A DNA stretch of 64,000 nt from assembly GCF_013315695.1 (NCBI RefSeq), contig NZ_CP054353.1. One strand, 5' to 3'. Shown piece after piece: positions 1 through 64,000 of this stretch. The notes under the pieces are model-generated. The model saw nothing but the letters and a program-made list of their open reading frames with translations. It did no database searches and was not told where the DNA came from. This DNA comes from Escherichia coli. Its GTDB lineage: Bacteria > Pseudomonadota > Gammaproteobacteria > Enterobacterales > Enterobacteriaceae. The position numbers and the translations under genes are program-made. How positions within the stretch are numbered: position 1 is the stretch's first letter; every line of letters begins with the position of its first letter.

Positions 1-14
1 TAACTGCTCGCTCA
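1..14 (-). CDS. rpoE: 5' end (first codons, MSEQL) of RNA polymerase sigma-E factor; rest of gene lies outside window
   Basis: Reverse complement of nt 1-14 reads ATG AGC GAG CAG TT = MSEQL, the RpoE N-terminus; divergent from nadB as in E. coli. Confidence 0.5.
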
Positions 15-2767
<2,753 letters not shown>

Positions 2768-2898
2768 GAAAATAAAACCTTGCAGGAAAAACAGCGATAG
2801 CACCGGGTGAGAACAATACCCGAGAAGCGATATCCATACAAACAGATGAAGATTGCAGCCGTAACGTCTATAATCAGCGCCCCACACAGAGGTAGAAC

Positions 2899-4233
2899 AT
2901 GACTGTAACGACTTTTTCCGAACTTGAACTCGACGAAAGCCTGCTGGAAGCCCTCCAGGATAAAGGTTTCACTCGCCCGACCGCCATTCAGGCTGCCGCC
3001 ATTCCGCCTGCGCTCGATGGCCGTGATGTACTCGGTTCTGCGCCGACAGGCACCGGTAAAACGGCGGCGTATCTGCTGCCAGCGTTGCAGCACCTGCTCG
3101 ATTTCCCACGTAAGAAATCCGGTCCGCCGCGTATTTTGATCCTCACCCCAACTCGCGAGCTGGCGATGCAGGTGGCCGATCATGCCCGCGAACTGGCGAA
3201 ACATACGCATCTGGATATCGCCACCATCACAGGCGGCGTAGCCTATATGAACCACGCGGAAGTGTTCAGCGAAAATCAGGACATCGTGGTCGCCACGACC
3301 GGACGTCTGCTGCAATACATAAAAGAAGAGAACTTCGATTGCCGCGCGGTTGAAACGCTGATCCTCGACGAAGCAGACCGTATGCTGGATATGGGCTTCG
3401 CTCAGGATATCGAACATATTGCTGGCGAAACGCGCTGGCGTAAACAGACCCTGCTCTTTTCGGCAACGCTGGAAGGCGATGCGATTCAGGACTTTGCCGA
3501 GCGTCTGCTGGAAGATCCGGTGGAGGTTTCTGCCAATCCGTCCACCCGTGAGCGCAAAAAAATTCATCAGTGGTATTACCGCGCCGATGACCTGGAACAT
3601 AAAACCGCATTGCTGGTGCACCTGTTAAAACAGCCGGAAGCGACCCGCTCAATTGTGTTTGTGCGTAAGCGTGAGCGTGTGCATGAGCTGGCAAACTGGC
3701 TGCGCGAAGCGGGCATCAACAACTGCTATCTCGAAGGTGAGATGGTACAGGGCAAGCGTAACGAAGCGATCAAGCGTTTGACCGAAGGTCGCGTAAACGT
3801 ACTGGTTGCAACCGATGTTGCCGCGCGCGGTATCGACATTCCTGACGTCAGCCACGTCTTTAACTTCGATATGCCGCGCAGTGGTGATACTTATTTGCAC
3901 CGTATCGGACGTACCGCGCGCGCCGGTCGTAAGGGAACAGCGATTTCGCTGGTTGAAGCTCATGACCATCTGCTGCTGGGCAAAGTAGGCCGCTATATTG
4001 AAGAGCCAATTAAAGCTCGCGTTATTGATGAGTTACGCCCGAAAACGCGTGCGCCAAGCGAAAAGCAGACCGGCAAGCCATCGAAGAAAGTACTGGCTAA
4101 ACGTGCCGAGAAGAAAAAAGCTAAAGAGAAAGAGAAGCCGCGGGTGAAAAAACGCCATCGCGACACCAAAAATATTGGTAAGCGCCGTAAACCAAGCGGA
4201 ACGGGCGTGCCACCGCAAACGACAGAAGAGTGA
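2899..4233 (+). CDS. srmB: ATP-dependent DEAD-box RNA helicase SrmB
   Basis: 444-aa ORF with Q-motif, GTGKT (motif I), DEAD (motif II), [11 protein letters not shown]; basic C-terminal tail. Confidence 0.95.
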
Positions 4234-4441
4234 TCTTAATTCCGGGTTTAAGCCCGGAATTAAAAGTGCTGGCAAACGCAAAACTGCCTGATGCGCTACG
4301 CTTATCAGGCCTACATGGCTCATGCAATATATTGAATTTGCACGATCTTGTAGGCCGGATAAGGCGTTCACGCCGCATCCGGCATGAACAAAACGCACTT
4401 CGTCGACAAGTTGGGTGCCGGGTTTAAGCCCGGCATTATTT
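4234..4441. repeat. REP/BIME cluster bracketed by two hairpins with identical core CCGGGTTTAAGCCCGG
   Basis: REP-like units gcctgatgcgctacgcttatcaggcctac and gtaggccggataaggcgttcacgccgcatccggcatg; hairpin copies at about 4241-4264 and 4413-4432. Confidence 0.6.
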
Positions 4442-5323
4442 TTATCCCGGCAAAAAACACTCTTCAACACACTGAATAAAAATGTGCATCGCCGGGCTAA
4501 CCGCTTTTCCGGCATGGTGAGCGCACATTGCCGTAATGGTCTGCGACTGTTCGCCAAAAGGCAATTCGATTAATTCGCCACTCGCAAGTTCATTTGCCAC
4601 TGTAAAGCGCGGCAGGTAACTGACCCCGATATTTGCCGCGACACAACGCTTGATGCTTTCGATACTTATAAGCTCAATGGTGTTTTCCACCGTGATCCGT
4701 CGCTGGCGCAGCGTGCTCTCAAATATCTGGCGGAAGACACATTGCGGTTCATTGATAATAAAACTACAGGCGTTATGTCTTCCCTGCTCAGTAAAATCGA
4801 CATCTGCAATTTGCGGTGAAGCCACCAGCACCAGCGATTGTTCACCCAACTCTCGCCGGTTCAGAGCATTATCATTCCCTACGCGATAAAAAACCCCGAC
4901 ATCGGCCTCATCATTCAGTAGCGCATCACGGATCACGTAACAGTTCAGAGACTGCAACGATAAACGCACTTTTGGTGCGCGTTGCCGAAAACGCTGCAAC
5001 ACCTGCGGCATTCGGTAAGAGAGCAACGTTTCGCCTGAAACAACGCGTAGTTCCCCGTCCGGATCCGACTCTTTTTTGGCAGCCTCACGAAGGGTATCCA
5101 TCACTCTGGTGAGTTCATAAATGTGCGGCAGCAGCTTTTTTCCTTCGCGGGTAAGGCACATTCGTCGACCAATTTTCTCAAATAACTGGACTGAGAACTC
5201 CTGCTCAAGCTGCTGAATATGAAAAGTCACCGTCGATTGTGTGCAGCACAATTTTTGCGAAGCTCGCAAGAAGGAACCCTCTTCCACCACGGTTTTAAGC
5301 GTAATAAAACGGCGCAGATCCAT
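4442..5323 (-). CDS. yfiE: LysR-family transcriptional regulator
   Basis: ORF-track call trimmed to MDLRRFITLKTVVEEGSF (293 aa); N-terminal HTH typical of LysR family; divergent from eamB. Confidence 0.85.
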   Translation of the reverse strand: MDLRRFITLKTVVEEGSFLRASQKLCCTQSTVTFHIQQLEQEFSVQLFEKIGRRMCLTREGKKLLPHIYELTRVMDTLREAAKKESDPDGELRVVSGETLLSYRMPQVLQRFRQRAPKVRLSLQSLNCYVIRDALLNDEADVGVFYRVGNDNALNRRELGEQSLVLVASPQIADVDFTEQGRHNACSFIINEPQCVFRQIFESTLRQRRITVENTIELISIESIKRCVAANIGVSYLPRFTVANELASGELIELPFGEQSQTITAMCAHHAGKAVSPAMHIFIQCVEECFLPG

Positions 5324-5425
5324 AACCCCAAACCTATCGAAAATATCGAATTTAGAATGTAAAAACATTCATTTTTTTTAATGTTCCGTGTCGGGTACTG
5401 TCTACCAAAACAGAGGAGATAACAA

Positions 5426-6013
5426 GTGACACCGACCCTTTTAAGTGCTTTTTGGACTTACACCCTGATTACCGCCATGACGCCAGGACCGAACAATATT
5501 CTCGCCCTTAGCTCAGCTACAACGCACGGATTTCGTCAGAGTACTCGCGTGCTGGCAGGGATGAGTCTGGGATTTTTAATCGTCATGTTGCTATGCGCGG
5601 GAATTTCGTTTTCACTGGCTGTTATCGACCCGGCAGCAGTGCATCTGTTGAGTTGGGCAGGGGCGGCATATATTGTCTGGCTGGCGTGGAAAATCGCTAC
5701 CAGTCCAACAAAGGAAGATGGGCTTCAGACAAAACCAATCAGTTTTTGGGCCAGCTTTGCTTTGCAGTTTGTGAACGTCAAAATCATTTTGTATGGCATT
5801 ACAGCACTGTCGACGTTTGTCCTGCCGCAAACGCAGGCGCTAAGCTGGATAATTGGCGTCAGCGTTTTGCTGGCGATGATTGGGACGTTTGGCAATGTGT
5901 GCTGGGCGCTGGCGGGGCACCTGTTTCAGCGATTGTTTCGCCAGTATGGTCGCCAGTTAAATATCGTGCTCGCGCTGCTGCTGGTCTATTGCGCGGTACG
6001 CATTTTCTATTAA
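5426..6013 (+). CDS. eamB: LysE/RhtB-family cysteine/O-acetylserine exporter
   Basis: 195-aa polytopic membrane ORF, GTG start; matches remembered YfiK/EamB. Confidence 0.85.
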   Translation: MTPTLLSAFWTYTLITAMTPGPNNILALSSATTHGFRQSTRVLAGMSLGFLIVMLLCAGISFSLAVIDPAAVHLLSWAGAAYIVWLAWKIATSPTKEDGLQTKPISFWASFALQFVNVKIILYGITALSTFVLPQTQALSWIIGVSVLLAMIGTFGNVCWALAGHLFQRLFRQYGRQLNIVLALLLVYCAVRIFY

Positions 6014-6017
6014 TGAA

Positions 6018-6048
6018 AAAAGCGGAAGAGGTCGCCCTCTTCCGCTTA
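6018..6048. terminator. Bidirectional rho-independent terminator between convergent eamB and grcA
   Basis: Perfect hairpin aagcggaagagg-tcgc-cctcttccgctt flanked by A/T runs. Confidence 0.6.
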
Positions 6049-6067
6049 GTAACTTGCTACTTAAGCC

Positions 6068-6451
6068 TTACAGGCTTTCAGTAAAGGTACGAGCGATAAC
6101 GTCGCGCTGCTGTTCCGGAGTCAGAGAGTTAAAGCGAACTGCATAACCGGATACACGGATGGTCAGCTGCGGATATTTTTCCGGATGCTTAACTGCATCT
6201 TCCAGAGTTTCACGACGCAGAACGTTTACGTTCAGGTGTTGACCACCTTCAACGCGAACTTCTGGTTTCACTTCTACTGGAACTTCACGGTACTCAATGT
6301 CACCCAGTTTGCTTACTGCAACCACTTCGTCTTCTGCAAAACCTGCTTTCGCAACGATGCAACGCGCTTCGCCTTTTTCGCTGTCCAGCAGCCAGAAAGA
6401 GTTCAGCAGATCGTCGTTAGCGGCTTTAGTAATCTGGATACCTGTAATCAT
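6068..6451 (-). CDS. grcA: Autonomous glycyl radical cofactor (pyruvate formate-lyase repair protein)
   Basis: 127 aa from [14 protein letters not shown]...; C-terminal glycyl-radical motif RVSGYAV; ORF-track call has 6-codon extension. Confidence 0.9.
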
Positions 6452-6558
6452 GTGATGCCTCCCCGGCAAAATTATTTGATTTGTTCAGCCTGTCGCGGCC
6501 AATTGGTAAAACCATTGTTGCTTGAGTGTATATATACTCCTCAAACACCCTTGATTCT

Positions 6559-6572
6559 TTGATTTAAATCAA
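6559..6572 (-). promoter_or_regulatory. FNR-type binding site upstream of grcA
   Basis: TTGATttaaATCAA perfect match to FNR consensus TTGAT-N4-ATCAA, about 110 bp upstream of grcA start. Confidence 0.55.
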
Positions 6573-6755
6573 TAAAAACCACATATCGAATGTGGTCACA
6601 AATGGATTTTATTGTTTTACATCAACTTATGCAGGTGTGAAATTTTACCAATTTACATTTTTTTGCATGTCTTTTTGTCTATAAAATGAGCATGATTTTG
6701 TTCTGTAGAAAGAAGCAGTTAAGCTAGGCGGATTGAAGATTCGCAGGAGAGCGAG

Positions 6756-7445
6756 ATGGCTAACGAATTAACCTGGCATGATGTGCTGGCTGAAGAGAAG
6801 CAGCAACCCTATTTTCTTAATACCCTACAGACCGTCGCCAGCGAGCGGCAGTCCGGCGTCACTATCTATCCGCCACAAAAAGATGTCTTTAACGCGTTCC
6901 GCTTTACAGAGTTGGGTGACGTTAAAGTGGTGATTCTCGGCCAGGATCCTTATCACGGACCGGGACAGGCGCATGGTCTGGCATTTTCCGTTCGCCCCGG
7001 CATTGCGACACCGCCGTCACTGCTGAATATGTATAAAGAGCTGGAAAATACTATTCCCGGTTTCACCCGCCCTAATCATGGTTATCTTGAAAGCTGGGCG
7101 CGTCAGGGCGTTCTGCTACTCAATACTGTGTTGACGGTACGCGCAGGTCAGGCGCATTCCCACGCCAGCCTCGGCTGGGAAACCTTCACCGATAAAGTGA
7201 TCAGCCTGATTAACCAGCATCGCGAAGGCGTGGTGTTTTTGTTGTGGGGATCGCATGCGCAAAAGAAAGGGGCGATTATAGATAAGCAACGCCATCATGT
7301 ACTGAAAGCACCGCATCCGTCGCCGCTTTCGGCGCATCGTGGATTCTTTGGCTGCAACCATTTTGTGCTGGCAAATCAGTGGCTGGAACAACGTGGCGAG
7401 ACGCCGATTGACTGGATGCCAGTATTACCGGCAGAGAGTGAGTAA
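6756..7445 (+). CDS. ung: Uracil-DNA glycosylase
   Basis: 229-aa ORF with GQDPYH active-site motif and HPSPLS motif. Confidence 0.95.
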
Positions 7446-7492
7446 ATTTGCGGGAAAATGCCGGATGGCAGAGTTGCCACCCGGCTGATTTA

Positions 7493-8530
7493 TCAGGCTT
7501 TATTCTGACGCCACCATTCGCCAAGAAGAACGCCGGTTGCAACAGAGATATTTAGCCCGGCAACGTTGCCAGTACCATCAATCTTCACGCGCAAATCGTT
7601 CGGATCGCGTGCGGCATCCGGTAACCCTTCATATTCCTGACCCAGCACCAGTACCATTTTCGCTGGCAGACTGGTTTTGAACAGCGGTTTCCCCTGCTCG
7701 CTGGAAGTGGTCACTACGGTGTAACCTGCCTGACGGAAATCATCCAGCACGTTAACAATGTTGTCGCCAGTAATCGGCTGAACGTGCTCTGCGCCGCCTT
7801 CTGCGGTACGGATAGCCGCACCCGACTCCAGCAGTGCCGCATCCTGCACCACAACGCCTTTCACGCCGAAGTGCGCGCAGCTGCGCATCATGCCACCCAG
7901 GTTATGCGGGTTAGATTCGTTTTCCAGCGCCAGTACACAATCCTGCGCGCCTGCCTGGCTTACCCACTGCTGCACGGTTGTACCGTTACGCTTTTTGATC
8001 AGGAAGCAAACGCCGCCGTGATGTTCCGTGCCTGACGCTTTTGTCAGTTCCGCTTCATCTACCACATGGTACGCTTTGCGATTTGCTGCCATCCAGCGCA
8101 AGGCTTCTTTAAAACGCGGCGTTACACTCTGGATAAACCAGGCGCGAACAATCGCTTCCGGACGGCTCTGGAACAGTGCCTGACAGGCGTTTTCTCCGTA
8201 GACGCGGGTTTCTTCCGCACGCTGACGACGCAAAACTTCCGGATCAATAAAACTTTTACCACTGATACCACCGTGATCGGCCTTTTCCGGCGTCTCATCA
8301 CCCGGCGCGCGGGAAACCGTGCGCCACGGCGAATCTTCCCACTTGCGGTCACGGTGCTGACTCTGTTTGTCATCGCGGGCGGGGCGACGGCCACCGTCAG
8401 CACGAGATTTTCCTGGACGCCCGCCCCCTTTCCCGGTACGCGGGTTGTGGGTACGTTTATCAGAATCATCATCACTGCGGACATACATCACTTTGACCTT
8501 GCCGCTTTTACCTTTCATTTCATCGTTCAT
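7493..8530 (-). CDS. yfiF: SpoU/TrmH-family RNA 2'-O-methyltransferase with low-complexity basic N-terminal region
   Basis: ORF-track call trimmed to [11 protein letters not shown] (345 aa); C-terminal SpoU methylase fold motifs. Confidence 0.85.
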
Positions 8531-8736
8531 GCTTTTCTCCACCAGCGCTGCGCGAAGCGCGCAGATTACCCGAAGTCCGCGCGGTTCGCCATGATTTCGT
8601 TCCAAAGCCTGTGTCTATCATACCCATTGAATAAAACAGATTGTTGTCTGGAACAATGTCCCCGATAATATGTAACATATTAGAAACATACCGGCGTCGT
8701 TGCCGATAAGTCTCCTTACTCATCCCGAGGTTAGTT

Positions 8737-9156
8737 ATGAATACCGTTTGTACCCATTGTCAGGCCATCAATCGCATTCCCGACGATCGGATCGAAGATG
8801 CGGCAAAATGCGGACGCTGCGGTCACGACTTGTTTGACGGAGAGGTGATTAATGCGACCGGTGAAACGCTCGACAAATTGCTGAAAGATGATCTACCTGT
8901 GGTGATCGACTTCTGGGCACCGTGGTGCGGCCCCTGCCGTAATTTCGCACCAATTTTTGAAGATGTCGCGCAAGAGCGTAGCGGTAAAGTGCGCTTTGTG
9001 AAAGTGAATACCGAAGCTGAACGTGAATTAAGCAGTCGCTTTGGAATTCGTAGTATACCGACGATCATGATTTTCAAAAACGGTCAGGTTGTCGACATGC
9101 TTAATGGCGCAGTACCGAAAGCGCCGTTTGATAGCTGGCTGAACGAATCTCTTTAA
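8737..9156 (+). CDS. trxC: Thioredoxin 2 (zinc-finger N-terminal extension)
   Basis: 139 aa; N-terminal CxxC...CxxC zinc finger and WCGPC active site. Confidence 0.95.
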
Positions 9157-9162
9157 TCTTAC

Positions 9163-9190
9163 CGGGGCGCATCTTGTGCCCCGTTTTCTC
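9163..9190 (+). terminator. Putative trxC terminator
   Basis: Hairpin ggggcgc-atcttgt-gccccg followed by TTTT. Confidence 0.5.
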
Positions 9191-9224
9191 CTCTGCGACA
9201 ATGGCGTTTTTTCGACGCTCTCTT

Positions 9225-9923
9225 ATGACCGAAAACGCTGTTCTCCAGTTACGCGCCGAGCGTATTGCGCGCGCAACACGTCCTTTTCTTGCCCGCGGTA
9301 ATCGCGTTCGTCGCTGCCAACGCTGTCTTTTGCCAGAGAAATTATGTCTCTGTTCGACAATTACCCCAGCACAAGCAAAAAGTCGCTTCTGTTTGCTGAT
9401 GTTCGACACCGAGCCAATGAAGCCCAGTAATACCGGGCGTCTGATTGCTGATATTTTGCCTGATACCGTTGCGTTTCAATGGTCGCGTACCGAACCCTCG
9501 CTAGATTTGCTGGATCTGGTACAAAACCCGGACTATCAGCCAATGGTGGTCTTTCCCGCCTCGTATGCTGATGAGCAACGGGAAGTGATCTTCACACCAC
9601 CTGCCGGTAAGCCTCCGCTATTTATCATGCTCGATGGTACCTGGCCGGAAGCTCGCAAGATGTTTCGTAAAAGTCCGTATCTGGATAATCTTCCCGTCAT
9701 TTCCGTCGATCTTTCCCGGCTTTCTGCCTATCGCCTGCGTGAAGCCCAGGCTGAAGGCCAATATTGTACTGCCGAGGTAGCCATCGCACTGTTAGATATG
9801 GTCGGCGATACCGGGGCGGCGGCAGGGTTAGGCGAGCATTTTACCCGCTTTAAAACACGCTATCTGGCAGGAAAAACGCAACATCTGGGTAGCATCACAG
9901 CAGAACAGTTAGAAAGCGTTTAA
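9225..9923 (+). CDS. yfiP: DTW-domain protein (tRNA-uridine aminocarboxypropyltransferase family)
   Basis: ORF-track call trimmed to MTENAVLQL (232 aa); Cys-rich N-terminus and DGTW motif (FIMLDGTWPEA). Confidence 0.8.
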   Translation: MTENAVLQLRAERIARATRPFLARGNRVRRCQRCLLPEKLCLCSTITPAQAKSRFCLLMFDTEPMKPSNTGRLIADILPDTVAFQWSRTEPSLDLLDLVQNPDYQPMVVFPASYADEQREVIFTPPAGKPPLFIMLDGTWPEARKMFRKSPYLDNLPVISVDLSRLSAYRLREAQAEGQYCTAEVAIALLDMVGDTGAAAGLGEHFTRFKTRYLAGKTQHLGSITAEQLESV

Positions 9924-9954
9924 AATCATTCGGTCACTTCTGCGGGAGACCGGT

Positions 9955-12615
9955 ATGAGTCAGCGAGGACTGGAAGCACTACTGCGACCAAAATCGATTG
10001 CGGTAATTGGCGCATCGATGAAACCCAATCGCGCAGGTTACCTGATGATGCGTAACCTGCTGGCGGGAGGCTTTAACGGACCGGTACTCCCGGTGACGCC
10101 TGCCTGGAAAGCAGTGTTGGGTGTGTTGGCCTGGCCGGATATTGCCAGCTTGCCCTTTACACCAGACCTTGCGGTTTTATGTACCAATGCCAGCCGTAAT
10201 CTTGCTCTTCTGGAAGAGCTCGGCGAGAAAGGCTGTAAAACCTGCATTATTCTTTCCGCCCCGTCATCGCAACACGAAGATCTCCGCGCCTGCGCCCTGC
10301 GCCATAACATGCGCCTGCTTGGACCAAACAGTCTGGGTTTACTGGCTCCCTGGCAAGGTCTGAATGCCAGCTTTTCGCCTGTGCCGATTAAACGCGGCAA
10401 GCTGGCGTTTATTTCGCAATCGGCTGCTGTCTCCAACACCATCCTCGACTGGGCGCAACAGCGTGAGATGGGCTTTTCCTACTTTATTGCGCTCGGCGAC
10501 AGCCTGGATATCGACGTTGATGAATTGCTCGACTATCTGGCACGCGACAGTAAAACCAGCGCCATCCTGCTCTATCTCGAACAGTTAAGCGACGCGCGAC
10601 GCTTTGTTTCGGCGGCCCGTAGTGCCTCGCGCAATAAACCGATTCTGGTGATTAAAAGCGGACGTAGCCCGGCGGCTCAACGTCTGTTGAACACCACGGC
10701 AGGAATGGATCCGGCGTGGGATGCGGCTATTCAGCGTGCCGGTTTGTTGCGGGTACAGGATACCCACGAACTGTTTTCGGCGGTGGAAACCCTTAGCCAT
10801 ATGCGCCCGCTGCGTGGTGACCGGTTGATGATTATCAGCAACGGTGCTGCGCCTGCCGCGCTGGCGCTGGATGCCTTATGGTCACGCAATGGCAAGCTGG
10901 CAACGCTAAGCGAAGAAACCTGCCAGAAACTGCGCGATGCACTGCCAGGACATGTGGCAATCTCTAACCCTCTCGATCTGCGCGATGACGCCAGCAGCGA
11001 GCATTATGTCAAAACGCTGGACATTCTGCTCCACAGCCAGGATTTTGATGCGCTGATGGTTATTCATTCGCCCAGCGCCGCTGCTCCCGCAACAGAAAGC
11101 GCGCAAGCATTAATTGAAGCGGTAAAGCATCATCCCCGCAGCAAGTATGTTTCTCTGCTGACGAACTGGTGTGGCGAGTACTCCTCGCAAGAGGCACGAC
11201 GATTATTCAGTGAAGCCGGGCTGCCGACCTATCGCACACCGGAAGGAACCATCACTGCTTTTATGCATATGGTGGAGTACCGGCGTAATCAGAAGCAACT
11301 ACGCGAAACGCCGGCGTTGCCCAGCAATCTGACCTCCAATACCGCAGAAGCGCATCTTCTGTTGCAACAGGCGATTGCCGAAGGGGCTACGTCGCTCGAT
11401 ACCCATGAAGTTCAGCCCATCCTGCAAGCGTATGGTATGAATACTCTCCCTACCTGGATTGCCAGTGATAGCACCGAAGCGGTACATATTGCCGAACAGA
11501 TTGGCTATCCGGTGGCACTGAAATTGCGCTCGCCGGATATTCCACATAAATCGGAAGTTCAGGGCGTCATGCTGTACCTGCGTACAGCCAATGAAGTCCA
11601 GCAAGCGGCAAACGCTATTTTCGATCGCGTAAAAATGGCCTGGCCGCAGGCGCGGGTCCACGGCCTGTTGGTGCAAAGTATGGCTAACCGTGCTGGCGCT
11701 CAGGAGTTGCGGGTTGTGGTTGAGTACGATCCGGTTTTCGGGCCGTTGATCATGCTGGGCGAAGGCGGTGTGGAGTGGCGTCCTGAAGATCAAGCCGTCG
11801 TCGCGTTACCACCGCTGAACATGAACCTGGCCCGCTATCTGGTTATTCAGGGGATCAAAAGTAAAAAGATTCGTGCGCGCAGTGCGCTACGCCCCTTGGA
11901 TGTTGCAGGCTTGAGCCAGCTTCTGGTACAGGTTTCCAACTTGATTGTCGATTGTCCGGAAATTCAACGGCTGGATATTCATCCTTTGCTGGCTTCTGGC
12001 AGTGAATTTACCGCGCTGGATGTCACGCTGGATATCGCGCCGTTTGAAGGTGATAACGAGAGCCGGCTGGCTGTGCGCCCTTATCCGCATCAGCTGGAAG
12101 AGTGGGTAGAATTGAAAAACGGTGAACGCTGCTTGTTCCGCCCGATTTTGCCAGAAGATGAGCCACAACTTCAGCAGTTCATTTCGCGAGTCACCAAAGA
12201 AGATCTTTATTACCGCTACTTTAGCGAGATCAACGAATTTACCCATGAAGATTTAGCCAACATGACGCAGATCGACTACGATCGGGAAATGGCTTTTGTG
12301 GCGGTACGACGTATTGATCAAACAGAAGAGATCCTTGGCGTCACGCGTGCGATCTCCGACCCTGATAACATCGATGCCGAATTTGCCGTGCTGGTTCGCT
12401 CGGATCTCAAAGGGTTAGGCTTAGGTCGACGCTTAATGGAAAAATTGATTACCTATACGCGAGATCACGGACTGCAACGTCTGAATGGTATTACGATGCC
12501 AAACAATCGTGGCATGGTGGCGCTGGCCCGCAAGCTCGGGTTTAACGTTGATATCCAGCTCGAAGAGGGGATCGTTGGGCTTACGCTAAATCTTGCCCAG
12601 CGCGAGGAATCATGA
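9955..12615 (+). CDS. patZ: Protein lysine acetyltransferase (acyl-CoA synthetase-like NDP-forming domain fused to GNAT)
   Basis: 886-aa ORF; CoA-binding and ATP-grasp regions plus C-terminal GNAT domain; matches remembered YfiQ/Pka/PatZ. Confidence 0.95.
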   Translation: MSQRGLEALLRPKSIAVIGASMKPNRAGYLMMRNLLAGGFNGPVLPVTPAWKAVLGVLAWPDIASLPFTPDLAVLCTNASRNLALLEELGEKGCKTCIILSAPSSQHEDLRACALRHNMRLLGPNSLGLLAPWQGLNASFSPVPIKRGKLAFISQSAAVSNTILDWAQQREMGFSYFIALGDSLDIDVDELLDYLARDSKTSAILLYLEQLSDARRFVSAARSASRNKPILVIKSGRSPAAQRLLNTTAGMDPAWDAAIQRAGLLRVQDTHELFSAVETLSHMRPLRGDRLMIISNGAAPAALALDALWSRNGKLATLSEETCQKLRDALPGHVAISNPLDLRDDASSEHYVKTLDILLHSQDFDALMVIHSPSAAAPATESAQALIEAVKHHPRSKYVSLLTNWCGEYSSQEARRLFSEAGLPTYRTPEGTITAFMHMVEYRRNQKQLRETPALPSNLTSNTAEAHLLLQQAIAEGATSLDTHEVQPILQAYGMNTLPTWIASDSTEAVHIAEQIGYPVALKLRSPDIPHKSEVQGVMLYLRTANEVQQAANAIFDRVKMAWPQARVHGLLVQSMANRAGAQELRVVVEYDPVFGPLIMLGEGGVEWRPEDQAVVALPPLNMNLARYLVIQGIKSKKIRARSALRPLDVAGLSQLLVQVSNLIVDCPEIQRLDIHPLLASGSEFTALDVTLDIAPFEGDNESRLAVRPYPHQLEEWVELKNGERCLFRPILPEDEPQLQQFISRVTKEDLYYRYFSEINEFTHEDLANMTQIDYDREMAFVAVRRIDQTEEILGVTRAISDPDNIDAEFAVLVRSDLKGLGLGRRLMEKLITYTRDHGLQRLNGITMPNNRGMVALARKLGFNVDIQLEEGIVGLTLNLAQREES

Positions 12616-12725
12616 GTAAGGTACTGGAAATGTTGACCACTTAATCGGGACTGGTGTTATTATTGCCCGCTTATGTCGTCTGCATTGCACAGAGGACCCT
12701 TCAATGAACAGAGAAGAAATGCACT

Positions 12726-14084
12726 GTGATGTTGTCAAAATTTAAGCGTAATAAACATCAACAACACCTTGCCCAACTACCCAAGATTTCTCAATCAGTT
12801 GATGATGTCGATTTCTTTTACGCTCCCGCCGACTTCCGGGAGACGCTGCTGGAAAAAATAGCCAGCGCGAAGCAGCGCATTTGCATTGTCGCCCTGTATC
12901 TCGAACAGGATGACGGTGGCAAAGGCATTCTGAACGCGTTGTATGAGGCTAAAAGGCAGCGTCCGGAACTGGATGTACGGGTGCTGGTCGACTGGCATCG
13001 TGCACAACGTGGACGCATTGGCGCTGCGGCATCTAACACTAACGCTGACTGGTACTGCCGCATGGCGCAGGAAAATCCGGGCGTAGATGTTCCGGTTTAT
13101 GGCGTTCCAATCAATACCCGTGAAGCCCTTGGTGTTCTGCACTTTAAAGGCTTTATCATCGACGATAGCGTACTTTATAGCGGTGCCAGCCTGAACGATG
13201 TTTACCTGCATCAGCACGATAAATATCGCTACGACCGTTATCATCTGATCCGTAACCGTAAGATGTCAGACATTATGTTTGAATGGGTTACACAGAATAT
13301 TATGAATGGCCGCGGCGTTAATCGTCTGGATGATGTTAATCGGCCAAAAAGCCCGGAAATCAAGAACGACATTCGCCTGTTCCGCCAGGAGCTGCGTGAT
13401 GCCGCTTATCATTTCCAGGGCGATGCCGACAACGATCAGCTTTCCGTAACGCCGCTAGTGGGGCTGGGGAAATCGAGTCTGTTGAACAAGACCATTTTCC
13501 ATCTTATGCCTTGTGCCGAGCAGAAACTAACCATCTGTACGCCATACTTCAACCTGCCAGCAATCCTTGTGCGCAATATTATCCAGTTGCTGCGCGAAGG
13601 GAAAAAGGTCGAAATTATTGTTGGTGATAAAACCGCGAATGACTTCTACATTCCGGAAGATGAACCTTTCAAGATAATTGGCGCATTGCCTTATCTCTAT
13701 GAGATCAATCTGCGTCGTTTCCTGAGCCGTTTGCAGTATTACGTCAATACTGACCAGTTAGTGGTTCGGTTATGGAAAGACGACGACAACACCTATCACC
13801 TGAAAGGGATGTGGGTTGATGATAAGTGGATGCTGGTAACCGGCAATAACCTGAACCCGCGCGCCTGGCGTCTGGATCTGGAAAACGCCATTTTGATCCA
13901 CGATCCACAACTGGAGCTTGCGCCGCAGCGAGAGAAAGAACTGGAGCTGATCCGCGAGCATACCACCATCGTTAAGCACTATCGCGATCTGCAAAGTATT
14001 GCCGATTATCCGGTGAAGGTTCGTAAACTCATCCGCCGTTTGCGCCGTATCCGCATCGACCGATTAATTAGCCGCATCCTGTAA
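12726..14084 (+). CDS. pssA: Phosphatidylserine synthase (CDP-diacylglycerol-serine O-phosphatidyltransferase, PLD-type)
   Basis: 452-aa ORF with two HxK(x4)D phospholipase-D motifs. Confidence 0.9.
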   Translation: MMLSKFKRNKHQQHLAQLPKISQSVDDVDFFYAPADFRETLLEKIASAKQRICIVALYLEQDDGGKGILNALYEAKRQRPELDVRVLVDWHRAQRGRIGAAASNTNADWYCRMAQENPGVDVPVYGVPINTREALGVLHFKGFIIDDSVLYSGASLNDVYLHQHDKYRYDRYHLIRNRKMSDIMFEWVTQNIMNGRGVNRLDDVNRPKSPEIKNDIRLFRQELRDAAYHFQGDADNDQLSVTPLVGLGKSSLLNKTIFHLMPCAEQKLTICTPYFNLPAILVRNIIQLLREGKKVEIIVGDKTANDFYIPEDEPFKIIGALPYLYEINLRRFLSRLQYYVNTDQLVVRLWKDDDNTYHLKGMWVDDKWMLVTGNNLNPRAWRLDLENAILIHDPQLELAPQREKELELIREHTTIVKHYRDLQSIADYPVKVRKLIRRLRRIRIDRLISRIL

Positions 14085-14087
14085 TCA

Positions 14088-14117
14088 CAACCCCGTCCTG
14101 TACGGGGTTTGTTTTTT
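14088..14117 (+). terminator. pssA rho-independent terminator
   Basis: aaccccgt-cctg-tacggggtt followed by T-run. Confidence 0.6.
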
Positions 14118-14129
14118 GGAGGCCACGTT

Positions 14130-14453
14130 TTGCGTATTCTTTTTGTCTGTTCGCTATTGTTACTTTCTGGATGCAGCCATATGGCTAACGATAGCTGGAG
14201 CGGGCAGGATAAAGCTCAACACTTTATCGCCTCGGCGATGCTTTCCGCCGCCGGAAATGAATATTCACAGCATCAGGGGATGAGCCGGGATCGCAGTGCC
14301 ATGTTTGGATTGATGTTCTCTGTCAGTTTGGGGGCGTCAAAAGAGCTTTGGGATAGCCGCCCCGAAGGGAGCGGCTGGAGCTGGAAGGATTTGGCCTGGG
14401 ATGTCGCAGGTGCAAGCACCGGCTATACCGTCTGGCAACTGACCCGTCACTAA
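14130..14453 (+). CDS. yfiM: Small lipoprotein YfiM
   Basis: TTG start after GGAGG RBS; signal peptide with lipobox LLSGC; 107 aa. Confidence 0.8.
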
Positions 14454-15748
14454 AGACGCATCCCCTTCCCTTTGCGATGTAGCATCAAAGAAACCAGAAA
14501 CGCCACCACGGCCATCAAGGTCACATACCAGAAGAAGGCTGTTTCCATTCCTATTGATTTCAGCGACAACGCTACGTACTCCGCCGAACCACCAAATATA
14601 GCATTAGCGACCGCATATGACAGACCAACGCCTAATGCGCGAACCTGTGCCGGGAACATCTCAGCCTTCAGTATTCCACTGATTGATGTATAAAAACTCA
14701 CTATCAGCAGGGCACACATCACCAGACCAAAAGCGGCATAAGGCGAGGAAACGTTTTGCAATGCTGAGAGAATAGGAACGGTAAAAATGGCTGCCAGCGA
14801 ACCGAAACATAACATTGAGGTACGGCGACCAATCTTATCCGACAGCGCGCCAATGAGTGGTTGAATAAGCATGAATACAAACAATGCGGCAGTCATAATG
14901 CCACTCGCCACGTTGGCATGCATTCCCGCAGTATTTACCAGATACTTCTGCATATAAGTGGTGAAGGTATAGAAACAAAGGGAGCCCGCAGCGGTAAAAC
15001 CGAGAACCATGATGAATGCACGGCGATTGCGCCATAATCCTTTCAGAGATCCAGCTTCTTTTAAAGCGCGCGTTTCTTGTTGTGAAGTTTCATCTAACTG
15101 ACGACGTAACCACAACGCCACAACAGCTAACACAGCTCCTAACGCGAAAGGAATACGCCATCCCCACTCTCTGAGTGCAGCGTCTTCCATGGTGTGTTGT
15201 AAAACCACGACAACCAGTAGAGCTAGCAGTTGCCCGCCGATCAACGTCACATACTGAAATGATGCGTAAAAACCTTTGCGCCCTTCAACGGCAACTTCAC
15301 TCATATAGGTGGCGCTGGTGCCATATTCTCCGCCAACGGATAATCCCTGGAATAAACGAGCAAGAAGCAATAATGCCGGAGCCCAGGTACCGATTGTTTC
15401 GTAGCCTGGCAAACAGGCGATAACCAGTGAGCCGAAACACATCATACACACCGATAATAGCATCGATTTTTTGCGACCATGTTTATCGGCTATGCGGCCA
15501 AATAGCCAACCGCCTATTGGGCGCATCAGAAATCCCGCAGCAAAAACACCTGCTGTTTGTAGTAGTTGAGTCGTCGTGTTCCCGGAAGGGAAGAAGATGT
15601 GGGCAAAGTAGAGTGAACAGAACGAGTAGACATAGAAATCGAACCACTCGACCAGATTACCTGAAGAGGCCCCCACAATCGCCCAAATGCGGCGACGAGT
15701 ATCACTACTTGTCAGTTTTCTGTCTGCCGTTACAGTACTTTCAGCCAT
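14450..15748 (-). CDS. kgtP: Alpha-ketoglutarate:H+ symporter (MFS)
   Basis: 432-aa 12-TM MFS ORF matching remembered KgtP. Confidence 0.95.
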
Positions 15749-16030
15749 GCCATTATGTCTCCTGCCGTAATCCGATGCTTTTGTCGGTCACTTTTGTTTA
15801 TTTCTTTTGGTAAAGAAAATGTTATGCATTTGTTGCGTATCATTATGCAACCTTAACCATGAATTTAGTTAGCAGGAAAATGGTTATTGAGGAGCTTAAG
15901 GATAAATTTCTGGTAAGGAGGACACGTATGGAAGTAGGCAAGTTGGGGAAACCGTATCCGTTGCTGAATCTGGCATATGTGGGAGTATAAGACGCGCAGC
16001 ATCGCATCAGGCATTTTTTTCTGCACCAAT

Positions 16031-16062
16031 GCAAAAAGGCCATCCTGACGGATGGCCTTCTG
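16031..16062 (-). terminator. rRNA operon terminator downstream of 5S rRNA
   Basis: Minus-strand hairpin aaggccatcc-gtca-ggatggcctt followed by U-run. Confidence 0.7.
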
Positions 16063-16071
16063 CTTAATTTG

Positions 16072-16191
16072 ATGCCTGGCAGTTCCCTACTCTCGCATGG
16101 GGAGACCCCACACTACCATCGGCGCTACGGCGTTTCACTTCTGAGTTCGGCATGGGGTCAGGTGGGACCACCGCGCTAAGGCCGCCAGGCA
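16072..16191 (-). rRNA. rrfG: 5S ribosomal RNA
   Basis: 120-nt match (reverse complement) to E. coli 5S rRNA; tgcctggcggcc...gggaactgccaggcat. Confidence 0.95.
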
Positions 16192-16285
16192 AATTCTGTT
16201 TATCAGACCACTTCTGCGTTCTGATTTAATCTGTTATCAAGCTTACTTATCGATGTCTCTTCCGCCAAAACATCTTCGGCGTTGT

Positions 16286-19189
<2,904 letters not shown>

Positions 19190-19383
19190 TCACAACCCGA
19201 AGATGTTTCTTTCGACTCATCATCGTGTTGCGAAAATTTGAGAGACTCACGAACAACTTTCGTTGTTCAGTGTTTCAATTTTCAGCTTGATCCAGATTTT
19301 TAAAGAGCAAATATCTTAAACATGACTCGTAAGTCATCTTTAACGATATTAAGGTCGGTGACTTTCACTCACAAACCAGCAAG

Positions 19384-19459
19384 TGGCGTCCCCTAGGGGA
19401 TTCGAACCCCTGTTACCGCCGTGAAAGGGCGGTGTCCTGGGCCTCTAGACGAAGGGGAC
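19384..19459 (-). tRNA. gltW: tRNA-Glu (anticodon UUC) in 16S-23S spacer
   Basis: Reverse complement matches GTCCCCTTCGTCTAGAGGCCCAGGACACCGCCCTTTCACGGCGGTAACAGGGGTTCGAATCCCCTAGGGGACGCCA. Confidence 0.95.
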
Positions 19460-19544
19460 GTATCAGTCTGCTTCGCAAGACGCCTTGCTTTTCACTTTCT
19501 ATCAGACAATCTGTGTGAGCACTTCAAAGTACGCTTCTTTAAGG

Positions 19545-21086
<1,542 letters not shown>

Positions 21087-21210
21087 AAAAGTTTGATGCT
21101 CAAAGAATTAAACTTCGTAATGAATTACGTGTTCACTCTTGAGACTTGGTATTCATTTTTCGTCTTGCGACGTTAAGAATCCGTATCTTCGAGTGCCCAC
21201 ACAGATTGTC

Positions 21211-21230
21211 TGATAAATTGTTAAAGAGCA
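21211..21230 (-). promoter_or_regulatory. rrn leader boxA antitermination element
   Basis: Reverse complement reads TGCTCTTTAACAATTTATCA. Confidence 0.7.
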
Positions 21231-21259
21231 GTGCCGCTTCGCTTTTTCTCAGCGGCGCG

Positions 21260-21296
21260 GGGTGTGCATAATACGCTTTCCCGCTACAGAGTCAAG
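21260..21296 (-). promoter_or_regulatory. rRNA operon P2 promoter
   Basis: Minus-strand -35 TTGACT and -10 TATTAT with 16-bp spacer. Confidence 0.7.
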
Positions 21297-21374
21297 CATT
21301 TATTTTTGCTTTCTCTGCCGGAATTCTCAGGAGAACCCCGCTGACCCGGCGGCGTGTTTGCCGTTGTTCCGTGT

Positions 21375-21440
21375 CAGTGGTGGCGCATTATAGGGAGTTA
21401 TTCCGGCCTGACAAGAGGAAAATATAAAAACTTTATCGTT
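21375..21440 (-). promoter_or_regulatory. rRNA operon P1 promoter with A/T-rich UP element
   Basis: Minus-strand -35 TTGTCA (21409-21414), 16-bp spacer, -10 TATAAT (21387-21392); A/T-rich upstream. Confidence 0.75.
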
Positions 21441-21497
21441 CGCTCATTTTTCAGGCAAAACATCTTAAATATAGTCTTTCCCGTCTAACTTATAGAC

Positions 21498-21526
21498 AAA
21501 AACGAGCCCCGAAGGGCTCGTTTTAT
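21498..21526 (-). terminator. clpB rho-independent terminator
   Basis: Minus-strand hairpin acgagccc-ttcg-gggctcgt followed by U-run. Confidence 0.7.
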
Positions 21527-21529
21527 CAT

Positions 21530-24103
21530 TTACTGGACGGCGACAATCCGGTCTTCATTAACTTCCAGGCGAATCACTTTACCCGGAACCAATTCACCAG
21601 ACAGTATTTGCTGTGCCAGCGGGTTTTCGATCTGCTGCTGAATTGCACGTTTCAGAGGACGTGCACCATAGACCGGATCGTAACCGTTCTCGCTCAGCAG
21701 TTTCAGCGCCTCGTCAGAAATGTGGATTTCATAACCACGTTCTTCCAGACGTTTATACAGACGTTTCAACTGAATCTGCGCAATCGACGCAATGTGCTGT
21801 TCACCCAGCGGATGGAAGACCACCACTTCATCGATACGGTTAATGAATTCCGGACGGAAGTTATGGCTTACCACACCGAGCACCAGCTCTTTCATGTGCG
21901 CATAATCCAGTTCACCGAAGCGTTCCTGAATCAAATCGGAACCGAGGTTAGAGGTCATAATGACAACCGTATTACGGAAGTCGACCGTTCTCCCCTGCCC
22001 GTCAGTCAGACGCCCATCATCCAATACCTGCAACAGAATGTTGAAGACATCCGGATGCGCTTTTTCCACTTCATCCAGCAGGATGACGGAATACGGACGA
22101 CGACGCACCGCTTCGGTCAGGTAGCCACCTTCTTCATAACCGACATATCCCGGAGGCGCACCAACCAGACGAGACACCGAGTGTTTCTCCATAAACTCGG
22201 ACATATCGATACGGACCATCGCCTCGTCGCTATCAAACATAAAGTTCGCCAGCGCCTTACAAAGCTCAGTTTTCCCCACACCCGTTGGGCCGAGGAACAG
22301 GAATGAACCAATCGGGCGATTTGGATCCGCCAGCCCCGCACGGCTACGACGAATAGCGTTAGATACCGCATCAACCGCTTCGTTCTGACCAATAACGCGA
22401 TGGTGCAGTTCTTGCTCCATACGCAGCAGTTTTTCGCGCTCGCTTTCCATCATGCGAGAAACCGGAATCCCCGTCCAACGCGCCAGCACTTCAGCAATTT
22501 CGGCATCGGTCACTTTATTACGCAACAGACGCATAGTTTTGCCTTCGAGCTGCGTTGCGGCTTCCAGTTGCTTTTCCAGTTCCGGGATTTTGCCGTATTG
22601 CAGTTCAGACATCCGCGCCAGGTCACCCACACGGCGAGCCTGTTCAATAGCGATTTTCGCCTGTTCCAGTTCCGCTTTAATGGTCTGCGTACCAGAAAGC
22701 GATGCTTTCTCTGCTTTCCACTCTTCTTCTAACTCGGAGTACTGACGTTCTTTGTCGCTCAGTTCTTCGTTGAGCATATCCAGGCGTTTTTTACTGGCTT
22801 CATCAGACTCTTTCATTAACGCCTGTTGTTCCAGTTTGAGCTGGATGATACGGCGATCGAGTCGGTCGAGTTCTTCTGGTTTTGAGTCAATCTGCATACG
22901 AATGCTGGATGCTGCTTCATCGATCAGGTCGATGGCTTTATCTGGCAGCTGACGGTCAGCAATGTAGCGATGAGACAACGTCGCCGCTGCAACAATTGCC
23001 GGGTCAGTAATTTGCACATGGTGGTGCAATTCGTAACGTTCTTTCAGGCCACGCAGAATCGCAATGGTATCTTCAACAGAAGGCTCGGCAACAAACACTT
23101 TTTGGAAACGACGTTCCAGCGCAGCATCTTTTTCGATGTACTGGCGATATTCGTCAAGCGTCGTGGCACCTACGCAGTGCAATTCACCACGCGCCAGCGC
23201 CGGTTTCAGCATGTTTCCGGCGTCCATTGCGCCATCGGCTTTACCCGCGCCGACCATGGTATGTAATTCGTCGATAAACAGGATGACGTTGCCTTCCTGT
23301 TTGGCAAGATCGTTAAGTACGCCTTTTAAACGTTCTTCAAACTCACCGCGATATTTCGCCCCAGCCACCAGCGCGCCCATATCCAGCGCCAGTACGCGGC
23401 GGCCTTTCAACCCTTCGGGCACTTCGCCGTTGATAATACGCTGCGCCAGACCTTCAACGATGGCAGTCTTACCGACGCCGGGTTCACCAATCAGTACCGG
23501 GTTATTTTTAGTACGACGTTGCAGCACCTGAATGGTACGGCGAATTTCTTCATCACGACCAATCACCGGATCGAGTTTACCCTGTTCGGCTCGTTCGGTA
23601 AGGTCGATGGTATATTTTTTCAAAGCCTGACGTTGGTCTTCAGCACCTTGATCGTTCACGCTTTCACCTCCACGCATTTGTTCAATCGCTTGAGTAATGT
23701 TGGCGGTGGTCGCCCCTGCTGCTTTCAGGATGTCGGCCAGCGTGCCGCGAGACTCAAGTGCCGCCAGAACGAACAGTTCTGACGAGATAAAGTTATCACC
23801 ACGTTTTTGCGCCAGCTTGTCGCAAAGATTAAGAACGCGCACCAGATCCTGTGATGGCTGGACATCACCACCAGTACCTTCAACCTGCGGTAAACGATTT
23901 AATGCCTGATTGATATCTGTGCGCAACTGGCCAGCATTTATGCCAGCGGATGTTAATAAAGGACTAACCGAACCCCCTTCCTGATTCAGCAGGGCGCTCA
24001 TTAAATGAAGTGGTTCGATGAATTGGTTGTCGTGCCCGAGTGCAAGTGATTGGGCATCGGCAAGAGCAAGCTGGAATTTATTAGTAAGACGATCCAGACG
24101 CAT
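21530..24103 (-). CDS. clpB: Hsp100 disaggregase ClpB
   Basis: 857 aa from [11 protein letters not shown]; two AAA+ modules with Walker A GEPGVGKT and GPTGVGKT; coiled-coil middle domain. Confidence 0.95.
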
Positions 24104-24139
24104 AACTCCTCCCATAACGGATCAAAGTTGCTACTGGAG

Positions 24140-24172
24140 ATTAAATGAGGTCATCCCTCAATTATTCAAGGT
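24140..24172 (-). promoter_or_regulatory. Putative sigma-32 heat-shock promoter of clpB
   Basis: Minus-strand CTTGAAT -N14- CCTCATTTA resembling sigma-32 consensus CTTGAAA-N13-15-CCCCATNT. Confidence 0.55.
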
Positions 24173-24232
24173 TATTGACCAGATTAATGTGAAAAGAAAA
24201 TCACGCGTACCGGATCGTCTTGATTCTTTAGG

Positions 24233-24964
24233 TTATATCAGCCAAATGAAACTTGCCATACGACCGGTGGTCTTGTCGCGACGATAAGAGAAGAAAGTCT
24301 CATTTTCCGTATATGTACAACGGCCGCCGCCGAAAATTTGTTCAACGCCAACGCTCGCCAGACGCTGTCGGGCAAGGAGATAAATATCCGCCAGATACTT
24401 ATCACCATGCTGAATGAAAGCTGTACTCGCTTTGGCGTCTACTGCCATAAACGCCTCGCGAACCTCCGCCCCCACTTCAAACGCGCGTGGACCAATTGCC
24501 GGCCCTAACCAGGCGAGAATATTTTCCGGATTATCAGCAAAACAAGAAACCGTCTCTTCCAGCACGCCAGAACACAGCCCGCGCCAGCCTGCATGAGCGG
24601 CGGCAACTTCCGTTCCCGTACGATTGCAAAACAGCACAGGGAGGCAGTCAGCCGTCATCACTGCGCAAACCGTGCCGGGCGTATTGCTATAAGAGGCATC
24701 AGCTCGTTTTGAGGCATAAGGTTCGCCAGTAAGCTTAAGCACATCTTTGCCGTGTACCTGCTCAAGCCAGACCGGTTTTGAAGGCAAATTGCCCGCAGCA
24801 AAAAGTCGCTTGCGATTCTCTTCAACGTGATCCGGGTTATCGCCACAATGGGCACCGAGGTTGAGCGAGTCATACGGGGGCAAGCTCACGCCGCCGATAC
24901 GAGTAGAGCTACAAGCCGCAACACCTTTTGGCAGCGGCCACTGCGGGACAATCAGCTTACTCAT
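24233..24964 (-). CDS. pgeF: Peptidoglycan editing factor / purine nucleoside phosphorylase-like YfiH family protein
   Basis: 243-aa ORF matching remembered YfiH; overlaps rluD stop (operon). Confidence 0.9.
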   Translation of the reverse strand: MSKLIVPQWPLPKGVAACSSTRIGGVSLPPYDSLNLGAHCGDNPDHVEENRKRLFAAGNLPSKPVWLEQVHGKDVLKLTGEPYASKRADASYSNTPGTVCAVMTADCLPVLFCNRTGTEVAAAHAGWRGLCSGVLEETVSCFADNPENILAWLGPAIGPRAFEVGAEVREAFMAVDAKASTAFIQHGDKYLADIYLLARQRLASVGVEQIFGGGRCTYTENETFFSYRRDKTTGRMASFIWLI

Positions 24965-25941
24965 AACCAGTCCACTTCATCTTTATGCTCTTCGAAATCG
25001 GCGCGCATCACCTCAATCAGCTCCACCATATCTTGTGGAATAGGCGCATGCCATTCCATTTCGATACCGGAGATCGGGTGATAAAGACGCAGCATGGTTG
25101 CATGAAGCGCCTGGCGGTCAAATTTACGCAGCGTGGAGATAAACGCTTCCGAAGCACCTTTTGGCGGACGCGGACGGCCACCATAAACCGGATCGCCCAC
25201 CAGCGGATGAGTGATATGGGCCATATGCACGCGGATCTGGTGCGTACGTCCAGTTTCCAGACGCAACCGCAGACGCGTGTGCACACGGAAGTGTTCCATG
25301 ATGCGATAGTGAGTCACCGCTGGTTTGCCCATCGGATGCACCGCCATGTGAGTACGTTTGGTCGGGTGGCGACTGATTGGCTCATCCACCGTACCACCAG
25401 CGGTCATATGACCAATTGCGACAGCTTCATACTCACGAGTAATTTCACGCCGTTGCAAAGATTCGACTAAACGCGTCTGAGCCGGAACGGTTTTTGCCAC
25501 AACCATCAGGCCAGTGGTGTCTTTATCCAGACGATGGACGATGCCCGCACGCGGTACATCGGCAATGGGCGGATAATAATGAAGCAATGCATTCAGTACC
25601 GTGCCATCCGGGTTACCCGCGCCAGGATGTACCACCAGGTCGCGTGGTTTATTAATGACGATGATATCTTCATCTTCATAGACGATATCCAGCGGGATAT
25701 CCTGCGGTTCAAAACGCGCTTCTTCTTCAATCTCAGCGTTGATGGCCACCTGCTCGCCACCCAATACTTTTTCTTTCGGCTTATCACAAACTTTGCCGTT
25801 AACCAGCACGCGCTGGTCGAGGATCCATTCTTTTATCCGCGAACGTGAATAATCCGGGAACATTTCGGCCAAAGCCTGATCTAAGCGTTGACCGAGTTGG
25901 TTTTCGGACACCGTTGCAGTGAGCTGTACTCGTTGTGCCAT
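24961..25941 (-). CDS. rluD: 23S rRNA pseudouridine synthase D
   Basis: 326 aa; S4 domain N-terminus and RluA-family catalytic motif HRLDKDTTG. Confidence 0.95.
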   Translation of the reverse strand: MAQRVQLTATVSENQLGQRLDQALAEMFPDYSRSRIKEWILDQRVLVNGKVCDKPKEKVLGGEQVAINAEIEEEARFEPQDIPLDIVYEDEDIIVINKPRDLVVHPGAGNPDGTVLNALLHYYPPIADVPRAGIVHRLDKDTTGLMVVAKTVPAQTRLVESLQRREITREYEAVAIGHMTAGGTVDEPISRHPTKRTHMAVHPMGKPAVTHYRIMEHFRVHTRLRLRLETGRTHQIRVHMAHITHPLVGDPVYGGRPRPPKGASEAFISTLRKFDRQALHATMLRLYHPISGIEMEWHAPIPQDMVELIEVMRADFEEHKDEVDWL

Positions 25942-26075
25942 ATATACTGCTTCTTCGTTTATCGTTGGGGTTTTACGGCTTTGCCGTTTAATATAGTGTG
26001 CTATTGTAGCTGGTCTTAACCGGGAGCAGGAACAGAGAATCTCCCGTATTACATTTTGAGGAAAGTCAAAACGTC

Positions 26076-26813
26076 ATGACGCGCATGAAATATCTGGTGG
26101 CAGCCGCCACACTAAGCCTGTTTTTGGCGGGTTGCTCGGGGTCAAAGGAAGAAGTACCTGATAATCCGCCAAATGAAATTTACGCGACTGCACAACAAAA
26201 GCTGCAGGACGGTAACTGGAGACAGGCAATAACGCAACTGGAAGCGTTAGATAATCGCTATCCGTTTGGTCCGTATTCGCAGCAGGTGCAGCTGGATCTC
26301 ATCTACGCCTACTATAAAAACGCCGATTTGCCGTTAGCACAGGCTGCCATCGATCGTTTTATTCGCCTTAACCCGACCCATCCGAATATCGATTATGTCA
26401 TGTACATGCGTGGCCTGACCAATATGGCGCTGGATGACAGTGCGCTGCAAGGGTTCTTTGGCGTTGACCGTAGCGATCGCGATCCTCAACATGCACGAGC
26501 TGCGTTTAGTGACTTTTCCAAACTGGTGCGCGGCTATCCGAACAGTCAGTACACCACCGATGCCACCAAACGTCTGGTATTCCTGAAAGATCGTCTGGCG
26601 AAATATGAATACTCCGTTGCCGAGTACTATACAGAACGTGGTGCATGGGTTGCCGTCGTTAACCGCGTAGAAGGCATGTTGCGCGACTACCCGGATACCC
26701 AGGCTACGCGTGATGCGCTGCCGCTGATGGAAAATGCATACCGTCAGATGCAGATGAATGCGCAAGCTGAAAAAGTAGCGAAAATCATCGCTGCAAACAG
26801 CAGCAATACATAA
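26076..26813 (+). CDS. bamD: Outer membrane protein assembly factor BamD (TPR lipoprotein)
   Basis: 245 aa; lipoprotein signal LFLAGCSG; TPR-like repeats. Confidence 0.95.
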
Positions 26814-26850
26814 CAAAAACCTGAAACACAAAACGGCAGCCCTTGAGCTG

Positions 26851-28276
26851 TAATGCCGATCAGTTAAGGATCAGTTGACCGATCCAGTGGCTGTGTAAGA
26901 ATCCGGAAACGCTCACTTGTTTCCGGATTTTTTTATGCACATTGGACAGGCTCTTGATCTGGTATCCCGTTACGATTCTCTGCGTAACCCACTGACTTCT
27001 CTGGGGGATTACCTCGACCCCGAACTCATCTCTCGTTGCCTTGCCGAATCAGGTACTGTAACGCTACGCAAGCGCCGTCTTCCCCTCGAAATGATGGTCT
27101 GGTGTATTGTTGGCATGGCGCTTGAGCGTAAAGAACCTCTTCACCAGATTGTGAATCGCCTGGACATCATGCTGCCGGGCAATCGCCCCTTCGTTGCCCC
27201 CAGTGCCGTTATTCAGGCCCGCCAGCGCCTGGGAAGTGAGGCTGTCCGCCGCGTGTTCACGAAAACAGCGCAGCTCTGGCATAACGCCACGCCGCATCCG
27301 CACTGGTGCGGCCTGACCCTGCTGGCCATCGATGGTGTGTTCTGGCGCACACCGGATACACCAGAGAACGATGCAGCCTTCCCCCGCCAGACACATGCCG
27401 GGAACCCGGCGCTCTACCCGCAGGTCAAAATGGTCTGCCAGATGGAACTGACCAGCCATCTGCTGACGGCTGCAGCCTTCGGCACGATGAAGAACAGCGA
27501 AAATGAGCTTGCTGAGCAACTTATAGAACAAACCGGCGATAACACTCTGACGTTAATGGATAAAGGTTATTACTCACTGGGACTGTTAAATGCCTGGAGC
27601 CTGGCGGGAGAACACCGCCACTGGATGATACCTCTCAGAAAGGGAGCGCAATATGAAGAGATCAGAAAACTGGGTAAAGGCGATCATCTGGTGAAGCTGA
27701 AAACCAGCCCGCAGGCACGAAAAAAGTGGCCGGGACTGGGAAATGAAGTGACAGCCCGCCTGCTGACCGTGACGCGCAAAGGAAAAGTCTGCCATCTGCT
27801 GACGTCGATGACGGACGCCATGCGCTTCCCCGGAGGAGAAATGGCGGATCTGTACAGTCATCGCTGGGAAATCGAACTGGGATACAGGGAGATAAAACAG
27901 ACGATGCAACTGAGCAGGCTGACGCTGAGAAGTAAAAAACCGGAGCTTGTGGAGCAAGAGCTGTGGGGTGTCTTACTGGCTTATAATCTGGTGAGATATC
28001 AGATGATTAAAATGGCGGAACATCTGAAAGGTTACTGGCCGAATCAACTGAGTTTCTCAGAATCATGCGGAATGGTGATGAGAATGCTGATGACATTGCA
28101 GGGCGCTTCACCGGGACGTATACCGGAGCTGATGCGCGATCTTGCAAGTATGGGACAACTTGTGAAATTACCGACAAGAAGGGAAAGGGCCTTCCCGAGA
28201 GTGGTAAAGGAGAGGCCCTGGAAATACCCCACAGCCCCGAAAAAGAGCCAGTCAGTTGCTTAACTGACTGGCATTA
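26851..28276 (+). mobile_element. Insertion sequence IS4 (1426 bp) with imperfect terminal inverted repeats
   Basis: Left end taatgccgatcagttaagg, right end gcttaactgactggcatta; single transposase ORF; length matches IS4; no flanking direct repeat. Confidence 0.9.
26935..28263 (+). CDS. insG: IS4 transposase (DDE)
   Basis: 442 aa from [14 protein letters not shown]; matches remembered IS4 transposase. Confidence 0.9.
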
Positions 28277-28303
28277 CAGCCTTCGGGCTGGCATTTTTTA
28301 TGG
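28277..28303 (+). terminator. Orphan plus-strand hairpin + T-tract abutting IS4 right end (likely terminator of an absent rightward-reading gene, eno in K-12 order)
   Basis: cagcc-ttcg-ggctg followed by gcatttttta; no plus-strand gene upstream in window. Confidence 0.4.
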
Positions 28304-28308
28304 TTGAG

Positions 28309-29181
28309 TTACCAGCGACCGGACGCGCCGCCACCGCCAGAAGAACCGCCCCCGCCGCTAAATCCGCCGCCACTTGAGCCGCCACCGGAACCGCTGTTGT
28401 CTGAATGATAACTTCTACCAGATGCTTTTTTCTGAAGTACACATAAACAGGTAAAGACCATAATGGTGGTGAAAGTAAAAAAGAAGAAAAATACAGCAAT
28501 GGAAAAAGTTTTATCGGAGAACAGGAATAAATCTAAAAGATAGATTGCTGAAATACAGACACTGCTTTTACATGCGCGACAAAAATTACTGCCTTGATGA
28601 AAAAACCAGAAAGGGAAGAACATCACTGCAAATACCCAAAAAATAGCAAAGTAATAATGATCACTGGAAGACGCTGATTCAATTTCTGAAGGATTAGCCG
28701 GATATTGGTGTTGTGAAGTGAGTTGGTTATTCAAAGCGTTTATAGCTAGCTCTAATCCCTGAGCTAATTTTTGTTGTTTAAATGCGGGTATCATGTTGCT
28801 ACGGATGATATCTCCAGCCAGAGCATCGGTTACCTTTTCTTCCAGCCCATAACCTACCTGGATGCGGACAGTGCGATCCGACCAGGCAACAATGATCAGT
28901 ATCCCATCATTGCGTTTGGCATCTCCTAAACGCCAATTGTTAAAAACCCTTGTAGCATATTGTTCAATTGTCTCGTCTTTGGTTGTGGGAATAATTAATA
29001 CAGCAATTTGTACTTGGGTATTATTGAAAATAGATTCTAACTTCCGCGTCAGTTCTTTCTTTTCTTGTGAGTTTAAGCTACTCGTAAGATCCGTAACTTG
29101 TTGCTGTAATTGTGGGACAATAGTTGGTTGGGCTGCAACAAAGGAACACACGAATGTGAATATTAGTATGAAATAGCGCAT
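28309..29181 (-). CDS. ygcG: TPM-domain (YgcG-family) membrane protein with Gly/Ser-rich C-terminal tail
   Basis: 290 aa from [19 protein letters not shown] (signal peptide); TM segment; C-terminal [23 protein letters not shown] tail. Confidence 0.8.
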
Positions 29182-29474
29182 TATAAATGTCCCATTAAAG
29201 CTGGATAAATAAATTGACGGCGGCATCGGTAATTTGAGATTCGTTATAATTAAAAACGAACACAGAAAAAATAAGTATAATTTCGGTGAATGTTTTTGAC
29301 ATGATTAAATCCCTTTACTTTATTTATTTCTGACATAATACGTTACTTCCTTTTATTATTAACGATCTGTTTCTCATTTTTCTTTAAACCTGCCTGTAAC
29401 AGAATGTTAATAAGACATGATTGTTGTGGCAGGATCTGCAATAATTAACAATTATCCACTTCACAGAGAATGCT

Positions 29475-30146
29475 ATGCAGTACCCGATTAACGAGATGTT
29501 CCAGACCCTGCAAGGTGAGGGTTACTTTACCGGCGTCCCCGCCATTTTTATTCGTTTACAGGGATGTCCGGTCGGCTGTGCCTGGTGCGACACCAAACAC
29601 ACCTGGGAAAAGCTTGAGGATCGGGAAGTCTCCCTTTTCAGCATTCTGGCGAAGACCAAAGAGAGTGATAAGTGGGGGGCGGCGAGCAGTGAAGATTTGC
29701 TGGCTGTCATTGGTCGTCAGGGATACACCGCGCGGCATGTGGTGATTACGGGTGGTGAGCCTTGCATTCATGATTTGCTGCCACTGACTGACCTGCTCGA
29801 AAAGAACGGTTTTAGCTGCCAGATAGAAACCAGCGGCACTCACGAAGTACGTTGCACACCGAATACCTGGGTTACTGTTTCGCCAAAACTGAACATGCGC
29901 GGCGGCTATGAAGTGTTGTCACAGGCACTGGAGCGCGCTAACGAAATTAAACATCCTGTTGGGCGTGTTCGTGACATCGAAGCGCTGGATGAGCTATTAG
30001 CAACGCTGACCGATGATAAACCACGAGTCATTGCACTGCAGCCGATTAGCCAAAAGGATGATGCCACTCGTTTGTGCATTGAAACCTGCATTGCGCGTAA
30101 CTGGCGTTTGTCGATGCAAACACATAAATATCTAAATATTGCCTGA
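29475..30146 (+). CDS. queE: 7-carboxy-7-deazaguanine synthase (radical SAM, queuosine biosynthesis)
   Basis: 223 aa; radical-SAM Cys motif CPVGCAWCDT; matches remembered YgcF/QueE. Confidence 0.95.
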   Translation: MQYPINEMFQTLQGEGYFTGVPAIFIRLQGCPVGCAWCDTKHTWEKLEDREVSLFSILAKTKESDKWGAASSEDLLAVIGRQGYTARHVVITGGEPCIHDLLPLTDLLEKNGFSCQIETSGTHEVRCTPNTWVTVSPKLNMRGGYEVLSQALERANEIKHPVGRVRDIEALDELLATLTDDKPRVIALQPISQKDDATRLCIETCIARNWRLSMQTHKYLNIA

Positions 30147-30485
30147 TTAAACATTTATAAGCGTTATAAATGGGTGGAACCTGTAAAGACTTCTACTCAT
30201 TTATATTGTTTGTCGCCTCTGAAAACTCATCCATCTTGCCCATCCTGAACTAATCATTATCATTCTCTACAAATTCTGTGGCGTTAATTTTTCGCTGGAG
30301 TGAAAATTATTGCGGTAAAGTTTGGTAGATTTTAGTTTGTATAGAGTTATTTTAAATATTTACCTTTTTAATCAATGGATTAAGTGCTCTTTAACATAAT
30401 GGATGTGTTGTTTGTGTGATACTGTAAAGTTGGTAGATTGTGACTGGCTTAAAAAATCATTAATTAATAATAGGTTATGTTTAGA
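30147..30485 (+). promoter_or_regulatory. CRISPR leader (A/T-rich) of distal array
   Basis: A/T-rich 340 bp ending in motif agttggtagattgt shared with the cas-adjacent leader; immediately precedes first repeat. Confidence 0.6.
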
Positions 30486-31307
30486 GTGTTCCCCGCGCCA
30501 GCGGGGATAAACCAAATACAGGACCAATATTTTGATATATATAATCGTGTTCCCCGCGCCAGCGGGGATAAACCGGTGATTCTGGCAATACTGGCACTTC
30601 CGTTTTGGTGTTCCCCGCGCCAGCGGGGATAAACCGGGCGGTTAACTGGTCCTGTGCGGATATGCGCTGTGTTCCCCGCGCCAGCGGGGATAAACCGATG
30701 TGGAAAGGCGAGCTGAGGGTGGCCTACGCGTGTTCCCCGCGCCAGCGGGGATAAACCGGCTGAGGAAATTGCTAAACCCTCGCAGGATCCGTGTTCCCCG
30801 CGCCAGCGGGGATAAACCGTTGCCGGTACAGCTCCAGCATTAATCCCCACCGTGTTCCCCGCGCCAGCGGGGATAAACCGTTGCGACGTGGTGCGCGCTC
30901 GAGCACAACGTTGTGTTCCCCGCGCCAGCGGGGATAAACCGATGTAAACCCCTCGCGCATCGAGTCAAATGTCGTGTTCCCCGCGCCAGCGGGGATAAAC
31001 CGCCACCTCAGCCTGCGCGCCCGCTGAATATTCCGTGTTCCCCGCTCCAGCGGGGATAAACCGGGACGCGTTCCATCAGGGCGGGTCCAGGGAATGTGTT
31101 CCCCGCGCCAGCGGGGATAAACCGCAGGCGGCGCAGTGGCGCATGAATCCGTTCGCGTGTTCCCCGCGCCAGCGGGGATAAACCGGAGTTTGTGAATTTA
31201 ACAGAATTCCGCGCCCGGTGTTCCCCGCGCCAGCGGGGATAAACCAGCCAATTGCCATATATGCCATCGCCAGCAGCCGTGTTCCCCGCGCCAGCGGGGA
31301 TAAACCA
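30486..31307 (+). CRISPR. Type I-E CRISPR array, 14 repeats / 13 spacers (distal array between queE and ygcE)
   Basis: 29-bp repeat GTGTTCCCCGCGCCAGCGGGGATAAACCG at exact 61-bp period from 30486 to 31279; 32-bp unique spacers; repeat 10 has GCTCC variant; repeats 1, 13, 14 end in A. Confidence 0.97.
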
Positions 31308-31394
31308 CCATATAACCCGTTATCTCTTTCTCAAGTTTTTATATTAGCTGTACTTGTAATAAGCAACATATCCACATAACACCTCATGTTCAAA

Positions 31395-31425
31395 ATAGTT
31401 CCCCATGCCAGATAAGTTCACAATT
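31395..31425 (+). repeat. Degenerate fossil CRISPR repeat
   Basis: atagttccccatgccagataag resembles repeat with internal deletion, about two periods beyond last intact repeat. Confidence 0.4.
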
Positions 31426-31760
31426 ATCGATACAAAAAATCAAATTTAATCAAAGTGTTATTTGTATAATCCTTAAACCGTTAAGAAATTTTAATATATT
31501 ATTTTTTTAATATTAATTAATGCCTGTTAATTTTTTCTTTAGAATAACAGTGTATTTTTTAAGCTTGTTATTCATTGATTAAGTAATAAATCTGGAAGTT
31601 TGTCTTTGTTTTGAGGCTAATGAGTGGTTTTACATAACCGCCTCTATACGCTGTTGATGAATAGTTCTTATGAATAAAGATATCCAGTTCATACTTTAAG
31701 TGAAAATTGATAAAGTGCGATTCGTATTGTCTTTTATTCTAAAGACATCGAGTGTAGTTA

Positions 31761-31898
31761 ATATTCCTTGTAAAAACAGGGATAAACCGAACTAGTTAAA
31801 GTTTTTATTATGTTCCCTGCATCAGCGGGGATAAACCGGACTTGTTATCATTTTTTAAGTTGTCGAACTTATGTTCCCCGCGTCAGCGGGGATAACCA
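31761..31898 (+). CRISPR. Degenerate CRISPR mini-array (3 decayed repeats)
   Basis: atattccttgtaaaaacagggataaaccg / atgttccctgcatcagcggggataaaccg / atgttccccgcgtcagcggggataacc; last two 61 bp apart; abuts ygcE 3' end. Confidence 0.7.
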
Positions 31899-31944
31899 TT
31901 CAGGTATGTTCAGGCCGGGCAGTTTCCCGCCCGGCCTTCCTCAC

Positions 31945-33423
31945 TTACGCATTCGACCAGCTCTGGATCGAATCCGCATTCCCCAATTCCCCATGCATCA
32001 CTTCATACGATTTTTTCAGTATCACATCAGTGTGTTTGGTTAGGTCTTTGAAAATGCCTTTATTCATCGCGTCGTAGCGTTTGGCGTTGCTCTCAACAGG
32101 CATAAAGATATCTTTCACGCGAACCATTTTGTCGACAGCCGTTGCGTAATCCGGATACAGACCAAGCCCTACCGCCGTATTAATCGCCGCCCCCAGACTT
32201 GCACAACCATTAATGGCGTTACGGCGTGCCGGAAGGTTGAACACGTCGGCAAAAATCTGCATAAACAGATCGCTGTTCGAACCGCCGCCAGTAATGATCA
32301 CATGCTTTGCAAAGTGATTCATTTCATTACACATATTGTCGTAATTGTTCTTCAGCGTCAGCGCCACGCTTTCCAGTATCGAACGATATATCCATGCGTA
32401 ATCCATGCTGGAATCAAAGCCGATCATAATCCCGCGTTTGTATGGTTCCCACGGATTGGTCAGCCAGTCCAGCACCGTCATCAGACCATTACAGCCAGGT
32501 GGCACACAAGACGCTTTTTTGTTGAGCAAATCTTCCGGTGAAAGATCCTGTGCTTTGGCATCCTGAATTAACGACTCGCCTAGCATGTCGCGTAGCCAGC
32601 TCACCGTCCACATGCCTTTGCGAATACCGTAACCTTCATACAGCAAGGTTTGCGGAATAGAAGACATAATCGGCCAGTACGCTACCGGATCTTTCGGCAG
32701 TGCTTTACCGTTCATCATCAGCGCGATGTAGGTGCCAAGAGAAATCACCGCCGTTTCATCATCCAGTAATCCGGCTCCCAGAGCTTCTACCGGTTTATCA
32801 CTGGTGGTACAAACAACCGGCAGCCCAGCTGGGAAATGTGTCGCCAGCGCGGCTTGAGGAGTGATATGCCCAAGAACAGTGCCCGGCATTTGCACATCAA
32901 ACAGCATATGACGGGGGATATTAAACTTCTCCATGACTGCGGCATCTTCACTCCATGCCCAGCTCTTATAATCCACCGGCCACTGACCAAAATAGTTGGC
33001 GATATTGTCTTTAAACTCGCCGGTTAAGCGATGCGTCAGATAACCCGAAAAAGAGGTGACATATGCCACGTCAGGATTCGTATGTTCGTAAGGGCGTGTA
33101 ACGCGTGCATCCTGCCAGCTAATCAACGGCGCAGCTGGCGTGCCATCGGCTTTCAATAACGCACGGCAGCAACGGATGGATCCCAGACCAATACCGACAA
33201 TATCTTCTTTATTTCCGGCAAACTGACTCATCAAATCGTGACCGGCAAAACATAATGATGCCCATAAATCGTCGTCAGGATGTTCTGCGGTATCGGCATC
33301 TGGCGTGTGCATCGGCTGCAATAAGCCTTTGCCTTCGCAAACCACATTACCTTCCAGATCATACATCACCACTTTTGTGCTCTGACTTCCGCCATCAATC
33401 CCTATGATGTATTTTTTCGACAT
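31945..33423 (-). CDS. ygcE: FGGY-family carbohydrate kinase
   Basis: 492-aa ORF with FGGY kinase N- and C-terminal motifs (IGIDGGSQSTK...). Confidence 0.9.
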   Translation of the reverse strand: MSKKYIIGIDGGSQSTKVVMYDLEGNVVCEGKGLLQPMHTPDADTAEHPDDDLWASLCFAGHDLMSQFAGNKEDIVGIGLGSIRCCRALLKADGTPAAPLISWQDARVTRPYEHTNPDVAYVTSFSGYLTHRLTGEFKDNIANYFGQWPVDYKSWAWSEDAAVMEKFNIPRHMLFDVQMPGTVLGHITPQAALATHFPAGLPVVCTTSDKPVEALGAGLLDDETAVISLGTYIALMMNGKALPKDPVAYWPIMSSIPQTLLYEGYGIRKGMWTVSWLRDMLGESLIQDAKAQDLSPEDLLNKKASCVPPGCNGLMTVLDWLTNPWEPYKRGIMIGFDSSMDYAWIYRSILESVALTLKNNYDNMCNEMNHFAKHVIITGGGSNSDLFMQIFADVFNLPARRNAINGCASLGAAINTAVGLGLYPDYATAVDKMVRVKDIFMPVESNAKRYDAMNKGIFKDLTKHTDVILKKSYEVMHGELGNADSIQSWSNA

Positions 33424-33449
33424 GATTTTTCTCCTGTAATTTTCTGGAC

Positions 33450-34727
33450 TTACTTGCTGCTAGCCATAGCAGGGGCGCTATCAGCAGTACGAATTTTTTG
33501 GAACAGCAAAAAGGTAAAGACGATCACCATGGCAAGCGCCGCCATGCCCATCAGCCACATATTGCGGTAGGCTTCTGCAGCGGGCAGGGTGTCTTGCCAG
33601 TAGCCGATAATCGGGTAAACGAAGACATCCGGCAGGAATCCAATCACCGAACAAATACCTACCGTGGTGCCCATAATGTAAGACGGTGTTCTCGCTTCGC
33701 CAGGGCAGGCCCAGTACAGCCCGCGTGAGGCGTAACAGGTGAATCCCAGCAGTAAAATCAGGCCAATCCCCATCGCGACCGATTGCGGGTTAGAGTTCGT
33801 GACGAGCAGGGCAGTTAACGCCAGCAAGCCGAGTACGGAAAGGATTTGGATCACGCGGGTAGGGGATTTCACTTTACTGTAGGTGGTGATAATGCCGCCA
33901 AGTGGACCACACAGCGCGCGGAATATTTTGTTGATCACAATCCCCATGTAGCTCGCCGCCACCAGCGACATGCCGTACATTTCGGTGAGATAGTTGGTGG
34001 AGTAACTCAGAATGGCGTAGATGGTGAAGACACCAAAAATCACCATGCTGCAATACCAGGTGGTGCTGATGCGCAAAACGGCCAGGATGTCGCTAAGCTG
34101 GAATGACTGTTTTTCTTCGTTATTGGTATTGCGCAGGTTGTTGTTATCGCTAACAAAAAACCAGCACAGAATCCCCAATAAAATGTAGACCACACTGTAG
34201 ATGATAATGACCGTTTTCAGGCTGGCGCTGTCATCCGGTGCAAAGCGAGAAAAGACCCACATGGTAAACACCGCCAGCGACATTACACCGACGCCGCGCA
34301 GCCCTTCCATCCAGCCCATAATTTTCCCTTGCTCGCTATGATCGCCCAGCAACGATGCGGCTTTAATCGACACCGACCACAGCATTAAAATCGTCGTTAT
34401 CGCAAAGGCGACCTGAATACAGAGCATTACCCACAGCGGTGGATAAGTTGCCATTAACAGACCCAGTAATCCGGTAATGATCATCGCGGAAGTAATCATT
34501 TTGCGATGTGAGAATTTATCGGCAATAACGCCACTGGGCGCATAAAGAATAATAGCTGCAATACCAAAGGTACTCATTATTAAACCTATCTCGGTATTGC
34601 TGAATCCCATAAATTTTGCTATGGGAATTTGATAAATATAACGTAAATAAGCCAGGTCGAAACTAACGCCGCCGCTAAAACTAATTATCGCGAGGGTTAT
34701 CCAACGGCGATATGAGTTGTGTTGCAT
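33450..34727 (-). CDS. yqcE: MFS transporter
   Basis: 425-aa polytopic membrane ORF; co-directional and adjacent to ygcE. Confidence 0.85.
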   Translation of the reverse strand: MQHNSYRRWITLAIISFSGGVSFDLAYLRYIYQIPIAKFMGFSNTEIGLIMSTFGIAAIILYAPSGVIADKFSHRKMITSAMIITGLLGLLMATYPPLWVMLCIQVAFAITTILMLWSVSIKAASLLGDHSEQGKIMGWMEGLRGVGVMSLAVFTMWVFSRFAPDDSASLKTVIIIYSVVYILLGILCWFFVSDNNNLRNTNNEEKQSFQLSDILAVLRISTTWYCSMVIFGVFTIYAILSYSTNYLTEMYGMSLVAASYMGIVINKIFRALCGPLGGIITTYSKVKSPTRVIQILSVLGLLALTALLVTNSNPQSVAMGIGLILLLGFTCYASRGLYWACPGEARTPSYIMGTTVGICSVIGFLPDVFVYPIIGYWQDTLPAAEAYRNMWLMGMAALAMVIVFTFLLFQKIRTADSAPAMASSK

Positions 34728-34750
34728 ATCGTATTCCCATTTGTAATAGA

Positions 34751-34797
34751 CAAAAAAAAGAGAAAAGTAAGCCGCCCTTTCAGGTGGATTACTTTTC
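34751..34797 (-). promoter_or_regulatory. Leader hairpin + U-tract 25 nt upstream of yqcE start (candidate attenuator)
   Basis: Minus-sense gaaaagtaa-N18-ttacttttc followed by cttttttttg. Confidence 0.35.
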
Positions 34798-34905
34798 TCA
34801 GGTCTCTAGTAATTGCAATAAGAAATAACATGGAAAGCAGTGGTGTTGTGTGAGAGTAGTCACGCTTCTGCTTTTTAAAATTATTTGATAATACGAATAT
34901 CACAC

Positions 34906-34921
34906 TGTGATTACGATCACA
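34906..34921. promoter_or_regulatory. CRP-type binding site in divergent yqcE/ygcW promoter region
   Basis: TGTGAttacgaTCACA, perfect match to CRP half-sites TGTGA-N6-TCACA. Confidence 0.6.
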
Positions 34922-34973
34922 TTAGCGCTTATGCCCTTATGCTAAAAATTATATCCAGTTACCAGAGATAATG

Positions 34974-35022
34974 AGAAAGGTAACTTCCCTCTCGCGGGGG
35001 AAGTTACCTTTCTTTTTTTTTT
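34974..35022 (+). terminator. Leader hairpin + T-tract 25 nt upstream of ygcW start (candidate intrinsic terminator/attenuator)
   Basis: Perfect 15-bp inverted repeat agaaaggtaacttcc-N10-ggaagttacctttct followed by T10. Confidence 0.5.
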
Positions 35023-35046
35023 GCCTTACGGAAATTGGAGCTAACT

Positions 35047-35832
35047 ATGTCAATCGAATCTCTCAATGCGTTCTCAATGGATTTTTTCTCCCTGAAAGGT
35101 AAAACAGCAATTGTTACCGGCGGGAATAGCGGTTTAGGCCAGGCATTTGCCATGGCGTTGGCCAAAGCTGGCGCAAATGTCTTTATCCCTAGCTTCGTCA
35201 AAGATAACGGCGAAACAAAGGAAATGATTGAAAAACAGGGTGTCGAAGTTGATTTTATGCAGGTGGATATCACCGCAGAAGGCGCGCCGCAGAAGATTAT
35301 CGCTGCCTGCTGTGAGCGCTTCGGTACCGTAGATATTCTGGTTAACAATGCCGGTATTTGTAAGCTGAATAAGGTGCTGGACTTCGGTCGTGCCGACTGG
35401 GACCCGATGATTGATGTGAACCTGACCGCCGCATTCGAGTTAAGCTACGAAGCGGCAAAAATTATGATCCCGCAGAAAAGCGGTAAAATTATTAATATCT
35501 GTTCATTGTTCTCTTACTTAGGTGGACAATGGTCACCTGCATATTCTGCAACTAAACATGCTCTTGCCGGATTCACCAAAGCTTATTGTGATGAACTAGG
35601 TCAATATAATATTCAGGTAAATGGTATTGCCCCTGGATATTACGCTACCGATATCACCCTGGCGACACGCAGTAATCCAGAAACCAATCAGCGCGTTCTT
35701 GATCATATTCCAGCAAACCGTTGGGGCGATACTCAGGATTTAATGGGCACAGCCATATTTCTCGCAAGTCCGGCATCGAATTATGTCAACGGACATTTAT
35801 TAGTGGTTGATGGCGGTTATTTAGTGCGCTAA
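35047..35832 (+). CDS. ygcW: Short-chain dehydrogenase/reductase (KduD/2-deoxygluconate dehydrogenase-like)
   Basis: 261 aa; Rossmann TGGNSGLG motif; catalytic YSATK. Confidence 0.9.
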   Translation: MSIESLNAFSMDFFSLKGKTAIVTGGNSGLGQAFAMALAKAGANVFIPSFVKDNGETKEMIEKQGVEVDFMQVDITAEGAPQKIIAACCERFGTVDILVNNAGICKLNKVLDFGRADWDPMIDVNLTAAFELSYEAAKIMIPQKSGKIINICSLFSYLGGQWSPAYSATKHALAGFTKAYCDELGQYNIQVNGIAPGYYATDITLATRSNPETNQRVLDHIPANRWGDTQDLMGTAIFLASPASNYVNGHLLVVDGGYLVR

Positions 35833-35901
35833 TCCATAACGGTGGTTTCTGTTTTCTCTTATTAATGATTATTCCATTTTTATTATCAGGAAGGAATTAC
35901 T

Positions 35902-37356
35902 ATGTCTTTATCTCGCGCAGCGATTGTCGACCAGCTAAAGGAAATTGTTGGTGCAGATCGCGTAATTACCGATGAAACAGTATTAAAGAAAAACAGTATT
36001 GACCGTTTTCGCAAATTTCCGGATATTCATGGCATTTATACTTTGCCTATTCCGGCAGCGGTCGTAAAACTCGGTTCCACAGAGCAAGTGTCCCGTGTGC
36101 TGAATTTTATGAATGCGCACAAAATTAACGGTGTGCCGCGTACCGGTGCTTCCGCTACCGAAGGTGGACTGGAAACCGTTGTGGAAAACTCGGTAGTGCT
36201 TGATGGCTCTGCAATGAATCAAATCATTAATATTGATATAGAGAATATGCAGGCGACGGCGCAATGTGGTGTTCCGCTGGAGGTGCTGGAAAACGCGTTG
36301 CGTGAAAAAGGTTACACCACGGGGCATTCACCGCAATCAAAACCGCTGGCGCAGATGGGCGGCCTGGTAGCAACCCGCAGTATCGGGCAGTTCTCCACAC
36401 TCTACGGCGCAATCGAAGATATGGTCGTTGGTCTGGAAGCAGTATTGGCTGATGGCACCGTAACACGTATTAAAAACGTGCCACGCCGCGCGGCTGGCCC
36501 GGACATTCGTCACATTATCATCGGCAACGAAGGTGCATTGTGCTATATCACTGAAGTAACAGTGAAAATCTTTAAGTTCACCCCGGAAAACAACCTCTTC
36601 TACGGCTATATCCTGGAAGATATGAAAACCGGCTTCAACATCCTGCGTGAAATCATGGTGGAAGGGTATCGTCCGTCGATTGCTCGTTTGTATGATGCTG
36701 AAGATGGCACCCAACACTTCACCCATTTTGCCGACGGCAAATGCGTGCTGATCTTTATGGCTGAAGGTAACCTTCGCATTGCGAAGGCGACGGGCGAAGG
36801 GATTGCTGAAATCGTGGCACGTTACCCGCAATGCCAGAGCGTGGACAGCAAGCTGATCGAAACCTGGTTTAACAACCTGAACTGGGGACCGGATAAAGTG
36901 GCTGCCGAACGTGTGCAGATCCTCAAAACCGGCAACATGGGCTTTACCACCGAAGTGTCCGGCTGCTGGAGCTGCATTCACGAAATCTACGAAAGCGTTA
37001 TTAACCGTATTCGTACCGAGTTCCCGCACGCCGACGACATCACCATGCTGGGCGGTCACTCCTCTCATAGCTATCAGAACGGCACCAACATGTACTTCGT
37101 CTACGACTACAACGTCGTTGACTGTAAGCCGGAAGAGGAAATCGACAAGTACCACAATCCGCTCAACAAAATCATCTGCGAAGAAACCATTCGCCTCGGC
37201 GGTTCGATGGTGCACCACCACGGTATTGGTAAACATCGCGTTCACTGGAGCAAACTGGAACACGGCAGCGCGTGGACGTTGCTGGAAGGGCTGAAAAAAC
37301 AGTTCGATCCTAACGGCATTATGAATACGGGTACTATCTATCCGATTGAAAAATAA
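35902..37356 (+). CDS. ygcU: FAD-linked oxidase (alkyl-DHAP synthase/D-lactate dehydrogenase-like)
   Basis: 484-aa ORF with FAD-binding PCMH-type domain features. Confidence 0.9.
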   Translation: MSLSRAAIVDQLKEIVGADRVITDETVLKKNSIDRFRKFPDIHGIYTLPIPAAVVKLGSTEQVSRVLNFMNAHKINGVPRTGASATEGGLETVVENSVVLDGSAMNQIINIDIENMQATAQCGVPLEVLENALREKGYTTGHSPQSKPLAQMGGLVATRSIGQFSTLYGAIEDMVVGLEAVLADGTVTRIKNVPRRAAGPDIRHIIIGNEGALCYITEVTVKIFKFTPENNLFYGYILEDMKTGFNILREIMVEGYRPSIARLYDAEDGTQHFTHFADGKCVLIFMAEGNLRIAKATGEGIAEIVARYPQCQSVDSKLIETWFNNLNWGPDKVAAERVQILKTGNMGFTTEVSGCWSCIHEIYESVINRIRTEFPHADDITMLGGHSSHSYQNGTNMYFVYDYNVVDCKPEEEIDKYHNPLNKIICEETIRLGGSMVHHHGIGKHRVHWSKLEHGSAWTLLEGLKKQFDPNGIMNTGTIYPIEK

Positions 37357-37449
37357 TGTGTGAGGCAGCGTTCCGCGATGACGGGGCGTTGCCTTTTCGG
37401 CTTCTCAGGCGAGAAGCCGTTCTTATTACCGGACAATGAAGGGGTAAAG

Positions 37450-38787
37450 ATGAACACTTCACCGGTGCGAATGGATGATTTACCGCTTAACCGTTTTCAC
37501 TGTCGAATTGCTGCGCTCACTTTCGGCGCGCACCTGACCGACGGTTATGTTCTCGGCGTCATTGGTTACGCCATTATTCAGCTTACGCCCGCCATGCAAC
37601 TGACGCCGTTAATGGCGGGAATGATCGGCGGCTCGGCGCTCCTTGGTTTGTTTCTTGGCAGCCTGGTTCTTGGGTGGATCTCCGACCATATTGGTCGGCA
37701 AAAAATCTTCACCTTCAGCTTTTTGCTGATTACGCTCGCTTCGCTCTTGCAATTTTTTGCCACCACGCCAGAGCATCTTATTGGATTGCGCATTTTGATC
37801 GGCATTGGTCTGGGAGGCGATTACTCAGTCGGTCACACCTTGCTGGCTGAATTTTCCCCGCGCCGCCATCGCGGTATTTTGCTGGGCGCATTCAGTGTGG
37901 TGTGGACCGTAGGCTATGTGCTGGCAAGTATTGCCGGACATCACTTTATTACCGAAAGCCCGGAGGCCTGGCGCTGGCTGCTGGCATCAGCGGCGTTACC
38001 AGCCTTGCTGATTACGCTGCTACGTTGGGGCACGCCGGAATCGCCACGCTGGCTACTGCGCCAGGGGCGTTTTGCAGAAGCTCACGCTATCGTTCATCGC
38101 TATTTTGGCCCGCATGTTTTACTGGGCGATGAAGTGGCAACGGCGACCCATAAACACATCAAAACCTTGTTCTCTTCGCGCTACTGGCGGCGCACAGCGT
38201 TTAACAGCGTCTTCTTTGTCTGCCTCGTAATCCCATGGTTTGTGATTTATACCTGGCTGCCAACTATCGCCCAGACTATTGGACTGGAAGATGCGCTGAC
38301 TGCCAGCCTGATGCTTAATGCGTTGTTAATTGTTGGCGCGCTGCTGGGATTAGTTCTGACGCACCTGCTGGCACATCGCAAGTTTTTGCTGGGAAGTTTT
38401 TTGTTGCTGGCGGCAACGCTGGTAGTGATGGCCTGTTTGCCTTCCGGCAGTTCATTAACGCTGCTGCTTTTTGTTCTCTTCAGCACCACCATTTCGGCAG
38501 TCAGTAATCTGGTGGGCATTTTGCCTGCGGAAAGTTTTCCTACTGACATTCGCTCGCTGGGCGTCGGTTTTGCCACCGCCATGAGTCGGTTGGGGGCGGC
38601 GGTAAGTACTGGCCTGCTGCCGTGGGTGCTGGCGCAGTGGGGAATGCAAGCCACCTTATTGCTCCTGGCGGCAGTGTTGTTGGTTGGTTTTGTTGTGACC
38701 TGGCTATGGGCACCAGAAACCAAAGCACTCCCGCTGGTGGCGGCGGGAAATGTAGGAGGTGCGAATGAACATTCTGTTAGCGTTTAA
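37450..38787 (+). CDS. ygcS: MFS transporter
   Basis: ORF-track call trimmed to MNTSPVRMDD (445 aa); 12-TM MFS. Confidence 0.85.
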   Translation: MNTSPVRMDDLPLNRFHCRIAALTFGAHLTDGYVLGVIGYAIIQLTPAMQLTPLMAGMIGGSALLGLFLGSLVLGWISDHIGRQKIFTFSFLLITLASLLQFFATTPEHLIGLRILIGIGLGGDYSVGHTLLAEFSPRRHRGILLGAFSVVWTVGYVLASIAGHHFITESPEAWRWLLASAALPALLITLLRWGTPESPRWLLRQGRFAEAHAIVHRYFGPHVLLGDEVATATHKHIKTLFSSRYWRRTAFNSVFFVCLVIPWFVIYTWLPTIAQTIGLEDALTASLMLNALLIVGALLGLVLTHLLAHRKFLLGSFLLLAATLVVMACLPSGSSLTLLLFVLFSTTISAVSNLVGILPAESFPTDIRSLGVGFATAMSRLGAAVSTGLLPWVLAQWGMQATLLLLAAVLLVGFVVTWLWAPETKALPLVAAGNVGGANEHSVSV

Positions 38788-39544
38788 AGCCGAACCGGAT
38801 GCCGGAATGCTGGCGGAAAAAGAGTGGCAGGCGGCGGCTCAGGGTAATATTGGACCAGATGTTTCGCTACTGCGAAGTTTACTCGGTGCTGATGAACAGG
38901 CTGCCGCCGCGCTGCTGTTGGCGCAGAGAAAAAACGGTACGTCGATGTCTTTAACCGCGTTGAGCATGGGGGATGAACGGGCGTTGCACTGGCTGCGCTA
39001 TCTCATGGCTCTTGGGTTTGAGGACGCTGTATTGCTGGAGACGGTGGCAGATCTGCGCTTTGCGCCGGAATTTGTCGCTCGCCATATTGCCGAATGGCAG
39101 CGTCAGAATCCGCTGGATCTGATAATTACCGGCTGCCAAAGCAGCGAAGGGCAGAATGGGCAAACGCCATTTTTGCTGGCGGAAATGCTGGGCTGGCCCT
39201 GCTTCACCCTGGTGGAGCGTTTTACTCTCGACGCGCCGTTTATCACCCTTGAACAGCGTACTGAACATGGGCTGCGCTGTTACCGGGTTCGCTTGCCTGC
39301 GGTGATTGCCGTGCGCCAGTGTGGTGAAGTGGCCTTGCCAGTACCGGGAATGCGCCAGCGAATGGCTGCGGGGAAAGCAGAAATTATCCGTAAAACTGTT
39401 GCTGTCGAATTGCCAGCGATGCAGTGTCTGCAACTGGCAAGAGCAGAGCAACGACGCGGAGCGACGCTGATTGATGGGCAAACGGTAGCAGAAAAAGCGC
39501 AAAAGCTATGGCAGAACTATTTACGCCAAAGGATGCAGCCATGA
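38765..39544 (+). CDS. ygcR: Electron transfer flavoprotein beta-subunit-like protein
   Basis: 259 aa from MNILLAFKAEPD; FixA/EtfB-like; overlaps ygcS end. Confidence 0.85.
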   Translation: MNILLAFKAEPDAGMLAEKEWQAAAQGNIGPDVSLLRSLLGADEQAAAALLLAQRKNGTSMSLTALSMGDERALHWLRYLMALGFEDAVLLETVADLRFAPEFVARHIAEWQRQNPLDLIITGCQSSEGQNGQTPFLLAEMLGWPCFTLVERFTLDAPFITLEQRTEHGLRCYRVRLPAVIAVRQCGEVALPVPGMRQRMAAGKAEIIRKTVAVELPAMQCLQLARAEQRRGATLIDGQTVAEKAQKLWQNYLRQRMQP

Positions 39545-40401
39545 ATATCGCAATTGTGACAATAAATCAGGAGAATGCCGCAATAGCGAGCTGGCTGGCA
39601 GAACAGGATTTCAGCGGTTGTACCCTGGCACACTGGCAGATTGAACCTCAGCCCGTAGTGGCGGAACAGGTGCTGGATGCGCTGGTGGAACAGTGGCAGC
39701 GAACGCCAGCGGACGTTGTTCTCTTTCCGCCGGGAACGTTTGGTGATGAACTGTCGACACGGCTGGCCTGGCGTTTACATGGTGCAAGCATCTGCCAGGT
39801 GACTTCGTTAGATATTTCAACCGTAAGCGTGCGCAAATCCCACTGGGGAAATGCGCTAACGGCGACGCTGCAAACAGAAAAACGCCCGCTATGCCTTTCC
39901 CTTGCCCGCCAGGCGGGAGCAGTGAAAAACGCCACATTGCCCTCTGGTATGCAGCAACTGAACATTGTCCCCGGCGCACTTCCCGACTGGCTGGTTAGCA
40001 CAGAGGATCTGAAAAATGTTACCCGTGACCCATTAGCTGAGGCCAGACGGGTGCTGGTGGTGGGGCAGGGCGGAGAGGCAGATAACCAGGAAATCGCTAT
40101 GCTGGCAGAAAAGCTGGGAGCCGAAGTGGGCTACAGTCGGGCGCGAGTAATGAACGGTGGCGTTGATGCCGAAAAAGTGATTGGTATTTCCGGACATCTG
40201 CTGGCACCTGAGGTGTGTATTGTTGTTGGCGCTTCTGGCGCAGCAGCGTTAATGGCGGGCGTATGCAATAGCAAGTTTGTGGTGGCGATTAATCATGACG
40301 CCAGCGCAGCGGTATTTTCACAGGCAGATGTTGGCGTGGTTGATGACTGGAAAGTGGTGCTGGAGGCAATGGTGACAAACATTCACGCAGATTGCCAATA
40401 A
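39541..40401 (+). CDS. ygcQ: Electron transfer flavoprotein alpha-subunit-like protein
   Basis: 286 aa from MNIAIVTINQ; FixB/EtfA-like; ATGA overlap with ygcR stop. Confidence 0.85.
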   Translation: MNIAIVTINQENAAIASWLAEQDFSGCTLAHWQIEPQPVVAEQVLDALVEQWQRTPADVVLFPPGTFGDELSTRLAWRLHGASICQVTSLDISTVSVRKSHWGNALTATLQTEKRPLCLSLARQAGAVKNATLPSGMQQLNIVPGALPDWLVSTEDLKNVTRDPLAEARRVLVVGQGGEADNQEIAMLAEKLGAEVGYSRARVMNGGVDAEKVIGISGHLLAPEVCIVVGASGAAALMAGVCNSKFVVAINHDASAAVFSQADVGVVDDWKVVLEAMVTNIHADCQ

Positions 40402-40547
40402 CGTGTTGCTGGATGATCCTGCCTACGGTTCTGGCCTGGGGACTTGTAGGCCTGATAAGACGCGTCAAGCGTCGCATCAGGCGCTGAATGTCCGATGTGG
40501 CGTACAGCCTACAAATCACACAAATTCAATTCGTTACGATTATCCCG
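40402..40547. repeat. REP element(s) between convergent ygcQ and ygcP
   Basis: gtaggcctgataagacgcgtcaagcgtcgcatcaggc REP consensus-like palindrome. Confidence 0.5.
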
Positions 40548-41123
40548 TCAAAGCAATTTTTTCGCTAGCGTCCAGACCCCGGTATTCGTGGTGGAAAGCG
40601 CCACGACACCTGCGTTAATCGCATTACGCGCATCTTCTTCATCGCACACCAGCCCGCCAGCAATCAGCGGTTGGCGGATTTTCTCCGTCACCCAGCCCAG
40701 CACTTTGGGCATACAGCCAGGCAGGATCTCAATACAATCCGGATTCGATTGCGCAACTTGCTTATCAATGTTGTGAAACGAAATCGAATCAACAATAAAC
40801 AGGCGATGAATACAGAAAAAACCTTCCGCTCTTGCTGCTTTCAGCATTGAGGCTTTGGTACTGATAATGCCGTCCGCCTCGGTCACCAGTTTCAGAAACT
40901 GAATCACCACTTCTTTGTTCGATGCGCCTTCCAGCAAATCGACATGAATAAAGGCATATTTCCCGGCACTTTTAATCTTTTTGACGATATGACTGATGGT
41001 GCAGATATTGCCGTACAACACGGAAATAAACTGGCATTCAGAGTCGATTGCCAGTTGCAGGCTGGCATTATCTTTAACGGCAGCAATCACCGGATTCTGG
41101 CGGAGCAGGTGTAAGAGGGGCAT
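40548..41123 (-). CDS. ygcP: GlpP-family (glycerol-3-phosphate-responsive antiterminator-like) protein
   Basis: 191-aa ORF matching remembered YgcP / GlpP family. Confidence 0.85.
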   Translation of the reverse strand: MPLLHLLRQNPVIAAVKDNASLQLAIDSECQFISVLYGNICTISHIVKKIKSAGKYAFIHVDLLEGASNKEVVIQFLKLVTEADGIISTKASMLKAARAEGFFCIHRLFIVDSISFHNIDKQVAQSNPDCIEILPGCMPKVLGWVTEKIRQPLIAGGLVCDEEDARNAINAGVVALSTTNTGVWTLAKKLL

Positions 41124-41139
41124 AAATTATCCTTATTAT

Positions 41140-41400
41140 TTATCCAAAACGGTAGGTGATGCCGAATCCGGAAGGCGGATAGCGCCACTGTTGTAGTGTT
41201 GATTCGTCGCACAGCAAACGGCAGGTGCCACACTCCAGGCAGCCGCGATAATCAACGCGTAAGTCACCTTCCGGTGTGAGCGAAAAAAGACCAGCCGGAC
41301 AAGCGTTAATCAACCGTTGTACCGTCTGGCGCTCAACGGAGTCAGCCGGAACAATGTGCGGCGCATCGGCAACGCGCCAGAGATTACGGGCTACAGACAT
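41140..41400 (-). CDS. ygcO: FixX-like ferredoxin
   Basis: 86 aa from MSVARNLW; Cys cluster CLECGTCRLLC; overlaps ygcN 3' end. Confidence 0.8.
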   Translation of the reverse strand: MSVARNLWRVADAPHIVPADSVERQTVQRLINACPAGLFSLTPEGDLRVDYRGCLECGTCRLLCDESTLQQWRYPPSGFGITYRFG

Positions 41401-42662
41401 CGAATACTCCTGACAACATCGCCCGCCAGATGCCACAGGCCGTGACGACGTAAATGACGCCAGAGCAACTGGCGCAGCGGCGGAACAGGTTTATCACCCT
41501 GATCCCATAAATCGCGGGAAATATCCTGCATTAACGCAGGCCACGCACGGTACCATCCAGGGCGTTGCAAAAGCGCCGGAACATGCTGATAACGTTGTAG
41601 AACATCCCATAGCAGGCTGCGCTCGACGTTGTGATGATAAAGCGCAAACAGATTTTGCGGCTCGCGGTGCTGGCAGGCGCTTATCAGCGTTTGTGCCGCC
41701 GCCTGCGCGCCAGTCAGCGCCATATCCATGCCGCGCACGGAAATTCCGGTATTGACGCAACTGCGCAACGCATCGCCCACCAGCAGCCAGCCGTTACCGG
41801 CGTATTGCACCGGCATACTGTGCAAGCCACCTTCTGGCACCAGATGCGCACCATACTCCAGTGATTCCGTGTTTTTGATAAGCGGGCGCACTGCCGGATG
41901 CGTTTTAAAGCGAGCCAGCAGCTCGCTTGCCGGAACACGACTTTGCGTAAGGGAAGAGAGCGGGCAAACAATCCCTAACGAGAGCGTTTGTTGATTAGTA
42001 TAAAGAAATGCGCCGCCGGGTAAGTCATCACAGATCCCGCCGCTGAACAGCAACGCTGCGCCTTCGTTATTCTCCAGATGAAAACGTTCTTCAATAGCGG
42101 ATGTTTCCAGCGACAGCACTTCTTTGATCCCCAACGCCATCGCTTCGCCAGCAGGACGAGTCACTAACCCGTGACGCTCAGCCAGGACGCTGTTGGCACC
42201 TTCTGCCAGCACCACATAACGGGCGCGGAGAATATCGTCACCACAAATGACACCACACACCCTGCCGTTTTCTTCATACAGCGCATCTACCGTCGCACCA
42301 GGGATGCATTCGACACCTTCTTTTTCGGCTTCGGCAACCAGCCACGGATCGAACCGTGCACGTAATACGCTCCAGGATTCACCGCCGGGCTGTAAGCTGG
42401 AAAACGTCGTTGCGCCATCCGGCGTTAGCAGAGAAAGACTTTCGTGAGTGATGCGTCGTTCAAGAGGCGCGGTCAGGTGAAACTGAGGGAGGAGTTCCGC
42501 GAGCGCCTGGGTATATAAACGCCCGCCGGAAAGGTTTTTACTGCCGGGAATTTCAGCGCGTTCCAGTAACAGAACGGATAAACCTGCCCGCGCGCAGCGT
42601 AAAGCACAAGCGGTGCCTGCTATACCGGCACCAATAATAATAATGTCGCAGTCGTCTTCCAT
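41391..42662 (-). CDS. ygcN: FixC-like flavoprotein (electron transfer flavoprotein-quinone oxidoreductase family)
   Basis: 423 aa from MEDDCDIIIIGAGIAG (FAD dinucleotide-binding motif). Confidence 0.85.
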   Translation of the reverse strand: MEDDCDIIIIGAGIAGTACALRCARAGLSVLLLERAEIPGSKNLSGGRLYTQALAELLPQFHLTAPLERRITHESLSLLTPDGATTFSSLQPGGESWSVLRARFDPWLVAEAEKEGVECIPGATVDALYEENGRVCGVICGDDILRARYVVLAEGANSVLAERHGLVTRPAGEAMALGIKEVLSLETSAIEERFHLENNEGAALLFSGGICDDLPGGAFLYTNQQTLSLGIVCPLSSLTQSRVPASELLARFKTHPAVRPLIKNTESLEYGAHLVPEGGLHSMPVQYAGNGWLLVGDALRSCVNTGISVRGMDMALTGAQAAAQTLISACQHREPQNLFALYHHNVERSLLWDVLQRYQHVPALLQRPGWYRAWPALMQDISRDLWDQGDKPVPPLRQLLWRHLRRHGLWHLAGDVVRSIRCL

Positions 42663-42739
42663 GTCATGCCCCAGATATCCAGAGCGCAACACCCTAACAT
42701 AGCGTTACTTAAGGGAAATTGACCGCCGACACACTCTTA

Positions 42740-43105
42740 TCATTCGCCGCGATAGATGCAACCTGCGGTGCAGGTTTCTTTCACCATCACCGCACTTAAC
42801 AGCGGAACAACCGGTTTAACCTGATCCCAAATCCATTTTGCTAAAACCTCGCTGGTCGGGTTTTCCAGGCCAGGAATATCATTGAGATAATAGTGATCGA
42901 GGCGATCATAGGTTGGTTTAAACGCTGCTTTCAGTTCAGCGAAATCGATAATCCAGCCCGTATGCGGATCGACTTCCCCGGTAATTTCCAGTCGCACCAT
43001 AAAGGAATGCCCGTGCAGGCGACCACATTTATGTCCTTCCGGGACGTGTGGTAAGCGGTGAGCGGCTTCGAAGGTGAAATCTTTAAATAACGTGGTGGAC
43101 ATCAT
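42740..43105 (-). CDS. queD: 6-carboxy-5,6,7,8-tetrahydropterin synthase (queuosine biosynthesis)
   Basis: 121 aa from [18 protein letters not shown]; PTPS-family His/Cys motif CGRLHGHSF. Confidence 0.9.
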
Positions 43106-43420
43106 AATTTCTCTACAGGACGATAAAACCGCCGTAGAGTACCGGAAAGGCTGTTTTTTCGCATTATCTAAAACGACTTTGTTGCGCAAAATCGCTGATT
43201 TATCTTAATGATTGGCTAAATTCACTTGTTTTTCATTGGGTTGAGTAATCTATTTTGTTGTTAAAGACTATTGCTAAAACAGGTTAGTCGATTTGGTTAT
43301 TAGTTATCGCTATCCCGTCTTTAATCCACACCGTTCACCCCGTTAACCTTACCTTCTCTTCTGTTTTATGGGCGCTGACAGGGCGCAGAAACAGCTTTGC
43401 TTACTGGAACATAACGACGC

Positions 43421-45220
43421 ATGACGACACAGGTCTCACCTTCCGCGTTGCTTCCGTTGAACCCGGAGCAACTGGCACGCCTTCAGGCGGCCACGACCGA
43501 TTTAACTCCCACCCAGCTTGCCTGGGTTTCTGGCTATTTCTGGGGCGTGCTCAACCAGCAGCCTGCTGCGCTTGCAGCGACGCCAGCGCCCGCCGCAGAA
43601 ATGCCGGGTATAACTATTATCTCCGCCTCGCAAACCGGCAATGCGCGCCGGGTTGCTGAAGCATTACGCGATGATTTATTGGCAGCAAAACTGAACGTTA
43701 AGCTGGTGAACGCGGGCGACTATAAATTCAAACAAATCGCCAGCGAAAAACTGCTTATCGTGGTGACGTCAACGCAAGGAGAAGGGGAACCGCCGGAAGA
43801 AGCCGTCGCGCTGCATAAGTTCCTGTTCTCCAAAAAAGCGCCAAAGCTGGAAAACACCGCGTTTGCCGTGTTTAGCCTCGGCGATAGCTCTTATGAATTT
43901 TTCTGCCAGTCCGGGAAAGATTTTGACAGTAAGCTGGCGGAACTGGGCGGTGAACGCCTGCTTGACCGTGTCGATGCCGATGTTGAATATCAGGCCGCTG
44001 CCAGCGAGTGGCGCGCCCGCGTGGTTGATGCGCTTAAATCGCGTGCGCCTGTCGCGGCACCTTCGCAATCCGTCGCTACTGGCGCGGTAAATGAAATCCA
44101 CACCAGCCCGTACAGCAAAGACGCGCCGCTGGTGGCGAGCCTCTCTGTTAACCAGAAAATTACCGGGCGTAACTCTGAAAAAGACGTTCGCCATATCGAA
44201 ATTGACTTAGGTGACTCGGGCCTGCGTTACCAGCCGGGTGACGCGCTGGGTGTCTGGTATCAGAACGATCCGGCACTGGTGAAAGAACTTGTCGAACTGC
44301 TGTGGCTGAAAGGCGATGAACCTGTCACCGTCGAGGGCAAAACGTTGCCTCTGAACGAAGCGCTACAGTGGCACTTCGAACTGACCGTCAACACCGCCAA
44401 CATTGTTGAGAACTATGCCACGCTTACCCGCAGCGAAACGCTGCTGCCGCTGGTGGGCGATAAAGCGAAGTTACAGCATTACGCCGCGACCACGCCGATT
44501 GTCGACATGGTGCGTTTCTCTCCGGCGCAACTGGATGCCGAAGCGCTGATTAATCTGCTGCGCCCGCTGACCCCGCGCCTGTATTCCATCGCCTCCTCGC
44601 AGGCGGAAGTCGAGAACGAAGTACACGTCACCGTTGGCGTGGTGCGTTACGACGTGGAAGGCCGCGCCCGTGCCGGTGGTGCCTCCAGCTTCCTCGCGGA
44701 CCGCGTGGAAGAAGAGGGCGAAGTCCGCGTATTTATCGAACATAACGACAACTTCCGCCTGCCAGCCAACCCAGAAACCCCGGTGATTATGATTGGCCCA
44801 GGCACCGGCATCGCGCCGTTTCGCGCCTTTATGCAGCAGCGCGCCGCTGACGAAGCGCCGGGTAAAAACTGGTTGTTCTTTGGCAACCCGCACTTTACGG
44901 AAGATTTCCTCTACCAGGTGGAGTGGCAGCGCTACGTCAAAGAGGGCGTGCTGACGCGTATCGATCTTGCCTGGTCGCGCGACCAAAAAGAAAAAGTTTA
45001 TGTACAAGACAAACTGCGCGAACAGGGCGCAGAGCTGTGGCGCTGGATCAATGACGGTGCCCACATTTATGTCTGCGGCGACGCTAATCGCATGGCGAAA
45101 GACGTTGAACAGGCACTTCTGGAAGTGATTGCCGAATTTGGTGGCATGGACACCGAAGCGGCGGATGAATTTTTAAGTGAGCTGCGCGTAGAGCGCCGTT
45201 ATCAGCGAGATGTCTACTAA
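43421..45220 (+). CDS. cysJ: Sulfite reductase [NADPH] flavoprotein alpha component
   Basis: 599 aa; flavodoxin-like and FAD/NADPH-binding domains. Confidence 0.95.
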
Positions 45221-46932
45221 TGAGCGAAAAACATCCAGGGCCTTTAGTGGTCGAAGGAAAACTGACAGACGCCGAGCGCATGAAGCTTGAAAGCAACTAC
45301 CTGCGCGGCACCATTGCGGAAGATTTAAACGACGGTCTGACCGGCGGCTTTAAGGGCGACAACTTCCTGCTGATCCGCTTCCACGGCATGTATCAGCAGG
45401 ATGACCGCGACATCCGCGCCGAACGTGCTGAACAGAAGCTGGAGCCGCGCCACGCGATGCTGTTGCGCTGTCGTCTGCCGGGTGGGGTGATTACCACCAA
45501 ACAGTGGCAGGCGATCGATAAATTTGCCGGTGAAAACACCATCTATGGCAGCATTCGCCTGACCAACCGCCAGACGTTTCAGTTCCACGGCATTCTGAAA
45601 AAGAACGTCAAACCGGTGCACCAGATGCTGCACTCGGTCGGTCTTGATGCGCTGGCGACTGCTAACGACATGAACCGTAACGTACTCTGCACCTCGAACC
45701 CTTACGAGTCGCAGCTGCACGCGGAAGCCTATGAATGGGCTAAGAAAATATCTGAACATCTGCTGCCGCGTACCCGCGCGTATGCGGAGATCTGGCTCGA
45801 TCAGGAAAAAGTCGCCACCACCGATGAAGAACCGATCCTCGGTCAGACTTATTTGCCGCGTAAGTTCAAAACCACGGTAGTGATCCCGCCGCAGAACGAT
45901 ATCGATCTGCACGCCAACGACATGAACTTCGTGGCGATCGCCGAAAACGGCAAGCTGGTGGGCTTTAACCTGCTGGTGGGCGGTGGGCTTTCCATCGAGC
46001 ACGGCAACAAGAAAACCTACGCCCGCACGGCGAGTGAGTTTGGTTATCTGCCGCTGGAGCATACGCTGGCGGTGGCAGAAGCCGTCGTGACGACTCAGCG
46101 CGACTGGGGTAACCGAACCGATCGTAAAAATGCCAAAACCAAATACACGCTGGAGCGCGTGGGGGTTGAGACGTTTAAAGCGGAAGTGGAGCGTCGCGCG
46201 GGGATCAAATTTGAACCGATCCGTCCGTATGAGTTCACCGGACGCGGCGATCGTATTGGTTGGGTTAAGGGCATTGATGATAACTGGCACCTGACGCTAT
46301 TTATCGAAAATGGTCGCATCCTTGATTATCCGGGGCGTCCGCTGAAAACTGGCCTGCTGGAGATCGCGAAGATCCACAAAGGTGATTTCCGCATTACGGC
46401 GAACCAGAATCTGATCATCGCCGGTGTGCCGGAAAGCGAGAAAGCGAAGATCGAGAAGATCGCCAAAGAGAGCGGGTTAATGAATGCCGTCACGCCGCAG
46501 CGTGAAAACTCAATGGCCTGCGTGTCATTCCCGACTTGCCCGCTGGCGATGGCGGAAGCGGAGCGTTTCCTGCCGTCTTTTATCGACAACATCGATAATT
46601 TAATGGCGAAACATGGTGTCAGCGATGAGCATATCGTGATGCGTGTAACAGGCTGCCCGAACGGTTGTGGTCGCGCGATGCTGGCGGAAGTGGGCCTGGT
46701 GGGGAAAGCGCCGGGTCGCTACAACCTGCATCTTGGCGGCAACCGCATTGGGACACGTATCCCACGGATGTATAAAGAAAACATCACCGAGCCGGAAATC
46801 CTGGCGTCGCTTGATGAACTGATAGGGCGCTGGGCGAAAGAGCGCGAAGCGGGTGAAGGCTTCGGCGACTTTACGGTGCGTGCGGGCATCATTCGCCCGG
46901 TGCTCGATCCGGCGCGCGATTTGTGGGATTAA
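45220..46932 (+). CDS. cysI: Sulfite reductase [NADPH] hemoprotein beta component
   Basis: 570 aa; siroheme/Fe-S Cys motifs ([19 protein letters not shown]); start overlaps cysJ stop. Confidence 0.95.
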
Positions 46933-46996
46933 CCATCAGCCCGGTCTTGTAGGCCTGATAAGACGCGTGAGCGTCGCATCAGGCAAGGCAAACAGT
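46933..46996. repeat. REP element between cysI and cysH
   Basis: gtaggcctgataagacgcgtgagcgtcgcatcaggc. Confidence 0.5.
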
Positions 46997-47005
46997 GAGG
47001 AACTT

Positions 47006-47740
47006 ATGTCCAAACTCGATCTAAACGCCCTGAACGAACTGCCAAAGGTAGACCGGATTCTGGCGCTGGCGGAAACTAACGCCCAACTGGAAAAACTGGA
47101 CGCTGAAGGCCGCGTAGCCTGGGCGCTGGATAATCTGCCCGGTGAATATGTACTTTCTTCCAGCTTTGGCATTCAGGCGGCGGTGAGCCTGCATCTGGTG
47201 AATCAGATTCACCCGGATATTCCAGTGATCCTCACCGATACCGGTTATCTGTTCCCGGAAACCTACCGCTTTATTGACGAGTTAACGGACAAACTCAAAC
47301 TCAACCTGAAAGTGTACCGTGCTACCGAAAGCGCTGCCTGGCAGGAAGCGCGCTACGGCAAACTGTGGGAACAGGGCGTTGAAGGTATTGAAAAGTACAA
47401 CGATATCAACAAAGTCGAACCGATGAACCGGGCGCTAAAAGAACTGAACGCGCAAACCTGGTTTGCCGGCCTGCGCCGTGAACAATCCGGCAGTCGTGCC
47501 AATTTACCGGTGCTGGCAATTCAGCGTGGCGTATTTAAAGTGCTGCCGATTATCGACTGGGATAACCGAACTATTTATCAGTACCTGCAAAAACATGGCC
47601 TGAAATATCACCCATTATGGGATGAAGGATATTTATCGGTCGGTGATACCCATACAACCCGTAAATGGGAACCCGGCATGGCGGAAGAAGAAACGCGTTT
47701 CTTTGGCTTAAAAAGAGAATGTGGGTTACACGAAGGGTAA
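47006..47740 (+). CDS. cysH: Phosphoadenosine phosphosulfate (PAPS) reductase
   Basis: 244 aa from [11 protein letters not shown]; C-terminal ECGLH motif; ORF-track call has 51-codon upstream extension. Confidence 0.9.
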
Positions 47741-47757
47741 ATATTGCCGGATAAATT

Positions 47758-47796
47758 AAACGCCTCTGTCAGAAATGATGGGGGCGTTTTTATTTT
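47758..47796 (+). terminator. Putative cysH terminator
   Basis: aaacgcc...ggcgttt stem followed by TTATTTT; long loop, modest confidence. Confidence 0.4.
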
Positions 47797-47906
47797 GCGA
47801 GCAGCATTCCTGATTTTAAACGTGAACGTCGTTGGAAGAATTAACAGGTATAGAATGGCGTTGGGTGCTTGAGGCTGTCTGGCGTTAAGCATTCGCGAGG
47901 TTCCAG

Positions 47907-48008
47907 ATGGACAAAAGCCCCAGGCGATATTTCTATCAACCTGAGGCCAGCGTTCGAACCCAAACAATTCGAATGTTAGTCTCTTCTTTGCAGGGAGGCA
48001 AGACATGC
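47907..48008 (+). CDS. mok-like leader ORF translationally coupled to hok-like toxin
   Basis: 33-codon ORF ([34 protein letters not shown]) whose stop overlaps the toxin start (ATGcTGA). Confidence 0.4.
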
Positions 48009-48157
48009 TGACAAAATATGCCCTTGTGGCAATCATAGTGCTGTGTTTTACAGTACTGGGATTCACGCTGATGGTAGGCGACTCGTTGTGTGAGTTGAGT
48101 ATCAGAGAACGTGGTATGGAGTTTAAGGCGGTTCTCGCTTACGAATCGAAGAAGTAG
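48005..48157 (+). CDS. Hok/Gef-family type I toxin (50 aa)
   Basis: [50 protein letters not shown]; single TM helix then conserved SLCE...AYES periplasmic motif; RBS agggagg 7 nt upstream; below 60-aa cutoff of ORF track. Confidence 0.8.
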
Positions 48158-48160
48158 CCA

Positions 48161-48225
48161 CCACGCGGGGGTAAAACCCCGCGTACTGAATTGTGATGGT
48201 TTGGTCTCCTGCACCCTTTTTTAAT
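48161..48225 (+). terminator. 3' structured region of the hok-like transcript
   Basis: GC hairpin acgcgggg-gtaaaa-ccccgcgt, then ggtctcctgcaccc + T6; 3' GCACCC could pair with upstream GGGUGC (47873-47878). Confidence 0.4.
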
Positions 48226-48351
48226 TTATATTGTTTATGTGAATATTATGCCTATGTTTATTATTCATATATATTACGGATGAAAATTATTTGATTATTC
48301 ATAATGTAAATATTTTATTGAACGATATATATCACAGATAATTTTTAATAT
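48226..48351 (+). promoter_or_regulatory. A/T-rich region upstream of cas3 (probable promoter/regulatory region)
   Basis: About 125 bp of >80% A+T immediately upstream of cas3 start; exact promoter not pinned. Confidence 0.4.
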
Positions 48352-51051
48352 ATGCGTAAATATCCTTTAAGTTTACTGAAGGATAAAAATATTGTGACTT
48401 TTTTTGATTTCTGGGGAAAAACCCGACGCGGCGAGAAAGACGGGGGCGACGACTATCACCTTCTTTGCTGGCATTCGCTGGATGTAGCCGCGATGGGCTA
48501 TTTAATGGTTAAAAGCAATTGCTTCGGACTGGCTGACTATTTTCGTCAATTAGGTTTCGCTGACACGGAGCTGGCAGCACAATTTTTCGCCTGGCTGCTG
48601 TGCTGGCACGATATTGGAAAATTTGCCCGCTCTTTTCAGCAACTTTACCTGCACCCACAACTCAAGGTTCCGGAAGGCGCAAGAAAGAATTACGAAAAGA
48701 TCTCTCATTCAACGCTGGGCTACTGGTTGTGGAACCATTATTTAAGTGAATGTCAGGAGTTGCTTCCTTCATCTTCACTCTCTCCGCGCAAACTTAAACG
48801 GGTGATGGAGATGTGGATGCCCATGACTACCGGGCATCATGGTCGACCCCCTGAGCGTATGGATGAACTGGATAATTTTCTGCCTGAAGACAAAGGTGCC
48901 GCACGAGATTTTCTCCTTGCAATCAAGGTACTGTTTCCGCTCATAGAGATCCCCACATTCTGGGATGATGACGAGGGCGTTGAACTTATAAAACAACTTT
49001 CCTGGTATATCTCTGCAACCGTCGTACTTGCAGACTGGACGGGATCGTCAACGCGATATTTTCCACGCGTCGCACAGACAATGGATATTGAAGATTACTG
49101 GCAGAAAACTTTAGTTCAGGCTCAAAACGCCTTAACCGTCTTTCCTCCAAAAGCAGAAAGCGCGCCTTTCACCGGAATTAATACGCTGTTTCCTTTTATT
49201 GAGAATCCGACACCGCTACAGCAAAAGGTGCTGGATCTGGATATCAGCCAGCCGGGACCACAGTTATTTATTCTGGAGGATGTAACCGGCGCAGGTAAAA
49301 CAGAAGCGGCGCTTATCCTGGCGCACAGGTTGATGGCTGCGGGGAAAGCGCAGGGTTTGTTTTTTGGCCTGCCAACAATGGCAACGGCCAATGCCATGTA
49401 CGATCGACTGGTCAAAACCTGGCTTGCTTTCTATTCGCCAGAGTCCCGCCCCAGCCTGGTGCTGGCACACAGTGCCCGAACATTAATGGACCGCTTTAAT
49501 GAATCACTCTGGTCCGGTGATTTAGTCGGGTCAGAAGAACCGGATGAACAAACGTTCAGTCAGGGATGTGCGGCCTGGTTTGCCGACAGTAACAAGAAGG
49601 CGCTACTGGCTGAAATTGGCGTCGGCACGCTGGATCAGGCGATGATGGCTGTGATGCCGTTCAAACATAATAATCTGCGGCTTCTGGGACTGAGTAACAA
49701 AATCCTGCTGGCTGATGAGATCCATGCCTGTGACGCTTACATGTCATGCATTCTTGAAGGGCTGATCGAGCGGCAGGCGCGTGGCGGAAACAGCGTCATT
49801 TTGCTTTCTGCCACGTTATCTCAACAGCAGCGCGACAAACTCGTTGCTGCCTTTGCGCGTGGTATAGAGGGCCAGCAAGAAGCTCCGTTCCTGGAAAAGG
49901 ATGATTACCCCTGGCTGACGCACGTTACGAAATCCGATGTGCATTCACACCGGGTAGCGACGCGCAAAGACGTTGAGCGCAGCGTGAGTGTGGGTTGGCT
50001 TCATAGCGAACAAGAGTGTATTGCGCGTATCGAATCGGCGGTAAGTCAGGGGAAATGTATCGCCTGGATCCGAAATTCTGTCGATGACGCCATCCAGGTT
50101 CATCGTCAGTTACTTGCCCGCGGCGTCATTCCTGCTTCCAGCCTTTCACTTTTTCATAGCCGCTTTGCTTTTAGCGATCGCCAGCGAATTGAAACGGAGA
50201 CGCTGGCACGCTTTGGTAAAGAAGACTGTTCACAGCGTGCCGGAAAAGTCCTCATTTGTACTCAAGTCCTGGAGCAGAGCGTTGACTGCGACCTGGACGA
50301 AATGATTTCCGACCTTGCCCCTGTTGATTTACTGATCCAGCGAGCAGGGCGATTACAGCGACATATCCGCGATATGAATGGCCAGTTAAAGCGTGACGGT
50401 AAAGACGAGCGTCACCCTCCTGAATTGCTGATTCTGGCCCCCGTCTGGGACGACTCTCCGGGTGACGAATGGTTTGGCAGTGCCATGCGTAACAGTGCAT
50501 TTGTCTATCCCGATCATGGGCGAATCTGGCTGACGCAGCGTGTGCTGCGTGAGCAAGGTGCTATTCAGATGCCACACTCAGCCCGGCTTCTGATTGAATC
50601 AGTCTACGGTGAGGACGTAGTAATGCCGGAAGGGTTTGCCCGCAGCGAGCAGGAGCAAGTGGGCAAATATTACTGCGATCGCGCAATGGCTAAAAAGTTT
50701 GTACTGAACTTCAGGCCCGGCTATGCCGCCAATATCAACGATTACCTCCCGGAAAAACTGTCGACACGTCTGGCTGAAGAGTCTGTTTCCCTGTGGCTGG
50801 CTACCTGTATTGACGGTGTGGTGAAGCCTTATGCCACAGGTGCACACGCATGGGAAATGAGCGTTGTCAGAGTGCGCCGAAGCTGGTGGAAAAAACATCG
50901 GGATGAGTTTGCTTTACTGGAAGGGGATGCGTTCAGGCAGTGGTGCGTTGAACAGCGGCATGATCCGGAGATGGCAAACGTGATTTTAGTCACCGATGAC
51001 GAAAGTTGTGGGTATTCGGCTACGGAGGGATTGATTGGCAAGGTTGGTTGA
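48352..51051 (+). CDS. cas3: Cas3 HD-nuclease/helicase (type I signature protein)
   Basis: 899-aa ORF; HD motif LCWHDIGKF; helicase motif I TGAGKTEA, motif II DEIHA; position upstream of cse1; start codon uncertain. Confidence 0.9.
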   Translation: MRKYPLSLLKDKNIVTFFDFWGKTRRGEKDGGDDYHLLCWHSLDVAAMGYLMVKSNCFGLADYFRQLGFADTELAAQFFAWLLCWHDIGKFARSFQQLYLHPQLKVPEGARKNYEKISHSTLGYWLWNHYLSECQELLPSSSLSPRKLKRVMEMWMPMTTGHHGRPPERMDELDNFLPEDKGAARDFLLAIKVLFPLIEIPTFWDDDEGVELIKQLSWYISATVVLADWTGSSTRYFPRVAQTMDIEDYWQKTLVQAQNALTVFPPKAESAPFTGINTLFPFIENPTPLQQKVLDLDISQPGPQLFILEDVTGAGKTEAALILAHRLMAAGKAQGLFFGLPTMATANAMYDRLVKTWLAFYSPESRPSLVLAHSARTLMDRFNESLWSGDLVGSEEPDEQTFSQGCAAWFADSNKKALLAEIGVGTLDQAMMAVMPFKHNNLRLLGLSNKILLADEIHACDAYMSCILEGLIERQARGGNSVILLSATLSQQQRDKLVAAFARGIEGQQEAPFLEKDDYPWLTHVTKSDVHSHRVATRKDVERSVSVGWLHSEQECIARIESAVSQGKCIAWIRNSVDDAIQVHRQLLARGVIPASSLSLFHSRFAFSDRQRIETETLARFGKEDCSQRAGKVLICTQVLEQSVDCDLDEMISDLAPVDLLIQRAGRLQRHIRDMNGQLKRDGKDERHPPELLILAPVWDDSPGDEWFGSAMRNSAFVYPDHGRIWLTQRVLREQGAIQMPHSARLLIESVYGEDVVMPEGFARSEQEQVGKYYCDRAMAKKFVLNFRPGYAANINDYLPEKLSTRLAEESVSLWLATCIDGVVKPYATGAHAWEMSVVRVRRSWWKKHRDEFALLEGDAFRQWCVEQRHDPEMANVILVTDDESCGYSATEGLIGKVG

Positions 51052-51140
51052 GATGTCTGCGACAGGATTCTCTGAATAGTTGATACACAAAAAAGGATGG
51101 ACAACCGACCAGGGATGGTCTTTTTTACGAGAGGATGCGT

Positions 51141-52703
51141 ATGAACTCGTTTTCACTTCTGACAACCCCGTGGTTGCCTGTTCGTTTCAAAGACGGAACG
51201 ACAGGCAAGCTGGCATCAGTCGATCTGGCTGATGAGAATGTTGTCGATATCGCCGCACCGCGAGCAGATTTACAAGGTGCGGCCTGGCAGTTTTTGCTGG
51301 GACTACTACAAACCAGCTTCGCGCCAAAAGATCATCGTCGTTGGGATGATATCTGGGAAGACGGACTGGAAGCTGAAAAGCTACGAGAAGCATTGCTGTC
51401 TTTAGAACATGCTTTCCAGTTTGGGCCTGATTCATCTTCATTTATGCAGGATTTTGAGGCGCTCACGGGAGATAAAGTTCCGGTCGCTTCGCTACTGCCT
51501 GAGATTCCCGGCTCTCAAACGACGAAGTTTAATAAAGACCATTTTATCAAGCGGGGTGTAACGGAATATCTGTGCCCCCATTGCTTAGCATTGGCCTTGT
51601 TCTCTTTACAGTTGAATGCACCCGCGGGCGGCAAAGGCTATCGCACCGGTTTACGCGGCGGTGGGCCGATGACGACTCTCATTGAATTACAGGAATATCA
51701 GGGCAATCAACAAACACCCTTGTGGCGCAAACTGTGGCTCAACGTGATGCCGCAGGATGAAGCCGACTTACCGCTACCCAAAAAATTTGACGATCTGATT
51801 TTCCCCTGGCTAGGCCCGACGCGTACCAGCGAACTGGCCGGTGCGGTGGTAACCCATGATCAGGTCAATAAACTCCAGGCGTACTGGGGAATGCCGCGGC
51901 GTATACGTATTGATTTTAATACCACGACAGTCGGCAACTGCGATATTTGCGACGAGCAGAACGACGCGCTCCTGAGCCTGATGACGACCAAAAATTATGG
52001 TGCCAATTATGCCATGTGGCAGCATCCCTTAACGCCTTACCGTGTACCACTTAAAGAGGGTGGCGAGTTTTACTCCGTTAAACCACAACCGGGCGGTTTA
52101 ATCTGGCGCGACTGGTTAGGCCTTATCGAAACGGGTAAATCAGAAAACAATACGGAACTTCCCGCGCTGGTGGTGAAACTCTTTAATGCCAGCAGTCTGA
52201 AACAGGCAAAAGTGGGCCTATGGGGATTTGGTTATGATTTTGACAACATGAAAGCGCGCTGTTGGTACGAACACCATTTCCCGCTACTGCTCAATAAAAA
52301 AGAAGGCCAGATACCGAAGCTGCGGCTGGCTGCGCAAACGGCTTCACGGATTCTGAGTCTGTTACGGAGTGCATTGAAAGAAGCATGGTTCTCCGATCCA
52401 AAAGGTGCAAGGGGTGATTTCAGTTTTGTGGATATCGACTTCTGGAACAAAACTCAGCATCGCTTCCTGAGGTTAGTGCGCCAAATTGAAGAAGGTCAGG
52501 ATGCGGATGAATTACTCGGCAAATGGCAAAAGGAAATTTGGTTATTCGCGCGTCAGGATTTTGACGAGCGTGTATTCACTAATCCTTATGAGCCCGTTGA
52601 TTTGAAACGCGTCATGACCGCGCGCAAGAAATATTTTACAACATCGGCGGAGAAGCAAAGTGCTAAAGCCGCCAGGGAGAAAAAGCAGGAGGCTGCTGAA
52701 TGA
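51141..52703 (+). CDS. casA: Cascade large subunit Cse1 (CasA)
   Basis: About 520 aa; first gene of Cascade operon after cas3; RBS gagagga before ATG 51141 (alternative ATG 51135). Confidence 0.85.
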   Translation: MNSFSLLTTPWLPVRFKDGTTGKLASVDLADENVVDIAAPRADLQGAAWQFLLGLLQTSFAPKDHRRWDDIWEDGLEAEKLREALLSLEHAFQFGPDSSSFMQDFEALTGDKVPVASLLPEIPGSQTTKFNKDHFIKRGVTEYLCPHCLALALFSLQLNAPAGGKGYRTGLRGGGPMTTLIELQEYQGNQQTPLWRKLWLNVMPQDEADLPLPKKFDDLIFPWLGPTRTSELAGAVVTHDQVNKLQAYWGMPRRIRIDFNTTTVGNCDICDEQNDALLSLMTTKNYGANYAMWQHPLTPYRVPLKEGGEFYSVKPQPGGLIWRDWLGLIETGKSENNTELPALVVKLFNASSLKQAKVGLWGFGYDFDNMKARCWYEHHFPLLLNKKEGQIPKLRLAAQTASRILSLLRSALKEAWFSDPKGARGDFSFVDIDFWNKTQHRFLRLVRQIEEGQDADELLGKWQKEIWLFARQDFDERVFTNPYEPVDLKRVMTARKKYFTTSAEKQSAKAAREKKQEAAE

Positions 52704-53236
52704 GTATTGTAAAAGAGGAGCACAAAGCCACGCTGCGTAAATGGCACGAAGAGTTGCAGGAAAAACGCGGCAATCGTGCCAGTCTGCGGCGTAGCACAAC
52801 GGTTAATGATGTTTGTCTGTCAGAAGGTTTTCGTTCTCTGCTGATGCAGACCCACACGTTGTGGAAAATTGAATCACAGGAGTGGCGTTTTACCGCACTG
52901 GCGCTGGTTGCCGCCGTTGCCGCCAATGTAAAAGCCATTGATGAACGGCAGCCTTTTGCCGCGCAGTTGGCGGCGGTAATGTCTGAGGGGCGTTTTACTC
53001 GCCTGTCGGCAGTCAAAACGCCGGATGAATTACTGCGCCAGTTACGTCGCGCGGTCAAATTATTAAATGGTTCCGTCAATCTTATCTCTTTGGCAGACGA
53101 TATTTTCCGCTGGTGCCAGGAGAGTGACGACCTGCTCAATCATCACCGCCGCCAGCAGCGGCCAACAGAATTTATCCGTATCCGCTGGGCGCTGGAATAT
53201 TACCAGGCTGGCGACGCCGATAACGAACAAAATTAA
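52700..53236 (+). CDS. casB: Cascade small subunit Cse2 (CasB)
   Basis: 178 aa; ATGA overlap with casA stop; position between cse1 and cas7e. Confidence 0.8.
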   Translation: MSIVKEEHKATLRKWHEELQEKRGNRASLRRSTTVNDVCLSEGFRSLLMQTHTLWKIESQEWRFTALALVAAVAANVKAIDERQPFAAQLAAVMSEGRFTRLSAVKTPDELLRQLRRAVKLLNGSVNLISLADDIFRWCQESDDLLNHHRRQQRPTEFIRIRWALEYYQAGDADNEQN

Positions 53237-53250
53237 TAAAGGACTATCTC

Positions 53251-54306
53251 ATGACGACATTTATTCAGCTTCATTTGTTAACCGCTTACCCTGCTGCCAA
53301 CCTTAACCGTGATGACACCGGTGCGCCAAAAACTGTGGTACTGGGTGGAGCAACGCGTCTGCGCGTTTCCTCGCAAAGTCTGAAACGTGCGTGGCGCACT
53401 TCTGCACTTTTTGAACAGGCGCTGGCGGGCCATATTGGTATTCGTAGTGGGCGTATCGCGCGCGAGGCAGCAACTATCATGATTGAGAAAGGAATCGAAG
53501 AAAAAAAAGCCATCGAATGGGCGGCAGATATTGCCGATTATCTTGGTAAAGCCAAAAAAGACAAAAAACCAAAAGATCCGCTCACTAACGCTGAAACTGA
53601 ACAGCTCGTCCATATCAGCCCGGCAGAATTTGACGCCGTAAAAGCGCTGGCCCATCAACTGGCAGAAGAAAAGCGCGCGCCAAAAGAGGACGATCTCGCT
53701 TTGTTACGTAAAGATCGTATGGCGGTAGATATCGCCATGTTTGGTCGTATGCTGGCGAATAAACCCGAGTTTAATGTTGAAGCCGCCTGTCAGGTCGCGC
53801 ACGCGTTTGGTGTCAGTGAAACGATTGTCGAAGATGATTTTTTCACCGCCGTTGATGATTTGCGCCAGGCCTCTGAAGATGCTGGTGCAGGGCATCTTGG
53901 TGAAACTGGATTTGGTTCTGCGCTGTTCTACACCTATATCTGCATTGATAAAGATCTGCTGGTCGAAAACCTCGGCGGTGACGAAGCATTAGCTAATCAG
54001 ACCCTGCGCGCCTTTACGGAAGCAGCGTTTAAAGTTTCCCCAACCGGTAAACAAAACAGCTTTGCCAGCCGTGCCTACGCCTCCTGGGCGCTGGCAGAAA
54101 AAGGCACCGAACAACCGCGTTCTCTGGCGGCGGCTTTCTATGAACCCATTAATGGCACACGTCAGTTAGATGTGGCGGTGCAGCGTATTACAACGCTTCG
54201 CGAAAACATGAATACGGTTTACGAACAGAAGACCGAATGCGCAAGTTTTGACGTGATGAACAAACAGGGAAGCATGAAGGACGTGCTGGACTTTATCTGC
54301 GCGTAA
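53251..54306 (+). CDS. casC: Cascade backbone subunit Cas7e (CasC)
   Basis: 351 aa; N-terminus MTTFIQLHLLTAYPAANLNRDDTGAPK typical of Cas7e. Confidence 0.9.
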   Translation: MTTFIQLHLLTAYPAANLNRDDTGAPKTVVLGGATRLRVSSQSLKRAWRTSALFEQALAGHIGIRSGRIAREAATIMIEKGIEEKKAIEWAADIADYLGKAKKDKKPKDPLTNAETEQLVHISPAEFDAVKALAHQLAEEKRAPKEDDLALLRKDRMAVDIAMFGRMLANKPEFNVEAACQVAHAFGVSETIVEDDFFTAVDDLRQASEDAGAGHLGETGFGSALFYTYICIDKDLLVENLGGDEALANQTLRAFTEAAFKVSPTGKQNSFASRAYASWALAEKGTEQPRSLAAAFYEPINGTRQLDVAVQRITTLRENMNTVYEQKTECASFDVMNKQGSMKDVLDFICA

Positions 54307-54316
54307 GGGGCGGCTT

Positions 54317-55063
54317 ATGAGCCAATATCTGATTTTTCAGCTTCATGGGCCAATGGCATCCTGGGGCGTTGATGCACCCGGTGAGGTGCGTCATACCCAT
54401 GAACTGCCTTCGCGTTCAGCATTGCTGGGGCTGCTGGCTGCCGGGGTAGGGATACGGCGTGATGACACCGAATGCTTAAACGCGTTTAATCGCCACTATT
54501 CACTGGTGGTTTGCGCCAGCCGTAACCCGCGCTGGGCACGGGATTATCACACGGTCCAGATGCCAAAAGAGGTGCGTAAAGCGCGTTATTTCAGCCGTCG
54601 CGAAGAGTTGAGCGACCCTGATCTTCTAAGCGCGATTATCTCCCGGCGCGACTACTACACCGATGCCTGGTGGATGGTGGCCGTGGCAACAACAGCTGAT
54701 GCGCCTTACAGCCTCGAACAGTTGCAGGAAGGTTTACGCCATCCGGCTTTTCCGCTTTATCTGGGGCGAAAAAGCCATCCGCTGGCATTACCCCTTGCGC
54801 CGTTACTGCTTGAAGGTAACGCGTCTGATGCCTTACGTAACGCATACCAACAGTATCAGGATCGTTTCCACGAACTGAAAGTCTCACTCCCGAAACTTCA
54901 GGATGAATGCTGGTGGGAAGGGGAGCACGATGGCCTGGTCTCGAGCAAAATATTACGCCGCCGGGATGTTCCTTTAAATCGTCAGCAGTGGCTGTTTGGG
55001 GAACGCACCGTCAATCAGGGGCCGTGGCTCAGCAAGGAGGAACCATGTACCTCTCAAGAATAA
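54317..55063 (+). CDS. casD: Cascade subunit Cas5e (CasD)
   Basis: 248 aa; N-terminus MSQYLIFQLHGPMASWG...LLGLLAAGVGIRRDD typical of Cas5e. Confidence 0.9.
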   Translation: MSQYLIFQLHGPMASWGVDAPGEVRHTHELPSRSALLGLLAAGVGIRRDDTECLNAFNRHYSLVVCASRNPRWARDYHTVQMPKEVRKARYFSRREELSDPDLLSAIISRRDYYTDAWWMVAVATTADAPYSLEQLQEGLRHPAFPLYLGRKSHPLALPLAPLLLEGNASDALRNAYQQYQDRFHELKVSLPKLQDECWWEGEHDGLVSSKILRRRDVPLNRQQWLFGERTVNQGPWLSKEEPCTSQE

Positions 55064-55691
55064 CCTTACATACCGGTCAGCTTTCGCCTGCGCAGTTGCT
55101 GCATTTGGTGGATCGCGGTGAATATGTGATGCATCAGTGGCTGTGGGATCTTTTTCCTGGCGGCAAAGAAAGGCAATTTCTTTATCGTCGGGAAGAACTC
55201 CAGGGCGCGTTTCGCTTTTTTGTCCTGTCGCAGGAACGCCCGGCGGAAAGTGAAACGTTCACCATCGAATGCCGGTCATTTGCGCCTGAACTGCATACCG
55301 GACAATCCCTTTGTTTCAACCTGCGGGCGAATCCAACAGTCTGTAAAGCGGGTAAGCGCCACGATCTGCTGATGGAGGCGAAACGGCAGGTGAGGGGGCA
55401 GGCGGAAGGAAGAAATGTCTGGTTGCATCAACAACAGGCGGCGCTGGACTGGCTGGCAGCGCAGGGGGAGAGAAGCGGTTTTACACTGCTGGATACCTCG
55501 GTCGATGCCTACCGACAACAGCAACTGCGGCGGGAAAACTCCCGGCAACTGATCCAGTTCAGTAGCGTGGATTATACGGGGATGCTTACGGTCACCGATC
55601 CTGGGTTATTTCTGCAACGTCTGAGCCAGGGGTATGGCAAAAGCCGGGCGTTCGGTTGTGGTCTGATGCTGATCAAACCTGGAGCAGAGGC

Positions 55692-55695
<4 letters not shown>
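55045..55695 (+). CDS. casE: crRNA endoribonuclease Cas6e (CasE)
   Basis: 216 aa from MYLSRITLHTGQ after AGGAGG RBS; C-terminal Gly-rich loop GYGKSRAFGCGLM; overlaps casD 3' end. Confidence 0.85.
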
Positions 55696-56905
<1,210 letters not shown>

Positions 56906-57001
56906 GTTACCCGTTCTTTAAAAATAAGGAAAAGTTTGAATTTAGTTGGTAGATTGTTGTTGTGGAATAAAATTGTTTAAAAACAGATACGTATGCTTAG
57001 T
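56906..57001 (+). promoter_or_regulatory. CRISPR leader of cas-adjacent array
   Basis: A/T-rich 96 bp containing agttggtagattgttg motif shared with distal leader; directly precedes repeat 1. Confidence 0.6.
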
Positions 57002-57212
57002 GTGTTCCCCGCGCCAGCGGGGATAAACCGGCTGGGTACTAGCCAGGGTGAAAGGAAGTCACGTGTTCCCCGCGCCAGCGGGGATAAACCGTCGACAATG
57101 GATAAGTTGACTTCAGGTCTGGGGAGTTCCCCGCGCTAGCGGGAATAAACCGTGCAGTACGCCTGATGACAAACCAGGCATCGGGAGTTCCCCCGCGTCA
57201 GCGGGGAACTCC
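57002..57212 (+). CRISPR. Type I-E CRISPR array adjacent to cas2, 4 repeats / 3 spacers
   Basis: Repeats at 57002, 57063, 57124, 57185 (61-bp period); repeats 3 and 4 degenerate; spacers gctgggtactagccagggtgaaaggaagtcac, tcgacaatggataagttgacttcaggtctggg, tgcagtacgcctgatgacaaaccaggcatcgg. Confidence 0.9.
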
Positions 57213-57233
57213 CAGCTCCCATTTTCAAACCCA

Positions 57234-58271
57234 TCAAGACGCCTTCGCCAGCTCCTTCACCAGCGGTAGCATTATCCGCATAACGTCACGGCAGCGACGT
57301 TCTATTCTTCCAGGAAGCGCCTTATCAATATGCTGTTGATTATCAAGCCTTACATCATGCCAGCTATTTCCTGCAGGGAATGCGGTTGTTTTTGCGCGTT
57401 GCTGATAACCATCCTTATTCCCAAGATCCCAGTTAGTCGCTTCCACCGAAAGTACAGCAATGCCCGCTTTGTCGAATATTTCTGCGTCATTACAACACCC
57501 AGTGCCTTTCGGATAATTTTTATTCAAACCCGGATTGGTCGTTGCGGCAATTCCATGACTACGCGCAATTGCCAGCGCCCTGTCGCGCGTTAATTTCCTT
57601 ACTGCTTCAGGGGTTTTTACACCGCTGTTGAAATACAATTTATCGCCAACAATTAAGTTATCGAGATTAATCACCAGCAGTGTATTTTTCTTTTCGGAGT
57701 CACTCATCCGCTTGAGTAAATTCTCAGCGCCTAATTTCCCTTCCTCTTCGCCGCTGGTCGCCACAAATCGAATACCATACTCGGTAGGCGTATTTTTCAG
57801 GCGTTCTGCCAATTCCAGCATGACACCTAAACCTGCGGCGTTATCATCCATTCCTTGTAACGTCAGCCCGCCGAGATTGGCATCGGCGTCAGCATCGCTC
57901 AGCGGGGCGTAAGTATCCAGATGCGCCATAATGATGATCTGCTGCGGCGCTTTGCCTTCATGAGCGGCAATCACCGTACTTCCCGTCACGTTATGCCAGC
58001 TCTTGCGATTATCGCGGGCGGTATAAATATACCGACTATTAAATGTCCGAATATCACTGCGATAACCCATTTGCTGAAACTGTTGGCGAATATAATCGGC
58101 AGATAACATTTCTGCAGGAGTTCCGGTCATGCGTCCCGGAAAGAAAGTAGCAATATGTCGTGCCTGGGTATTAGCAAAATCGCCAGGTTTAGGTGACGAG
58201 GCGTGTACGGGGAGAATAAAGCATACGCCGAGCGCCAGGGCAGCGGTACGGTGGCGCAATGCGGAAAACAT
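57234..58271 (-). CDS. iap: Alkaline phosphatase isozyme conversion aminopeptidase (M28 family)
   Basis: 345-aa ORF with signal peptide, matching remembered Iap; convergent on CRISPR array end. Confidence 0.9.
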   Translation of the reverse strand: MFSALRHRTAALALGVCFILPVHASSPKPGDFANTQARHIATFFPGRMTGTPAEMLSADYIRQQFQQMGYRSDIRTFNSRYIYTARDNRKSWHNVTGSTVIAAHEGKAPQQIIIMAHLDTYAPLSDADADANLGGLTLQGMDDNAAGLGVMLELAERLKNTPTEYGIRFVATSGEEEGKLGAENLLKRMSDSEKKNTLLVINLDNLIVGDKLYFNSGVKTPEAVRKLTRDRALAIARSHGIAATTNPGLNKNYPKGTGCCNDAEIFDKAGIAVLSVEATNWDLGNKDGYQQRAKTTAFPAGNSWHDVRLDNQQHIDKALPGRIERRCRDVMRIMLPLVKELAKAS

Positions 58272-58522
58272 AGTGAGTCCTTAAATACCATGCAAATTTT
58301 TTTACCGCCATAGTATGAAACTGCCGCTGCGCTAAAACAATTTCAAATCTTCCTAAACGCCCGAAATCCGGTGCCTTAAGCACTTTTTGATATTAGCTTT
58401 GCCAAATCGTTATTCCGTTAAGGAACTACTCATTCTAATTGGTAATTTCATTCGTTCTCTTACGCTCCCTATAGTCGAAACATCTGATGGCAAGAAAATA
58501 GCGGTATTGCAAAGGAACGGTT

Positions 58523-59431
58523 ATGGATCAAAAACGACTTACTCACCTGCGGCAACTGGAGGCGGAAAGCATCCACATTATTCGCGAGGTGGCGGCAGAA
58601 TTCTCAAATCCGGTGATGCTCTACTCTATCGGTAAAGATTCCAGCGTCATGTTGCATCTGGCGCGCAAGGCGTTTTATCCAGGTACGCTGCCTTTCCCGT
58701 TGCTGCATGTCGATACCGGCTGGAAATTCCGCGAGATGTATGAGTTCCGCGATCGTACGGCGAAAGCCTACGGCTGCGAGCTGCTGGTGCATAAAAACCC
58801 GGAAGGCGTGGCGATGGGGATTAATCCATTCGTACACGGCAGCGCGAAACATACCGATATTATGAAAACTGAAGGCCTGAAACAGGCGCTGAACAAATAC
58901 GGTTTTGATGCCGCCTTCGGTGGTGCGCGCCGTGACGAAGAGAAATCCCGCGCTAAAGAGCGAATCTACTCTTTCCGTGACCGCTTCCATCGCTGGGATC
59001 CGAAAAATCAGCGCCCGGAGCTGTGGCACAACTACAACGGGCAAATTAACAAAGGCGAAAGCATCCGCGTCTTCCCGCTCTCTAACTGGACCGAGCAGGA
59101 TATCTGGCAATACATCTGGCTGGAAAATATCGACATTGTGCCGCTGTATCTCGCTGCGGAACGTCCGGTTCTGGAACGCGACGGTATGTTGATGATGATT
59201 GATGACAACCGTATCGACCTGCAACCGGGCGAAGTGATTAAAAAACGGATGGTGCGTTTCCGTACGCTGGGCTGCTGGCCGCTGACCGGTGCGGTGGAGT
59301 CAAATGCACAAACACTGCCGGAGATCATCGAAGAGATGCTGGTTTCCACCACCAGTGAACGTCAGGGCCGCGTGATTGACCGCGACCAGGCGGGGTCTAT
59401 GGAGCTGAAAAAACGTCAGGGGTATTTTTAA
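58523..59431 (+). CDS. cysD: Sulfate adenylyltransferase subunit 2
   Basis: 302 aa; PAPS-reductase-like fold motif SIGKDSSV. Confidence 0.95.
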
Positions 59432-59432
59432 G

Positions 59433-60860
59433 ATGAACACCGCACTTGCACAACAAATCGCCAATGAAGGCGGCGTCGAAGCCTGGATGATTGCGCAACA
59501 ACATAAAAGCCTGCTGCGTTTTCTGACCTGTGGTAGCGTCGATGACGGCAAAAGTACCCTGATTGGTCGCCTGCTGCACGATACCCGCCAAATCTACGAA
59601 GATCAGCTCTCATCGCTGCATAACGACAGTAAGCGTCACGGCACCCAGGGCGAAAAGCTGGATCTGGCGCTTCTGGTGGATGGTCTGCAAGCCGAGCGTG
59701 AACAGGGCATTACTATTGATGTGGCCTACCGCTATTTCTCTACCGAGAAGCGTAAATTTATTATCGCCGACACACCTGGGCACGAGCAGTACACCCGCAA
59801 TATGGCGACCGGCGCATCGACATGCGAACTGGCGATCTTACTGATCGACGCCCGTAAAGGCGTGCTCGATCAAACCCGTCGTCACAGTTTTATCTCCACA
59901 CTGTTGGGGATCAAACATCTGGTCGTGGCGATCAACAAAATGGATCTGGTGGATTACAGTGAAGAGACGTTCACCCGTATTCGTGAAGATTATCTGACTT
60001 TTGCCGGGCAGCTGCCGGGTAATCTGGATATCCGCTTTGTGCCGCTCTCTGCACTGGAAGGCGACAACGTGGCTTCGCAAAGTGAAAGTATGCCGTGGTA
60101 CAGCGGTCCGACACTGCTCGAAGTGCTGGAAACCGTGGAGATCCAGCGAGTGGTGGATGCCCAGCCAATGCGCTTCCCGGTGCAGTACGTTAATCGCCCG
60201 AATCTCGATTTTCGTGGCTACGCCGGAACGCTGGCATCCGGTCGCGTGGAAGTCGGGCAACGTGTCAAAGTGCTGCCCTCTGGTGTGGAATCAAACGTCG
60301 CGCGGATCGTGACCTTTGATGGCGATCGCGAAGAAGCCTTTGCCGGAGAAGCGATCACCCTGGTGCTGACGGATGAAATCGACATCAGCCGTGGCGATCT
60401 GCTGCTGGCGGCAGACGAAGCGTTACCGGCTGTGCAGAGCGCGTCGGTGGATGTGGTATGGATGGCGGAACAGCCGCTTTCCCCGGGCCAGAGTTACGAC
60501 ATCAAAATTGCCGGTAAGAAGACGCGTGCTCGTGTTGATGGCATTCGTTATCAGGTTGATATCAATAACCTTACCCAACGCGAAGTTGAAAACCTGCCGC
60601 TGAACGGCATCGGCCTGGTAGATCTCACCTTTGACGAGCCACTGGTGTTAGATCGTTATCAGCAAAACCCGGTTACCGGTGGGCTGATTTTTATCGATCG
60701 CCTGAGTAATGTGACCGTAGGTGCCGGTATGGTGCACGAACCAGTTAGCCAGGCAACTGCTGCACCATCTGAATTCAGTGCATTCGAACTGGAATTGAAT
60801 GCCCTGGTTCGCCGCCATTTCCCTCATTGGGGTGCGCGCGATTTACTGGGAGATAAATAA
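59433..60860 (+). CDS. cysN: Sulfate adenylyltransferase subunit 1 (GTPase)
   Basis: 475 aa; GTP-binding motifs [18 protein letters not shown]. Confidence 0.95.
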
Positions 60861-61465
60861 TGGCTCTGCATGACGAAAACGTCGTCTGGCATAGCCACCC
60901 AGTAACTCCGCAACAACGCGAACAGCACCACGGTCATCGTGGTGTTGTGCTGTGGTTTACCGGCCTCTCTGGTTCCGGTAAATCAACCGTCGCGGGGGCG
61001 CTGGAGGAGGCGTTACATAAACTTGGCGTCAGTACGTATCTGCTGGATGGCGACAATGTTCGCCACGGATTATGCAGCGATCTCGGTTTTAGCGATGCCG
61101 ATCGTAAAGAAAATATCCGTCGCGTCGGTGAAGTGGCGAATTTGATGGTTGAAGCCGGACTGGTGGTGCTGACCGCATTTATCTCGCCACACCGCGCCGA
61201 ACGCCAGATGGTTCGCGAACGCGTAGGAGAAGGGCGCTTTATCGAAGTGTTTGTCGATACACCGCTGGCGATTTGCGAAGCCCGCGATCCAAAAGGCTTA
61301 TATAAGAAAGCGCGTGCCGGTGAACTGCGCAACTTTACGGGAATAGATTCCGTTTACGAAGCGCCTGAATCGGCAGAAATTCATCTCAATGGTGAACAAT
61401 TAGTAACAAATTTGGTACAGCAATTATTAGATCTGTTGAGACAGAACGATATTATCAGATCCTGA
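60860..61465 (+). CDS. cysC: Adenylylsulfate (APS) kinase
   Basis: 201 aa; P-loop GLSGSGKST; start overlaps cysN stop. Confidence 0.95.
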
Positions 61466-61514
61466 GACACCACCGGGTTTCCATGCCCGGTTCGTCAAAG
61501 TAACAGGATCAAAT

Positions 61515-61838
61515 ATGCGTAATAGCCATAACATTACACTAACAAATAACGACAGCCTTACTGAGGATGAAGAAACCACATGGTCACTGCCTGGTGCCGT
61601 GGTCGGTTTTATCTCATGGTTATTTGCGCTGGCGATGCCGATGTTGATTTATGGCTCTAACACGCTGTTCTTCTTTATCTACACCTGGCCTTTCTTTCTG
61701 GCACTGATGCCTGTCGCGGTAGTGGTGGGGATTGCGCTGCATTCATTGATGGACGGAAAGCTACGCTACAGTATTGTTTTCACCCTGGTGACAGTAGGCA
61801 TTATGTTTGGCGCACTGTTTATGTGGCTACTGGGCTAA
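61515..61838 (+). CDS. ygbE: Small inner-membrane protein YgbE
   Basis: 107-aa ORF with three hydrophobic segments; conserved position between cysC and ftsB. Confidence 0.85.
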   Translation: MRNSHNITLTNNDSLTEDEETTWSLPGAVVGFISWLFALAMPMLIYGSNTLFFFIYTWPFFLALMPVAVVVGIALHSLMDGKLRYSIVFTLVTVGIMFGALFMWLLG

Positions 61839-62031
61839 TTTGTACTTTCTTGTCTCCTCTGTTCATAATTCAAACCGTAACTAATAATGAGATTATGTTC
61901 TGCACGCCCTGGGTATACGTAACAATGGACAAATGTGGTACATTTGCCCGCGTTGTCGCGGTATCCCCAACAGAGGATGTAGAGTCGTCTTCGGATGCAT
62001 GGGATGATGATGCCGTTTTTCAGGGGGCAGG

Positions 62032-62343
62032 ATGGGTAAACTAACGCTGCTGTTGCTGGCTATTCTGGTCTGGCTACAGTATTCGCTGTGGTTCGGTAAG
62101 AACGGTATACATGACTATACCCGCGTCAATGATGATGTGGCGGCACAGCAAGCTACAAACGCGAAACTTAAAGCGCGAAACGATCAACTTTTTGCCGAAA
62201 TTGACGATCTCAATGGCGGCCAGGAGGCGCTCGAAGAGCGTGCGCGTAATGAACTCAGCATGACCAGGCCGGGCGAAACTTTTTATCGTCTGGTGCCTGA
62301 CGCGTCGAAGCGCGCACAGTCTGCGGGGCAAAACAATCGATAA
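62032..62343 (+). CDS. ftsB: Cell division protein FtsB
   Basis: 103 aa; N-terminal TM helix then coiled coil. Confidence 0.9.
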
Positions 62344-62361
62344 ATCAGCCCAGGAATTAAC

Positions 62362-63072
62362 ATGGCAACCACTCATTTGGATGTTTGCGCCGTGGTTCCG
62401 GCGGCCGGATTTGGCCGTCGAATGCAAACGGAATGTCCTAAGCAATATCTCTCAATCGGTAATCAAACCATTCTTGAACACTCGGTGCATGCGCTGCTGG
62501 CGCATCCCCGGGTGAAACATGTCGTCATTGCCATAAGTCCTGGCGATAGCCGTTTTGCACAACTTCCTCTGGCGAATCATCCACAAATCACGGTTGTTGA
62601 TGGTGGTGAAGAGCGTGCCGATTCCGTGCTGGCAGGTCTGAAAGCCGCTGGCGACGCGCAGTGGGTATTGGTGCATGACGCCGCTCGTCCTTGTCTGCAT
62701 CAGGATGACCTCGCGCGATTGTTGGCGTTGAGCGAAACCAGCCGCACGGGGGGGATCCTCGCCGCACCAGTGCGCGATACGATGAAACGTGCCGAACCGG
62801 GCAAAAATGCCATTGCTCATACCGTTGATCGCAACGGCTTATGGCACGCGCTGACGCCGCAATTTTTCCCTCGTGAGCTGTTACATGACTGCCTGACGCG
62901 CGCTCTAAATGAAGGCGCTACCATTACCGACGAAGCCTCGGCGCTGGAATATTGCGGATTTCATCCGCAGTTGGTCGAAGGCCGCGCGGATAACATTAAA
63001 GTCACGCGCCCGGAAGATTTGGCACTGGCCGAGTTTTACCTCACCCGAACCATCCATCAGGAGAATACATAA
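62362..63072 (+). CDS. ispD: 2-C-methyl-D-erythritol 4-phosphate cytidylyltransferase
   Basis: 236 aa; N-terminal [11 protein letters not shown] nucleotide-binding motif. Confidence 0.95.
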
Positions 63073-63551
63073 TGCGAATTGGACACGGTTTTGACGTACA
63101 CGCCTTTGGCGGTGAAGGCCCAATTATCATTGGTGGCGTACGCATTCCTTACGAAAAAGGATTGCTGGCGCATTCTGATGGCGATGTGGCGCTCCATGCG
63201 TTGACCGATGCATTGCTTGGCGCGGCGGCGCTGGGGGATATCGGCAAACTGTTCCCGGATACCGATCCGGCATTTAAAGGTGCCGACAGCCGCGAGCTGC
63301 TACGCGAAGCCTGGCGTCGTATTCAGGCGAAGGGTTATACCCTTGGCAACGTCGATGTCACTATCATCGCTCAGGCACCGAAGATGTTGCCGCACATTCC
63401 ACAAATGCGCGTGTTTATTGCCGAAGATCTCGGCTGCCATATGGACGATGTTAACGTGAAAGCCACTACTACGGAAAAACTTGGATTTACCGGACGTGGG
63501 GAAGGGATTGCCTGTGAAGCGGTGGCGCTACTCATTAAGGCAACAAAATGA
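63072..63551 (+). CDS. ispF: 2-C-methyl-D-erythritol 2,4-cyclodiphosphate synthase
   Basis: 159 aa; [12 protein letters not shown] Zn-binding motif; start overlaps ispD stop. Confidence 0.95.
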
Positions 63552-64000
63552 TTGAGTTTGATAATCTCACTTACCTCCACGGTAAACCGCAAGGCACCGG
63601 GCTGCTGAAAGCCAATCCGGAAGACTTTGTGGTGGTGGAAGATTTGGGCTTTGAGCCTGATGGTGAAGGTGAGCATATTCTGGTTAGAATCCTCAAAAAC
63701 GGCTGCAATACCCGTTTTGTGGCGGATGCACTGGCGAAATTCCTGAAAATTCATTCCCGTGAAGTCAGCTTCGCTGGGCAAAAAGACAAACATGCTGTTA
63801 CGGAACAGTGGTTATGCGCTCGCGTGCCGGGCAAAGAGATGCCCGATCTGAGCGCCTTTCAACTGGAAGGCTGCCAGGTGCTGGAGTATGCGCGGCACAA
63901 GCGCAAGCTGCGTTTAGGCGCGCTGAAAGGTAACGCCTTTACCCTGGTTCTGCGCGAAGTGAGCAATCGCGATGACGTTGAACAACGTCTGATCGATATT
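63548..64000 (+). CDS. truD: tRNA pseudouridine13 synthase TruD (3'-truncated by window end)
   Basis: ATG overlapping ispF stop (ATGA); N-terminus [27 protein letters not shown]; runs off window end. Confidence 0.9.

What the first reader, a model, noticed from the sequence alone, without database searches (positions are those of the whole stretch)
56906..57233. Minimal cas-adjacent array (3 spacers) with decaying terminal repeats overlapping the iap 3' region
The array next to cas2 has only four repeats. The first two are the GTG-type repeat; the third has point changes (gcgcTagcgGGAAtaa) and the fourth is strongly degenerate (gagttcccccgcgtcagcggggaactcc). The array ends about 20 bp from the convergent iap stop. 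With a complete cas operon this could mean recent contraction or low adaptation at this leader, while the distal array holds 13 spacers.
Basis: seen in the sequence. Interest (0 to 1): 0.4.

Follow-up and report, generated by a model that had tools for sequence, protein, structure and literature searches.

The report
Short E. coli CRISPR array beside cas2
This is the ordinary cas-adjacent type I-E CRISPR array of an E. coli strain; it holds three old spacers because one repeat-spacer unit was recently lost, and its worn end repeats are inherited features seen in related strains and, for the last repeat, across the species.

Summary
Between the cas2 stop (56905) and the convergent iap stop (57234-57236) lie a 96-nt AT-rich leader, four repeats at a 61-nt period and three 32-nt spacers. 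R1 and R2 are perfect, R3 has three substitutions, and R4 is degenerate at its 3' end. R4 ends 20 nt before the iap stop and does not overlap the iap coding sequence.

This is the classical E. coli iap-cas array, next to an intact eight-gene type I-E operon of the non-K-12 variant.

- The nearest complete genome, MSB1_4I, is identical over 12.6 kb around the array and over the whole distal array. It differs only by one extra internal 61-bp unit (spacer Sx). The window allele is therefore a recent one-unit deletion.
- No spacer is unique to this strain.
- R3's mutations occur in all seven genomes that share this array end.
- R4 and the 20-nt trailer recur across the species, including K-12. They are old fixed features, not ongoing decay.
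- The leader is 96/96 identical to that of SMS-3-5, which has 22 repeats, so the leader is not defective.
- The distal array also varies only by internal losses.

All of this matches published E. coli CRISPR dynamics. Interest is low.

The parts
48352..56905 (+). Complete type I-E cas operon, non-K-12 variant. cas3 48352-51051, casA/cse1 51135-52703, casB 52700-53236, cas7e 53251-54306, cas5e 54317-55063, cas6e 55045-55695, cas1e 55692-56615, cas2e 56612-56905.
   Evidence: Open ORFs. Every product gives a full-length match above cutoff to an NCBIfam I-E family or Cas3 domain model. The DNA from 46825 on is identical to MSB1_4I, where PGAP annotates all eight genes as intact.
56906..57001 (+). 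CRISPR leader: 96 nt, 71.9% A+T. Contains a sigma-70-like site TTGGTA-16-TAAAAT at 56946-56973.
   Evidence: Composition. Promoter-like site (a consensus match only, and 2 sites were found against 1.3 expected). 96/96 identical to the leader of SMS-3-5, which heads a 22-repeat array. Identical in MS 21-1 and AF3.
57002..57030 (+). Repeat R1, consensus GTGTTCCCCGCGCCAGCGGGGATAAACCG.
   Evidence: Predicted RNA hairpin of 7 bp with a 4-nt loop, -15.2 kcal/mol.
57031..57062 (+). Spacer S1, GCTGGGTACTAGCCAGGGTGAAAGGAAGTCAC. It is leader-proximal here, but it is not new.
   Evidence: Present in the arrays of 5 complete genomes. In GF131 it lies beneath 7 newer spacers. No protospacer was found in phages, plasmids, E. 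coli genomes, IMG/VR or JGI metagenomes.
57063..57091 (+). Repeat R2, consensus. This is the junction left by the deletion of the Sx unit.
   Evidence: The alignment with AF3 shows exactly one 61-bp unit missing here.
57092..57123 (+). Spacer S2, TCGACAATGGATAAGTTGACTTCAGGTCTGGG. It targets SSU5/pHCM2/pMT1-type phage-plasmids.
   Evidence: 31/32 match in Salmonella plasmids such as pSA20094620.2 and 29/32 in phage SSU5, in the DUF6651 gene just upstream of the major capsid gene; 835 plasmid records matched the three-spacer query and every listed match lies within S2. The 5' flank is AGG in the plasmid and AAG in SSU5, both I-E type PAMs.
57124..57152 (+). Repeat R3, variant GAGTTCCCCGCGCTAGCGGGAATAAACCG (T2A, C14T in the loop, G21A at the base of the stem).
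   Evidence: Identical in all 7 related genomes. G21A alone is already present in 2020CK-00188. The predicted hairpin weakens to -10.6 kcal/mol.
57153..57184 (+). Spacer S3, TGCAGTACGCCTGATGACAAACCAGGCATCGG. It is the oldest, trailer-proximal spacer.
   Evidence: Found in 8 complete genomes, always at the trailer end. No protospacer found.
57185..57213 (+). Terminal degenerate repeat R4, GAGTTCCCCCGCGTCAGCGGGGAACTCCC. The hairpin-forming 5' two-thirds are kept, with one extra C. The 3' ATAAACCG is replaced by ACTCCC, which pairs with the 5' GGGAGT to give a long hairpin.
   Evidence: Alignment to the consensus. Fold of 57183-57216: -26.9 kcal/mol, z = -6.0. A homologous element occupies the same position in K-12, SMS-3-5 and TCM3e1.
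57214..57233 (+). 20-nt trailer, AGCTCCCATTTTCAAACCCA, between R4 and the iap stop codon.
   Evidence: Identical in K-12, SMS-3-5 and TCM3e1.
57234..58271 (-). iap (alkaline phosphatase isozyme conversion aminopeptidase), convergent with the array.
   Evidence: ORF. NF007568 match, 702 bits, positions 1-345 of 346. Annotated as iap in all related records.
30486..31307 (+). Distal array (queE/ygcF-ygcE locus): 14 repeats, 13 spacers, with its own leader upstream.
   Evidence: 100% identical in MSB1_4I. Relatives share the first and last spacers and differ by internal presence/absence.
31810..31899 (+). Two-repeat mini-array with one spacer, 502 bp downstream of the distal array.
   Evidence: It corresponds to the conserved ~0.5-kb interruption of CRISPR2 described in PMC2886076.

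Best explanation
The region is the cas-proximal CRISPR array of an Escherichia coli type I-E system of the non-K-12 cas variant. It sits at the same chromosomal site, between cas2 and iap, where CRISPR repeats were first seen in K-12.

The expected mechanism is inferred from the established I-E pathway. A leader promoter transcribes the array towards iap. Cas6e cuts each repeat at the 3' base of its hairpin. Each crRNA then carries an 8-nt AUAAACCG 5' handle, a 32-nt spacer and a 21-nt 3' hairpin, and loads into Cascade. Cascade recruits Cas3 to targets that have an AAG/AWG-type PAM.

S1 is flanked by two perfect repeats and should give a canonical crRNA. S2 and S3 depend on cleavage in R3, where G21A weakens the stem at the cut site. 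S3 takes its 3' hairpin from R4. In R4, the part that has drifted is exactly the 5'-handle segment that no downstream spacer needs.

The array is short for two reasons. It is an old, static relic with no spacer private to this strain. It has also just lost one internal repeat-spacer unit (Sx), by recombination or slippage between identical repeats. The altered R3 and the degenerate R4 were inherited from ancestors and are not decaying in this strain.

The lack of recent acquisition applies to both arrays of the lineage. It fits the known H-NS silencing of E. coli I-E systems rather than a faulty leader.
For: Array anatomy:
- Four repeats in a 61-nt register; 18 repeat matches in the window against 0 expected.
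- Eight intact I-E cas genes immediately upstream.
- Same synteny, terminal repeat and trailer as K-12.

Genuine acquisition with the right PAM:
- S2 matches SSU5-like phage-plasmids with AAG or AGG 5' of the protospacer.
- The lost spacer Sx matches prophage tail-chaperone genes 32/32 with an ATG PAM. This fits the CWT (AWG) motif reported for the non-K-12 variant (PMC3737337).

Deletion rather than stable ancestry:
- Window = S1,S2,S3.
- MSB1_4I, AF3, AF14 and AF10 = S1,Sx,S2,S3.
- MS 21-1 = Sx,S2,S3.
- GF131 = 7 newer spacers + S1,Sy,S2,S3.
- RMDEC465 = S2,S3.
- MSB1_4I shows 0 mismatches over 10,267 bp upstream and 2,402 bp downstream of the indel, and an identical distal array.

Inherited end repeats:
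- R3 is identical in all 7 relatives.
- R4 plus trailer is found in about 950 further genomes.

Leader not defective:
- 96/96 identity with the leader of SMS-3-5, which has 22 repeats.

Both arrays static:
- Distal arrays of relatives share the leader-end spacer d01 and the trailer-end spacer d13, and differ only internally.

Literature:
- Terminal repeats are almost always 3'-degenerate. Close strains have identical spacers apart from deletions and IS insertions. Inactive periods are associated with spacer loss (PMC2886076).
- H-NS silencing, with no activity detected under laboratory conditions (PMC5972030).
- iap-side arrays of 2-30 spacers in clinical E. coli (PMC12736100).
Against: - No expression or processing data exist. 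Whether R3 (G21A) and R4 are cut by Cas6e is inferred only from folding.
- S1 and S3 have no identifiable target.
- The direction of the Sx difference (deletion here, rather than an internal insertion in the others) rests on the rule of leader-end insertion and on parsimony over 8 genomes, not on a rooted genome phylogeny.
- The window comes from an assembly whose quality is unknown to me.
- The promoter-like site in the leader is only a consensus match at background frequency.
Confidence: 0.9

Rival explanations
1. Stable ancestry. The three-spacer array is the ancestral state of the lineage and the relatives have expanded, so no contraction occurred.
For: The array is short in all close relatives, at 3-4 spacers. 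E. coli arrays are known to be slow to change (PMC2886076).
Against: Sx lies internally, between S1 and S2, in four genomes. It is also present without S1 in MS 21-1. Gaining it would need a non-polar internal insertion of the same spacer. GF131 carries a different spacer, Sy, at the same internal position, which points to a longer ancestor that was thinned by losses. No other complete genome has the S1,S2,S3 allele.
Confidence: 0.06
2. A defect specific to this leader. The cas-proximal leader is poor at adaptation while the distal leader is proficient, which would explain 3 versus 13 spacers.
For: The spacer counts are unequal, 3 versus 13. In AF14 and AF10 the same leader is disrupted by ISKpn26.
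Against: The window's leader is intact and 96/96 identical to that of SMS-3-5, which heads 22 repeats. GF131 added 7 spacers above S1 at this same array end. Distal arrays in the lineage share their leader-end spacers and differ only internally, so the distal leader shows no recent intake either.
Confidence: 0.05
3. Assembly artefact. The missing 61-bp unit is a collapse of near-identical repeats during assembly, and the strain really has S1,Sx,S2,S3.
For: It is the only difference from MSB1_4I in about 14 kb. The window also shows a junction at an IS4 copy that could be either a true inversion or an assembly switch.
Against: Spacers are unique 32-mers separated by repeats of only 29 nt. Ordinary reads span them, and assemblers rarely drop a unique spacer. 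The deletion is exactly one unit in register, as expected for a biological repeat-mediated loss.
Confidence: 0.04
4. R4 is kept for a job of its own. Its extended hairpin at the CRISPR/iap boundary acts as a transcript-end or insulating structure for the convergent pre-crRNA and iap transcripts, rather than being only a decayed repeat. This would be compatible with the main explanation.
For: The 3' end of R4 pairs with its 5' end to give a 13-bp bulged hairpin: -26.9 kcal/mol, z = -6.0, with no shuffle folding as well. The outer GGAGTT/AACTCC pairing and the position 20 nt from the iap stop are retained in K-12 and SMS-3-5 although the inner sequence differs.
Against: No U-tract follows the hairpin on either strand, and the terminator scan found no site there. 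TCM3e1 has an uncompensated T-to-C change in the outer stem. In 2020CK-00188 most of R4 is deleted. No covariation is seen in the few variants examined.
Confidence: 0.15

Closest known systems
E. coli K-12 iap-cas2 array (CRISPR1 of Touchon & Rocha; CRISPR2.1 of Diez-Villasenor et al.; the repeats of Ishino et al. 1987)
   Same: Same chromosomal site between cas2 and iap. Same 29-nt repeat family and 61-nt period. Repeats become mutated towards the trailer. A homologous terminal degenerate repeat is followed by the identical 20-nt trailer up to the iap stop.
   Different: K-12 has 13 regular repeats plus the degenerate terminal one, GAG-type repeats, entirely different spacers, a diverged leader and the K-12 cas variant. 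The window has 3 regular repeats plus the degenerate terminal one, GTG-type repeats and the non-K-12 cas variant. For example, Cse1 is 522 aa and reaches only 104.7 bits against a 576-bit cutoff on the K-12-type model NF007247, while scoring 607 bits on TIGR02547.
The four-spacer allele of E. coli MSB1_4I, AF3, AF14 and AF10
   Same: Identical leader, S1, S2, R3, S3, R4, trailer, cas genes and flanks. For MSB1_4I there are 0 mismatches outside the indel over 12.6 kb, and the distal array is identical.
   Different: Those genomes keep spacer Sx and one more repeat between S1 and S2. AF14 and AF10 also carry ISKpn26 in the leader.
Non-K-12 (O157:H7-type, 'var. B-8552') type I-E CRISPR-Cas variant of E. 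coli
   Same: Gene order cas3-casA-casB-cas7-cas5-cas6-cas1-cas2 (PMC12736100). The protospacer motifs found for lineage spacers (AAG/AGG for S2, ATG for Sx) fit the CWT/AWG acquisition motif reported for this variant (PMC3737337).
   Different: Nothing distinctive was found. This is one more allele of that variant.

Membership tests
Type I-E CRISPR array (E. coli iap-cas locus) | Direct repeats of about 29 nt with a palindromic core, matching the E. coli I-E consensus | tested here: met
   R1 and R2 match 29/29, R3 26/29, R4 22-23/29 with one insertion. R1 folds into a hairpin of 7 bp with a 4-nt loop.
Type I-E CRISPR array (E. coli iap-cas locus) | Regular spacing with unique spacers of about 32 nt | tested here: met
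   All start-to-start spacings are 61 nt. The three spacers are 32 nt each and unrelated to one another.
Type I-E CRISPR array (E. coli iap-cas locus) | AT-rich leader on the upstream side, next to cas1-cas2 | tested here: met
   The leader is 96 nt and 71.9% A+T, against 48.9% for the window as a whole. It starts right after the cas2 stop. It is identical to the leader of a 22-repeat array in SMS-3-5.
Type I-E CRISPR array (E. coli iap-cas locus) | Cognate cas gene set (cas3, cse1, cse2, cas7e, cas5e, cas6e, cas1e, cas2e) | tested here: met
   All eight ORFs give full-length matches above the curated cutoffs of the I-E family or Cas3 domain models.
Type I-E CRISPR array (E. coli iap-cas locus) | Spacers derived from mobile elements, with a I-E PAM 5' of the protospacer | tested here: met
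   Met for S2: SSU5-like phage-plasmids, with AAG or AGG. No target was found for S1 or S3. The lineage spacer Sx has 32/32 prophage matches with ATG.
Type I-E CRISPR array (E. coli iap-cas locus) | Polarised history: older spacers shared at the trailer end, variation towards the leader or by unit loss | tested here: met
   S3 occurs in 8 genomes, S2-S3 in 7 and S1 in 5. GF131 adds 7 spacers on the leader side. The differences between genomes are whole 61-bp units.
Type I-E CRISPR array (E. coli iap-cas locus) | Transcription from the leader and Cas6e processing into 61-nt crRNAs | not testable with these tools
   The only evidence is a consensus promoter-like site at 56946-56973 and predicted hairpins.
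Rfam CRISPR direct-repeat families | Match at the gathering score to a curated CRISPR-DR covariance model | tested here: not met
   The Rfam gathering-threshold scan of the whole window returned rRNA, tRNA, RyfD, sok and other families, but no CRISPR-DR family for either array. This does not bear on identity, because the undisputed 14-repeat distal array is not reported either.
Intrinsic (Rho-independent) terminator, considered for R4 | GC-rich hairpin followed directly by a U-tract | tested here: not met
   The hairpin is present, at -26.9 kcal/mol. No T-run follows it on either strand, and the scan reports no site at 57183-57233.

The most novel reading that the evidence does not exclude
The loss of spacer Sx was selected rather than neutral. 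Sx matches a tail-assembly-chaperone gene of prophages (one examined carries holin, tape-measure and baseplate J/gp47 genes) perfectly, 32/32, with a functional ATG PAM, in seven other E. coli genomes. The five complete genomes that retain Sx show no such protospacer. If the window strain acquired that prophage, deleting Sx would remove a self-targeting spacer. The 61-bp loss in a near-clonal background would then be a natural example of escape from autoimmunity in a supposedly silent I-E system. A second, independent possibility is that the R4 hairpin serves as a boundary element between the array and iap.
Probability: 0.1. Interest if true: 0.4.

Novelty: already known. Interest (0 to 1): 0.12.

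Why it matters
It matters little beyond bookkeeping. The region is a textbook E. coli type I-E array. Its behaviour has already been described for Escherichia and Salmonella: old spacers shared within a lineage, change by loss of whole units, a 3'-degenerate terminal repeat, and no recent uptake.

The one modestly useful point is that the window strain and MSB1_4I form a near-isogenic pair that differs by a single repeat-spacer unit. Such a pair could calibrate spacer-loss rates. With the full genome, it could also test whether the loss was driven by acquisition of the prophage that Sx targets.

Tried and rejected
- Rfam at gathering threshold found no CRISPR-DR family for either array. This is uninformative.
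- The terminator scan found nothing at R4 or the trailer, so R4 is not a canonical intrinsic terminator.
- Exact searches for S1 in JGI metagenomes, and for S1, S2 and S3 in IMG/VR, returned nothing.
- A blastn search with S1 and S3 against E. coli genomes found only array copies and no protospacers.
- Only S2 found targets in the phage and plasmid collections.
- A scan of species-representative genomes with a degenerate trailer/iap-end pattern was meant to test genus-wide conservation of R4. It returned a single contig labelled as a Bacillota MAG, which I did not examine further, so that comparison failed.
- Reading the array as overlapping the iap coding sequence was rejected: there is a 20-nt gap.
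- Reading R3 and R4 as strain-specific decay was rejected on comparative grounds.

Full report
**1. What is in the sequence**

The interval 56906-57233 is exactly the non-coding gap between the cas2 stop and the stop codon of the convergent iap gene. It contains the following parts.
- A 96-nt leader with 71.9% A+T.
- R1 (57002-57030) and R2 (57063-57091), both GTGTTCCCCGCGCCAGCGGGGATAAACCG.
- R3 (57124-57152), GAGTTCCCCGCGCTAGCGGGAATAAACCG, with three substitutions.
- R4 (57185-57213), GAGTTCCCCCGCGTCAGCGGGGAACTCCC.

All repeats are in a strict 61-nt register and are separated by three unrelated 32-nt spacers. R4 keeps 22-23 of the 29 consensus positions and has one inserted C. Its divergence is concentrated in the last ~7 nt. 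No other 30-mer in the window outside the two arrays aligns to the consensus as well. The repeat motif occurs 18 times in the window against 0 in shuffles. R4 ends 20 nt before the iap stop (TCA on the plus strand at 57234-57236), so the array does not overlap the iap coding sequence.

**2. Context**

Eight open reading frames lie immediately upstream: cas3, casA, casB, cas7e, cas5e, cas6e, cas1e and cas2e. Each gives a full-length match above cutoff to an NCBIfam type I-E family or Cas3 domain model. Their low scores on the K-12-specific models (NF007248, NF007247) place them in the non-K-12 sequence variant described in the literature (PMC12736100, PMC3737337). iap, cysD and cysN follow on the other side. 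This is the classical E. coli iap-cas locus.

A two-repeat mini-array follows it after a 502-bp gap. Touchon and Rocha describe this layout as a conserved ~0.5-kb interruption of CRISPR2 (PMC2886076).

**3. Relatives**

Window 44000-64000 is 99.8-99.9% identical to the four best-matching complete E. coli genomes: MSB1_4I, AF3, AF14 and MS 21-1. Five of the 5426 genomes are at 99% identity or above. The next-best listed genomes are at 98.2-98.6%.

The module S2-R3-S3-R4 occurs in 7 of the 5426 genomes. S1 occurs in 5 and S3 in 8. The parsed arrays are:

| Genome | Array | Notes |
|---|---|---|
| Window | S1,S2,S3 | |
| MSB1_4I, AF3 | S1,Sx,S2,S3 | |
| AF14, AF10 | S1,Sx,S2,S3 | ISKpn26 inserted in the leader |
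| MS 21-1 | Sx,S2,S3 | |
| GF131 | seven further spacers, then S1,Sy,S2,S3 | cas genes deleted |
| RMDEC465 | S2,S3 | cas genes deleted |
| 2020CK-00188 | eleven unrelated spacers, then S3 (1 mismatch) | cas genes deleted |

No complete genome has the window's allele.

**4. Direction and age of the difference**

MSB1_4I has zero mismatches with the window over 46825-57091 (10,267 bp) and over 57063-59464 (2,402 bp). Its distal array region is 1651/1651 identical. The only difference is one 61-bp repeat-plus-Sx unit.

New spacers are added at the leader end. Sx is internal, and it occurs in five genomes including one without S1. GF131 has another spacer, Sy, in the same slot. The parsimonious history is a longer ancestral array thinned by unit losses, with the window allele arising from the MSB1_4I type by one recent repeat-mediated deletion. 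The lineage's array was already short.

**5. The 'decaying' repeats are inherited**

R3 with its three changes is identical in all seven relatives. G21A alone is already present in the more distant 2020CK-00188.

R4 and the 20-nt trailer match about 950 further genomes. K-12 MG1655 has GAGTTCCCCCGCCTCTGCGGTAGAACTCC followed by the identical trailer at the same distance from iap, and SMS-3-5 has a similar element. K-12's own last repeats also carry 2-3 substitutions. A terminal repeat degenerate at its 3' end is a documented general property (PMC2886076).

Functionally, the retained 5' two-thirds of R4 is the part that would form the 3' hairpin of the last crRNA. The drifted 3' segment is the 5' handle of a crRNA that does not exist. 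This functional reading is inference.

**6. Is this leader weak?**

The 96-nt leader is 96/96 identical to that of SMS-3-5, which heads 22 repeats. GF131 added seven spacers above S1. So the leader type is competent.

The distal arrays of the window, AF3, MS 21-1 and AF14 all begin with spacer d01 and end with d13, and they differ by internal presence/absence. The distal leader therefore shows no recent intake either.

The picture is of a system that has been quiescent in this lineage at both arrays. This fits H-NS silencing and the failure to detect I-E activity in the laboratory (PMC5972030). It also fits the published view that inactive periods are accompanied by spacer loss, and that close strains differ only by deletions and IS insertions (PMC2886076). 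Three spacers is at the low end of the reported range for the iap-side array, 2-30 (PMC12736100), but inside it.

**7. Spacer targets**

S2 matches SSU5/pHCM2/pMT1-type phage-plasmids, in the DUF6651 gene upstream of the major capsid gene. It matches 31/32 in several Salmonella plasmids and 29/32 in SSU5; 835 plasmid records matched the three-spacer query, and every listed match lies within S2. The protospacer is preceded by AGG or AAG.

The lost spacer Sx matches a prophage tail-assembly-chaperone gene 32/32 in six E. coli genomes, with a seventh near-identical match, and the one protospacer examined is preceded by ATG. This agrees with the CWT/AWG motif of the non-K-12 variant (PMC3737337).

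S1 and S3 have no detectable source.

**8. Structure predictions**

| Element | Predicted fold | Energy |
|---|---|---|
| R1 | canonical hairpin | -15.2 kcal/mol |
| R3 | stem weakened by G21A | -10.6 kcal/mol |
| R4 plus two upstream G | 13-bp bulged hairpin | -26.9 kcal/mol, z = -6.0 |
| K-12 counterpart of R4 | keeps the outer GGAGTTC/GAACTCC pairing | -17.4 kcal/mol |

No U-tract follows the R4 hairpin and no terminator-like site was called there. One relative has an uncompensated stem change and another has deleted most of R4. A separate function for R4 therefore remains a low-probability side hypothesis.

**9. Verdict**

This is a genuine but entirely ordinary type I-E array. 'Recent contraction' is supported by one unit. 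'Decaying repeats', 'overlap with iap' and a leader-specific adaptation deficit are not supported.

Novelty: already known. Interest: low.

The most novel reading still open is that the Sx loss was selected because the strain acquired the prophage Sx targets. That cannot be tested from 64 kb, and the window itself holds no Sx protospacer.

Noticed in passing
window 21530-28263 (junction at about 26830-26917): The window is collinear with MSB1_4I only from 26830 onward. To the left of an IS4 copy (26917-28263) it carries bamD, rluD, yfiH, clpB, RyfD and an rRNA operon, where MSB1_4I has eno, pyrG and mazG. MSB1_4I has the identical bamD-IS4 junction about 188 kb away on the opposite strand. The window therefore shows an inversion between two inverted IS4 copies (or an assembly switch across IS4). 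The whole CRISPR-cas region lies inside the inverted segment.
   Followed up: partly
L004 666-1646 and L005 666-1646 (AF14, AF10); corresponds to window about 56946-56949: Two close relatives carry an IS5-like ISKpn26 inserted in the CRISPR leader. The insertion lies at the promoter-like TTGGTA, about 50 nt upstream of R1. Their array content (S1,Sx,S2,S3) is unchanged.
   Followed up: partly
window 30486-31307 and loci L014, L015, L016: The distal arrays of four near-relatives form a mosaic of at least 28 distinct spacers. All share the first spacer (d01) and the last (d13). This implies a much longer ancestral array eroded by independent internal deletions.
   Followed up: yes
window 31810-31899: A two-repeat, one-spacer mini-array with ATG-type repeats lies 502 bp downstream of the distal array. 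A leader-like fragment (gtttggtagatttt) lies at about 30320, upstream of the true distal leader.
   Followed up: partly
window 57183-57216: The terminal degenerate repeat forms a long bulged hairpin of -26.9 kcal/mol, because its 3' end (AACTCCC) is complementary to its 5' end (GGGAGTT). The outer pairing is also present in K-12 and SMS-3-5.
   Followed up: partly
L020 3001-3032 (E. coli 40EC prophage): The spacer that the window has lost (Sx) has perfect protospacers with an ATG PAM in a prophage tail-assembly-chaperone gene, in seven E. coli genomes. None of the five Sx-bearing complete genomes shows such a protospacer.
   Followed up: partly
L003, L007, L011, L013 (GF131, RMDEC465, 2020CK-00188, TCM3e1): In four genomes a truncated cas3 pseudogene lies upstream of the array and none of the other cas genes is annotated. 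In RMDEC465 the remnant ends 2 nt before the first repeat; in TCM3e1 its annotated end overlaps the first repeat; in GF131 and 2020CK-00188 200-490 bp separate them. These are large deletions that remove casA through cas2, and in GF131, RMDEC465 and TCM3e1 also the leader. In 2020CK-00188 most of R4 is deleted as well, apparently between two TCCC microhomologies.
   Followed up: partly
L017 (SMS-3-5 array, read as reverse complement): The 18 leader-side repeats and the last regular repeat of SMS-3-5 carry a C9T change (GTGTTCCCTGCG...), which converts a stem C-G pair to U-G. Three repeats near the trailer keep the consensus. This is a visible trace of new repeats being copied from the leader-proximal repeat.
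   Followed up: no
window 47863-48020: An Rfam sok antitoxin RNA match (111 bits) lies between cysH and cas3. Relatives annotate a Hok/Gef toxin gene there, so a hok/sok module sits directly upstream of the cas3 promoter region.
   Followed up: no
L018 264-297: The only species-representative contig that matched the E. coli iap-end/trailer pattern is a 4.5-kb contig labelled as a Bacillota MAG. This may be Escherichia contamination of that bin, but the contig was not examined.
   Followed up: no
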